A stretch of DNA of 64,000 nt, from the NCBI GenBank assembly GCA_002269645.1, contig NIVC01000093.1, positions 248,001 through 312,000 on the forward strand, given 5' to 3'. The position numbers and the translations under genes are program-made. Shown here one piece after another: positions 1-64,000 of this stretch. The stretch's first letter is position 1, and each line of letters opens with the position of its first letter. The stretch is from Macrostomum lignano. Its lineage: Eukaryota. The notes beneath the pieces were generated by a model, which searched no databases, had not been told where the DNA came from, and was given only the letters and a program-made list of their open reading frames with translations.

Positions 1-289
1 GTTGCGTGGCCTTTAACACAAATTTTCAAATTTTACTGCTTTCCATCGCTCTGATTTTGCAGCAGAAATGATTGCAGCAGCTGATGCAGCTTGAGCGACA
101 GCTCCGCCTTTGCCTTTTTTCTGAGTTTAAAATTTTTGTAGAGTTGTATTGGTACAGTTTGCATCCGATAGTTATTAACTTACTATACCGGAACTGAAGA
201 CACTGCAGTCAGTGAATAAGTATGAGCTGTATCAGCTATCGCTGTATTTAAAAATGCACATTTGTACACCTTGTTTGATTTGCTTCCAG

Positions 290-1221
290 TGGTCGCTCCC
301 GTGGCTTCTGTCACCGTGACGAAATCCAATGTGACCTGTCTTGATGTAGACTGGCCAGCCTCCAACACGTCAGGTGTGACGTACCAGCTCACCTGTGGCT
401 CCAATCCTCCGATTGATGTTGGCAGAGAGCTGAAAGGCAGCTGCTGCGGTCTGCAGTCGGGAGAGAACCACACAGCAACTGTTGTTGTGGTTAAGCCTGG
501 CTTTAACGACAGCTCTCCCGCCAGTACAGTGGGACAGACTCGTGAGTTTTCACAGCTGATGTTTCTGAGTTTCTTGCCTCATTGCCGTGGCATTTTTGAT
601 TCGAACTGTCAAGTTGAACCCAGCAAAGGCTTTGCAGTTAGTCTGTAGAAATCGAAATTTAAACTCAAGGAAAGTTTCAACGAGTGCAATCAGGGCAAAA
701 GAGTGCATTGTATTCATCCACATGTTTCATTGGTATTTTTTGTGACCTGGCTTCTTCGATATTGCCGTGAGGCTTCCAACGTGCATGTGACTTACTGTCA
801 TTTTACAGGGCACTTATGAAGGTTTAATTATTGACATGAATGTCCCAACTTACTAGGGATCTTTTAAATAGTATTTGGTATGTATTTTAAAAACTGCTAG
901 CCTTTATCGACACAGGATTCGATCTCTTCTAACTGACCTTCTTTGTCACATGAACTGCAACCCCGGTTTCAGTGGTGTCACCCGTGGCTTCTGTCACCGT
1001 GACGGGCTCCAACGAGACCTGTCTTGATGTAGACTGGCCAGCCTCCAATACATCGAATGTGACATACCAGCTTGACTGTGGGTCAGGTGCAATTGGAGTG
1101 GACTCAGGAACCTCAGGATCCTGCTGCGGTCTGCAGTCGGGAAAGAGACACACAGTGACTGTTGCTGTTGTCAAGGCTGGTTTTGCCAAGAGCTCTGCCG
1201 CGAGCACAGTCGGGCAGACGC
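290..1221 (+). CDS. Partial gene: two fibronectin type III-like exons (290-541, 973-1221); gene starts left of window
   Basis: Two paralogous 83-84 codon exons (VxPVASVTVT.SN.TCLDVDWPASNTS.VTYQL.CG...SCCGLQSG..HT.TV.VVK.GF). Both have cag| acceptors and |gtgagt donors and are phase 1-1. The W...Y...L....TV pattern is typical of FN3. Confidence 0.75.
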
Positions 1222-1502
1222 GTGAGTATCTTTGATACTTGAAAAATAAACTAGTTTTCGCATTGACTCAGGGCTGAGAAAGGCGGTAGCTAGCTATTCA
1301 GAGTTACCTACCAAAATGTTAGAACTTATTGTATGTTATATCTAGAGATCGGATATAAAATGGGTATTGAAATTATGTTTTTTACAAATTTATCTTATCT
1401 AGTTTTATAACTCACAGAATTTCACCGTAAGAGCAATGTGTTCTGTCAGAAGGCGGTAACTATTTTGCTCCAGAATTAACCGTTTTTTAGATTACATTTT
1501 AA

Positions 1503-1838
1503 AGGGGACCGTAGCCCAGTGGTCCAGCGCGGCGTTCTGATGTGCCAGCGGCCCAGGCTCGATTCCAAGTGCAGTCACATTAATTTGAGGATAAATTTAA
1601 ATATCGGCTTGGGTCTGCTTGTACAATTAACATTAAACAATCGCCTAACGATAAATAAAGTTAGAGCCGCTGTGCACTCCTCTGTGAGTGTGTGCCTGTG
1701 CGTATGACTGCGTACGTATCCGCACGCTTTGTGTGCCTGCTCAGAGGAGTCGGGGGAATGGGCAGTAATGCCTGTCGCCGGTTGTGTGACAATGTCGCTT
1801 GAAGTTCTTAAAGGGTGCACACGACCGCTCTGCCTCTA
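1503..1838 (+). mobile_element. tRNA-derived SINE, apparently full-length (family A)
   Basis: Head GGGGACCGTAGCCCAGTGG (A box) and GGCTCGATTCC (B box). The 5' part recurs at 43470-43605 (-) and the 3' body at about 62870-63015 (+). Confidence 0.7.
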
Positions 1839-2354
1839 ATACAAAAATTACATGCTATACAGATTAATACAGAGAACTATCATAAATTAGCATTTTGCCA
1901 CAAGCAGGTAGATTTTGAATGAGTAACACTTCGAAAAAAGAATACGTTTTGATGAAAACAATTTAATCTCGTTGTTCATTCTGTTTTCAAAACGCGAATA
2001 ACAAAAAGCTACCCAATGTGGGGTAGAAAGACAGTTAAAATGTACAAATGCTTTGTAGAATTAAGACAGCATCCGCAAGTCTTGCCGTGTGTTTACTTTG
2101 CGTCGAGTGAGATAGGCTCTGTCTTCTATGTAGGGGTTAGATATTTTAGAACCTAGCAAGTTCGTTCTTGCAGAAAAGACAATGAGGTGCCTTCACTAGC
2201 TATACATGAACTCGCAATGCTCATACTCAACCATGTTTATAAATAGGTCTTTTTTAGCTATATTCACTTGTGGATTGCGCACAGTTATTTTTGTCGAGCA
2301 ATAGAATTTTACTGTTCAAGTTGATAGCTTAGTTGTGATTGAGATGCTTCAACA

Positions 2355-5300
2355 ATGCGTCCTGAATTATTCTCATTTGCAATTATCGTTGCGATTTCGT
2401 TTTTGACGAGTAAGTAAACTCAACAAAAAGTTTATTATACCTTAAAGAGACTTTAATCTTTAAGTAGCTGAGCCATTATCTCAACGACTTTATCCGTATC
2501 CATGCGTTGGGAAGCTTTGCTTTTGTGAAGCGATCCCCAGCCTATAGAAAACTATCATCACTTTAACTAATAATTTTGCATTTCTATATCGAAATTCACC
2601 TCGAAAAACACCTACTAATTGTTCAAAAAAGATTATACTGAAAATTACATTTATTTAGGCCATTATGCGACAGCGGCCTCTTACTACAGATGGAGGAGTC
2701 TGAATCAATCAGAAGGACGGGACTGCTCAAGCAGTCTTAATCCTGGCTTAAATGTCCACATCAGCGAGGCTCTGGTGGATATCATGATGTATCTCTGGAT
2801 GAATGGTAACATTTTAACAATTATATTTCTTGCATGCAATTCCGACATGAGCCTACGGCGGAGTGGCCAAGGTCTCATACTGCATGTATGCTAAACTATG
2901 GTGGACCCAGGGTATTCAAAGGTTCACACAAAAAATCAGTCGCCACCATTTACCTGCACAAATGTAAACCGAGGGAAAATCCTGCTTATTAGACATGACT
3001 GTTACAGGCAAAGCTTTAACTGCATAGGTTAGGTATTAAAACGGAAAAATGTCGTACGGGAACGGCGATTCACTGGGTGTGCATAGAGAGTGGGTGTGTA
3101 TTGGGAATGGGTCATCCGATAAATCATCGGGGGAGGAACCTAGATATCCAGGGTTAGAATCGTGTAACATTAAAACTTCAGTGTAAGTCCCATCCGTGGT
3201 CACAGCAAATTTTTGATTTTTAAATCGTAATATACGTCTATTAAAGATCATAGCGCTGTCCTTCAGAGACAAACAAAAATGTGCCAGAGATCTGTGGAAA
3301 CGAAGTTCGTTTAACCCATTCGGCATTCCTAGAAAACAATGCGGGCAAAGGTAAGCGATTTTGCTACGCTATTTAAAAAAGCGCTATGTAGGACTTAGAA
3401 ATACAACAAATAAATTGTATTTTAGTGTGCCTAAATCCGCACAACAACGGCGAAATACGGCTCATCAAATCCTTCCACGCGTTGATGAACGTTGAGGCTA
3501 AAGTGACGGCTATCGGCAGTGTGCCAGCAATGTTGGACTACAAAGACTCAGGGTCAGCTACCACATACAGAGGCTACTTTGAAGTTGCCAATAAACCAAT
3601 ATTGACTTCAGGACCGTCTGTTACTGAAATTGCTTATGTAAGCGGTTTCTATAAATGGTCAAAGGCAATATATATTTACCAAAAACATTTGTGCAGATTA
3701 AAAAAAGCGCTTATTTCCAGGCAGTCTACAGACTTCTAGTGACCAACGATTGGTCCTACGTCGCCATTGTGATCGAAGCTGAGGACGGAGCAGTGAGGCT
3801 GTCCCAAGCTCTACAGTCGATGTCCAAGGCCGACCAGAAAGTCTGCTTCCCGATCGTCATCCAACTCACGTCCAGTAATGCGACGGCAGCTGCAAAAGCT
3901 CTCAGGAACTTCGCGTATCCCGACATTCCCCGACTCACTGTCGTATATTCCGGATCCGGGAGCACATTTCTGTCGCTCTGGGACCTCGTCACGGGCTCGG
4001 ATGCATCGACAGCCGACTCGGAAAAGAGATATCAGCTTGTGCTGGTCGGAGACGCTCTTGGAAGCTTCTACCGAGCGACCAACTCGACGAGATGGCGACA
4101 CTTTGGTCTCGGAACACTTTTTGTGTTTCCAGGAGTTCTCGACCCGAATCCGGCGTCGGACACTCTAGCGGTGCTTCTGAAAAACATCAGCAGCACACCG
4201 GAATCGATGGGAGAGTTTCACCGACTTACGGATACTTGGTCACGACTGCAGCATTTCAAGAGCACAACAAGTGTGCAGTGCGACTGGACGAAATTCGGTG
4301 ACCTGTGCTACACTCAGGCGTTGATGTACGATTTCCAGCTGCTGTCATTCTTGCCGCTCATTGGCTCCGCCCTCGACTTTTCGCCAAGCGGAGTGGAGAG
4401 TCTCCGCCGGAAGAGCGTCAGTTTGTCGGACCTCCGATCTTCAGTGCCGTTCGTTGACGCGTTTTTGCGACAAAATTTCACCAACTACTCACTCGCCAGA
4501 GGCTTGAGCCACAGAGATCGAGGCTTCTGGCAACCGATCGTAAAAGTGTACCAGAGCCGGTTTGATTCACGATCGGAGGCGATCCTGGAAAAGCTGGGCG
4601 AGTTAAGGATAGTGCAGGCCGGCTCGGCGAACAAGAACTACGAGTGGGACTTGAGCAAGATGCCCGAGCTGTACGAGTTCAGGGACGGAAATCCTGACAA
4701 TCTGCCTGTTAAGACAGTCAGTGGCAGCTCCGTGTGCCCGCGGAGCTGCCCCGAGTGCTCAAAGTATCGAGGCAAGCAGTCTGTTGAGTATCAGTTCGGC
4801 GACCTTTACATTGGCGCGTTGATCCCAGTGTTTAATAGGGCAACGGATGTGTACAAATGCAGCGACGGAAACTTTGATGAGCAATCGACTGAGTGGTCTA
4901 CAGCTTTTCGATACGTTATTAAACTTGCGGCTTGGGCCAGCGAAGGCGGCGCAACTCAACCCCCTGGCGTTGATGCCTCCCTGGTTGATAAACAGTTCAT
5001 GCTCGGACTGAGGGACCTAGTCTCGAAGGTTCAGCAGAGTCGGACTAGTAAGCTAAAATGGGGCTACGTAATTCTTGACAGTTGCTATTCAGCGCCCCTC
5101 CTGACGAACAGGCTGGCTCTGTTGCTAAATGGCAAGCTGGAGCCTTTAACTGGGCTTAACTACACCAAGTTCGTAGGCTTTATTGGAGAAGCCTCCAGCA
5201 CTCAAACGATGGCGGCTAGCCAGGTGCTCAAGCAATACAGCCTGCCTATTATTAGCTTTGCATCAACATCAACAGCTCTGAGCGACGTTTTTCAATATCC

Positions 5301-7267
5301 GTTCACAATGAGGACAGTGTCATCAGACAACGAGATTATTGAGGCTTTGATGACTATAATAAGGCACTACAATGTCGATTTGATTACAGTTGCTTATGCA
5401 CCAAACGCTTACGGCTTATCGCTTCGCGACGCAATGTTGACCAGAGCCAACCGAGATGGAGTCTGCATCGCCAAACTGCTGGTACTGAATTGCGCTTACA
5501 CAGATACGGTCTGCAAAAGAGAGCTAGCAAACGATATGCGCAGGTCAGGAACTCGATATGTAGCATTTCTATGCGACTCCGTCGACCTCGCCGCATTTCT
5601 CAACTACACTGAGGTAAAACGTTTTTAAGTTTCGAATCTCCATATTTTCTTTTGAAAATTTGTAGCACCTAATCTATCCATGGTTTCAATTTTTAGGTGG
5701 AATCAGACCTCGAATTTATAAATATTTTGGCAACTGAAGACATCGACGAGGTGATGTTTACGGGAAAGAACAATCTCGGTGTGGGAACCACCATGGTGCA
5801 GCTGGTCTCCGCTCCTGAGCCGGGATTCCTCAACTACCTCAACTACTCGCTGACTCGCATGCCCCCGAACTCCAACAACTTGTCCCAGTGGGACCGACTG
5901 TACTTCGAGCTGGTGCACCAATGCTACCTCACGGACAGCTTTGTGCGTAGTGATAAGTACACCCAGCCGTGCTTGCCCAGCATCGTCGCGTCGCATCACA
6001 TCCGCCAGCTCGAGTCCCGATCCGTGTTCGTCATGACGGCGACTCAGACGCTGATCCTCGGTTGCCTGACGGCAATCGACTACTTGTGTCCGGTGGTGAC
6101 GCCCGAGCCGGCGTGTCCGAACTTCTTCAAAGGCAACAGAGTCACACAGGAGCAGCGAGCCAACCTCATCATGTACGGCAGCCGGCTGAAGCCGTCCGGG
6201 ACCACGGCGCAGCGGTTCTCGGGCAAATACGGAGGCGAGGAGTGGTCCTTCCAGAAGATCTTCGAGAACCGGATGGGTCGGACGCCGATGCGGCTGATGC
6301 AGTACCGGAAGATCGGCTCGGCGGAGTACCGCTTCGTGCCGGTGAGTGTGTCACTATTATTGAATCGCGTGTTGGAACTTTTAGGGAGAGTTTAGTCACG
6401 AAAAGATTCGAAATGTGTAATTCTACAGTACCAAGAAGTATTTACTGACACTGATTCATTTCTTAATGAGGTAGAGAAGGAAGAGCAAAGTTTTTTATTC
6501 AGTATATTTGTTGAAAGAAAATCATAAGGTGGATTTCTGTATTTAGGTATTTCGACAAATGGATACGTACATTCATTTAGTGGTAAAATGAGCATTAACA
6601 GAGAAATCTACGGAGTATTATTTTCGTTAGACGAGCGTATGATGGGCGCCCAACCCGCTGACTCCTGAGCTCCCCAATACTGTTCGCAGGCAGGCACGCC
6701 CACACAGACTTTCTAATTGACATGCATGTCCACTCTCTGTACTGTGCTGCACTGCCCCTACTCGTACATTTGATTTTCTTTGCCACCCCAAAATCAACCC
6801 AGTTCGGCCTATTCGACGGCGTGAGCAAATCGAATTTCGCTGAGTCAGCTGAGAAGCTGTTTGCTCAAGAGCGTCAAGTCAAACCGAGTCTAGCCAAAGT
6901 CTGTCGTCGGGCGGAAGATTGCGGCCATCCCAAATGCGTGAACAGCATTAGCCAGTCGACTGCATCAACCGAATCGGGCGTCATCACTCCCAGACCTGCA
7001 CCGTCGCCTGCGCTTGGCCTCCTAGGCCTTCTATTCCTTCCTGGAGTTCTTGTGGGAGTGATCATCTTTTGGTGCCTTCGGCGGCTGCTCCCTAATATTG
7101 GGAGCAGCGAGTCGGATTACGCCTACGGTGATAGAGCGGCCACCGAATTGCCTGAAGCTTCTACATGTACGATGGGGCGAGAGAATAGAGATTCAGGTTT
7201 GTACGATACCGCCTATGACACGGGCACAGAATCGGGCCGTGCTCTGCCAGCGATCAAAGCGTACTAA
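2355..7267 (+). CDS. Single-pass receptor with two tandem class C GPCR-like Venus flytrap (ANF_receptor) modules, paralogue 1; exons 2355-2409, 2659-2805, 3426-3637, 3721-5613, 5697-6341, 6803-7267; about 1138 aa
   Basis: Signal peptide MRPELFSFAIIVAISFLT. All introns GT-AG and phase-consistent. mGluR-like motifs GDLYIGALIPV and FIGEASSTQT...LPIISFASTSTALSD.FQYPFTMRTVSSD, plus LLVTNDWSYVAIV in the first module. One TM (LGLLGLLFLPGVLVGVIIFWCL), then a short tail and stop. Confidence 0.8.
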
Positions 7268-9413
7268 GGACTGGTGCTCACTTGATCGGACTAACCGAAC
7301 AATTTAATACGACACTGAAATGCCACTCTGTTGTTAATTTAACCTAATGACTGATTCGGGTCCAGGGAAAACTGAAAGATAAGGATGCTTCACTTGATTT
7401 TTTCTTAGAAATGCTCTGGAGGCAGGTAAGGAACGTGTGTTTGTCGCGTCGCTAACCCTTTCTACTGCGAATGTGCCACAAGTAGTTTTAACTGTAGCCA
7501 ATCGGTCTAGGGCTCTGCGTCTGCCCCCCTTCTTTCCAGTCAGTTTTGTCAAATTGCTCATTGTAAAGTTGAAATATCTTCCATCAATCCAGACGGTTTA
7601 TGGGGGCACTTGGTGCAATGTGGATTAAGTTCCGAAAACCAGTCTTTTTAAACCGGCAATTTGCTTTCAATTCAAAAAGTTTATATTCGATTCAATTCCG
7701 AGAATAGACTATATAACTGTATATCCGAATTCAGTTGTTTAATTTACGGCCAAGACTGCTAGAAGTTTGTATAATCATATACTGTCAGTGGCTTGAATTG
7801 AAAATTTCACCTCTTTTCGAATGAAGTTAAGGATGAAACCAACCAAATTGTCTGAGTTGAATGCACATTGCACCAGGTGCTACCATAAACCGTCTCTGAA
7901 TTGAATGAAAATATTTCAACTTTGACAGCACATTTAACAAATTAGAATGGAAAGGTGTAGATTCTCAGCATGTAAGTACGCTCGTAAGTAAGCCCAAATT
8001 TGGTAACCATGCATATGTGGCACAGTTTATGTCAAAAAGAGCAACTTTAACAACAACCGAAAAATGGGGCAGCGTGGAGCCAATAAACTGAATAGTAATC
8101 AACCGAGCTAAAAAATTCTACAATTCTACATTGAAATTTTACAAGTGTCATCTTGTGTAAAAACAACAAACTTTTTCTATAGCCAGGAGAGACTATTGCT
8201 GCTATCGTTTAGGGTAACTGTTTATTTATCAGTATAACCGTGAGTCGATCATATATCACTTGCATTACATTTTATCTGCATCTTTTCAAAATTTTGCAAC
8301 CTGTAAATTTAAAGTAGTGAATTGTTTTTTTTCTAATAATGCGATCATCGTATATTTTTTTAAACATCAATACGCCACCAAGGGCTGGCCAAGGCAGGCC
8401 CGAAGCACAAACTTGTACATGTGGATCAAGCTTCCGTATGTAGTAGAACTTTAAAATATTATTATTGTGCAAAACGAAAAAGTTCACCATATTTTTTAAA
8501 TAAAATTACCGATTTTTATGTACTTTTATATTATGAGTCACTGAACAGATACTCGAGAGACAGAGAATCTAAAAATCTGTTGGTATCAAACCGGAATGAT
8601 TTGAATATTGTGTTGCATTTATTTTTTTTTGAAGAAACCAACTAAATTATTTGAACTTGCAGGTGTTATGCCGTAGCTTCCATTCAAGTCAATTGGACAC
8701 ACTCTATTTGTTAAACTTTCTAGATATTTAAGGATTTTACTTTTAAACTAGACGATACATTTTTTAATTGAATCAGTCGGGTGCTATACAGCCTACTGGA
8801 TCGTTCGTTATTAGTAGTATTCTATAATTGCAAAAGTGCCTGCAATAAGAAAATGAAGAAACTATCGATATTAAAGTAACGTAAATTGACCCTCTGAAGC
8901 CGCAGTTAAATTATTTTTAATTGAGACATTATAACAAGACAAAAAGTGAGTCAAAAAAACGAGTAAATGTTTTTAAATCCTTGTTGTCGACCTATTTAGC
9001 CACTTAATACCGTCAAAAATATTTACTACGCTTGAATATTTTTGGTATGGAGCAAAAACAAGCTAAGATTAGCCAAAGGGCTGGACCATTCGTCCCACGC
9101 AATTTGAGGGTAAATAATGCTCGCACGAAAGAGATGAAAAGCTCGGTTTGGTTAGAAAAAGAGATAGGTGAGCGAGAGGTAGGAATTAGAGAGAGAATAG
9201 CTCACTCTTAAAAGCAGGAGTTGAGGGGCAGAAATTTCTTTAGTTGTTGTTCACTATAACCAAACAACTTAACGAAAACAGACATAAAAAACGAATTGCA
9301 TTACACATGGAGCAGAGGCTCCGTAGCTGACTATTTTCTGAACGCTATGCTTTTTGTTCATTTGAAACGCAGAATTGAGTCCGATTAAGGTCGCAGGTCG
9401 GCGAACGTTTCAG

Positions 9414-12400
9414 ATGTGGCTTCGTTTAGGACGCGTCGGCCTACTTGGTTTTGCGTGGATCCTGTTGACTGGTGAGACAGCTCCGTATCTGTTGAGCCAT
9501 TTATGACTTTGTGACAACAAGTGACATATGTCTGTAGAGCTGCCTACGAAATTTCGTATTGATTATGAAATTCTTTTTAGCGCCCCTTGTGCAGATGCCA
9601 CCAATCGGTAGCAATACAATGGACTGGCAAGATGACAATTACCAATATATAGTGTCGATTCCATCCGTTGGTAAATTAGTATACTATTAGGCTAGGGTGC
9701 AACGCCTCAGACTATCCAAGGCCAGAACTTAAGGGGAAATGAGTTACGGAGTTACTCAAGGCACAGTTTTGACCCATATTCGCTTCATACAGAATTGTAC
9801 TGCGCAAGGTCTACAACACCGTTGCTCACATTTCGGTGGAGAAGCCTCAATCAGTCATCTGGTACCAGCTGTACGAACTTGCTCAAGCAGCAGCTTAATG
9901 CCCACGTTAACGAAGCTCTGGTGGACATTCTTATGTACCGGTGGCTTGGTGGTAAATTATTCTTGGTTCTACATGCAACAATATTTCAACTCTAAAACAC
10001 TATGCAACGCAACGAACATGATTACTTAACCCGTAGAATTCGATACGACAATAAAAGAAGTATGCGACAACAGCTTCCAACTGACGGAGTCTGAATTTCT
10101 ACGGTCAAATCTTAATAAAGGTTTGTCGAACTATATGGATTTTTTTAAAATGTCACCGTATGATACGATTTTACGCACCATTCAAAATTTTGACGTTTTA
10201 GTATGCCTCGGTTTGCACAGAATCAGCGAACTCGAGTTCATTCGATCATACTACAGCCTGATGGACATCAGTGCACCCCTTCGAGCGGTCACATCCATTC
10301 CGGCAATCAGCAACTACCAGAATTTGTCAGAAAGTTCAACTAGGAGAGGTTACTATAATAAAGACGCATCGATTCTCACCTCTGGACCGTCGATATTTGA
10401 GACGGCAGATGTACGTTTGCATTGCTAGTTCACAAGGAAGGTCACCTCTCAGTTGAAAACTTATTCCAAATTATTCGTTCCGTACTACTATTCAATTACA
10501 TTTCCAGGCAGTCTACAGACTTCTAGTGACCAACGATTGGTCCTACGTCGCCATTGTGATCGAAGCTGAGGACGGAGCAGTGAGGCTGTCCCAAGCTCTA
10601 CAGTCGATGTCCAAGGCCGACCAGAAAGTCTGCTTCCCGATCGTCATCCAACTCACGTCCAGCAATGCGACGGCAGCTGCAAAAGCTCTCAGGACCTTCG
10701 CGTATCCCGACATTCCCCGACTCACTGTCGTATATTCCGGATCCGGGAGCACATTTCTGTCGCTCTGGGACCTCGTCACGGGCTCGGATGCATCGACAGC
10801 CGACTTGGAAAAGAGATATCAGCTTGTGCTGGTCGGAGACGCTCTTGGAAGCTTCTACCGAGCGACCAACTCGACGAGATGGCGACACTTTGGTCTCGGA
10901 ACACTTTTTGTTTTTCCAGGAGTTCTCGACCCGAATCCGGCGTCGGACACTCTAGCGGTGCTTCTGAAAAACATCAGCAGCACACCGGAATCGATGGGAG
11001 AGTTTCACCGACTTACGGACACTTGGTCACGACTGCAGCATTTCAAGAGCACAACAAGTGTGCAGTGCGACTGGACGAAATTCGGTGACCTGTGCTACAC
11101 TCAGGCGTTGATGTACGATTTCCAGCTGCTGTCATTCTTGCCGCTCATTGGCTCCGCCCTCGACTTTTCGCCAAGCGGAGTGGAGAGTCTCCGCCGGAAG
11201 AGCGTCAGTTTGTCGGACCTCCGATCTTCAGTGCCGTTCGTTGACGCGTTTTTGCGACAAAATTTCACCAACTACTCACTCGCCAGAGGCTTGAGCCACA
11301 GAGATCGAGGCTTCTGGCAACCGATCGTAAAAGTGTACCAGAGCCGGTTTGATTCACGATCGGAGACGATCCTGGAAAAGCTGGGCGAGTTAAGGATAGT
11401 GCAGGCCGGCTCGGCGAACCAAAACTACGAGTGGGACTTGAGCAAGATGCCCGAGCTGTACGAGTTCAGGGACGGAAATCCTGACAATCTGCCTGTTAAG
11501 ACAGTCAGTGGCAGCTCCGTGTGCCCGCGGAGCTGCCCCGAGTGCTCTCATCACAGCGTTAGACAATCCATTGAGTTCAAGCATGGCGATATTTACATAG
11601 GCGCGATTCTACCAATTTTTGACCACGGCACTGACGAGTTCAAGTGCAGCGATGCTAAATTCGATCTATTCGCATCGGAATGGTCGGCCGCTTTTAGGTT
11701 CATCATGTCGCTGACCAACTGGGCAAGCCAAATGACCGAACTGCCCCCTGGAATTGAAGTTGATCTTGTCGATCAGTCGTTTGTGCTAGGGTTGAAGGAC
11801 CTGACTTCAAAGATACACGAGGGTCGTAGCAAGAGGCTCCGATGGGGCTATGTGATTCTGGACAGCTGCTACTCGGCACCATATTTGACTAGCCAACTCT
11901 GGCTTCTGCTAGATGGAAGGCTCGAGCCAGTTGTTAATGTTAACTACTCAAGCTTTGCCGGCTTCATGGGCGACCTGTCTAGCACGCAAACCATGGCTGC
12001 TAGTCAGATTCTGAAGCAGTATAGACTGCCAATTATCAGCTTCGGCTCGACGTCTACCGCGCTTAGTAACGTGTTTCAGTACCCCTACACAATGAGAACT
12101 TTGAGCTCAGATAATGAGATTGTAGAGGCCATGATTAGTTCAATAAGGCATTACAAAGTGGACTTAATTACAGTAGTCTACACGCCAAATGCCTACGGAC
12201 TGTCTCTGAAGAATTCGATGCTGTCAAAGGCCAGCAGAGACAAGATATGCATCTCCAAGCTGCTGCTGTTCGACTGCGGAATCTCCGATCCGACTTGCAA
12301 ACGAAGAGTGGCTCTTCAAATGCGCAACTCTGGCAATCGATACGTGGCTTTTCTGAGCGACGGCACCGACTTCAGAAATTTTTTAAACTACCCTCAGGTA

Positions 12401-13847
12401 AGTCCATCAAGACGTGCACCTATAGTGTTGACTGGAAGAAACAACATTAGAATTAACATCGTGAATGCTAAAATTTACTTAAGGTGGAAACCGATCTGGA
12501 ATATGTTACTATCTTTGCAACGGAGGCAATCGATGCGGACTACTTTGACGGCAGGAACAACCTTGGAGTCGGAACCACCATGGTGCAGCTGGTCTCCGCT
12601 CCTGAGCCGGGATTCCTCAACTACCTCAACTACTCGCTGACTCGCATGCCCCCGAACTCCAACAACTTGTCCCAGTGGGACCGACTGTACTTCGAGCTGG
12701 TGCACCAGTGCTACCTCACGGACAGCTTTGTGCGTAGTGATAAGTACACCCAGCCGTGCTTGCCCAGCATCGTCGCGTCGCATCACATCCGCCAGCTCGA
12801 GTCCCGATCCGTGTTCGTCATGACGGCGACTCAGACGCTGATCCTCGGTTGCCTGACGGCAATCGACTACTTGTGTCCGGTGGTGACGCCCGAGCCGGCG
12901 TGTCCGAACTTCTTCAAAGGCAACAGAGTCACACAGGAGCAGCGAGCCAACCTCATCATGTACGGCAGCCGGCTGAAGCCGTCCGGGACCACGGCGCAGC
13001 GGTTCTCGGGCAAATACGGAGGCGAGGAGTGGTCCTTCCAGAAGATCTTCGAGAACCGGATGGGTCGGACGCCGATGCGGCTGATGCAGTACCGGAAGAT
13101 CGGCTCGGCGGAGTACCGCTTCGTGCAGGTGAGTTGATATCCTTTTGACATGAGGAACTACCAAGCAACTTAGTAGCTTAAGTAGGGATAAAATTTAGAT
13201 TAAATAGGACTAATACGAGCGTACCGTGAAAGTATCCTTATAACTATAACCGTTGTAACGCGCCGGCAGGTAATGATATTACTGGTATGAGTGTAGTAGC
13301 AGCTGAAACTCCGATAGAAAGAAGAGAACTATTCATATTATAATCGTGAAATACGAGCTGTTGAATACATTGACAGTTGGAATAATGGTTATCGGTTGTT
13401 TTCAACAAGTGCATTCCATTCAATCCCAATGCACTCTTGTGCCAGTTCGGTCTGTTCGATGGAATCAACAGTTCGACTTTCACGGCCGCAGCCGAGGAGC
13501 TGTACCAATACGAGCGGCAGTCCAGCTCCGGCCTACTAAAGTCCTGTCGAACTCAAGCAGAATGCGACGGTCCAGAGTGCGTGAATTCGTTTGGCTCCGA
13601 CGGCGACCCCGGTTCCGGTACTTCCGGAAGCAACCTGGACTTGCTGGGGTTGTTGGTGCTTCTGTTTATACCGGGAATCTTAGCAGGTGTTCTGGTAGCC
13701 AAGTACACCGGGAAACCCATTCCTCTGCGGCCCTGCAACTGCGATAGCGAAGCGGACAAAGGCGAGGACTATTACTATTATGCAGATCCCGAAAGTCAGG
13801 ACTCCACCGCGGCAAATGGATTCGACAATCCCGCTGGTCCCAGGTGA
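9414..13847 (+). CDS. Tandem Venus flytrap single-pass receptor, paralogue 2; exons 9414-9471, 9793-9951, 10202-10410, 10508-12397, 12484-13128, 13446-13847 (about 1120 aa); possible extra exon near 14291-14510
   Basis: Signal peptide MWLRLGRVGLLGFAWILLT. Same exon structure and phases as paralogue 1. TM LLGLLVLLFIPGILAGVLVA. The stop TGA at 13845-13847 overlaps a good donor (AG|gtgagc at 13843), so the 3' end is uncertain. Confidence 0.78.
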
Positions 13848-14092
13848 GCGAACTCTCTGGCAGCTTTGAACTGGTAGTTAGTAGTAAAATGAAGTGTTAT
13901 AATTACTATAGTACAGTTAATTAATACTATAGGACATAGAAGAAGACCGCACAGACATATAACCACGGAGACAGAGCTAAGATACCAAGACACTATGAAC
14001 CTAAAGCAGACTTCAGGACAAAAACTACGAAGAACACTAAGACATAAGGGACTACCAGATTATATAACAAAGTGTTTCTAGTGGTCCTTGTA

Positions 14093-14294
<202 letters not shown>

Positions 14295-14829
14295 GTGGCC
14301 ACCCTTCACCCCGCCAGCCTGCCAGTCCAGTCGGATTCCTATTACTATTGCGACCCGGATGCGACAGCGGGCGGCAGCTCGGGTGCAGCAGTGTCACGGA
14401 AGTTGCCAACGTTGCCGCAGGAGGAGCCGCCGACGCCGAAGAGGCGCGTATTTCGCGCACTGGACGCGAGCGACCCCACCACGGAGCCCGTCACATCGGC
14501 AGAGGATTAACAAATAGTCAATAGAGTCCAATTTCAAAGGATAACTAGTGTGAATAGTCAAGTTTTATATATCAGATCTACTTGCTCTGTTCAGTTACCG
14601 TGTCACGTGTTATCAATTTGCCTCAATAATTCATGCATTTTCTTAACTTCGATACCAATTGATAGTTTTTCTTTAAACTACCTGCTGCTTTAGGCAATTC
14701 AGATGCTGTTGTAGAAAGTAGTGCCCAAACGATCACTTATCCCAGCTAGCAGCCTTTGTATATGTCAGTTGGCTCCATGTAAAGAGCCGTCTTGTCGTCG
14801 TTTAAGCGAATGCGTTGTTCGATTTTATT

Positions 14830-15228
14830 AAAACTTGCACCATTTGATCAGAAATTTTCGCGTCACGGTACATGCATCGTGGCTAAGAATTGCTCGATGC
14901 TAAAGGCATTAAATATTAAAAAAAAACATGCTTTTTTGCAAAGGTCAAGCAGCTCTTTCGTCTTGAAAATCTTATATGCTAAAATTGGTTTGTCTCTATT
15001 ACTGTCCATAGGTTATTGATTTCAGAAAAAACAGCTTGACCGATTTTCAAGAAAGTTGCACCGTTGGATCAGAAATTTTCCGGTGACGGTATACATGTAT
15101 GTGTCGTGACTAAGCATTGGCTCAATGCTAAGGGGGATTAAACATTCGAAAGAAAGCATTCTTTTTTACAAAGGTCCAGCAGACTTGAAATGCATTGCAA
15201 GATCTCTAGAGAAAATTTCATGCTAAAA
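14830..15228. repeat. Diverged local direct duplication (about 14830-14985 vs 15052-15228)
   Basis: Shared blocks such as TTGCACC(A/G)TT(T/G)GATCAGAAATTTTC, CAAAGGTC(A/C)AGCAG and ATGCTAAA in the same order. Confidence 0.6.
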
Positions 15229-15742
15229 ATAGAAACTAACTGAGGCGGCGTGTTGGTTTGCAGGGTCAGACTCTTGAGTTATTGATCTACGAGTATATAT
15301 TTTATTGAACCAATGAGCCAATGCCTTCTTACACCCGAAGTGTTCAGATGTACGTGTTCACTCTAAGCACTTTATTTATTTTATGCCTTCTGTGCGCGCA
15401 CTGCACCAACCACCCCAATATTATCACTATCGTGTTTGCTATATATCGTTAGTTTTCTCTCGCTTTGAAATCGTGAAATACAACAGCATTTTGACCATGC
15501 ATAATTAAGCTAGACTTGTTTCATTCAATCGACGACACGTCACTAACGTCACTAGTTCGACCCAGTTTTGTTTCTAAAAATAGAACTGACGTTATAGTTT
15601 AATAACTTTAAAACTAAATATAGAATCTGACTTTAATATAAGTTCAGTAGTTTTTTGTTGCTAAAAATAGTAACTACGTCACTAGTTGAGTCATTTTTTT
15701 GTATCTGAAAAATTGCAACTGACGTCCAACGCCAGCTTGATA

Positions 15743-16897
15743 CACCATTTTGACTCTTATTTTGAACAAAGTCTTGTTCAAAAGAAACAAGCAGAACTTC
15801 AATTCAAACACTTAAGGAAATATCAGCCCTTGCGGAAATTCAATTCAAACAAAGTCCCATTCTATTGAAACAGAAGAACTTCAATTCAGACTGTCTGTGG
15901 CCAAAATTTTCCTTGAGTGACGCGCATGTACAGATTTGAAATTCAAAAGAAACAAAGTCACATTCTATTTCGACAGAGGGATAAAACACAGCATATCGAC
16001 GAACATAAGAGTAAAATGAAAAACAGGAACAAGACAGTGTCAGTTGGCCAACTTGAGACATCTAACCATCAATTGCCTGTCCACCAACGCAGCGAGGTAC
16101 GCATGTAAACACATGGTTGAAACACTCAGTGCATTTGTCCGCAGAGATGCAGCCAATGGTTCTGTTCACCATGTTGTACAGAATGTCTCACCGATAGGCC
16201 GCCATTGACTGATTCCCGTGCTGCTTAGCTATCGGAGGGATGAAATTTTGCTGGTCTGCTGCCAGTTTTCTCTTCAGAGTGTCCTTCCAACAGGAGATTG
16301 AGTCTCCACAGGAATCAAAAATGGACTGTATGGTGGAAGCCGCTTGACCTGAATGGTGTCCGGAATCTCGTAGGCTGCTTTTCTGCTCTCCCTGACCTCA
16401 CGATCGTGTTCGCTGTTGACCTCTTGACTCCAAGCTGGCGCGCCAGTTCCACAAGTCATCCCCACGATCAGCAGCCCTGATGATACGGTCTCTCATTCAT
16501 TGATTCCATCTTCCTCCAGCAATTCATCGTCTTCTTCAATCTGATCTTCAGCATTCATATATCGTTTCTTGTTGTGCAACGATTGTACAGTTATACAGTA
16601 CAGGGAAAACAAAAAAGTTAGATTAATGTACTAAAATGTACTTGTACCTATGTGCGAAAATCTCTGTCGAAATAGAATGTGACTTTGGTTCTTTTGAATT
16701 TCAAGTTTGCGCATGCGCGTCACTCGGGGACAATTTTGGCCACAGACAGTCTGAATTGAAGTTCTTCTGTTTCAATAGAAAGGGACTTTGTTTGAATTGA
16801 ATTTCCGCAAGGGCTGATATTTCTTAAAGTGTTTGAATTGAAGTTCTGCTTGTTTCTTTTGAACAAGACTTTGTTCAAAATAAGAGGTAAAATGGTG
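15743..16897 (-). mobile_element. Internally deleted Tc1/mariner (IS630-Tc1-mariner) DNA transposon with about 235-bp TIRs and TA target duplication
   Basis: TA|CACCATTTT ... AAAATGGTG|TA. Arms about 15743-15978 and 16662-16897 are reverse complements with some mismatches. Transposase remnants lie inside. Confidence 0.85.
16085..16495 (-). pseudogene. Frameshifted Tc1/IS630-like transposase remnant (N-terminal HTH joined to end of DDE domain)
   Basis: Minus strand reads RDRIIRAADRGDD / VELARQLGVKRSTANTIVRSGR (HTH-like), then KRLPPYSPFLIPVE / SISCWKDTLKRKL (cf. the LPPYSPDLNPIE motif) and ISADKCTECFNHV. Confidence 0.75.
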
Positions 16898-17512
16898 TAC
16901 AATGTAAAAGTCCAGCATATAGAAGTTCATGGAGTTGTGTATCCGTATGGACTGCAGTTCTTAATGGTTATAGCGAATTTCTACATTTCACCATATTAAG
17001 CCAACAGTAAAGCGAAGAATATGCACGGTTCGGTTTGTTTATTAAATCCACCTCGTAAAACCCAACGAGAGTGTACACTGCGAATAATTGCACACACTAT
17101 AGTTTCCAAGGTCAAATATTAAATTTAATTCTCCACATTGGCACAGATGCTCTGCGGACGAAACAGTCCGTGTGTTTACGAGCGTACGGAAAATCTTCTG
17201 CTTAAGATAATAGATAGATAGCGATCAGTTACCACTTTCTTAATCCACGAGTCGGACTGTGCACTCGATAGAAGCCAGCTAACTTCGCGCTGGACAGTAA
17301 GAAAAAAGTCACACAGCTGCTGGCGAAAGTTTCACAAACACAAAATTCTTTCGTCATAGCTAGCTAAGCAGTTTTATCTTGTTTCAAATTTTCCTTTATG
17401 CTTAGCTTGTTAAAAAGCAGCAAATTCGCATTGTCCAACGCATTTCACTGATATCTCTGCGATTTGAATTTCACTTTTGGTGTTTGAAATCTTGAAAGAG
17501 TGTTCGTGCAAC

Positions 17513-20500
17513 ATGGCAGCAAGGGTGAGTGCAGTGGGAATTCTATAGTAATTTATTGACTTGAGCAGGCACACATTTTGTACCTTTCTTTCATATCCTT
17601 CTCTCTCTATCCTTCCCCCTCTATCCTTCCCCCTCTATCATTCTCTCTCTATCCTTCTCTCTCTATCCTTCTCTCTCTATCCTTCTCTCTCTATCCTTCC
17701 CCCTCTATCCTTCTCTCTCTATCCTTCTCTCTCTATCCTTCTCTCTCTATCCTTCCCCCCTATCCTTCTCTCTCTATCCTTCCCTCTGTATCCTTCTCTC
17801 TCTATCCTTCCCTCTGTATCCTTCTCTCTATCCTTCCCTCTGTATCCTTCCCTCTGTATCCTTCTCTCTCTATCCTTCCCTCTCTATCCTTCCCTCTCTA
17901 TCCTTCTCTCTCTCTATCCTCCTCTCTCTATATCCTTCTCTCTCTATATCCTTCTCTCTCTATCCTTCCCTCTCTATCCTTCTCTCTCTCTATCCTTCCC
18001 TCTCTATCCTTCTCTCTCTATATCCTTCTCTCTCTATATCCTTCTCTCTCTATCCTTCCCTCTCTATCCTTCATTCTCTTTCCTACCCTCTGTATCCTTC
18101 TCTCTCTATCCTTCCCTCTCTATCCTTCATTCTCTTTCCTACCCTCTGTATCCTTCTCTCTCTATCCTTCCCTCTCTCTCTATCCTTCCCTCTCTATCCT
18201 TCTCTCTCTATCCTTCCCTCTCTCTCTATCCTTCCCTCTCTATCCTTCTCTCTCTATCCTTCCCTCTCTCTCTATCCTTCCCTCTCTATCCTTCTCTCTC
18301 TCTATCCTTCTCTCTCTATATCCTTCTCTCTCTATATCCTTCTCTCTCTATCCTTCCCTCTCTCTCTATCCTTCCCTCTCTATCCTTCTCTCTCTATCCT
18401 TCCCTCTCTCTCTATCCTTCTCTCTCTATCCTTCTCTCTCTATCCTTCCCTCTCTCTCTATCCTTCCCTCTCTATCCTTCTCTCTCTCTATCCTTCCCTC
18501 TCTATCCTTCTCTCTCTCTATCCTTCTCTCTCTATATCCTTCTCTCTCTCTCTATCCTTCCCTCTATCCTTCTCTCTCTCTATCCTTCTCTCTCTATCCT
18601 TCCCTCTCTCTCTATCCTTCCCTCTCTATCCTTCTCTCTCTATCCTTCCCTCTCTCTCTATCCTTCCCTCTCTATCCTTCATTCTCTTTCCTACCCTCTG
18701 TATCCTTCTCTCTGTATCCTTCTCTCTATCCTTCCCTCTGTATCCTTCCCTCTCTATCCTTCCCTCTCTATCCTTCCCTCTGTATCCTTCTCTCTGTATC
18801 CTTCTCTCTGTATCCTTCTCTCTCTATCCTTCTCTCTCTATCCTTCCCTCTCTATCCCTCTCTCTCTTTCCTACCCTCTGTATCCTTCTCTCTCTATCCT
18901 TCCCTCTCTATTCTTCCCTCTCTATCCTTCGATCTCTTTGCTTTTCCTTCTCTATCCTTTCTAACTGACGACAGTCTCTCATACTTTAACAATTCATACA
19001 TTATGCCTACAACAAAAGAACGAATACAATTGAAGGATTGGTTGGCCTAAAAACAGCTAGCTATGCATTCAATTTTCAGTGCGACACCGATCCAATATTG
19101 GCAAACGAACAGCGGCTGAAGAATCAAAAGGTAAGTTTATCGTCAAATGGGTATCAGTTAAGTCGCTTTTATTGCCGCTGAATGTTTAAGACAATCATTC
19201 AGTGGTGTAAACTCGCACTAGGACTACTTTTTATTGCACATTGCAGCAACTGGTCCAACAGCTTCATGTGCAGCTGAAGTCCTACAACGAAGCATTTAGA
19301 CGTGAGTCAATGAAATAAAATCAGCTGGGAGAAATCAGCGATAAGAGAGGAGAGATGAGATCGGAGAGAGATGAGATCGGAGAGATGAGGTCGGGGAGAT
19401 GAGATCGGAGAGAGATGAGATCAGAGAGAGATGAGGTCGGGGAGAGATGAGATCAGAGAGAGATGAGATCGGAGAGAGATGAGATCGGAGAGAGATGAGA
19501 TCAGAAAGAGATGAGGTCGGGGAGAGATGAGATCGGAGAGAGATGAGATCGGAGAGAGATGAGATCAGAAAGAGATGAGATCGAAGATAGATGAGATCGG
19601 AGAAATGAGGTCGGGGAGATGAGATCGGAGAGAGATGAGATCAGAAAGAGATGAGGCCAGGGAGAGATGAGATCGAAGAGAGATGAGATCAGAAAGAGAT
19701 GAGGTCGGGGAGAGATTTCGAAGATAGATGAGATCGGAGAAATGAGGTCGGGGAGATGAGATCGGAGAGAGATGAGATCAGAAAGAGATGAGGCCGGGGA
19801 GAGATGAGATCGGAGAGAGATGAGATCAGAAAGAGATGAGGCCGGGGAGAGATGAGATCGGAGAGAGATGAGATCGGAGAGATGAGGTCGGGGAGATGAG
19901 ATCGGAGAGAGATGAGATCAGAAAGAGATGAGGCCGGGGAGAGATGAGATCGGAGAGAGATGAGATCGGAGAGAGATGAGATCAGAAAGAGATGAGATCG
20001 AAGATAGATGAGATCGGAGAAATGAGGTCGGGGAGATGAGATCGGAGAGAGATAAGATCGAATAGAAGTGAGATAGGAGAGATGAAATCTGCAGACGAGA
20101 TCAGAAACAGGTCCCACGCTCGAACATTTAACCCTCCCGCGAGAAGGCTTCATCACGGCTGAGAAGTCCTTCTTCGACGCGCTGGACAACATGTGCGAGG
20201 CCAACTGGGAACTCAAAGCAGACTTCACCGCTTCTCTTAAGGTAAATTTTATATGACTTTTTTGACAAATCAAAGCAAAAAGTTCTCCTACTTACAGTAG
20301 TTACATGTATAATAACATTTAATAATTTGATTCCAGGCAATGCAAAATATTGCCGAAAGTGGAGCGAGAAATTTGGAAACGATTCCTGTTGAGGAAACTA
20401 TCGTGTTTCGCGACCAGTTCGGTCCATACGAGGTAAATAGTGTAAAGCAGTGCAATTCTGGTTCTCGCTGCAAAATGCACCAATAGAGATGGGTAGTTTT

Positions 20501-23449
20501 CAGATATTTTGCAAAAATTTCATAAAATCTCATCCTCTAGATTCCATAGAGCACCTGTGTCACCTTGTCAGCCTCTCTCACCTTCTGCCACCCCCTGTAA
20601 CCCTTTGTCACCCTATGTAACCCTCTGTAACCCTTTGTCACCCTGTGTAACCCTTTGTCACCCTATGTAACCCTCTCAAACCCTTTGTCACCCTATGTAA
20701 GCCGCTGTAACCCTTTGTAACACTCGGCAACCTTCTTTTACCCTTTGCCACCCTCTATCACCATCCGTCACCCTCTGTCACCCTCCGTCACCCTCTGTCA
20801 CCATCCGTCACCCCTGTCACCCTCCGTCACCCTCTGTCACCATCCGTCACCCTCTGTCACTATCCATCACCCTCTGTCATCATCCGTCACCCTCTCTGTC
20901 ACCATCCGTCACCATCCGTCACCCTCTGTCACCATCCGTCACCCTCTGTCACCCTCCGTCACCCTCTGTCACCATCCGTCACCCTCTGTCACCATCCGTC
21001 ACCCCTGTCACCATCCGTCACCCTCTGTCACTATCCATCACCCTCTGTCATCATCCGTCACCCTCTCTGTCACCATCCGTCACCATCCGTCACCCTCTGT
21101 CACCCATGGACAGCTAAATTTATCATTCAGCGCTATGCGTTCTCTAGGAGACCCGAATGCAAACATCGATTTAGTCTATGGCAACACTCAATTAAACGCA
21201 AAGTAAAACAGGTGAGATTTCTAGGTGAAAAATTCCTATCTCACTGGTGCATTCTCTGCAACTCAAACCGACCTTTAATTCTCTTTAATCATCGAATAAA
21301 AATGTAACTCTAAGCAATTGAAGCGGACTCAAACTAAGTTACTCAACCAACAAATACAGAAGGAGATTCAGGACTACAAAGACAAGCAGAAGGTGGCCGA
21401 CGCGGCCGAAAGAAAACACTTGGCCTACGGTAAAAAGAAGAACGCTGATTCCGACGAGTTAAGAAAGGTTTGCCAAATTTTACTATAAGTAGCTTATTAG
21501 TAGTGCGATTGAGCATGAGCTTTAAAGTTAAAAAAATTATAAAAATTTCTTAGCTCGAATTAGCAGCCTACGAGAAGAAGACTTCGCTGGGAATTTCTCG
21601 AAGGAAACTCGCAGATGAGTTGCCAACGTTCTACAAGTCGTAAGACTTTGCCATGACAACTGACTTTTAAGGCAATAAATTCACGAGACGAAGTTGATTC
21701 TTGCTAGTTATTCGATTTCAGGAGGATGGATTATTACTCAACTTTCTGGCGATCCGTGTTTCAAATTCGAGCAGATATTGCCAGGGCTGAGTGCGAGGTG
21801 AGGTTGGAGTGTGGGAGTGTGGGTTGGAGTGTGGGAGTGTGGGTTGGAAGTGTGGGGTGCATGGGATCAGAGTGTGGGGAGTGTGGGGTTGGAGTGCGGG
21901 AGTGTGGGGTTGGAGTGTGTGGAGTCTGGGGTTGGAATGTGGAAAGTGTGGGGTTGGAGTGTGAGGAGTGTGGGTTTCTGGTGTTTGTGCTGGTTTTAAC
22001 ATGGAGGTACAGGCATTTAACTTATAGATCTAAGCAGTGCAAACGACACCCCACACAATCCAGACTCTGGACCAGTTGATAGACTCGGTGCGCCATTTCG
22101 ATGTCACCAGGAGTCAAGTGTAAGCTAAGTGTTCAACTGCAACTGATTTAGGAGAACGGTCATTCAGAAAGTACATAATCAGCACTTTAAAAACTCCTTA
22201 AGTGACACGGCTTCGCTCTCGACTGGTCAGCACGTGACCCAGGGACGGATGGCTGCCAGCAGCAGCTCGGTAAGCTTGTGCATCTCCTGTCTTTCCTGTT
22301 CTTCCTTCCCTCACTTTGCCTACCTCCCCACTCCCTCCCAGCCTCCATGGCCGCTCCTACTCTACATCTGTTTCCCTCTCTCACCCTCTCACTCTTTCCC
22401 TCTCTCACCCTCTCACTCTTTCACTTTCTCACCCTCTGACCCTCTCTCAATACCCCAATCCCTCTCACCCTCTTACTCTTTCACTCTCTCACCCTCTAAC
22501 CCTCTCTCAATACCCCAATCTCTCTCACCCTCTCACTCTTTCACTCTCTCACCCTCTAACCCTCTCTCAATACCCCAATCGCTCTCACCCTCTCACTCTT
22601 TCACTCTCTCACCCTCTAACCCTCTCTCAATACCCCAATCTCTCTCACCCTCTTACTCTTTCACTCTCTCACCCTCTTTAACCCTCTCTCAATACCCCAA
22701 TCTCTCTCATCTCTCAACCTCCCTCACCCTCTCATCCTCTTTCTCCCTCTCGCCCTCTCCTCAATCTCTCTCACCCTCTCACTCTTTCAAGCTCTCTCAC
22801 GCTCTAACCCTCTTTCACCCTCAGTCACTCTCTCACCCTCTCTCACCCGGACCTCTCTCACTCTCTCTCACTCTCAGCCTCTCTCACTCTCTCACCATCT
22901 CACCCTCAGTCACTCTCTCACCCTCTCTCACCCGGACCTCTCTCACTCTCTCACCCTCTCTCACTCTCAGCCTCTCTCACTCTCTCACCCTCTCTCACCC
23001 GGACCTCTCTCACTCTCTCACCCTCTCTCATCTCTCACCCTCTCTCACCCTCTTACCCTCTCTCTCAGCTAGAATTGCACTCACCCATCAGCTCCCTCTC
23101 GCCTATCCCTGTCAGGAGGGTCAACCTCTTACATGTAATTTAGCTGCACCTACTGACCACTTTCACCAGCAGTTCTGACAGCTAGACCTCTCCTCGCGCC
23201 TAATTGTAACTCCCGCAGTCAGCGGTGACCTCCGAATTGGTCGCCACGGAGCTCCGAGACGACTGCCAGGCCGGTCTGGCCGCTAACGGTGGTCGAATTC
23301 ACCGAGTTCCAACATTCGGCGGCGACGACTTGGCTGGCGCCGACCGGAGCTCGAATTCTTCAAGGCAGCCGTTGCATGGAGCGGCGAAACAAGATCGATA
23401 TCCGTCTAACTCGGATGAAGAGGACAAATACGCTGATTACGAGCAGTGA
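17513..23449 (+). CDS. Amphiphysin/BIN-like BAR domain protein without SH3; exons 17513-17524, 19080-19130, 19247-19301, 20111-20241, 20337-20432, 21131-21211, 21315-21467, 21554-21639, 21722-21797, 22064-22119, 22203-22269, 23219-23449; about 364 aa
   Basis: Twelve phase-consistent GT-AG exons giving a helical protein. KLADELPTFYKSRMDYYSTFWRSVFQI resembles the amphiphysin segment [20 protein letters not shown]. The first mini-exon and the 22064 acceptor are the least certain. Confidence 0.7.
17585..18960. repeat. CT-rich degenerate minisatellite (ctctctatcctt(c)-type), BAR gene intron 1
   Basis: Read directly; explains ORFs 17561-18964 and 17578-19050. Confidence 0.95.
19345..20085. repeat. 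Purine-rich minisatellite (gagagatgagatcgga-type), BAR gene intron 3
   Basis: Read directly. Confidence 0.95.
20575..21105. repeat. Minisatellite with 10/20-bp subunits (ccatccgtcaccctctgtca), BAR gene intron 5
   Basis: Read directly. Confidence 0.92.
21800..21975. repeat. GT-rich short tandem repeat (ggagtgtggggtt), BAR gene intron 9
   Basis: Read directly. Confidence 0.85.
22370..23065. repeat. CT-rich minisatellite (ctctcaccctct, with a higher-order unit near 60 bp), BAR gene intron 11
   Basis: Read directly. Confidence 0.92.
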
Positions 23450-23900
23450 AAGCAGAGATTTGGATCAAGAGGAAACTTTGAACTAAAAAACACTTTTTTG
23501 GATAACAGTAGTGCACTAAAGATATGAACATACTTTTTAACTTTAAATTCAAATTTTATATTCTAGCTGCTTTCTTCAAAGCCATTTTTCGGCTTCTGCA
23601 AAATAATAAAAGACGAGGCAGGTCAGGGCTCAGGGCTCGTTTCCACTTAAAAATAACCGTAACATTAAATAAGTCAATGAAAGTACCAAAATGGTCGCTA
23701 CTCTCGTAATAACGCTTTTTTACTGCTGTAAATTGGAGAGTTATAACTATTTTTCGATACATATCGGCTTCATAAAAAGTGCATAAATACCGGCAAATTA
23801 AACAGGAGTGTGAATAAATTAATTTGAAAGAAAAAAGATGGTTGAAATCTTGTCAATACGCTGATACTTATGATACTTCAGAGATTAAGCGAAAAAAGTA

Positions 23901-23973
23901 TGATCTCGCCCAGGCTCGAACTGGGGACCTTCTGTGTGTTAGACAGATGTGATAACCACTACACCACGAGATC
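23901..23973 (-). tRNA. tRNA-Val (anticodon AAC)
   Basis: Minus strand GATCTCGTGGTGTAGTGGTTATCACATCTGTCTAACACACAGAAGGTCCCCAGTTCGAGCCTGGGCGAGATCA: 7-bp acceptor stem, TCTGT/ACAGA anticodon stem around CT-AAC-AC, GTTCGA T-loop, followed by a TTTTTT Pol III terminator. Confidence 0.96.
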
Positions 23974-24316
23974 TTACAGGCAAGGGGGTTATAAACAGGT
24001 ATAAATTTGTTGCAAAAGTTTTTTCGTGTAGGATTAAATTTTCTTACAAGATAAACAAAAGTTCCATTTTAAATGCAACGGAAAAGTACAACAAAACGAC
24101 AGCATGAATTATTCAAAATAAAAAACAATCACAACAATAACGAAATCAACAACAACAACAATATAACAATAATCACAACAAATAGAAAACACACCAGCAA
24201 CAAGCCAACAACAGAACAAAAAGTACAACAACAATAACAACAAATAAAAAATCACTAGTCGTGCTCAAAAAGAAGCACTGTACACTCGCAAACCGTGCAA
24301 GATTCGCTGTAGGCCG

Positions 24317-24640
24317 CTCCTCTCTCCCTTCTCCAGCTCTCTCCTCTCCTCTCCTCTCTCTTCTCTAATCTCCTCTCTCCCTTCTCCAGCTCTCTCCTCT
24401 CCTCTCCTCTCTCTTCTCTAATCTCCTCTCTCCCTTCTCCAGCTCTCTCCTCTCCTCTCCTCTCTCTTCTCTAATCTCCTCTCTCCCTTCTCCAGCTCTC
24501 TCCTCTCCTCTCCTCTCTCTTCTCTAATCTCCTCTCTCCCTTCTCCAGCTCTCTCCTCTCCTCTCCTCTCTCTTCTCTAATCTCCTCTCTCCCTTCTCCA
24601 GCTCTCTCCTCTCCTCTCCTCTCTCTCTCTCCTCTCTCTC
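24317..24640. repeat. About 53-bp CT-rich minisatellite, about 6 copies
   Basis: Unit ctctctcccttctccagctctctcctctcctctcctctctcttctctaatctc. Confidence 0.92.
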
Positions 24641-25029
24641 CCTTCCCCTGGCCTGCAGTCATGCACTAGGTTCCCTATCTGGCCCTTCAGGAAAGAAATT
24701 TTTCGACCTTTGGCACAATAATGAAGAAGTTTTTCAGTTTTTTAGAACTTAGTCTAATTCTCAAAATCTAGTTTAAGTACAATACATAAGTAATATAGGA
24801 GTCCACTCACAAGTTGGTTATTGAAAATTGTTAAAAATTGCTTTAAAAATTAAAATGCTAAAATTTCAATGGTTCTTATCTCTGCAGTGTACTGGTATCC
24901 TACGGACGGATTTTTCACGATAAAATTATTGGCCTGCGCCCATGTATGCTGCTACAATCGTATTTATGCTACGGAGTTATACGGCTATTATATATATTGC
25001 TATTGTTTTACTAGGGACGGCTGGAATTG

Positions 25030-25043
25030 ACAGGCAGTCAGGC

Positions 25044-25084
<41 letters not shown>

Positions 25085-25107
25085 GGCAGACAGACAGACA
25101 GACAGGC

Positions 25108-25140
<33 letters not shown>

Positions 25141-25141
25141 C

Positions 25142-25209
<68 letters not shown>

Positions 25210-25299
25210 GCAGACAGACAGACAGACAGACAGACAGATAGATAGACAGACAGACAGACAGGCAGATAGACAGACAGACAGACAGACAGGCAGTCAGGC

Positions 25300-25346
<47 letters not shown>

Positions 25347-25362
25347 GACACAGGCAGACAGG
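25030..25362. repeat. (GACA)n microsatellite
   Basis: Read directly. Confidence 0.96.
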
Positions 25363-26158
25363 CATACGAGCCTCACTGAATCAAAGACAAGAAAGATTTT
25401 GAATAATATATACCAGGGCGCTGATGTCGGTCGATCAAATGAACGTCCCCTCAGATTTTAAAACGAGTGTATTGCAAGTTGGAACCAAATAAGTACATAT
25501 AGTCCAACATTGTCACGGTCCGTTTCTCGGCCGACTTGTACAGTATTTACAAATACGCTTAGCGGAGCTGTCTTTTTAAAGTGCAATAAATGTACTTTAT
25601 CAAGGAGTCTCTCGTGATATGATTTTTTTATGAAAATGAAAAGCGATAAAAATACAAGAGATGAATAGAAATGTACACTTTGATAAAATTCGGCACATTT
25701 ACCATACACAAAGCCGAAAGACATAAAGCTTTAGTAATAAAATATATCATTCGACTTGAGGCTTTAGCTAAGCATAACTATAAAAACATAGTTATAATGC
25801 AAGCAGGGGATAATTTTAGAAAAAGAAGTTTTTTTAAAAAGGCATAATTAATAAACGGCCCATCTACTCCAGCGTTACAAAACAAAACGAATTGGCTACG
25901 TATTCAAACTCGCGCGAAAAATTAACAAAATTACGTGTTTATGTCCAGTTAAATTTAGTTAAAAACAAAATTTAATTTAATTTAATTTTAAAACCAATAA
26001 ATAAATAACAAAATAAAAGTTCTATTTTTATCGTGAATATATACTAGTTATATTAATTTTTTAAGAAAATAAATATATGATGAAAATTTGTTTAACTGTG
26101 TTGGCTTTTCTTTAATGATTTTTCGGATTGTAAAATGCGATTTTTTAAATCAAAATAT

Positions 26159-28580
26159 TCACCGCGGATAAAACGAAGTTGCCTCTTGAATGCGCTCAGC
26201 CGGCAGCCTCAGTGCCGCCAAACCGCCGATCAGTCGGTCCCGCTGCAGTCGGCCGTCGATCCGGTCGCGCCAATCGTTGAATTCGCTTCGATGCGCGGCG
26301 AACACGGTCACCAGCCAGATGACGCAAGTCAGCAACATGAGCAACACTCCGCAGACCATAGCGGCCAGAGTGTCGAACTCCAACCTGACACAAGTTGCAT
26401 TCGGATACGTTGAAGCCAGATTTCCGTTGGCGATTAATCGACGTCCATCCGATTCTTTGAAATGCAGCCAGGTAAAAGCGCCACTGGGTGCGAAGAGCAG
26501 CACTGAATAGGCAACGTCTGAGAACAAATCAATGCGACGCTTGCTAATGAGGCGGTTCAGGTATTGCAGCACCTGTCGGCACAGGATGCGAGGACCAGAT
26601 GGGCGCTGTTGACTACGCATAATAGGATAGGCCGCTCCGCACAGCTCACAGGAAGTTGTCTGGCCAATTGTGACAAAAAATCGATAAAGCAATTTACTGT
26701 TTACCTTTGTGATCTTGGAAGAAGCTTTGATTTCGAAACTCATTCCCGAAGCCGTGATAAGGGACTTTATTCCCCTAGATCTATATGCAATGAGGGAATT
26801 AATTCCCCACTTGGCAATAAGGGAATTAATTCCCCACCTGGTAATGAGGGAATTAATTTCCCACGCTGTAATGAGGGAATTCATTCCCAAGCTATAATGA
26901 AGGAGTTTATTCCCAAAGGTATAATGAGGGAGTTTATTCCCCCAGCTGTATTGAGGTACTTTATTCCACAAGCTGTACTACACGTAAGAGAGTTTAACCT
27001 CAAAGCTGTAATGAGGGGGGAATTTTTTCCATAAGCTATAATGACGGAGTTTATTCCCCAAACTATAATACGAGAATTTATTCCCTAAGCTGTAATGAAG
27101 GGGTATTTATTTCCCAATCTATATTGCGGGAATTTATTTCCTAAGCTTTAATGAGGGAATTTATTCTCCAAGCTGTAATGAAGGGGTATTTATTTCCCAA
27201 TCTATATTGCGGGAATTTATTCCCTAAGCTTTAGTGAGGAAATTTATTTTCCAAGCTGTACTGAGGGAGTAATTTATTCCCAGCCCAATCGCCCAAGCTC
27301 AGCAATATATTTCTAAAACTTCGAGTACTGTAAGAGGCGGGAAACTCACTCAACAAGCTCAACTATAATAAACAAAAGTATATGTACGAGTATGTTACTG
27401 CTATAAAAATACATATAGCAAAATATGAAAACAAAATTCAGTCTGTACCCGCGACTTGCGCAACCATCTGACCAAGCAGCCGGCGTGAGTGTAAGCTATG
27501 GAGCCGGTGCATCTGCACAGGTTCAACAGTGGATCGGAGTCACCGATGCCGTTGTGACAGCTACTAGGCTGTTGATGTACACCCAACCGCTTCCCGGTGC
27601 AATCGCCGTTGCTGTTTTCGCCTGCCTCATCGATGCTGTCGCAGTCCAACAGATCCGACTGCTCGCCTTGATGTGAAAAGTACATGCAGACAGTAAGCTA
27701 TGTAGTCTATCACATGTACACGTGTGCTGAAGGGATGGGATGAAGGATTGAGGGGAAGGGATGAAGGGTTGAAAGGAAGGGATGAAGGGTTGAAAGGAAG
27801 GGATGAAGGGTTGAGGGGAAGGGATGAAGGGTTGAAAGGAAGGGATGAAGGGTTGAAAGGAAGGGATGAAGGGTTGAAAGGAAGGGATGAAGAGTTGAGA
27901 GGAATGGATGAAGGGTTAAGAGGAAGGGATAAAGGGTTGAGAGGATAATGGATGAAGGGGTGAGAAAGGAATGAATGTGTGGGATGAAGGGATTAAAGGT
28001 TGAGAGAAAGGGATGAAGGGATGAGAGGAAGGGATGAAAGGTTGAGAGGAAGGGATGAAGGTTTGAGAGGAAGGGATGAAAGGTTGAGAGGAAGGGATGA
28101 AGGTTTGAGAGGAAGGGATGAAATGTTGAGAGGAAGGGATGAAGGTTTGAGAGGAAGGGATGAAATGTTGAGAGGAAGGGATGAAGGGTTGAGATTAAGG
28201 GATGAAGAGTAGTTGAGAGGAAGGGATGAAGGGATGAGGAGTTGAGAGGAAGGGATGAAGGGTTGAGAGGAAGGGATAGAAGGTTGAGAGGGAAAAACAT
28301 ACATGTAAAGGGTTGAGAAAGGGATGAAGTGTTCAGAGGAAGGGATGAATGGTTGGGGGAAGGGATTAAAGGTTGAGAAAGTGAGATCAAGGGTCGAAAA
28401 GGGTTCATTAAAATTTTCACAACTAAGGAGAAAAACTAAAACTAAAAGCACCTTTAAAAGTACATCCCTAATTGGCATTAAACAAAACACACCGCTCTTA
28501 CCGGCTGCTGCGTGACAGATGCGGCAGACAGCATCCGAGTCAATAATTGCAGTTGTTAGCTGTGATGAAAATTCGGTCAT
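26159..28580 (-). CDS. MARCH-family RING-CH membrane E3 ubiquitin ligase; exons 28502-28580, 27449-27666, 26159-26659; about 265 aa
   Basis: Spliced product has CRIC...[30 protein letters not shown] (C4HC3 RING-CH) followed by two hydrophobic helices. GT-AG introns, phases 1 and 0. Confidence 0.85.
26745..27285. repeat. About 27-bp minisatellite (gctgtaatgagggaatttattccc), MARCH intron 2
   Basis: Read directly. Confidence 0.9.
27728..28380. repeat. 21-bp minisatellite (gggatgaagggttgagaggaa), MARCH intron 1
   Basis: Read directly. Confidence 0.93.
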
Positions 28581-29249
28581 TTTGCGATTTGAGCTCTCTT
28601 TTTAAGTCGGTGTGGACGGACCGATTTACAATTTGTTATAATGTCTTTAATTAAAGATTATAAAGTTCTTTAAAAAGCTAGACTGCCATAGACTTTTATG
28701 ACCCAAGGGTTCAAAAAAATTCTGAACAAAAGCCCTATTCTACTCTATGTCTACTCTAGATTTTTCAGTGAGTAGTTTGTCTGCGCATTGTCATTATAAT
28801 TTCATGTGGCAGCTAAAATTTATTTCACAGCCTGATTACTTGGATTTGAAAACAATTGGAACTCTTCCTCAGCTACAGAATATTTTGTATTATGTAAATA
28901 TGTATATAGATGAAGCCAGTAAAGTTTAAATATATTAATAGATATATGTATATTTATTTAAATCGACTCAAGCTAAATAGAAAAACTTGAAACAAGCAAG
29001 AGAAACGGTGACTATTGAACAGCAGTGACGGCTTGCTTAGCATAGAGGCAGATAGAGGCCGATTAAAAAGCAATAAATTCGGATTTAATATTGTAGAACA
29101 ACACAAGAAGCTGTGACAAACGATTACAATGGACAGATATTCAGACTGACAGGTGTACATACGATGAAAACAAAGACGGAAGGATACAGATACAGAGAAG
29201 ACAAGACAGGTGGACAGACAAAGAATAAGAAAGGTAGAAAGACTGACAG

Positions 29250-29409
29250 ACAGACAAGTAGACAGAAGGACTGGCAGACAGAAAGACACACACAGACAAA
29301 GACAGACAGACAGAAAGACAGACGGACAGACAGACAGAAAGACAGACGGACAGACACGTAGACAGACAGACAGACAGACAGACAGATAGATAGATAGACA
29401 GACAGACAC

Positions 29410-29446
<37 letters not shown>

Positions 29447-29523
29447 TACAGACAGACAGACAGACAGATAGATAGACAGACAGACACAGACAGACAGACA
29501 GACAGATAGATAGACAGACAGAC

Positions 29524-29608
<85 letters not shown>

Positions 29609-29625
29609 TAGATAGACAGACAGAC

Positions 29626-29696
<71 letters not shown>

Positions 29697-29706
29697 CAGA
29701 CAGACA
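29250..29706. repeat. (GACA)n microsatellite with GATA/GACACA interruptions
   Basis: Read directly. Confidence 0.95.
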
Positions 29707-30677
29707 CAATATTAATGTATTGCACAATGCTAGAATACACCGCTGATTAGTCCGGGAAGCAATTAATAGCATCAGAAACTGGATTTACAGCATAGCAAAT
29801 AAGCAGCCAGGTAACAGATTATAGAGCGCATGCATAATGATATAAATAGGTTTATAACAGACACAGAGACCAAATCAATGCTTTTACAGGCATCGTAAAA
29901 TTGACTCAAGTTTTGTATAAAAAACCTAAGTTATATAACATTAACAAATCATTTCAAATAGCTACATAATACTAGCATGTAAAACAGACTAGCCTTACTA
30001 CTTACAGCAGCAATAATCAGTCCACTTATCAAATTTTGCCATTACGAGAATTGCACAAGCAGATGTGGTAAACTGCAAAAATTTACAGAGGCTATCAGGA
30101 CTTATTTCAATACAATAGTAGTAACATAAGTAGTATATGGATGCAAATATGGGTAAAATGACAGGAAAAATGTTTATTGATAAAGAAAAATATCACTCAA
30201 AAATTAAAAAGCATTGCCGATTATAAAAAACAAACAGTAGTAGCATATAGTCCACATGTAAGTAGTGTTAATGCAAAAATACAATCAAAAATACTTTAGT
30301 TAATGAAAAAAAATTAATCGTTAACTGATTCAAGTTTTTGAAATTAATGCACAATAAATTAATATTATATTGCAATTACTGCGTATTAGCAGGCCAATTA
30401 TGTCATTAACTAATGAAATTATGAAAAATAAGTCTTCATAAATTTTCCAAGAAACGAATGGGGAATTTCTGACACCCCTTTCAATCCTAATTCCTAAAGT
30501 AAACAAAATTTTGAAGCAGCAAAGTTCTTCTTTCTAAGAAATTCAAGCTGGTTTATTTTGAAACGCATTGCAATGCTACTGACAGTCTGACAGCCAATAC
30601 AAAAAGCAATGGTTTGTTCTTACAGAAACATATTTTTGTTTTTAATCAAAACTTTCAAGGCGGCTTTCTCAGGACAG

Positions 30678-31200
30678 CCTCCACCTGTAGCAACCAACTT
30701 CTCCCATGGCTTGAGCATGCCTGTCATCTCCACCTGTAGCAACCCACTTCTCCCATGGCTTGAGCATCCCGTCATCTCCGCCTGTAGCAACCCACTTCTC
30801 CCATGGCTTGAGCATCCCGTCATCTCCACCTGTAGCAACCCACTTCTCCCATGGCTTGAGCATGCCTGTCATCTCCACCTGTAGCAACCCACTTCTCCCA
30901 TGGCTTGAGCATGCCGTCATCTCCACCTGTAGCAACCCACTTCTCCCATGGCTTGAGCATGCCTGTCATCTCCACCTGTAGCAACCCACTTCTCCCATGG
31001 CTTGAGCATCCCGTCATCTCCGCCTGTAGCAACCCACTTCTCCCATGGCTTGAGCATCCCGTCATCTCCGCCTGTAGCAACCCACTTCTCCCATGGCTTG
31101 AGCATCCCGTCATCTCCACCTGTAGCAACCCACTTCTCCCATGGCTTGAGCATCTCGTCATCTCCACCTGTAGCAACACACTTCTCTCATGGCTTGAACA
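30678..31200. repeat. 48/49-bp minisatellite, about 11 copies, just downstream of the CYFIP stop
   Basis: Unit ccacctgtagcaacccacttctcccatggcttgagcat(c/gc)c(c/t)gtcatct. Confidence 0.95.
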
Positions 31201-31458
31201 TCCTTGAGAAAACTGTCGGTTTTTATATTGGCTGTCAGTTTCACTGTCAGACTGTCAGTGGCATTGCGATGCTTTATCAAACGGTATACAAAACTATCCT
31301 TAGAAAGAAGAAATGTCCCACTTGAAAGTGACACCAAATTTGTGCCAGCAGCCGTCTCCCGTGTTTGCTCTGGGATTGAAAGTGTCTCAGAGCATTCACA
31401 ATTATCTCATTTTCACCGTGAGTTGGTCATATAAAACAGCTATCAATCATAGCTCTAG

Positions 31459-34400
31459 TTAGTTATCGGCAGGCAGCTGATAGCGGGGACAATCGTAGCA
31501 GCGCACCTGAACTACCGGACCGCCGACACCGCCGGTCGCGCCGCCGTCGGGTCCAGCCGTTGCGTCGCGTTGCGGTCTAACGTACCGGTCCAGCGTGGCC
31601 AAAATCTGCGCATTCAATATTTGAAATTTTCTAATCCTATCCGCCATGCGCTTCAACGAGAAACCCTGGCGTTGGTCGTCTTTCTGATCGAATTTGTTCG
31701 CCTTCAACAGGTGATAGGAATAGTCCAACAGTTCGAAGCGACGCTCTTCTCCTAGTAGCACTAGCAGGCAGCAGCCCGCCCATTGGAGACCTTCGCCGTA
31801 CAGCTCTTCCACCTGGGGCAGGGGGCATGAGGGGGGGGGGTCGAAGGTCTGGCCAAGGTAAGTCGCAAAAGTGCCGACCCGAAAAATACAAATGATAGTA
31901 CTAACTAGATGACGAGGCATTCAGCATTAATATTCCAGTTATAGTTACTCCTGCCGATTACCCAAAATTACAGTTGATTTTGCTTTAGGGTTTCTTTCAT
32001 AGGTGCACGAGCGGGATGAAAAGTCGAAGTTTGGTATGTACACGCCTGACGATTAGAAAGTCAAAGGAGCCGATTTACACCCTGTGTGAGCGTGTGTATG
32101 AGTGCGTGTCTACGTACAGTATTGGCTGGGGTTGCGCATAGGCATAGCCCTGCTGCAATTATTACTTTTTGTTACTATGGTAACCGGGACAGGTGTATAA
32201 CAATTTACAACTATCTATGACTATTATGACCATTATGACTGTTTTTCGGTCATTTATCCGCACTGATAACATATCGAGTTGGGGCTAATGACCTTTTATG
32301 CTTATACTGCATGCAGAAACTAACTGCCATGCTGCCAACTAGCGAAAGTGCAACTGATATAAACTGTATAGAAGTGACTAAATTACACTAATTTACAATA
32401 AAATTCGCCACACAAGCATTTAGTAAGAATTGAAATGTGCATTATTAATACCAATAGCTGAAAATATAGTAACAAACCTTGAGATAAAATTACGCTTGAA
32501 ACCTGAAATTCACTTACTGTTAGCTCTATCCCAGTCTCTCTTAAGCCCTTCATACAGTAATAAGTGTTGATTAAAATCTGATTCACCAGCAATGCGCCTT
32601 TTAACTCTGCGGGAAAGCAGGAAAAATGCTGTCTAAACTGTGCGCACATATAATTATACGATTGTATACACCAAAGCCTTGTAACTGCCAGCCAAGCAGC
32701 AGAACCGCCCCGAAACATTGCTATTAGCCAAGCATATTATTTGTCTATTTGAAATTTTGTCACAATTTTCATCTTGGTTTTGCTTTGAAAATAGGTAAAG
32801 CATGAATAGAATAAATAAGCATGAGGGCAGATAAAAGACAGCAGACAGAGACATAGAGACACTCAGACTGACACAGACTGACTGACAGACAAGGACAGAC
32901 AGACAGACTGACAGACACAGACAGACTGTCTGACAGACAGTCAGTCAGGCAGGCAGACAGTCAGTCAGACAGGCAGACAGTCAGTCAGACACAGACAGGC
33001 AGGCAGACAGACAGACAGACAGACACAGACAGACAGACAGACAGACACAGACAGGCAGGCAGACAGACAGACAGACACAGACAGACAGACAGACAGACAG
33101 ACAGGCAGGCAGACAGACAGACAGACAGACAGACACAGACAGACAGACAGACAGACAGACACAGACAGGCAGGCAGACAGACAGACACAGACAGGCAGGC
33201 AGACAGACAGGCACACAGACAGACAGACAGACACAGACAGACAGACAGACACAGACAGACTGACTGACTGACACACAGTCAGACACAGACAGGCAGGCAG
33301 ACAGCAAGCCAGCAACAAGCCAGCACTTACAGTGAACTCTCCCTCCTTCGGCGGTATGCAATAGGCGAACTGCATGGCAGACCAGACCCGGTGGTACTCC
33401 TGGCACTCGTCAACAAACATCACGCCGTTGCGAGGCTGCTCGGCTGGCAGCCAGCGATTCCCGGGCGCCGAGTTGAGCATCTCGCGAACCCTGCTGAGCA
33501 CAGTCTCAAAGATGCACAGACCGCAGCACAGTCGCTCCTTAGTTAAAAGGTCGCAATCGTACACAGCCTTAGCCAGCTGGTGTCCGTCTGGCAGCACCCT
33601 CTCGGTGACTTTCAGCACGCTCAGGGGAGCGAATTTCGTTTGCAATCGCTTCATCTGGCGGCTGGTCTCTTCTTCTCGGTGTCGCCGCAACTCCTGGCCG
33701 GATCTGCATGTGGGAGGGGGATTAAGCGATCCCTGAAGGCCTGAAGTTCACGAATGACCCATCAAAGAGTGCCTGAAGTTCACAAATGACCCATCAATGA
33801 GTGCTTGAAGTTCACGAATGACCCATCAAAGAGTGCCTGAAGTTCACAAATGACCCATCAATGAGTGCTTGAAGTTCACAAATGACCCATCAATGAGTGC
33901 CTGAAGTTGACAAATGACCCATCAATGAGTGCCTGAAGTTCATAAATGACACATCAATGAGTGCCTGAAGTTCATAAATAATCTATCAATGAGTGCCTGA
34001 AGTTTATAAATGATCCATCACTGAGTGCCTGAAGTTCATAAATGACCCATCAATGAGTGCCTGAAGTTCATAAATGATCCATCAATGAGTGCCTGAAGTT
34101 GACAAATGACACATCAATGAGTGCCTGAAGTTCGTAAATAATCCATCATTGAAGGCCGGGAGTTCGAATCCTATAATGACCCACCACACTAAAGCTCAAA
34201 TTCCAAAAATGACTTAACTACCGAAGTTCGACTTTAAAAAATGAAAATAAAAATAAAGAATAGACAGCATCGCATATCAGCAGCACCTGTCGCCCTTCTC
34301 CTTCGGCGGCGGCACAAACGGTTTGGGAATTGTCTCTTGAAAAGCGGCTGCATGCTTCAGATCGCACACCTCCTCAACAGTGAGACTCTGCTCCATCATC

Positions 34401-37400
34401 AGGCAAGCGAGAACGGTATTGCCGAATTCGCGGAAGGCTTGAAACACTTCAGTGCGCAGGTCCGGATGAGCAACGATAGGCCTCAGCTGAGCACAGTAGT
34501 AACCAAGGATGCCCGGGCTTGTGTAATCAAACCGCTGCAGCTTGCACTCTTTCGGCATTAGCTTGCGCAACTCGGTGAGGTAGGCGCACAGCGTGTTGTC
34601 AAGGAGGCCGCGTACCGCTTTCAGCATCTCGCTGACGATGGTGCCGATACCGTTGTAGCCAAGTAGGCGGCACATCGCGGAGAAGTGCGGCGGCCCAACG
34701 AATCTGAGAGGGAGAAGTGTGCTCAAATGTAAGCTATTTAGAATCTGGAAGGCTGGCCCAGCAACTGAGGATCTGAGAGGCTAGTGGCCCAGCAACTGAG
34801 GATCTGAAAGGCTAGTGGCCCAGCAACTGAGGATCTGGGAGGCTGGCCCAGCAACTGAGGATCTGAGAGGCTAGTGGCCCAGCAACTGAGGATCTGGGAG
34901 GCTGGCCCAGCAACTGAGGATCTGGGAGGCTGGTGGCCCAGCAAATGAGGATCTGAAAGGCTGGTGGCCCAGCAACTGAGGATCTGAGAGGCTAGTGGCC
35001 TAGCAACTGAGGATCTGAGAGGCTGGTGGCCCAGCAACTGAGGATCTGAGAGGCTGGTGGCCCAGCAAATAAGGATCTGGGAGGCTGGCCCAGCAACTGA
35101 GGATCTGAGAGGCTAGTGGCCCAGCAACTGAGGATCTGAAAGGCTAGTGGCCCAGCAACTGAGGATCTGGGAGGCTGGCCCAGCAACTGAGGATCTGGGA
35201 GGCTGGTGGCCCAGCAAATGAGGATCTGAAAGGCTGGTGGCCCAGCAACTGAGGATCTGAGAGGCTAGTGGCCTAGCAACTGAGGATCTGAGAGGCTGGT
35301 GGCCCAGCAACTGAGGATCTGAGAGGCTGGTGGCCCAGCAAATAAGGATCTGGGAGGCTGGCCCAGCAACTGAGGATCTGAGAGGCTAGTGGCCCAGCAA
35401 CTGAGGATCTGAAAGGCTAGTGGCCCAGCAACTGAGGATCTGGGAGGCTGGCCCAGCAACTGAGGATCTGAGAGGCTAGTGGCCCAGCAACTGAGGATCT
35501 GGGAGGCTGGCCCAGCAACTGAGGATCTGGGAGGCTGGTGGCCCAGCAAATGAGGATCTGAAAGGCTGGTGGCCCAGCAACTGAGGATCTGAGAGGCTAG
35601 TGGCCTAGCAACTGAGGATCTGAGAGGCTGGTGGCCCAGCAACTGAGGATCTGAGAGGCTAGTGGCCCAGCAACTGAGGATCTGAAAGGCTGGTGGCCCA
35701 GCAACTGAGGATCTGAGAGGCTAGTGGCCTAGCAACTAAGGATCTGAGAGGCTGGTGACCCAGCAACTGAGGATCTGAGAGGCTGGTGACCAGCAACTGA
35801 GGATCTGAGAGGCTAGTGGCCTAGCAACTAAGGATCTGAGAGGCTGGTGGCCCAGCAACTGATGATCTGGGAGGCTGGTGGCCCAGCAACTGAGGATCTG
35901 AGAGGCTGGTGGCCTAGCAACTGAGGATCTGAGAGGCTGGTGGCCCAGCAACTGATGATCTGGGAGGCTGGTGGCCCAGCAACTGAGGATCTGAGAGGCT
36001 GGTGGCCCAGCAACTGATGATCTGGGAGGCTGGTGGCCCAGCAACTGAGGATCTGAGAGGCTGGCCCAACAACTGAGGATTTGAGAGGCTATGGTAGGTC
36101 AGACTTGAGGGTAGCAGCAGATCAACCAAGGGCCCATTCACCGCATCAACCACAATGCCACAAACCTGTCATACAGCCCCAGCACGGCGCCGAAGGCCTT
36201 ATTCAATCGAGCATTGCCAAAGAGGAGTTCGTCCTGCATGTCCTTAGGAAAGGGCGCCCGCTCTACAGATTCGGACGCCATGGACAGTGTAGACTTGACA
36301 AAACGGCCAGTGCTGCTATTATAGCAGTAGTGCGGCACAAAATCCAGCTGCAATTCCCAGAAGCAGTGCAGCGTCACTTTGCCGCACGACGCTGTGACTT
36401 CTTCGTTGGCTTCGCTAAACAGCTGATCGAAATCGTCAAGCTGAAGTCCGGCCTCTTGCAGCAGCTTGTGAGTGAGGCGGGACACCTCAATCAGCTGTTC
36501 CAGCTCGATCACTCCTTGAAAAAATTAAGAAAATAAAATATTCCAGATAAGGTCACAGTGAAGCACCGAAAGACGAAAGCGGGTCACAGTGAAACCCCGG
36601 AAGATGAAAGAAAGCGGGTCACAGTGAAGCACCGGTAAAGGAAAGAAGTGAAGCGGGTCACAGTGAAGCACCGGTAAAGGAAAGAAGTGAAGCGGGTCAC
36701 AGTGAAGCACCGGTAAAGGAAAGAAGTGAAGCGGGTCACAGTGAAGCACCGGTAAAGGAAAGAAGTGAAGCGGGTCACAGTGAAGCACCGGTAAAGGAAA
36801 GAAGTGAAGCGGGTCACAGTGAAGCACCGGTAAAGGAAAGAAGTGAAGCGCGTCACAGTGAAGCACCGGTAAAGGAAAGAAGTGAAGCGGGTCACAGTGA
36901 AGCATCGGTAAAGGAAAGAAGTGAAGCGGGTCACAGTGAAGCACCGGTAAAGGAAAGAAGTGAAGCGGGTCACAGTGAAGCACCGGTAAAGGAAAGAAGT
37001 GAAGCGGGTCACAGTGAAGCACCGGTAAAGGAAAGAAGTGAAGCGGGTCACAGTGAAGCACCGGTAAAGGAAAGAAGTGAAGCGGCTCACAGTGAAGCAC
37101 CGGTAAAGGAAAGAAAGCGGGTCACAGTGAAGCACCGGTAAAGGAAAGAAAGCGGGTCACAGTGAAGCACCGGTAAAGGAAAGAAAGCGGGTCACAGTGA
37201 AGCACCGGTAAAGGAAAGAAAGCGGGTCACAGGGAAAGACCGGCCCGATGAAAACGGTACCTAGGCCAACAATCGTCCCAGAGTTTCTTGCATCGCCCCA
37301 GAGTCGTTGCAGGTAAAACAGGAAAAAAAGTGATTTTTAAACGACTCTAAAACGACGAGATGTCCGGATACAAGTCGCCTAAAAGTCGTCCAAGAATCAC

Positions 37401-39984
37401 TTTGAAGCGTTTTATTGTCCGCGACTCTGAAGCGATGCAAGAGACTCACTCTGGCGCGACGGTATAATCACTCTGGGACCAGAAGGGACGATAAACAGAT
37501 CACTTAATGCATTGTAAGAGTCGCAACTAAGGTCGGACTGTCCGTAGCAAAAAGATGCTCAAACTAACCAGTAATATCTCTGGACTCGAACAATTGGACA
37601 GCAACCTGCAGACTAGCTAACAAAGATTTATTAGCACGCTGGCCAATCAATCGGTTAAGATCGATGCTCCGACCGAGCAATTGCACGTGACGCTGATTAA
37701 TGAGAGTCTCGTATCGGCAAGGCGCCGGATACTGTATGCGCATGCCTTTCTGATTGCACTCGGTTCGGAAACCTTTGTCAAGCAATATACTAGCGGCAAG
37801 AGTCTTGTAATAGGCGAAGACTTCTTTGCTAAGACAGATGACCAGCTGATCAAAGCCTAGATTAGCTTCGGCTTCAATCTCGTCGTAAAGAAACTGACGT
37901 CTGAATCTTGTCAAGGCGTAGAACGCGCTGTCGTTGTACAGATCCAGCGGATACAGCAGATACTCCATGTAGGCTGGATCCTTGGAATCCAACAGCTGCT
38001 TCGTTAGCAGCCATGGCACCGACATGTCAATGTCAAACTGAATATGAGCTCCATTAGTCATCTCTAGGAAGAATTCTCGATACCAAAGTTGGCTAAGATC
38101 GCAGCACTGCTGCAAAGTGTCGGAATAGTTCAACAGATAAGGCCAGAAGTAGCTATTCCGATGGAACTGATCAATAGCGGCCAGCGACTGCGGATCGACA
38201 TCTTTGCGCAGGGTGTGCTTCCCTCCGCTGCGATCAATTAGCGATTCCAGCATAGTGCGCACCATATATAACTGCGTAGAGCTCGGCGGCACGTTGCGCT
38301 GCATGATGCGAATCTCTGGCTCTGTGGAGCCGCCGCCTTTGCCAGATTTTTTGTGATGCGACACGAACTCTTCGGCTAGTTGACTGCCGCCGCCGGAGTC
38401 TTGCTGGGCCATGTGCGTGGCCATGGTTCGAATTGACATTATGATACTCTTTACAATTTCTCGCTTATTCTTGGCAGCTTTGCGCAACGGCTCGCGTAGT
38501 TGGCGCTGGACAAAATCCTGCAGCTGATAGTAGATTGCCCGTTTCACACTGTCCATCAGGATGGTCTCCATGCGGAGTAGGATAGCTTGCACCGATTTAA
38601 TCATGGCGATCACTTCAACTAGAGCGAATCGCTCCTCTCTGCTGTAGTTATACTGCGTAGCCTTGGCATAATCCTCGGCCTCTTTGGGCATGTCAGGATT
38701 CTGCCGGACGTCGGTCAGGTGAGCTAGCTTCCAGGTGAATACATCAACTATTAGCAGGCTCCAGCTGCCTAGATAGCTCAATGATTTCAACGCTAATTCG
38801 TAGGTTCGCCTATTCTCAGCGTCTGCTTTGTTCAACTGCTGCACAGTGGTTGATAAATTAGTCCGAGTGGCCAGTTCGGACATCAGCTCGGCGTGCTGCT
38901 GTTTGAGCCGTGGCAGAGCGGCAAACAGTTGGCCCTGAGGCGAGGTGCGCGCACTGCGACACTCTGGCCACTTGGCCGGATCGTAGAACTGGCTTTTACT
39001 AACATAGGCATCGAATGGCGAAATGCTCATATCGCCGTAGAGATTCACTACCTCGCACTGTTTGAATATGGCGTCAATTTTAGCTATGCAGATTCGACGC
39101 TTGGCATCCATCTTGTTGATGTTAATGCTCGGATTGGTGTTAATAATGAAGATGCTGAAGCCAATCACCTTCACTAGTAGGTGCTTCTCGCTAGGATAAA
39201 GGAACAGCCGATTTTCGTACATCATCACGGCGGTGTTAATAACTTCGGCAAACAAATCCTCGAAGCCTTCAATCTTTTGCAGCTCGTCTTTCAGAGTCTT
39301 GCGAATTTTATTCTGCTCGGCTAGGAACATTGTCAGCGTCTGGGCGTCGTGTAAAACAGCTGGATCTGTCATTCGCCTGAGGAACTGAGCAGCGCGCTTA
39401 TAATGAGAATAGTCATTCTTCATCGAAGCTTTCATGTTTTTAAGTTCGTCTAACACGGCAAACATGTTCAACATTTTGCCCAACGTCAATAGGTAAGCCT
39501 CGCTAACAAACTCTTGCCGTTTAGTGTTGAGACAAAGTCGTTTGACGTCCTCGCAGAATCGGCCAATGGCTTTGTTGTGGAATAGCATAAAACTCATCAG
39601 CCTGTTGGCGTACTGTTGCAGCACCTCAATAGTCTTCTCGTGTATTTCATTTTTATTCGATTGCTCATTAGAGCGAATCTGCGGCAGAGCGCGAGAACAG
39701 GAACGCCAAGTATAGAGCATGACGGCGAATTCTTCGCCCTCTTTAAGCAGATCCGTCATCTCGGCGTGCACCGTGGCCTCCTCAAGGTATTTGGCCACAC
39801 CAACTACGTAAGCATTGCGATCTTGAAAGTTTCTGTCAGTGTCAGATTTCAGCAAGATTGGAATAGGAGCAGCTTCAACTGAGTACACGGTGTCCGAAGC
39901 ATCTAGATTGTCAAGTAGGTTAACATTTTTAATGGCATCTACTATGGTCACCTGACCATCCTGCTGCTGGTACTGCTGACTCAT
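31459..39984 (-). CDS. CYFIP: Cytoplasmic FMR1-interacting protein (CYFIP/Sra1); exons 37569-39984, 36166-36514, 34287-34703, 33331-33703, 31459-31812; about 1302 aa
   Basis: Diagnostic motifs [71 protein letters not shown] and GEGLQWAGC. Five phase-consistent exons give a full-length protein. Confidence 0.96.
31880..31970 (-). repeat. Dispersed element shared with PAICS intron 2 (58168-58255)
   Basis: aaaaataca...actaa(c/t)tagatgacgaggcatt(c/t)agc..taatatt(c/a)cagtta(t/a)agttactcctgccg(a/t)ttacc occurs at both sites. Confidence 0.8.
32080..32135. repeat. Short dispersed repeat fragment, inverted copy at about 50270-50330
   Basis: ctgtgtgagcgtgtgta...gagtgc...cgtacagtattggc here and its reverse complement near 50274-50330. 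Confidence 0.55.
32830..33305. repeat. Degenerate (GACA)n tract, CYFIP intron 4
   Basis: Read directly; begins just inside the intron donor on the minus strand. Confidence 0.93.
33740..34145. repeat. 32-bp minisatellite, CYFIP intron 3
   Basis: Unit gaagttcacaaatgacccatcaatgagtgcct, about 12 copies. Confidence 0.94.
34745..36085. repeat. 28/31-bp minisatellite, CYFIP intron 2
   Basis: Unit ggcccagcaactgaggatctg(a/g)gaggct(a/g)gt; same family as 53425-54000. Confidence 0.95.
36555..37230. repeat. 39-bp (with terminal 35-bp variant) minisatellite, CYFIP intron 1
   Basis: Unit gggtcacagtgaagcaccggtaaaggaaagaagtgaagc, highly homogeneous. Confidence 0.96.
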
Positions 39985-40647
39985 GCTGCAGAACAGAATG
40001 TCAATCTGCCACCATGCAATTATGTTATGATTAGTTATGTTACAAATGAAAACAATTATCTGCATAAGATTGCTACTAGTTATAACAAATATTTTTATAT
40101 CCAATATACTAAAATGAGTCCAATATACTAACAATGAGTTGTCTGTGGGTGTGCGATAGATTTCAGAAAAAATGGCTCAACCAATTTTCTTCAAACTTAT
40201 ATCCTAAATTTGAAATAAAAAAAATAAAATCTATATAAATAAGTAAAAAATTTTAACAATTAAAAAATCAGTTAAAACAAAAAGCTAATAAATTATGATA
40301 AAAGGAACAAAATCGATAGATAGTAATAGGCTCTGATGCTTAATCAGGTTCATATAATTATATTGGACTAATATTGAACTTGCCAAAACTGTTATTTGTA
40401 TATACATACAATGTATAAAAGGTGCCAGAAAATTTCTCTATAACTAAAACAAAAAGCTAGCAGTAGCAAAAGTCTAAGCTGCCCCTACAGACTAAGCTTC
40501 TTTGAGTCAAATGCATTTCTCTATCTTTCCTTTTACAATAATATAATAAGCAGTTCTTGACCAAAATTTATAATAACTTATATGTGTAACCCATATTCTA
40601 AAAATGCAGTTTTGAGAAAGTTCTTATATTCAAAAAGGCTTCAGGCA

Positions 40648-42768
40648 GTCATATTCCATATGTACAGCACAGCAAAGAGCACACTAAGATGTTTTGTTTT
40701 ACATCATTGGGGAGATTCCTCATGGAATTGATTTTATATACCTTAACTTCAATAAAGGCATGGGGGTCTATTAAAGATTAGGTATAACAATTGGGAAATG
40801 GGGAATAAGGGGTTTTAGGGTAGAGGGACTTCATACAGATTAATTTTATGTATCTAAACTTCAATAGAGGCATGACATGAGGGTCTAATAAAGATTAGGT
40901 ATATAAAATTTTGCCTCAATTAAATGAAGCCTAAATTTTAAATTAACCTAGATAAGTAAACCATATAGAAAAGATATTATAGTGGTATCAAAAGTCCTAT
41001 CAAAACTAGGACTATTTATATACATTAACCTTACGAGGCTTGGTGACCTATAGATTAGATATATATAAGATTATTATATAGGATTACATAGACTAATTTG
41101 TGAAATATAATCTACTGTTTTATATTTGTATATAATAACAAACCATAATAGATTTATTATAAAAATCAAAGGAAAATTGATACATTTTTATCATTTATGT
41201 TAGACTTACACAAGGCTTAGGCTGCTGCATGCTAGACATAATGGACTAGGAGGGGGGGGTGGCAGGTTATCTGTGAATGTTGCATAAAAAGCAATAACAA
41301 AATTCTATATGGGAATTTTTGAACATTATAGCAGGACTTTTACTAATTTAAGTTCCTCTTAGTTTTCACAAATAAAAATGTAGCTATTTAAATTTTCCAT
41401 TATTTTCAAATACAAGAAAGTTACATAGATGTTGTAATGCCATGCCAAATAATCATATGTACTTGTTTATATACTAGCCATTTGTACCAATCTATTTTTC
41501 TATCAATTCTTTTACCAGGCATTTATACCAAGGCTATCTTTTTTTCTAGATTTTGCTAGATATTTATATCTAGTATAACTATAATTAAATAGACTATGGC
41601 CTTACTTATGCCTACTTATCAGTTTTGCTACATGTTATATACAAATGTGAGCATCTGTTACTCTGCCTGTGTCCATCTGTCTGCCACTCTGTCCGAGAAT
41701 ATACCTGCCTTGCTACTTATCATCTAGCAAGATTAGCTAGGTGTTGCAAATGGTATATACAAGGACTACTTATGTATAAGGATATATTATATTTCTTGTA
41801 TAGGACAAGAAACCTTGCTTCTTGGAAAATTTTAAGAGACAGTTTATTTGGAAAAATGTACTAAAAAGATAGGAAGTTTTTATTCTTTAGTACACATTTT
41901 TTATTGCTTTTGATAGGCTAGCAAAAGATCTAATGTTCATATTTTCATATTTTGTACCTTTACAAAATATACAAATTGAAATTAAATATCAAAATAACAG
42001 TTATTTAACAAACAACTTTATCAATTAACAAACAACAAAATACATACAATATATACCAAATACAAAAAAATAACAAACTAATTTAACAAATAACAAAACT
42101 AAGTTAAAAACTAAAAAAAATATTTATATTTCCATAACCTTAACAAAAGAAATTTTTTTGTGTTTTTATTAAAACTTTCAATCTTTACATTGTAAAAAAC
42201 ACTTAAGTCAGTTTTGCATTAATTTGTTATCAAGTTTTACAATTATATATGCATGGAGAACTATAGTGATTATCATTGATAAGTGATAGGGGCCTAACAT
42301 ATTTTTATTTATTTATCAATGCAAGTCCTAGGCCTATACCAAAATATTAAACATATACAACAAAAGCCCAAAATAATTTTTGTATGCCAATATATATATA
42401 TTAAATTTCTTGAGTGTACCATGGAAATTTCCAATGTATATGACTTCTTCCTAACCATGGCATGGCAGCAGCTATAGCTTAAAACTTTAATAATGCTCCA
42501 TAGTCTCCCCAATGTGCCATGCACAGGGGAACATTTTTTGGCTCCTAAATAGCTACATGCCACACATGGGAGGATGTTAACCTTTGCACGCTGACAAACC
42601 AAGGGGGTGGGTGCAAAGAAATTACACAAAATTATCAAAATGCAATACAATGAAAATCAATGAACAGCAAGAGTCATATTCCATATGTACAGCATAGCAA
42701 AGAGCATACTAAGATGTTTTGTTTTACATCATTGGGGAGATTCCTCATGGAATTGATTTTATATACCT
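40648..42768. repeat. Pair of 96-bp near-identical direct repeats (40648-40743 and 42673-42768) in AT-rich DNA
   Basis: gtcatattccatatgtacagca(c/t)agcaaagagca(c/t)actaagatgttttgttttacatcattggggagattcctcatggaattgattttatatacct occurs twice. Confidence 0.85.
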
Positions 42769-43282
42769 CCAGGAGACTATGGATAATGCTTTAGTAAATC
42801 CAGTTTGGTTCCTTTGTTTAAAATTTAATGTCAAAATAATTTAATGTGGGAAACTAGGACATTGCCTAATTTTTTCAATGCATAACTATATGCCTTATGC
42901 TATAAAACTATTAAAATGGCATGACTTGGCTCATTGGTTTTATGAATCTATTTTATCATTTTAGCTAACTATATAACAATATATGTAATAAAGATAATAA
43001 AATAGCTTTATAAAACCAATAATTAAAGCTGTAACTATTGTGCTAACATGCCAAATATTAACATAGAATCTTAATTTTCTGAATAAAAACTTAATGCCTA
43101 TAAATATGGAATATATTATAAAATATTATAAAAATGATGGCTGCCTATTATTTTGGAGCTTACAAGTATTCACATGTCAATCTTATAAGCACACATGGTA
43201 CTGTTGCCTTAAATTTTGGCAATAAAGAGACCACCACTATCTCCAATAGGAGACATCTTTTATATTGTAGCGACATGGCTAC

Positions 43283-43905
43283 CTGACTGGGTGCATGTCA
43301 AAATGGCCACATACAAAATAGCCTCACAATGGAACATCCACACTGTCAAAATGGCCACACGTCAAAACAGCCACATAATAAATTTTTATAAATTGCATTT
43401 ATGTGAGTTAGTTTATTTGAGTTGAGTTAGTTGAGTTAGTTTAATGTTAGTTTATTGCTTGGCTTGGCTTTTGGCTCGCTCACCATTAATTGCATGAGCG
43501 AGCCAAGCCAAGATTCCAAATCAGCCCCAAATTAATGACTGCACTTGGAATTGAGCCTGGGTTGCTGGCACAACAGAGTAGCTACATCTGGGCTTTGCCC
43601 CCCCTCTCAACTATTACTCTATATACTCAAGAAAAGTGTATTTGTTATATAGCATACAAGGTTCACAATTGACACATTGCTAAAGTTAAAAAACGGTGAA
43701 TATACTTTAAATATATTTGCACATTGTATGACAAAATAAACTAACGTTGTGTCATACCTTATAAAAACTTGTTATGTGTGGCCATTTTGATGGTGCAGCC
43801 ATCCAAATTTGTTATATATGGCCATTTTGACATGTGGCCGTTTTGACAGTGTGGCCTTTCTGTCGTGAGGCCATTTTGCATATGGCCATTTTGACGTGGA
43901 TTTGC
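43283..43905. mobile_element. Possible non-autonomous DNA transposon with inverted subterminal repeats
   Basis: Multiple TCAAAATGGCCAC motifs on the left (43297-43375) and GTGGCCATTTTGA on the right (43779-43895). Exact termini and TSD not resolved. Confidence 0.5.
43470..43605 (-). mobile_element. 5' part of SINE family A, nested in the element above
   Basis: Reverse complement TGTGCCAGCAACCCAGGCTCAATTCCAAGTGCAGTCATTAATTTG matches 1541-1587. Confidence 0.65.
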
Positions 43906-44826
43906 CTGACCATATCTATAAATATAGACCTAATCACTATTTTTTAGGTGATAGGCCTACACACAGCTATATAGCCACCATTTCTATAAGTTTTTGGATT
44001 ATAGACATGGCCATCATGTCTCTAAGTATGGCATTATAAATATCAATAAAGATACATGAAAAGCATAGGCCCTAAGATATCAAAAGATAAACATTAGATC
44101 TGCCTTCTAGTCCTATCAAAGGCAATAAGAATTTTTGTGCTGATGAGTATAAGTCCTATTTTGGAAAAACATCTAAAGTTTTCCAAGAAATGAGGTTTCC
44201 TATCCTTCTAGGCCTACTTAAAAGTAGTCCTTGGGTATATGTTAGGTCAGATGACTAAGTCTTATTTATTTATAGCCTAGATGTATAATATTAGGCTAGG
44301 CCTAATATTATATATAAAATAGGCCTTCAACCCTAGACTTCAAAAGGTTATATATTTGCTAGAAAATTATAACGTACAAATGACCCCTTTCAAGGTTGGC
44401 ATACAAATTCATGCAACTATTTTTGGCATACAAATTTTAGCATACAAATGACCCCTTTCAAAGTTGGTATACAAATTCATGCCAAGTTTTTCTTGTATAA
44501 ATTTTATTTTTGGTGAATAAATTCATGACAAGCATAAAATTGTAATGTAAATTGATGTTTTGATGTAAAATAAAGGAAAATTTGTATAGTATAAAAAGTC
44601 AATGATAAACTTTAGCTTTTTAAAAATGAACAATATATAAAATTTGTATAAATTGTTGCTAAGAATATAAATTTTGCATCATTCTTTTTATAGGTGTACT
44701 TTAAGTTTGTGTAAAATGTGTACACTAAAACACAATCCGGACCCTGGCTTATACCTTGCTGGCTTGGCCTATTTAGCCTAGACCCCCTATAAATTGCAAT
44801 TAAAATAAAAAATTGTTTAATCATCC

Positions 44827-45026
44827 CAGGCACGGATCCAGGAAAATCTTGAGGGGGGGGGGGGGCCAACTTTTTTCATACTGCCCCGAGTAGGAACCCA
44901 CCCCAAGGCCCAAGCCCTTTCTTTACTTAGAAGGGGGCCAAAGGCCAAGAGCAGATTTTTTTCGAGGCAGCTGCGGGGGGGGGGCGCCATGGCCCCCTTG
45001 CCCCCCCCCCCCAGGATCCGCCACTG
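44827..45026. mobile_element. hAT-type MITE, 200 bp, 8-bp TSD AATCATCC
   Basis: AATCATCC|CAGGCACGGATCC ... GGATCCGCCACTG|AATCATCC; imperfect TIRs with subterminal G and C runs. Confidence 0.8.
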
Positions 45027-46538
45027 AATCATCCCTTATAATTTTTGTAAGTTTTAGATAACAAAAGCGTCCTATTGAAGAATTCGGGATCTGGGAAGAC
45101 AAAAAATTGTTGCGTTAAAGTTAAATCTGCATTTGCAGCACTTGTTAGTTGTAGGTAGCCAGGTAGGTAGGTCGTACAGTCTGATTTCCCGAATCTATTG
45201 ATTTAATTAATTCAGAGAAATGTACCATATTGAATTTTTTATATAAAAAAACTAATATTTTAACTAATATCTACGAATGATAGTTTTTAATCTAGATGCT
45301 AAACTCTAAACATTATTTTTTTATAAATTTAACTATATCACTAATAGGAGATAAAACTGTTCTAAAAATAATGCATTGCGTACGTTGCACAAGAACGGAT
45401 CCACAAAAGTTGGAGAATGCACGTAGTTTTGTTTGAATTAAATGGTAATTTCTTAAATAAGAAAAATTATTTACTTCGGTTGGCATGTGCAATGAGATTC
45501 TTTTAAGCGTATTACAATTAATGGTACTGCGCCGCATACATGTACATATTGTACACTACTGTTAAATGTGTACATTACGTGCATTGTCTGCATGAAATTT
45601 GTGGGTACACAGGCAGGCGTGATGTAATTACTAATTACCACCAAATATGTAAGATGCAACCTCTAATAGGCTTGAAAATGCAATTAAAAATTACCTGCAG
45701 TTTCAAACAGTGCAGTATAGCATTACTAATAGTAGCAAATTATTAAGATCGATGATGAGATGCTGACGTACCACGGCCATCTACATGTAATCATACTCGA
45801 GAAGAAAAAAGCAAACATTTATACTGTACAATACGTACAAAGTCAGGCATTTGGTCCTTTTGGTGTTCAGTGCGAAGTTTGTAGTATAGCACCGCCGTAA
45901 TTCATGCTTGCAATCAGAACTGAACATGTGAATTATGAAGCTGTATATATTATTGAATGCACATCTACTATATACTACATGTACATGTATGCAGATAAGC
46001 ATTTAAGAACATGTATTAACCGCGCGTACAATCAAGGTATCAAATTAATTCTGATCAAATAAAATTATTATCAAAAAAGCCGCGCGCGGGCTGTTATATT
46101 TTTTTCAGCATAGTGATCCTAGATTTTTGTCAACTACGTGGTACTAGGTACAGTAGTAAGTACAGTTAAATGCTGTTCAATGGGATCTCATGCATGCTTT
46201 CGACGCAATAAAGGTAAATTAACTTGAAATTGTAAGCGATTGTAAACAGAATGCGCGATCGTCAAACTTCGCCAAAGCTGTCAAAATTACATATATCGGA
46301 ATTCGGAAAAATTACCTTTGAGGCTCGAGTTTAAGTAGGAGAAACTATACGTACGTTTCTTGGAAAATTTTCAGTAAAAAAAGTAAAAGAGTAAAAAGTA
46401 AATGAAGTAAAAGCTAGTACATTGAGAGTATATAGTACATGTACATATGTATATAGTATGAGAATGAGCTAGACATATGTACAATGTATGAGATTTAGTA
46501 AGAGTACATTGAGAGTAATATGAAATCCTCCATCTCAC

Positions 46539-46908
46539 CTGAGAAATCATGAGTAATGTGTGAAATAGTCTAGTACATGATGCATCATGCGCCGCCTCAT
46601 CTGATCCCACTGTCAAATTGCGGATCCTCTTTTTGGAAACTTGCAGGAAATAAGGATCAGAGAACCGCGGCTTGGCCGTAGCACACAGAATTTAGTTGCT
46701 AAGCCCAATTTGACCCAGCCTTAACTAAACTAGCTCGGGAAACGGAAAAAGCAGACAGGAATGGAAATGGAGACAGGAATAGCGCGATTGCAAAGCTACC
46801 GGGTGAAAAAAACCAAATCACAATGCCCAGCACAACCAACCCTATTCCGCCGAGTCTCGCCCAGGCCTCTGCAAAGCTCAAGGGAGCGTTGTGTTCAAAA
46901 GAAAACAC
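46539..46908 (-). CDS. Candidate internal exons (46800-46908, 46539-46639) of an unidentified membrane protein
   Basis: Acceptor TTTCAAG|, donor G|GTAGC, acceptor CTGCAAG|, donor CAG|GTGAGA. The in-phase join reads ...RLGGIGLVVLGIVIWFFSPVSKKRIRNL (TM followed by basic residues). No homology recognised and no start exon found. Confidence 0.35.
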
Positions 46909-47021
46909 CTTGAAACCATTGGGAAACAGAAATGAAAATTTTTCTATAAAATTCTAAAGCTTCAGTTAACACGCGAGCGAAGCTTGAAGATATTTTTCGA
47001 TTGAAATTCCCTCAAACTGAC

Positions 47022-47781
47022 ATGGAAACTACGCTTGTTTGTTGGATTTTAGCCTGTGTGCTGATGGTTCAACAGGTTGTTTTACTGCAAGCTCAATTCT
47101 GCCCAGCTCCGTTCAGCCTCGAGGCCGGCAAATGCGTGTCCGTGAGCACAGCTCAGAGCCAAACCTGGTGCTCTGCTAATGAGAAGTGCAAGTCAATGGG
47201 AGGCGAGCTGCTCAACTCGTACAGCTCACTGCAGCAACTCGGCAGCATGCCGAGTCTCAACTGCGGCTGCAACATCTGGCTGGGCGTGACCGACCTGGCT
47301 GATGAGAGAAACTCGAACAAGTTAGGCTGGAAAAGAATCAATGGCAAAGGAGAGCTGTCGCTAGATGACTCGATCTCATTAGACTTCATCTGATCCCGAC
47401 AACTCTGGCGGCAATCAAGACTGTGTGGCGCAGTCGGATGACTTCTACGGAAGACTTGTTGACCATAAATGCTCGGATTTGCACGGATTCGTCTGCGAGT
47501 TCGTGGCAGATGCAGCTCCGCCCCAGCATCTCGCCGAAGCCTCGTGGAAGCGAACTCCATTTAAGCGCACCAGCTACAACCCCAGCACGGATTACTGCCG
47601 CACTGACCTGATGCAGGTGAAGAACTCAATGCACTGCGTTGCGGCCGGCATGCGTGCTGGCAATTGCAGACACGTGCTGTACAACAGCAAGCTGAAAACC
47701 TGCCGTCTGCTGCTGTTCACTGACGCTCAGGTGGAGGAGGAGATCGAGACGAGCGCCGACTGGGTGAAGTTCAGCGTGTAA
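47022..47781 (+). CDS. Intronless secreted C-type lectin + PAN/apple-like protein, frameshifted at 47383-47391 (pseudogene or sequence error)
   Basis: Signal peptide METTLVCWILACVLMVQQVVLLQA. CTL motifs TWCSANEKC, WLGVTD and, in the +1 frame, DPDNSGGNQDC...DHKCS...FVCE. C-terminal YC...HC...NCRHVLYN...TCRL is PAN-like. Confidence 0.72.
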
Positions 47782-47887
47782 TGAATAAGAAGACACTTAT
47801 AGCTCGTCATTGTGCAGCAGCTTTTTTGTAACAGATAGTCAAACAGTGTACATGAGACCGGGTAAGAGAAAGGTTCAATGAATAGTA

Positions 47888-49321
47888 CACCATTTTACCC
47901 TCGATTTTGAACAAGGAGAACTTCGAAACTGACAAACTCCTCTTCAATATTGACACTCTATGGTCGGGCACTCAAAATCTACAATCAATATTGACAGATC
48001 AAGCTTCAATTTTGACAAACTCTGGTTCAATTTTGACAATGCACGTTTAGTCAACTTCTCCTGGGAGAATTCGGTAACAAAGTAATCCAATGAAAGCCTG
48101 AACGGGGCTGAAGTGAGCTGTGCAAAATCAGCTTATTCTGACTTTGCTTTTTGGATCTACAAGTATTGATAAAATTTATTTTCTCCATCCTTTAGACACA
48201 CAGACTAAAATAGCCTGACTGGTTGGGCTGCAAAGTCTGATTCTATTTTGACAGAGTTGCTTCAAAACTGACACTCTATGGTTTGTGTACCCAAAAAGTC
48301 CGCTTCATTTTTGACAACTCCGAATCAATATTGAACAGTTAACAATCAATTTTGACTAAGACATTTTTTGAAATAGATTTTGACAATTTTTACTAAGATT
48401 TCTTTCTTGAGGGGGGGTACTTGCTATTTGGGAGAAGGGGTACTGGCTGCATGTATCTACGAGTACATGTATGGGAATATTTTTATCCAGGGATGCTTGC
48501 TATCTGGGTGGATGTTTGCTACCTGGATGATGCTTGCTATCTGGGTGGATGTTTGCTATCTGAGGGATGCTTGCTATCTGCAGGATGCTTGCTATCTGGG
48601 GGATGCTTGCTATTTGGGTGGATGCTTGCTATCTGGGTGGATGCTTGCTGTCTTGGGATGTTAAATGACCGGCCTTTTGCTAGAGTCCCTTGAGAGAGCA
48701 GGGACTCTAGCAAGCATCCCTAAATAGAAATATTCCCATACATGTACTCGTAGATACATGCAGCCAGTACCCCTTCTCCCAAATAGCAAGTACCCCCCTC
48801 AAGAGAGAAATCTTAGTAAAAATTGTCAAAATCTATTTCAAAAAATGTCTTAGTCAAAATTGATTGTTAACTGTTCAATATTGATTCGGAGTTGTCAAAA
48901 ATGAAGCGGACTTTTTGGGTACACAAACCATAGAGTGTCAGTTTTGAAGCAACTCTGTCAAAATAGAATCAGACTTTGCAGCCCAACCAGTCAGGCTATT
49001 TTAGTCTGTGTGTCTAAAGGATGGAGAAAATAAATTTTATCAATACTTGTAGATCCAAAAAGCAAAGTCAGAATAAGCTGATTTTGCACAGCTCACTTCA
49101 GCCCCGTTCAGGCTTTCATTGGATTACTTTGTTACCGAATTCTCCCAGGAGAAGTTGACTAAACGTGCATTGTCAAAATTGAACCAGAGTTTGTCAAAAT
49201 TGAAGCTTGATCTGTCAATATTGATTGTAGATTTTGAGTGCCCGACCATAGAGTGTCAATATTGAAGAGGAGTTTGTCAGTTTCGAAGTTCTCCTTGTTC
49301 AAAATCGAGGGTAAAATGGTG
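47888..49321. mobile_element. Foldback-like non-autonomous element with about 615-bp near-perfect inverted arms and TA TSD
   Basis: TA|CACCATTTTACCCTCGATTTTGAACAAGG ... CCTTGTTCAAAATCGAGGGTAAAATGGTG|TA. Arms 47888-48502 and 48708-49321. The centre has a ~20-bp tandem (gatgcttgctatctgggtg) and a small hairpin (GCTAGAGTCCCT/AGGGACTCTAGC). Confidence 0.9.
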
Positions 49322-49501
49322 TACATACATGTATAATATGTTACCAGATAGCTGGTTACCAGATAGATACCAGATAACGCCGCCCTCTAACGGTGCCCTC
49401 GCATTTCTGCATACTAGGAGGACTGAATATTTGTATTGTTAGTAGGCTTTTACCATAGATATAATTCCCGCTGCTAGTGGGGGTGCGGAGGGCAGAGCCA
49501 T

Positions 49502-49796
49502 GGAGTTCTAAAATTAGCAATCTGGAGCGGAAACGAGTTTTACCTCATGAGGCCACGACGCCAATTGTAAAGAATAAGGAGCCAGCACTGAATGTCTATG
49601 GCTCTGTCTATGCAAGGAGTTCTATAATTAGCAACCTGGAGTGGAAACGAGTTTTTTACCTCATGAGGCCAGACTAGCATGGACAGAGTCCGACAGAGCC
49701 ATAGAAATTTAGTGCTGGCTCCTTATCTTAACAATTTGCGTGGCCTCTCATGAGGTAAAACTCGTTTCTACTCAAGGTTGCTAATTATAGAACTCC
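49502..49796. repeat. Short palindromic element (about 105-bp arms) with a third direct copy in the spacer
   Basis: 49502-49608 is the reverse complement of 49692-49796; 49616-49670 repeats the start of the left arm. Confidence 0.8.
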
Positions 49797-51468
49797 TTGG
49801 GCAGAGCGTTCTTTGGGGCTGTGGGGTTATAACCATAGACAATTTTTTTTCATCAAGTTGCCACATATTTGAAGGGAAAACATCAAGGCAAATTTAGCGG
49901 GCAAATAAAGCCATATAGCTACATAGATACACTAAGCACGTGATTTTCGTTTTTCGAGCCCACTTTTTTCCACTAAGTCTGACAGAAGCGATGCTAAAAA
50001 AATCAATAATCTATGAAGAAGATTTTCGTGTTAAAAGGAACGTAAAGGATTAAAAATTTAGCACGATCTTTTTGTTAATTAATTATCTCTGATATTTTTA
50101 CTTGCAACAACTTCTATTCGAGCTGAAAGCAGTAAACTTTGTGCATTATACACTTCAGTAATTTCAAGTGCTGTAGGCACCCTGCTAGCGCAAAGCCTTC
50201 GGCGACATATCGTCCCACAACATTAGCGCCGAGGCAATTCTGCACATTCCGCTGACTCCACATACAAGGGCGCCAATACTGTACGCAGGCAATAGGCATG
50301 CACTCGTACATGTACACACGCTCACACAGCTGGAATTTTCATCTTTTATTTTAATATGCCTCGGCTTTCGTATAGCTCTATTGATATTCATAGAGCTTTT
50401 CGTTTAGAAAATTAGGATTGTACATGTATGTTAATTTTATATCCTAGTCAATGCTATGTACCCTAAAAATCATAAAAATGCAACTGTATGAACTTATTTG
50501 ATCAGTACTGTTACAGGCACATGACACTGTTACACAGTCTGCCAATAAAATAAAATATATTCATCAAAACAATAAGCCAAATTAATAGATTATTAGAAAT
50601 CATCAAAAGATGAAAATTGGGTTTGCCTCCTAATAAAGACAATAAAAAATTTTGTGCTAAAAAAGAAATCCTCTTCTTATCTCTCTAATGTATTTTTTTT
50701 AGAAAAAAACCAGCCTCCTAAATTTTTCCAAGAATCGTGGTTACCCGTTCTGTTTTGTTAGTCCATGGTTCAACTAATGAGAGCCAACGTTAAATGTACC
50801 TGTCAATGCAAGAAAGCCAGGCTATTGTACAGAATGTACACTCTGAATGAGCGTGTGCCTCATTGACTTGCAGCAGTGCCCCCGTTTTGACTTTCGCCGT
50901 AATGTAATGTAAGAACAATATTTTCGCGGAAAATAAGAGAAGTATTATATTAAAATTATAATTTTTTCTTATAACTGCGTTAATGAAGTTAGGAAAATGA
51001 TGCCACCGACTTTATTTTATATTAGTTACCTTAGTTGACATTAAATATGAGCAATACTTGATAAATTTTTTATTCGAACAATACAGTAATAATAGTGCAA
51101 GAAGCACAAAAAATGATTAGAAAATACTGAATTTTATCATACAGTACCACGGAACAGCTGCAACGGAAGTTAAAATTACAAGAGCAAAATCTTGAAAAAT
51201 CGAATAGTTGCTACGCAGGATAAAATGATTTAAAAGTTACCAGCTTAGTTAGAAATGCATTGTATTGAGCTGTCAAAGTCAACTAACATATTCTTACAAA
51301 AATTACATTGAAGTTTTATAAATGCCTATGATTTATTTTGAGCTAGAATAGGGGTACAAACGAAAGAAATTAAATAGAATAAAATAAGTTTAAAAAAAAG
51401 AAAAAACGCTGTCGAAGTTCAATTGCACAACAATAAGTATTTGCTGCAATCTTTTGAGTTATTGATTT

Positions 51469-54400
51469 CTAAGAAACATCCCACGTGCCCATCGACGTTC
51501 TAAATCGACGACCAGCAGCGCTGATGCGCTTTAGCTGACGGCCTGGTGTGGCCAACCAGCTGGCGACACGATCGGATGCTGTTGACGAAGATTGTCGAGG
51601 CACGAAATTTGTCTGCTGAGACGGCGGCGGCGGCGGCGGAGGAGGCATGAGAGAAGCCGAAGGTGGAGGAGACGACGGCGAATGCAGCCAGGCGGCTAAA
51701 TTGTGCAAACTGGCGCGCCGGCGCTTAGCAAGTCGTTGGCGCCGTTCGGCGGCGCGCCACATTGCCATCTCTTCTTCAGCTAGGCTTGGCACTCCGCCAA
51801 TAGACCGCTCGTCTGTCAGACTATCGTCAAGTTCATTTCGACTCCGATGCCTACTTCTAGGACGCTGTTGTTGTTTAGGAAACACCGGAGACCAGCGACG
51901 ATTGGCAGCTGCGGCCAGCTGCTGGTACTGCTGACGCGAGCGAGTGAGCTGAGACGATAAATCGTCGATTCGAGCTACCAATGCCGAATTAGTTGCCTTA
52001 GCTAAGTCAAGCTCTTTTCTGCACTTTTCCAATGTCAGCGCGTCAAGTAGCGAAGAAGTAGTCAAAGGCAATTGCAACTCTTCCTCATCCGTTGCTTCTG
52101 CTTTTGCTGGTTTGGGGTTGATGGTAGCATTAGACAGTCGGCCGGCTCTACCCACACGAAAGGAACAGTCATTGTCCTCCGAGATTCCGCAACCAGCGTG
52201 TAAGCAGTTGTTCCTGCTGTGAAAGTTCAGCTCTGATAACAGTTCATCATCCTCGTCTTCATCTAAATCGTCCGCATCTACCGGGGCGTAGGAGGTGACA
52301 GCCGTGTATCGATCAAACGTCTGGTCGAGTCGCGCCTCAACCTGTTTGCCCACCTGTAGTAGGGCCTGAGATGGCGAGTCAAGTGAAAAACGCACTACAC
52401 CTTCTGCAGTTCGATTTGAAACTTTTTCAACATCGCGTTCAACGCGGCTATCAACCTTGGTGCAACTTGACGAAGTAAGTCTTTCGGTTGAAATTGAATA
52501 AGAATCAAGGCGGGCTTCGACGGCTCTACTGACGACAGTAACCGGATTAATATCGAAGTCCGAAGTGGTTCCAGTTTCTTTATCGACACAGACGGGCTTC
52601 AATGGTTCAATGCGGATTTCAATTCCTTTGTCGACACAATCCGGTTTTGGAATTTTAAGACAAGTTCCGACTTTTTTGCTTACACAAATTGGCTTAGGTA
52701 GTTCAAAAGATTCTCCGACATTTTTGTCGATGCAAACAGGCTTAGGCGGATCAAGACAGGCTTCGACCTCTTTGTCGGCACAAAGTGGCTTTGGCGGATC
52801 AATGCAGGCTTCGACCTCTTTGTCGGCACAAAGTGGCTTTGGCGGATCAATGCAGGCTTCGACCTCTTTGTCGGCACAAAGTGGCTTTGGCGGATCAATG
52901 CAGGCTTCGACCTCTTTGTCGGCACAAAGTGGCTTTGGCGGATCAATGCAGGCTTCGACCTCTTTGTCGGCACAAAGTGGCTTTGGCGGATAAAGACAGA
53001 CTTCGACCTCTTTGTCGAGGCAAACTGGTTTAGGAGAAGTAATATTAACACCGACTTTTTTGTTAACACAAATCGGTTTAGGCAAGAGGATGCAAGCGTT
53101 AATTTGTTTGTCAAGGCAAACAGGCTTAGGCGGTTCAATGCAGCAGGCCTCAACTGAGCGATCAATAGTGACGGGATTCAAGTTAGCTGAAATGCCAACA
53201 TCTGAGCAGCTGGGACCTCTTACTCCACACCGACAAAGATAAAGTTCTTGTTGCAACTCGGTTAATTGCTTATTGTTGATCTTTTCTCTCTGATCAGCCA
53301 ATTGTAGCAGCTGTGTAGCCTCGTTTAACTGCGCATTTAGAGAGTCAACATCGGCCTAAAAAGTGAACGATAAACATTTTAACTGTATAATTACGGCCTA
53401 TGAGATAGTTATGGAAAGTTAACGGTGGCCCAGCAACTGGATCTGTGAGGGTAGCCCTGGCCTAGCAACTGAGGATCTGGGAGGCTGGTAGCCCAGCAAC
53501 TGAGGATCTGGGAGGCTGGTGGCCCAGCAACTGAGGATCTGGGAGGCTGGTGACCCAGCAACTGAGGATCTGGGAGGCTGGTGACGCAGCAACTGAGGAT
53601 CTGGGAGGCTGGTGACCCAGCAACTGAGGATCTGGGAGGCTGGTGACGCAGCAACTGAGGATCTGGGAGGCTGGTGACCCAGCAACTGAGGATCTGGGAG
53701 GCTGGTGACCAGGAAATGAGGATCTGGGAGGCCGGTGACCCAGCAACTGAGGAGCTGGGAGGCTGGTGACCCAGCAACTGACACTCTGGGAGGCTGGTGA
53801 CCCAGCAACTGACACTCTGGGAGGCTGGTGACCCAGCAACTGACACTCTGGGAGGCTGGTGACCCAGCAACTGAGGATCTGGGAGGCTGGCCCAGCAACT
53901 GAGGATCTGGGAGGCTGGTGACCCAGCAACTGAGGATCTGGGAGGCTGGTGACCTAGCAACTGAGGATCTGGGAGGCTGGCCCAGCAACTGAGGGTCTGG
54001 GAGACCGCTCCCCTACATGGAGCTTAGATCCCAACCTGAAGCCGATCAGCCTTTTCCACTGCTTCCGCCAGCCGCGCCTGACTCTCGACAGCCTCGGTCT
54101 GGCCGCGATGCCGCAGTTTCGCGGCAGCCGCCTCGGCCGCGCGATTAGCTTCAGCGACTCGACGTCGAGATCGTTTGGCGTCGGTTAGAGCGTCCTCGAG
54201 CGCCGCGCGAAGCTCGTCGGCCACGTCAGCGGAGCGAGCGCATTGGCATTCCAACTCGGCTACGCGAGCCTCCAGCCTGCAGCGTGTCAGCTCGCTGGTG
54301 CGCAGGCGAACTTCGAGCCAGTAGGCCGCAGTCTCAGGATCCCGACCGTCGGTTGTGGTAGCGGAACTATCAAGAATTTCGACAGTTGCCACCGGCTTTA

Positions 54401-55476
54401 GCTGTAAATAAAATACAGAAAACAAGGGATAAATCTGCATCATTTCTTAAATGCAGACAAGCGATTCTCATAGGAGTCTAGAGGGCGATTCTTATAGGAG
54501 TCTAGAGGGCGATTCTCATAGGAGTCTAGAGGGCGATTCTCATAGGAGTCTAGAGGGCGATTCTCATAGGAGTCTAGAGGGCGATTCTCATAGGAGTCTA
54601 TAGGGCGATTCTTATAGTAGTCTAAGAGGGCGATTCTCATGAGTCTAGAGGGCGATTCTCATAGGAGTCTAGAGGGCGATTCTCATAGGAGTCTAGAGGC
54701 GATTGTCAAAGGAGCCAGAGAGCAATTCTAAGAAGCCTAAAGTACAATTCTCAAAGGAGAATTTCGACAACAATGAGAATCACCTTGGCGGCTGAGTTCA
54801 AGTCGGCGGCCGTGTCAGCAGCAGAAGCGGCAACAGGCTTGGCCGGCTTCAGAAGACAGTGGAACAGATCGCAGGTCAAATTCGTGCCTTCCGTCAGGCT
54901 GAGCAGCGGCCGAAGCGAGGCCACCGCCCGCGGCTGCAGCTCGTCGGGCAGAGCGTCGGCAGCCGCGGCGGCAACCTCGAGGGTGCGCGGCTGACGAAGC
55001 CAAGCGGCCAACAGCAGCACGCAGGCTTTCAACAGTTCCCAGTCGCGTCGACGACAAGCGGCATCGTCGTCAACAGAATCGACAGACTCCACAGCGACTA
55101 TTCGATCCCAGTCTAATACTCGAACAGAGCCGTACGGAGTTCGAAAAGCTTTATCGAGATATTCTTCTAGGCAGGCGAATCTAGGCAGAGCCGTTTCTAA
55201 CGGCCCGTGACAATCGCCTGCGCTCCAGTCGGGGTCAACTCGGGTCACCAGTTCCAACAGAACGGATCCGTCTACTAAATCGGCAAAATTTAAGCTTGCA
55301 TTATTTGATTCGTCAGACTGAGCCAGCAGCGATAGCCATTGCAGGATGCACATCTGAGCGTCCGGGTCTGCTTCTACATCATTAGCATTAGTCGAGCAAA
55401 TACTACAGACTGAAGCTGATGTAGCGGCCTCTGTCGCAACACTGCCGTTACTGTTCGATGATGCTTGAGTTGCCAT
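51469..55476 (-). CDS. Hook/Girdin-like N-terminal CH domain + coiled-coil protein with internal Cys-rich 16-aa repeats; exons 54784-55476, 54036-54401, 51469-53355; about 981 aa
   Basis: Phase-0 GT-AG joins. N-terminal FADLVDGSVLLELVTRVDPDW and WELLKACVLLLAA resemble the Hook-family CH domain, followed by heptad-rich helices. The family call is by eye. Confidence 0.68.
52745..52990 (-). repeat. Coding 48-bp tandem repeat (DPPKPLCADKEVEACI), about 5 near-perfect copies flanked by degenerate ones
   Basis: Unit ggcggatcaatgcaggcttcgacctctttgtcggcacaaagtggcttt; keeps the reading frame of ORF 51469-53301. Confidence 0.93.
53425..54000. repeat. 28/31-bp minisatellite, intron 2 of the Hook-like gene
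   Basis: Unit g(a/g)cccagcaactgaggatctgggaggctggt; same family as CYFIP intron 2. Confidence 0.95.
54465..54710. repeat. 24-bp minisatellite, intron 1 of the Hook-like gene
   Basis: Unit gagggcgattctcataggagtcta. Confidence 0.93.
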
Positions 55477-55659
55477 GCGGAAGTAAAATCCAAGACAGAA
55501 ATTTTCAAAGCGGATTAAGTAATGACAAAAATTCATATCTTTTGTCGCCTAAAAATATATACCGTAAAAGTAAGGAAGGTTAAAAAGGGTCCTAAGAATT
55601 GTATTTGAATTTGCTTCAAGATTGAAGAGGAAGCGGTTGATAAATATCATATCAATATG

Positions 55660-56040
55660 AGATGAGTGTCGGACAGTGTCAGATGAGTGTCAAGTGAGTG
55701 TCCGGTGAGTGTCAGATGAGTGTCCGGTGAGTGTCAGATGAGTGTCAGATGAAGGTCAGATGAAGGTCAGATGAGTGTCGGGTGAGTGTCAGATGAGTGT
55801 CCGGTGAGTGTCAGATGAGTGTTGGACAGTGTCAGATAAGTGTCGGACAGGTCAGATGAGTGTCGGACAGTGTCAGATAAGTGTTGGACAGTGTCAGATA
55901 AGTGTTGGACAGTGTCAGATAAGTGTCGGACAGGTCAGATGAGTGTCGGACAGGTCAGATGAGTGTCGGACAGTGTCAGATAAGTGTTGGACAGTGCCAG
56001 ATAAGTGTTGGACAGTGTCAGATGAGTGTCGGGCAGTGTC
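55660..56040. repeat. 19-21-bp minisatellite between PAICS and the Hook-like gene
   Basis: Unit gtgtcagat(g/a)agtgtcggaca and variants. Confidence 0.92.
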
Positions 56041-56813
56041 ATTTGAAGTCGGACAGTGTTAATCATGAGTCCTATGAGATTCAAATCAACCTCAATATTA
56101 GAAATACACAAGGCAAATAAACAAAATACAAGACACAAATTATAATAACGTGCGTTATGCAAAAAGATGTTCAATTTTGGAGGGAATTTCCTAAACGCCA
56201 TTCTTGTATTGTAAATCAATTTTAATCAGATGGATAAAAAGTGGAAAAAGTTTCTTTATAAGTTCTTATCAAGTTTTTGTAGCGTCCAATAGAATAATAA
56301 CAAATAAACAAGCAGCAAAAGTTATAACCGGAATTATTAATTGCTTTATTATTAAAAATGAATAAATTACCGTCACCGTAGATGTTAAAATATGATTTTT
56401 GTATAAAGAATCGAAGCTGAAACTAATGGAGATTCAATCGATACAGACATTGATTGGTTAAAATTGAAAACTTGAAACACATGTTTAACCTACAATAAAC
56501 TATTGATATAAATGAATTACTTTAGATCAGAGAACACATAAAGATCTAGCCACTAGCCACTTTTTAAACAACACTCCGTTGGGGAGGGGGTTTAGGCCAT
56601 AGACAAAAGCTCGGAACTAATTAGAGAGCTGATGTACAATGTTAAAATCCCATAGAATCAACAATAGTTTGGGCCATAGACAACACGGAGCAAATTTTCT
56701 GATCAAGCTTGGATGTCAAAAGTTTGTCTATGGCCAAACCTATCCTAATTCTGTAGGCTCTCAACTTTGCACGACAAAAGCAATACCAACAGGGTCACAC
56801 TATCCAGCTAAAT

Positions 56814-59800
56814 TCACTGACTCTTGTTAACCGACTCTTGCAGCCGTTCGTCGTCGCGCAGGACTCGAACCCAGGCGGTCAGCTGAGCAGCTCGCAGTCT
56901 AGCCCAAACAGAGTGCTCAGTAACGCCTGTAGCCAAGATCTGCGCAGCAGCCAGGGCGGCAGCATTAGCGCCAAGCACTGTGACGCAGCCAAGGCCGGAT
57001 GGCATTCGCAGAGACGAGCCCAGATCCCAGCCAGCCCAGTCTGCGCTAACTGGTGGAGCGTTAATCACCGGAGCGCACAGGTTGCCGCTGAGCACGGGGC
57101 CAAGGCCGTTGGATCGGCCAGCCACGGCTATGACAGCTGTTGGGCCTCTAGCCGGGTCCGAGGCCAGGGCGCCAACCTCCAGAGCAAATCGGGTAGCTTT
57201 GTGAGCTGAGCAGACTCGAATGTCCACCTGTCATGACGTTTGAGGGGGCATTGTGTTGATTAATGAGTTGGGTGAATGGGACACCAGGACCTGAAGGAAC
57301 CAGAGACAATGGACATCAGCATCTGAAGGAACCCCAAGACAAAGAATATCAGCACCTGAAGGGACCCAAGACAATGGACATCAGCACCCGAAGGAACCCC
57401 AAGACAATAGACATCGGCACCTGAAAGAACCCCAACACAATGGACATCAGCACCTGAAGGAAACTCAAGACAATAGACATCAGCACCTGAAGGAAACTCA
57501 AGACAATAGACATCAGCACCTGAAGGCCCCTAAGACAATAGACATCAGCACCTGAAGGCCCCTAAGACAATAGACATCAGCACCTGAAGGAACCCCAAGA
57601 CAAAGGATATCAGCACCTGAAGGACCCAAGACAATGGACATCAGCACCTGAAGGACCCAAGACAAAGGACATCAGCACCTGAAGGAACCCCAAGACAAAG
57701 GATATCAGCACCTGAAGGACCCAAGACAATGGACATCAGCACCTGAAGGAACCCAACCGACATAAGCACGGTAGCTACAAACCTGCTCCACTCCCAGTTT
57801 GCGCAGCTCGGCAGCAATGCTCTTGCAATAGTCAGCATCAGTGGCCGATCCCATAGCAATAATGACGCGACCCTTTGGCGAACTCAATACGGCTGGCAAT
57901 TTGTCGGCAACCCATTGGAAATTGCGCAGCACAGCGCGGAGTCCGTCGTCGGTGACTTCGGCCATGTCACGGTAGACCTGCTTGTCAACCATTAGGCGCT
58001 TGTCGCCGCCAGGCCAGAGTCGCCAAGAGTCGCTGTCAATCACGTCAGCGAGTAGTATTTCGCCGGTTTCGGCATCAACGCCGTATTCAACCTGCGAATT
58101 AAGGGGGGGATGGAGGCGTCAGACTCTCGCGCTAGGACCCCTGATTTGAGTCTGTGCGCGGCCTCACCCAAAAATACAGGCAGCACTAATTAGATGACGA
58201 GGCATTTAGCCCTAATATTACAGTTAAAGTTACTCCTGCCGTTTACCTAAAGTCTGCAGATTCTATTTGTTGCTTGCAAAACCTAGACAGTGTGCTCAGA
58301 AGGAAGGCAGCATCACGGGACGGGTCTTCATACAGTTTTTATTCCAACTGTCAGAAGAGGGAGCCCGTGTCTTGTCATCACCGCAAGCACTGTCTGATAA
58401 TAAGTTGTTTAGCTTCTATTGTGCTTTATATACTTGCTTAAAGAGACAATCTTGGAACATAAATTAGCTAATGAAGCGGCTCAGAAGGAAGGCAGCATCA
58501 CGGGACGGGTCTTCATACAGTATTTTTAATCACTGTCAGAAGAGGGAGCCCGTGTTTTGTCATCATTGCCACAAATAGCTATATTAATATAATCGCCGTG
58601 ATTTGTAGAAATAAAAGAATTTTTAGCACCATTTTTTTCGCTCAGAAGGAAGGCAGCATCACGGGACGGGTCTTCATGCAGTTTTTGTTAAAACTGTCAG
58701 AAGAGGGAGCCCGTGTCTTGTCATCACCGCAATTACTGGTGCTTAAAATATTCACGACGCATAAAGTGTCAGTTTGCTGGGTAATGCTGCACAGTCACTT
58801 ATTTATCTAGACATTGCACAGCGACCATTGCAAACATTACTGCATTGTAGGCTGATGCAGAAACATAGCATAACTGAACCCGTCATCATTTGGATACAGA
58901 CAGAGCTCAGCTTCACCAATAACAGCCAAGAACATAACGATGCTTTGCTCAAATCGACAGGCGATGAGATTCTCGAAAAATATTAGGCCATAACACAAAT
59001 AATTCAAACTACGATTTACGCATAGTTAAGCTGCAAATTTTTAAATCAACACCTGATTCGCTCAGAAGGAAGGCAGCATCACGGGACGGGTCTTCATACA
59101 GTTTTTTATAACTGTCAGAAGAGGGAGCCCGTGTCTTGTCATCACCGCAAGCAAGGTGTTAAGATTGTTTTATGCCAGCAATGACGTCAAGTAAACACAT
59201 TTCCTCTCAGCAGCCGTAAGTTAAGCAGATTCGGCGATGGTTAGTATGCATTTTAACTAAATTAATCTGTCATATTAACAAGAACTCTGGATATTTTAAG
59301 ACTGCTTTATCATAATAAACACCTTATTTATGCTCAGAAGGAAGGCAGCATCACGGGACAGGTCTTCATGCAGTTTTTGTTAAAACTGTCCGAAGAGGGA
59401 GCCCGTGTCTTGTCATCACCGCAAATAATGGTGCTTAAAAGATTTATGAAGTGTCAGTTTGGTGGGTAATGCTGCACAGTCACCTATTCATCTAGACATT
59501 GCACAGCGACCATTGCAAACATAAAGCTACATTTATTGTAGGCTGATGCAAATTTATTGCCTAACTGAACCTGTCAATATTAAAAGTAAATACAGAGTTC
59601 AGCTTCACCAATACAGCCAAATAAATAGAACAATATTTGATTTTAGTTATTGGCATTAAAGCGGTTAAAATACAATTGTAGCAATACCTCTTTTTGCTCA
59701 GAAGGAAGGCAGCATCACGGGACGGGTCTTCATACAGTTTTTTATAACTGTCAGAAGAGGGAGACCGGGTTTTGTCATCACCGCAAAGCAGACCCGTTGG

Positions 59801-62800
59801 AAAAGTTATGCACCTGCAGAGGCATAAAAGGTGAGCGAGGTGCACAAAAGAGGCACTTTAGTGGCCTATTTCGTGCATGTTTTGGAAATGCACCTGAGTG
59901 CACCTTTTATGCCTAAATGTCACCAATATTTTTTGAAAAGAGGCATGAAAGGTGTAAAATCGGTGAAGTGGTCAGGCAGTAGGTGAATTCTCAATTTTGA
60001 TTGGTTGCGGCGGTAGGGGCAGTAAAGGTGCGTAAGGGGCACTGGAGGTGCGCAAAAGGTGAACAGCAGGCTCACAAGTGAGGCACAGCAGGTGTAGGAA
60101 AGGTGCTGAAGGGGCGCAGAAAGTGCACGAAAGGTGAATCAGAGGTGTATAAGGTGTACATGTGCGGCGTAAATATGTATACAGGTGCATTTCCAAAACA
60201 CGCTCGAAATATACCCCTAAAGCGCCTCTTCTGTGCACCTCGCTCACGTTTTATGCCTATGCACGAATTAACGCATTAAGAATTCGTAACAAAAAATTAA
60301 CTGAGAGTTACATACTCGTACATTGCACGCACAGATCGAACATAGAAAAGCTTTATTTACACCTTTACTAATCGCTGCTATCCCCTTCCTGATCCTGACA
60401 AACCACGAAACTAAACATTTCCTATACTGATAAGTTTTAATAAATTTCAACTCAGGAAAAGTTCTGAAAGTGATGAAAAGGTTTGCATTAGTGAGGAAAA
60501 ATTTCGAATAGTGAGAAAAGGTAGCAAAGAACTTCGCCATTTACAACTTTAACGCCCCTTGCATTGCCTCTACGCCTAAAGTGCCCACTGTGCACCTTTT
60601 ATTCACCTTTCGTGCCTCCAGTGCACACTGTACACTTTTTATGCACCTCTACCGCAGCGCACTTTTTTTCACCTTTCACTCCACCAATGCCCCCAATTCC
60701 TACTTTGTTCACCTTTTGTGCCTCAACGCACACTGTGCACCTTTAATGCACCTAAATCCCCTACGACACCTGTGCCCCTACCGCCTATTTCGTGCCTTAA
60801 ATTCACCTTCTGACCCTGCAGAGGCACTCAGGTGAACAAAAGGTGCACAAGTGGCACAAAATAGGCATAAGAGAGGCGAAAGTCAGGCAGAAGGTGCAAA
60901 ACTCTTCACCTTTCATGCCTACTTTAAAAACTCAAAATCCAACGGGAGATGCTAAAGTTGTTGAGCACCTGTTTGACAATAATTAGTCAAATTTGACATT
61001 CGATATTAAATAGGTTAACACCTTTATGCTCAGAAGGAAGGCAGCATCACGGGACGGGTCTTCATACAGTTTTAGATTAGAACTGTCAGAAGAGGGAGCC
61101 CGTGTCTTGTCATCACTGCTTAAGGTGTTATAAAAGCGTTTCTTTTGAATTCGCAGTTTATCAATCTGTCAGTTTGCTGGGTAATGCTACACAGTCACAT
61201 ATTTAGACACCTGCACAGCGACCATTGCAAACGTAAGTAACATCTATTGTAGGCTGATGCAAATTTATTGCCTAACTGAATTTGCCATAAATTAGTTAAA
61301 AGACAGAGTTCAGCTTCACCAATACAGCCAAATAAAGTTTCTTTTAGGTTTTCAATCTTGCGCTTATATTAGATCGGACCAGATATGCTTGACAAAGAAT
61401 AACAAACACCCATATTTGCTCAGAAGGAAGGCAGCATCACGGGACAGGTCTTCATGCTGTTTTTGTTAAAACTGTCCGAAGAGGGAGCCCGTGTCTTGTC
61501 ATCACCGCAAATAATGGTGCTTAAAAGATTTATGAAGTGTCAGTTTGGTGGGTAATGCTGCACAGTCACCTATTCATCTAGACATTGCACAGCGACCATT
61601 GCAAACATAAAGCTACATTTATTGTAGGCTGATGCAAATTTATTGCCTAACTGAACCTGTCAATATTAAAAGTAAATACAGAGTTCAGCTTCACCAATAC
61701 AGCCAAATAAATAGAACAATATTTGATTTTAGTTATTGGCATTAAAGCGGTTAAAATACAATTGCAGCAATACCTTTCTTGCTCAGAAGCAAGGCAGCAT
61801 CACGGGACGGGTCTTCATGCAGTTTTTGTTAAAACTGTCAGAAGAGGGAGCCCGTGTCTTGTCACCACCGCAAATAAAGGTGCTTAAAGATCTAGATAGA
61901 TAAAATGTCTGTTTGCTGGGTAATGCTGCACAGTTACTCAATATTCAGATATTGCACAGCGACCATTGCAAACACAAGTGATTAATGTAAGGCTGGTGCA
62001 GAATTATTGCATAACTAAACCTGTCATAATTAAATATAAGACAGAGTTCAGCTTCACCAATACAGCCAAACTTATATTCTGAGTGCAAATCCACTTTGCA
62101 GAGACTATCATGTTTACAGAATCTTAAACATAAGAAAGCAGGGTGGTAACCTTTGTGGTCAGAGCGTCGGGCTCGCGACTGAAAGGTCGGGGGTTCGATT
62201 TTCGACCTATTTGGAAGAACAAGCAGTTCACCCAGCTGTAAAATTGGCGCCAGTATTAGCTGGGGTAATTGAGGGTGTGTAGCGACCCCCCCCCCCAGCC
62301 CCAGTCCTTGGACTGAACAGCCGTACGCAGCCTTCAGATGCGCCGCGCAATAGCTTCGGCTGAGCTGTCAGTTGCACACCTGGCCATTATGGCAGGTGCA
62401 ATACATTATTATAAGAAAATGAGAATAAGCATTATTCCTTACCTTCATATCAATGAGCGCGCAGTCCAACGAATGCCAAGCTCGCTCGAGAATTTCAAAC
62501 ACAGCCGCTGTGGTGCCCTCCAAAATGTCCACATCGTTGCCAGTAATCTTGCGACTGCCGCAATTCAGGCCCATAGCAACTATTTGCTCTTTGGACACCT
62601 GCGGATCGTCGTTAGCGTCGTCTTTAAAGAAGGTCTCGGATTTAACTGGCACAAACCGGTGGCCCTCGGGCACGCCGGGGTGGCGCTTCAGAAACGAGCC
62701 GGTGGCGACGCGGCGGCACACGAACTCGATTGGGATCATGTGACAGCGGCGGGACAGCAGGCAAATGTCGTCAAGGATTCGTTCGAATGCGCACCTGAAT

Positions 62801-63368
62801 TAGATAAAGATTCAAGATAGATAAAGAAAGAGGTCCAGTGCAACCAACCCCCAAGACACAGTGAAGTGTACATGCCTAACGATAATTAAAGTTAAGGCCA
62901 CTGTAAACTCCCGCGTGAGTGTGTGCCTGCTCAGGGGAGTCGATGGATGCCTCTCGCCGGTTGTGCGACAATGTCGCTTAGAGTGCGTGCCTGGGCGCAC
63001 ACAACCTCTGCATCTCATAGAAAGATTTACACATCCATAATGAAACTTTTTTATGGGCTTACACTGCACTCACGACCAAGACCAAATTTGAGTCACTAGA
63101 TCAATGTGAAAACTTACTTAGCTTAAATTTAATCATTATGATAATTAAAAAAAGCTTACCTAATACCTGCTCGTTTTAGGTACTCAAACACCAGAGCTGT
63201 AGTTTTGTTGCTAACAGCAGCTTTGCCAGCCAATTCGTTCACTTTAGCAGCATTGTTAGCCGTGATTCGCTCCTTGGCATGCATCACGCATAGGCCTGGC
63301 TGACCTTTCACAGAATAGATTATCTTAGTCTTGCCCTCCGATAGCTTCTCATCTTTGTTGATTTCCAT
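56814..63368 (-). CDS. PAICS: Bifunctional SAICAR synthetase / AIR carboxylase; exons 63160-63368, 62443-62794, 57783-58091, 56814-57227; about 427 aa
   Basis: Motifs LSEGKTK, MIPIEFVCRRVATGSFLKR, ETFFKDDANDDP, IDMKVEYG, LADVIDSDSWRLWP, SAHK and AVAGRSNGLGPVLSGN. Phase-consistent GT-AG introns and expected length. Confidence 0.97.
57270..57755. repeat. 31-33-bp minisatellite, PAICS intron 3
   Basis: Unit gacatcagcacctgaaggaaccccaagacaatg and variants. Confidence 0.93.
58292..58390 (-). ncRNA. Box C/D snoRNA copy 1 (18S double guide)
   Basis: GTGATGA (C), GGCTCCCTCTT-CTGA (D'), stem, ATGAAGA (C'), TGCTGCCTTCCTT-CTGA (D); flanking stem. Confidence 0.88.
58477..58572 (-). ncRNA. Box C/D snoRNA copy 2
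   Basis: ATGATGA C box, both guides intact, GTGGC/GCCGC terminal stem. Confidence 0.85.
58639..58731 (-). ncRNA. Box C/D snoRNA copy 3
   Basis: All boxes and both guides intact. Confidence 0.88.
58764..58929 (-). ncRNA. H/ACA-like snoRNA copy A
   Basis: Hairpin GGCTG..CAGCC, hinge ACAATG (imperfect H box), hairpin GTTTGC..GCAAAC, ACA three nt from the end. Confidence 0.65.
59059..59150 (-). ncRNA. Box C/D snoRNA copy 4
   Basis: All boxes and both guides intact. Confidence 0.88.
59331..59424 (-). ncRNA. Box C/D snoRNA copy 5 (D' box variant CGGA)
   Basis: C and D boxes and both guides intact; D' reads CGGA. Confidence 0.83.
59449..59620 (-). ncRNA. H/ACA-like snoRNA copy B
   Basis: Hairpin, ACAATA (ANANNA H box), hairpin, ACA-CTT. 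Confidence 0.72.
59695..59786 (-). ncRNA. Box C/D snoRNA copy 6 (D' guide partly mutated)
   Basis: Boxes intact; the D' guide reads GTCTCCCTCTT rather than GGCTCCCTCTT. Confidence 0.78.
59793..60946. mobile_element. Non-autonomous CACTA/CMC-like DNA transposon (1154 bp) with 3-bp TSD AGA
   Basis: AGA|CCCGTTGGA ... TCCAACGGG|AGA. Many AGGTGCA/TGCACCT and AGGCAT(A/G)AAAGGTG subterminal motifs in both orientations. The superfamily call is inferred from termini and TSD. Confidence 0.72.
61027..61120 (-). ncRNA. Box C/D snoRNA copy 7
   Basis: All boxes and both guides intact. Confidence 0.87.
61164..61331 (-). ncRNA. H/ACA-like snoRNA copy C
   Basis: Hairpin, ACAATA, hairpin, ACA. Confidence 0.7.
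61417..61510 (-). ncRNA. Box C/D snoRNA copy 8 (D' CGGA; near-identical to copy 5)
   Basis: As copy 5. Confidence 0.82.
61535..61706 (-). ncRNA. H/ACA-like snoRNA copy D (apparently identical to copy B)
   Basis: As copy B. Confidence 0.72.
61780..61872 (-). ncRNA. Box C/D snoRNA copy 9, probably degenerate
   Basis: C box mutated to GTGGTGA and D guide to GCTGCCTTGCTT. Confidence 0.65.
61903..62069 (-). ncRNA. H/ACA-like snoRNA copy E
   Basis: Hairpin, ACATTA H box, hairpin GTTTGC..GCAAAC, ACA-TTT. Confidence 0.7.
62140..62345 (+). mobile_element. tRNA-derived SINE (family B) in PAICS intron 2
   Basis: A-box-like TAACCTTTGTGG and B box GGTTCGATT, followed by TTCACCCAGCTGTAAAATTGG, which resembles the conserved central (CORE-like) SINE segment. 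Confidence 0.55.
62870..63015 (+). mobile_element. 5'-truncated copy of SINE family A in PAICS intron 1
   Basis: gcctaacgataa..aaagtta..gcc.ctgt..actcc...gtgagtgtgtgcctg...ctcag.ggagtcg...gccggttgtg.gacaatgtcgctt matches 1644-1800. Confidence 0.7.
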
Positions 63369-64000
63369 TATTTGCTGCTTTATGATTGTAAAACTGAACT
63401 TTCAAATATTAATAATGAGCTTATAAAGCATGAATAGATTAATAAGGTATGCCATTACTGTTGACACAGATAATTATGTAAAAGTTAGCTAATTATTCTA
63501 TTAATTAATTTGTGATTACAAATAGTTTTGCTAATTTGATTACTCCAAGTATACTCAACATATGAAACAAGTGCCTAGAAAAAACAATTGGCAATTACCA
63601 ATCTTGTGATATCAATTTGGTATCTAATATTTAATTAAGCATTAACATCTCAACAATGTCAACATCCTACTACACAGTAAATATGAATTATCATAACAAA
63701 AAACTAAAATTAGACTTAATATATGTCCTGCTTAGCTTTGACTGAAAACTCAATTGGAATAAGTTTCACAAAACCTATGCATGCACAACAATAGATACAA
63801 AAAGTAGCCTAAATGTGCAACACAAGACAAAAAAAAGAAAAAATGCAACATGACACAAAAAATAACAATTTGAAAAACAACAAAACATGGCAGAAAATGC
63901 CAGATAACAACTAATACAAAAACCTAGAAAATAAAGTGAACATTCTGAAACTCTATACTCAAATTCTCAACCAACATCTATATAATTCTTGAAGTGTAAT

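What the first reader, a model, noticed from the sequence alone, without database searches (positions are those of the whole stretch)
2355..13847. Class C GPCR-type ectodomains without the GPCR: double Venus flytrap, single-pass receptors
Seen: both genes encode signal peptide, a degenerate VFT, a short Cys linker (VCPRSCPEC), a second VFT with clear mGluR/CaSR-like ligand-site motifs (GEASSTQT, SFASTSTALSD, MRTVSSD), a Cys knot, one TM helix and a short tail. No 7TM, cyclase or kinase sequence follows. Established: VFTs normally sit on class C 7TM receptors, iGluRs or receptor guanylyl cyclases; NPR-C is the known VFT + one TM + short-tail case. Inference: a lineage-specific family of amino-acid or ion sensors, decoys or co-receptors.
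Basis: partly seen in the sequence, partly recalled or inferred. Interest (0 to 1): 0.7.

Follow-up and report, generated by a model that had tools for sequence, protein, structure and literature searches.

The report
Tandem Venus-flytrap single-pass receptor genes
Two neighbouring flatworm genes encode cell-surface proteins with two glutamate-receptor-type ligand-binding "flytrap" modules on a single membrane anchor; they belong to an uncharacterised family that also occurs in molluscs and brachiopods.

Summary
Two clean 7-exon genes on the + strand (G1 2355-7267, 1166 aa; G2 9414-13847, 1148 aa) each encode a signal peptide, a degenerate VFT, a CxxxCxxC linker, an mGluR-like VFT, a 3-Cys stalk, one TM helix and a tail of about 45-60 aa. 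No NCD3G, 7TM, kinase or cyclase sequence was found in the proteins. No class C 7TM or further VFT coding sequence was found elsewhere in the 64 kb window.

- **N-terminal module:** it is a true but decayed VFT. It is recognisable only through relatives (hhalign 96.5%, HMM iE 6e-9) and by predicted fold (Foldseek E 2e-12 to mGluR VFTs). It has 0/5 of the class C amino-acid-binding residues.
- **VFT2:** it keeps 5/5 of those residues and superposes on mGluR1 (TM 0.84).
- **Family range:** "lineage-specific" is wrong. More than 30 collinear proteins, all named "uncharacterized", occur in bivalves, gastropods and Lingula, mostly with both VFTs intact. Many carry a juxtamembrane Y-x-x-P tail motif.
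- **Other multi-VFT forms:** a coral has a triple-VFT single-pass protein. Amphioxus has an independently duplicated double-VFT 7TM receptor.
- **G1 versus G2:** they are old duplicates (synonymous sites saturated) carrying two recent gene-conversion tracts at 99% identity.

Function is inferred, not shown: probably an amino-acid-type sensor that signals or is sorted through its tyrosine-rich tail. I found no paper describing the family.

The parts
2355..7267 (+). Gene G1, 7 exons (2355-2409, 2659-2805, 3267-3350, 3426-3637, 3721-5613, 5697-6341, 6803-7267), 1166 aa, stop TAA at 7265-7267
   Evidence: Spliced translation is in frame with GT-AG at every junction. The UniRef M. lignano fragment model P0001 is 97% identical to G1 over the matched stretches, aa 61-138 and 171-906. 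Paralog P0002 matches G1 aa 19-1105 and gives collinear tblastn hits on exons 2-6.
9414..13847 (+). Gene G2, 7 exons (9414-9471, 9793-9951, 10037-10120, 10202-10410, 10508-12397, 12484-13128, 13446-13847), 1148 aa, stop TGA at 13845-13847, which overlaps a possible GT donor
   Evidence: Intron positions and phases are the same as in G1.
2355..2409 (+). G1 signal-peptide exon (MRPELFSFAIIVAISFLT); the G2 equivalent is 9414-9471 (MWLRLGRVGLLGFAWILLT)
   Evidence: Hydrophobic N-terminal core followed by a phase-1 GT donor. No homology support; this is sequence logic only.
2659..4731 (+). G1 VFT1 (aa about 25-503, exons 2-5a): degenerate Venus flytrap. The G2 equivalent is 9793-11518.
   Evidence: No Pfam or PDB sequence hit. 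hhalign against the relatives' VFT1 gives 96.5% probability, E 9.5e-10. The HMM of the relatives' VFT1 hits aa 160-365 at iE 6e-9. The AF2 model has pTM 0.76, and Foldseek matches mGluR2/3/5/8 VFTs at E 2e-12, TM 0.5-0.58. It has 0/5 amino-acid pentad residues.
4732..4758 (+). Inter-VFT linker VCPRSCPEC (C505, C509, C512); in G2 at 11519-11545
   Evidence: These three cysteines are invariant columns across 34 family sequences.
4759..6853 (+). G1 VFT2 (aa about 513-1029, exons 5b, 6 and the start of 7): mGluR-type Venus flytrap. The G2 equivalent is about 11546-13496.
   Evidence: Pfam ANF_receptor E 4e-28. PDB phmmer best hit is mGluR5, E 5e-17. AF2 pLDDT is about 90. Foldseek matches 1ewk_A (mGluR1 with glutamate) at E 1e-23, TM 0.84.
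5197..5738 (+). G1 VFT2 amino-acid-binding pentad codons: S659 (5197-5199), T682 (5266-5268), D702 (5326-5328), Y730 (5410-5412), E811 (5736-5738). The conserved 'GIC' cysteine is C748.
   Evidence: These fall in the HMM-alignment columns equivalent to mGluR1 S165, T188, D208, Y236 and D318. G1 and G2 score 5/5; paralog P0002 scores 2/5. The pairwise HMMER alignment to mGluR5 agrees for the first four residues and is offset by one at the fifth.
6902..6937 (+). G1 post-VFT2 3-Cys stalk (C1046, C1052, C1057; KVCRRAEDCGHPKC); in G2 at 13545-13580
   Evidence: These are invariant columns in the family alignment. Pfam gives no NCD3G hit.
7013..7084 (+). G1 transmembrane helix (aa 1083-1106); in G2 at about 13641-13709
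   Evidence: Kyte-Doolittle maximum and AF2 helix 1081-1107. The relatives have a single TM at the same position.
7085..7264 (+). G1 cytoplasmic tail (60 aa, acidic, Tyr-rich: DYAYGD, LYDTAYDTG). The G2 tail is about 13710-13844 and contains DYYYYADP.
   Evidence: Disordered in AF2. A family-wide juxtamembrane YxxP motif is present in G2 (YADP) and P0002 (YDVP) but not strictly in G1.
3713..4760 (+). Gene-conversion tract 1, 99.2% identical to 10500-11547 (8 mismatches in 1048 bp). It starts 8 bp upstream of the exon-5 acceptor and ends just after the Cys linker.
   Evidence: blastn. dS is 0.02 inside the tract, against saturated synonymous divergence (pS about 0.8) outside it.
5768..6347 (+). 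Gene-conversion tract 2, 99.0% identical to 12555-13134. It ends 6 bp past the exon-6 donor.
   Evidence: blastn; dS 0.04.

Best explanation
**Shown**
- G1 and G2 are tandem paralogs in a Macrostomum lignano-type genome.
- Each encodes a type I single-pass membrane glycoprotein. The ectodomain consists of two class C GPCR-type Venus flytrap modules in series.
- Each module is followed by a 3-cysteine mini-linker. Then come one TM helix and a short, disordered, acidic, tyrosine-rich tail.
- They are divergent members of an unnamed, uncharacterised family that is also present in molluscs and brachiopods.
- In Macrostomum the distal VFT1 has lost all five residues of the class C alpha-amino-acid-binding signature. 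The membrane-proximal VFT2 keeps all five.

**Inferred mechanism**
- VFT2 binds an L-amino acid or a close derivative in its cleft and closes on it.
- The 'GIC' lobe-2 cysteine is conserved in both VFTs (C208, C748). In mGluRs this cysteine is disulfide-bonded to the cysteine-rich domain. Here it probably ties each VFT to its 3-Cys linker, so that closure or dimer rearrangement is passed rigidly to the TM helix.
- The output is not a G protein or an intrinsic enzyme. It is the tail, whose juxtamembrane Tyr motif (family consensus [DE]-x-Y-[IL]-x-P, a YxxP type) would serve as a phosphotyrosine docking site or a sorting site.
- The degenerate VFT1 probably acts as a structural, dimerising or regulatory module.

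**History of the pair:** the genes are ancient duplicates kept partly identical by recent gene conversion, while the ligand-binding half of VFT2 and the tails have diverged.
For: **Gene models and architecture**
- Gene models.
- Only an ANF_receptor domain is detected.
- VFT2 resembles mGluR by sequence and by predicted fold.
- The N-domain is a VFT through intermediates and by predicted fold.
- The pentad is 5/5 in VFT2 and 0/5 in VFT1.

**Family**
- 1235 hits in the representative search, including the full-length paralog P0002 (42% identity).
- More than 30 proteins of about 1000-1500 aa have two Pfam ANF_receptor domains and one TM at about residue 1000-1070.
- Linker and stalk cysteines are invariant, as is the GIC cysteine in both VFTs.
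- Family VFT1 domains form a clade with 80% bootstrap support.

**Tail motif:** YxxP occurs in 20 of 37 tails (5.0 expected) and Y[ILV]xP in 12 of 37 (0.7 expected).

**Selection:** pN is 0.24 against pS 0.80 in the unconverted part of VFT2.

**Downstream sequence:** tblastn found no class C 7TM coding sequence anywhere in the window. No ORF of 110 aa or more downstream looks like a receptor exon; the five downstream ORFs scanned with Pfam that gave a match hit CYFIP or PAICS families.

**Precedent:** a flatworm VFT without 7TM binds glutamate and sits at the membrane (SmGBP, PMC3206071).
Against: - No transcript, expression or binding data were available, so the function is entirely inferred.
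- G1 itself lacks a strict YxxP motif. The motif could be an endocytic signal rather than a signalling one.
- The N-domain AF2 model has only moderate confidence (pLDDT 69). It used an MSA containing genuine VFT1 sequences, so it is not independent of the alignment.
- Placement of the Macrostomum VFT2 inside the family VFT2 clade has only 38% NJ bootstrap support (long branch).
- The fifth pentad residue depends on the alignment: the family HMM and the pairwise HMMER alignment differ by one residue.
- The glutamate side-chain clamp residues of mGluR1 (R78, K409; identities from memory) were not reliably aligned. From my reading of the alignment, no Arg sits at the R78-equivalent position, so the ligand, if any, is probably not glutamate.
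- The G2 stop codon overlaps a possible splice donor.
Confidence: 0.55

Rival explanations
1. Ligand sink, clearance or presentation protein. The ectodomain binds an amino acid or small metabolite but does not signal. It buffers, internalises or hands over the ligand, in the manner of NPR-C or of bacterial and SmGBP-type binding proteins. The tail Tyr motif would then be an endocytic or sorting signal.
For: The tail is short and has no Pfam domain. SmGBP is a flatworm VFT with no signalling domain that binds glutamate at the worm surface. Tail sequence is poorly conserved between G1, G2 and P0002 apart from acidic and Tyr content.
Against: The rigid VFT-linker cysteine system and the fixed position of the TM helix are conserved across phyla. 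A pure binder would not need these. Family tails reach more than 400 aa in some molluscs and share a positionally conserved Y[IL]xP motif at tail residues about 13-19. That motif is not a classical YxxPhi endocytic signal.
Confidence: 0.2
2. Non-ligand-binding co-receptor, auxiliary subunit or adhesion molecule. The VFTs would serve as protein-protein interaction or dimerisation scaffolds, as the amino-terminal domains of iGluRs do, partnering with a class C GPCR, a VKR or another receptor.
For: VFT1 in Macrostomum has lost the whole pentad, and paralog P0002 has lost 3/5 in VFT2 as well, yet both keep intact reading frames. So family members can persist without the amino-acid site. Class C VFTs are obligate dimerisers (established knowledge).
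Against: G1 and G2 VFT2 retain 5/5 pentad residues. In 29 relatives both VFTs keep them at 25-29 of 29 (T/S or D/E substitutions counted as conserved) per position. This argues for selection on a small-molecule site. VFT2 lobe 1 is under purifying selection.
Confidence: 0.17
3. Annotation or assembly artefact. Either the real products are ordinary class C GPCRs or receptor enzymes whose downstream exons lie outside the models, or the two genes are pseudogenes or a mis-assembled duplicate.
For: No transcript evidence could be obtained. The G2 stop overlaps a GT donor. The two 99%-identical blocks could in principle come from assembly collapse.
Against: Both ORFs are intact through 7 exons, each with a TM helix followed by an in-frame stop. 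tblastn with six class C 7TM regions finds nothing in 64 kb at E < 1. More than 30 homologs from other phyla, several carrying RefSeq XP_ accessions, end the same way. The conserved blocks still differ by 8 and 6 substitutions and are flanked by sequence with saturated synonymous divergence under purifying selection.
Confidence: 0.05

Closest known systems
Class C (family 3) GPCRs: mGluR1/5, CaSR, T1R
   Same: VFT2 is the same fold and sequence family (PF01094). The best PDB sequence hit is mGluR5 at E 5e-17, and Foldseek gives TM 0.84 to 1ewk_A. It has the same S/T/D/Y/acidic alpha-amino-acid pentad and the same lobe-2 'GIC' cysteine that couples the VFT to the cysteine-rich domain in mGluRs.
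   Different: There are two VFTs in series. There is no nine-cysteine NCD3G domain, only 3 cysteines after each VFT. There is no 7tm_3 domain, only one TM helix and a 45-60 aa tail.
Unnamed tandem-VFT single-pass proteins of molluscs and brachiopods (e.g. Lingula XP_013382567.1, Haliotis XP_048248200.1, Saccostrea XP_062604070.1, Solemya KAL5010376.1; all 'uncharacterized/hypothetical')
   Same: The full-length architecture is collinear: signal peptide, VFT1, C-x-C-x-C linker, VFT2, 3-Cys stalk, a TM helix at about residue 1000-1100 and a tail. The linker, stalk and GIC cysteines are invariant. The N-domain matches their VFT1 specifically.
   Different: Identity is only 16-20%. The Macrostomum VFT1 has lost the ligand signature and is invisible to Pfam. 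The Macrostomum tails are short, and G1 lacks the strict Y[IL]xP motif.
SmGBP, the truncated metabotropic glutamate receptor of Schistosoma mansoni (Taman and Ribeiro 2011, PMC3206071)
   Same: It is a flatworm mGluR-type VFT with no 7TM that is membrane-associated. Its conserved Ser/Thr/Tyr/Asp binding residues and its glutamate binding were shown experimentally.
   Different: SmGBP is 488 aa with a single VFT, no cysteine linker and no C-terminal TM. Its relationship to this family was not tested, because I did not have the SmGBP sequence. The 488-aa hit P0072 is not SmGBP.
Venus kinase receptors (VKR) of flatworms, insects and other invertebrates
   Same: A VFT on a single TM helix; activated by amino acids; discovered in a flatworm.
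   Different: A VKR has one VFT and an intracellular insulin-receptor-like tyrosine kinase. No kinase domain is present here or in the long-tailed relatives.
NPR-C (natriuretic peptide clearance receptor) and receptor guanylyl cyclases
   Same: An ANF_receptor-type ectodomain on a single-pass anchor. NPR-C also has a short tail.
   Different: They have a single VFT of the natriuretic-peptide type. No NPR appears among the 60 PDB sequence hits or 50 fold hits listed, which are mGluR, CaSR and T1R. No cyclase or kinase-homology domain is present.
Other multi-VFT receptors: bacterial BvgS/EvgS (two VFTs, TM, histidine kinase), Trypanosoma receptor adenylate cyclases, amphioxus double-VFT 7TM receptor (XP_035696128.1), Pocillopora triple-VFT single-pass protein (XP_058969623.1)
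   Same: Flytrap modules in series ahead of a membrane anchor.
   Different: The bacterial and trypanosome proteins have different VFT classes and enzymatic outputs. The two amphioxus VFTs are each other's closest relatives, which indicates an independent duplication (57% bootstrap), and they sit on a 7tm_3 domain. The coral protein has three VFTs.

Membership tests
Class C GPCR (mGluR/CaSR/T1R type) | ANF_receptor-type Venus flytrap ligand-binding domain | tested here: met
   PF01094 E 4e-28 for G1 and 4e-24 for G2. mGluR5 E 5e-17. Foldseek TM 0.84 to mGluR1.
Class C GPCR (mGluR/CaSR/T1R type) | Nine-cysteine domain (NCD3G, PF07562) between the VFT and the membrane | tested here: not met
   No NCD3G hit at E <= 1. 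Only three cysteines lie between VFT2 and the TM helix. As a positive control, NCD3G was detected in P0133.
Class C GPCR (mGluR/CaSR/T1R type) | Seven-transmembrane domain (7tm_3, PF00003) | tested here: not met
   No 7tm_3 in either protein. There is a single hydrophobic helix. tblastn of six class C 7TM regions against the whole window finds nothing at E < 1.
Spiralian tandem-VFT single-pass family (unnamed) | Two VFTs in series, with the N-terminal one orthologous to the family VFT1 | tested here: met
   hhalign of the Macrostomum N-domain against family VFT1 gives 96.5%, E 9.5e-10, against E 0.015 for VFT2. The VFT1 HMM hits at iE 6e-9 while the VFT2 HMM gives no hit. Predicted fold.
Spiralian tandem-VFT single-pass family (unnamed) | Three-cysteine linker after each VFT and a GIC cysteine in each VFT | tested here: met
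   C208, C505, C509, C512, C748, C1046, C1052 and C1057 are invariant columns in 34 sequences. The GIC cysteine is present in 29/29 relatives in both VFTs.
Spiralian tandem-VFT single-pass family (unnamed) | Single TM helix about 1000-1100 residues from the N-terminus and no catalytic domain in the tail | tested here: met
   G1 TM at 1083 and G2 TM at 1081; relatives at 981-1070. No Pfam domain in the tails.
Spiralian tandem-VFT single-pass family (unnamed) | VFT2 groups with the family VFT2 domains in a domain tree | tested here: inconclusive
   The grouping is recovered in the NJ tree, but with only 38% bootstrap support because of the long Macrostomum branch.
Spiralian tandem-VFT single-pass family (unnamed) | Juxtamembrane YxxP / Y[IL]xP tail motif | tested here: inconclusive
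   Present in G2 (YADP) and P0002 (YDVP) but absent in strict form from G1 (DYAYGD). Only 20 of 37 family members have it.
NPR-C-type clearance receptor | Single natriuretic-peptide-type VFT, one TM and a short tail | tested here: not met
   There are two VFTs. The 60 PDB sequence hits and 50 fold hits listed are mGluR, CaSR and T1R, with no NPR among them. The Gi-activating tail sequences of NPR-C were not tested.
Venus kinase receptor (VKR) | Intracellular tyrosine kinase domain | tested here: not met
   No Pkinase or PK_Tyr hit. The tail is 45-60 aa.
SmGBP-type truncated mGluR | Single VFT of about 490 aa with no cysteine linker and no C-terminal TM; orthology to Smp_052660 | tested here: not met
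   The architecture differs (two VFTs, linkers, TM). P0072 does not carry SmGBP's published residues.

The most novel reading that the evidence does not exclude
The window holds two members of a previously undescribed receptor class, present in at least Platyhelminthes, Mollusca and Brachiopoda. In this class, amino-acid binding by tandem mGluR-type flytraps is transmitted across a single TM helix to a phosphotyrosine (YxxP) docking tail. That would be a third way of coupling a class C VFT to the cell interior, beside G-protein coupling (7TM) and intrinsic kinase (VKR). Macrostomum would show a derived state in which the distal flytrap has become a non-binding regulatory module.
Probability: 0.3. 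Interest if true: 0.75.

Novelty: new variant of a known kind. Interest (0 to 1): 0.55.

Why it matters
Venus flytrap modules are the ligand sensors of glutamate, GABA-B, calcium and taste receptors, and they are drug targets. How flytrap closure is read out has been studied mainly on 7TM, channel, cyclase and kinase chassis.

A conserved family that strings two such modules on a single helix with a tyrosine-motif tail would add a new chassis. It could also identify new amino-acid or nutrient sensors in molluscs, brachiopods and flatworms.

Macrostomum lignano is an experimentally tractable flatworm (to my knowledge RNAi and transgenesis are available). That makes this locus a practical entry point to a family for which I found no experimental work.

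The G1/G2 pair also gives a natural contrast. Conversion keeps VFT1 and the C-terminal half of VFT2 identical, while the ligand-binding half of VFT2 and the tails have diverged.

Tried and rejected
1. **The search for homologous proteins.** It was run with G1, with the 34-sequence family alignment and with the VFT1 alignment. Only M. lignano fragment models came back (P0001, P0160, P0003). The word index seems unable to reach 16-20% identity relatives. The family was found instead through the exhaustive representative search.

2. **Giant 'multi-VFT' hits** of 1800-3900 aa with up to 10 VFT stretches (P0004-P0016). They are named 'CASR/V2R protein, partial' from Polypterus. I take them to be tandem receptor genes fused by gene prediction, not true multi-VFT proteins.

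3. **Idea that the 488-aa hit P0072 is SmGBP.** Rejected: the published SmGBP residues and glycosylation sites do not match. This hit and similar 450-510 aa hits look like linker-plus-VFT2 fragments of family members.

4. **Idea that the single-VFT relative P0099 is a Venus kinase receptor.** Rejected: it has no kinase domain.

6. **Pfam scan of raw forward frames downstream of G2.** tblastn with 7TM regions and inspection of ORFs of 110 aa or more were used instead. Small kinase or cyclase exons were therefore not excluded rigorously.

7. **Macrostomum-only N-domain profile against PDB sequences.** Nothing found (E 0.85), so VFT1 cannot be recognised without intermediates.

8. **Shared origin of the double VFT with the amphioxus double-VFT GPCR.** Not supported: its two VFTs pair with each other.

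9. **Literature searches** for tandem or double VFT, truncated class C receptors and class C receptors in molluscs. No description of this family was found.

Full report
**What is in the sequence**

The window is eukaryotic: it has introns and abundant micro- and minisatellites. Its only close database match is a UniRef 'ANF_receptor domain-containing protein' of the flatworm Macrostomum lignano, P0001. BLASTP gives 93% identity over 73% of the query, and phmmer gives 97% over the matched stretches. I therefore treat the window as M. lignano or a very close relative.

I rebuilt both by hand and checked them by script.
- G1 has exons 2355-2409, 2659-2805, 3267-3350, 3426-3637, 3721-5613, 5697-6341 and 6803-7267 (1166 aa).
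- G2 has exons 9414-9471, 9793-9951, 10037-10120, 10202-10410, 10508-12397, 12484-13128 and 13446-13847 (1148 aa).

Every intron is GT-AG, and phases and positions are the same in both genes. Exons 2-6 are matched collinearly by tblastn with an annotated M. lignano paralog, P0002 (PAA84059.1, 1182 aa). By phmmer, P0002 aligns at 42% identity from G1 residue 19 to 1105, which takes in the exon-7 stalk and TM helix. The signal-peptide exons rest on sequence logic alone.

**Domain content**

Pfam sees one family only, ANF_receptor (PF01094), in residues about 610-850 of each protein (E 4e-28 and 4e-24). It finds no NCD3G, 7tm_3, kinase or cyclase.

Against PDB sequences the same region is closest to mGluR5, mGluR1 and mGluR3, then T1R2 and T1R3 (best E 5e-17).

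An AlphaFold2 model of full-length G1, built on a 34-sequence family alignment, has pLDDT of about 90 across residues 520-1020. It has a single long helix at 1081-1107 and a disordered tail. By Foldseek the confident half superposes on glutamate-bound mGluR1 (1ewk_A, TM 0.84 normalised to the target, E 1e-23).

After VFT2 there are only three cysteines (C1046, C1052, C1057). A Ser/Thr/Pro-rich stretch follows, then the TM helix and a tail of 60 aa (G1) or about 45 aa (G2).

**Is the first half really a flytrap?**

Direct tests fail. There is no Pfam hit and no PDB sequence hit for residues 1-600. A profile built from Macrostomum N-domains alone finds nothing in the PDB (E 0.85).

The answer comes from relatives.
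- In the mollusc and brachiopod homologs, Pfam detects two ANF_receptor domains, and the first covers about residues 70-450.
- A profile of the Macrostomum N-domains aligns to a profile of those VFT1 domains with 96.5% probability (E 9.5e-10, 227 columns). It aligns to their VFT2 only at E 0.015.
- An HMM of the relatives' VFT1 hits G1 residues 160-365 at iE 6e-9, while the VFT2 HMM does not hit there.
- An AF2 model of residues 1-504 (pLDDT 69, pTM 0.76) has the alternating beta-alpha pattern of a periplasmic-binding-protein fold.
- That model matches mGluR2, mGluR3, mGluR5 and mGluR8 flytraps at E 2e-12 to 1e-10, probability 1.0, TM 0.5-0.58 over about 500 columns.

One caveat: the MSA behind that model contained genuine VFT1 sequences, so the fold result is not independent of the alignment. 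Taken together, the two-flytrap reading stands, and 'degenerate' is the right word.

**Ligand-site residues**

I aligned all VFT domains to one HMM. I then read off the columns of the five residues that, from my knowledge of mGluR1 structures, hold the alpha-amino-acid moiety in class C receptors: S165, T188, D208, Y236 and D318.
- G1 VFT2 has S659, T682, D702, Y730 and E811, and G2 has the same residues (5/5).
- Paralog P0002 has only 2/5.
- The 29 mollusc and brachiopod relatives carry the signature in both VFTs at 25-29 of 29 per position, counting T/S or D/E substitutions as conserved. Four 7TM class C receptors used as a reference also carry it.
- At the corresponding columns of the Macrostomum VFT1 the residues are N, A, V, G, G in G1, with I/A/I/G/G in G2 and F/A/I/G/G in P0002. 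That is 0/5.

The pairwise HMMER alignment to mGluR5 agrees for four positions and is shifted by one at the fifth.

The lobe-2 'GIC' cysteine is invariant in both VFTs of every family member (C208 and C748 in G1). So are the three cysteines after each VFT. In mGluRs, from memory, that cysteine is disulfide-linked to the cysteine-rich domain and is needed for coupling. I infer that each VFT is pinned to its 3-Cys linker in the same way. This could not be checked because model coordinates are not exposed.

**The family**

An exhaustive phmmer search of 1.84 billion representatives gave 1235 hits at E <= 1e-3. Besides P0002 and a few Macrostomum fragments, the top of the list has two kinds of protein.

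The first kind is 1800-3900 aa 'proteins' with up to ten VFT stretches. They are named 'CASR/V2R protein, partial' from Polypterus. I take them to be fused models of tandem vomeronasal-type receptor genes and discount them.

The second kind is dozens of proteins of about 1000-1500 aa. The query's VFT2 matches them at the same position (about 560-930), a weaker VFT match lies at about 100-250, and there is a single strong hydrophobic segment at about 980-1070. Those I could name come from:
- Lingula anatina;
- Haliotis rufescens, H. rubra, H. cracherodii and H. asinina;
- Solemya velum, Sinanodonta woodiana and Potamilus streckersoni;
- Bulinus truncatus and Batillaria attramentaria;
- Saccostrea cucullata and Pinctada imbricata.

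All are labelled uncharacterized or hypothetical. The long-tailed members have no Pfam domain in the tail. Identity to G1 is 16-20%.

In an NJ tree of VFT domains the family VFT1 domains form a clade with 80% bootstrap support. The VFT2 domains, with the Macrostomum trio on a long branch, form another clade with only 38% support. The duplication therefore predates the mollusc-brachiopod split and probably the flatworm split. The weak tree signal for Macrostomum is compensated by the collinear architecture, the invariant cysteines and the VFT1-specific profile match.

Other multi-VFT forms turned up.
- A Branchiostoma 'mGluR3-like' protein has two ANF_receptor domains plus 7tm_3. It is 1307 aa in every Branchiostoma record listed (B. 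floridae, B. lanceolatum and a B. floridae x B. japonicum hybrid).
- Its two VFTs are each other's nearest relatives, which points to an independent duplication (57% bootstrap).
- A Pocillopora coral protein has three full ANF_receptor domains and one TM helix.

**The tail**

Tails vary from about 20 to more than 400 aa. A Tyr motif recurs 13-19 residues after the membrane: DYITP, DYIHP, AYLHP, IYLNP, DYINP, TYLTP.
- YxxP occurs within 45 residues of the TM helix in 20 of 37 members, against 5.0 expected from shuffled tails.
- Y[ILV]xP occurs in 12 of 37, against 0.7 expected.
- G2 has YADP and P0002 has YDVP. G1 has DYAYGD and LYDTAYDTG but no strict YxxP.

From general knowledge, pYxxP and pY[ILV]x[P] are preferred by Crk-, Nck-, Abl- and PLC-gamma-type SH2 domains. 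That is a lead, not a test.

**G1 versus G2**

The proteins are a mosaic: 98-100% identical over residues about 167-513 and 821-1012, and 12-78% identical elsewhere.

At DNA level, 3713-4760 matches 10500-11547 at 99.2%, and 5768-6347 matches 12555-13134 at 99.0%. Nothing else aligns by blastn.

Synonymous divergence is saturated outside the blocks (pS about 0.8) and is 0.02-0.04 inside them. Non-synonymous divergence in the unconverted VFT2 half is 0.24.

So the duplication is old, both copies are under purifying selection, and two tracts were recently homogenised by gene conversion. Tract 1 begins 8 bp before the exon-5 acceptor and tract 2 ends 6 bp after the exon-6 donor. I take this to mean that diverged introns limit the tracts.

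The homogenised parts are most of VFT1 with its linker and the C-terminal half of VFT2. The free-running parts are the N-terminal part of VFT1, the part of VFT2 carrying four of the five pentad residues, and the stalk, TM helix and tail.

**Surroundings**

tblastn with six class C 7TM regions finds nothing in the window at E < 1. Family proteins hit only the two genes.

Downstream of G2 lie simple repeats. Further on, on the minus strand, are a CYFIP gene (34277-40134) and a PAICS gene (56814-62739). No cyclase or kinase was seen among the ORFs I scanned. The nearest AATAAA or ATTAAA signals lie about 800-1000 nt after each stop.

**Comparison with what is known**

The nearest characterised proteins by sequence and fold are the mGluRs, but two of the three defining class C modules were tested and are absent.

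In flatworms there are two precedents for a class C-type VFT off a 7TM chassis.
- SmGBP is a 488-aa single VFT. It binds glutamate and is membrane-associated on the male schistosome surface (PMC3206071).
- The Venus kinase receptors have a VFT, one TM helix and a tyrosine kinase.

Neither has two VFTs, the 3-Cys linkers or this tail. NPR-C shares only the gross 'VFT, one TM, short tail' outline. Tandem VFTs ahead of one TM helix are known in bacterial BvgS and EvgS and in trypanosome adenylate cyclases, with unrelated VFT classes and enzymatic outputs.

Six literature searches found no paper on the spiralian family. The library is incomplete, so this is absence of evidence only.

**Verdict**

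It is wrong on 'lineage-specific' and loose on 'Cys knot'.

The best-supported reading has four parts:
- G1 and G2 are divergent flatworm members of an uncharacterised, phylum-spanning tandem-VFT single-pass receptor family.
- VFT2 is a probable amino-acid-type sensor.
- VFT1 is a decayed module.
- The tyrosine-rich tail is the likely output or sorting element.

All functional statements are inference. The protein sequences of the relatives are already in public databases, but as far as I could find the family has not been described. I rate it a new variant of a known kind, of moderate interest.

Noticed in passing
window 3713-4760 vs 10500-11547; 5768-6347 vs 12555-13134: Two 99%-identical DNA tracts sit inside otherwise saturated paralogs. 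These are recent gene-conversion tracts whose outer ends sit within 8 bp of exon boundaries. They homogenise most of VFT1 with its linker and the C-terminal half of VFT2. The ligand-binding half of VFT2 and the tails are left diverged.
   Followed up: yes
relatives P0025, P0028, P0050, P0051, P0057, P0067, P0075, P0079, P0092, P0117, P0119, P0144 (tails); G2 about 13710-13844: A positionally conserved juxtamembrane Y-[IL]-x-P motif (YxxP type) occurs in the cytoplasmic tails of the family. It is found in 12 of 37 members against 0.7 expected by shuffling. It may be an SH2-docking or sorting signal.
   Followed up: partly
P0081 (Branchiostoma XP_035696128.1) and P0166 (Pocillopora XP_058969623.1): Amphioxus has a class C GPCR with two ANF_receptor domains ahead of 7tm_3; Pfam detects no NCD3G in it. 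A coral has a protein with three full ANF_receptor domains on a single TM helix. Multi-flytrap ectodomains seem to have arisen repeatedly in animals.
   Followed up: partly
window 183-1235, + strand ORFs 262-648 and 972-1235: Two similar ORF segments (VTVT.SN.TCLDVDWPASNTS.VTYQL.CGS...CCGLQSG..HT.TV.VVK.GF) lie just upstream of G1. They look like repeated exons at the 3' end of another gene cut by the window edge. Pfam gives no hit.
   Followed up: partly
window 34277-40134, - strand: A CYFIP (cytoplasmic FMR1-interacting protein) gene: FragX_IP at E 4e-163 on the 856-aa exon 37564-40134, and E 7e-42 on 34277-34726.
   Followed up: partly
window 56814-62739, - strand: Exons of a bifunctional purine-synthesis gene of PAICS type: AIRC domain at 56814-57227 and SAICAR_synt at 62368-62739.
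   Followed up: partly
window 51469-53301, - strand: A 610-aa ORF containing a tandem repeat of about 15-16 aa (PPKPLCADKEVEACID, roughly 15 copies). It is followed by a Pro/Ser-rich C-terminus. No Pfam family matches.
   Followed up: no
window 14072-14310, 24977-25376, 28954-29772, 32965-33400; also 17561-19050, 20745-21206, 22234-23178, 27710-28580, 35265-35642, 36525-37135, 53409-53988: Very dense (CTGT)n-type microsatellites and several families of minisatellites fill much of the intergenic space. They create long spurious ORFs on both strands ([21 protein letters not shown] and [20 protein letters not shown] repeats).
   Followed up: no
window 47001-47781, + strand: Two adjacent ORFs with a signal-peptide-like start and Cys/Trp spacing reminiscent of a C-type lectin or similar small secreted domain. 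No Pfam hit at E <= 0.001.
   Followed up: partly
window 13845-13850: The G2 stop codon TGA is embedded in CAG|GTGAGC, a good splice-donor context. An alternative transcript that reads past the stop into a further exon cannot be excluded without RNA data.
   Followed up: no
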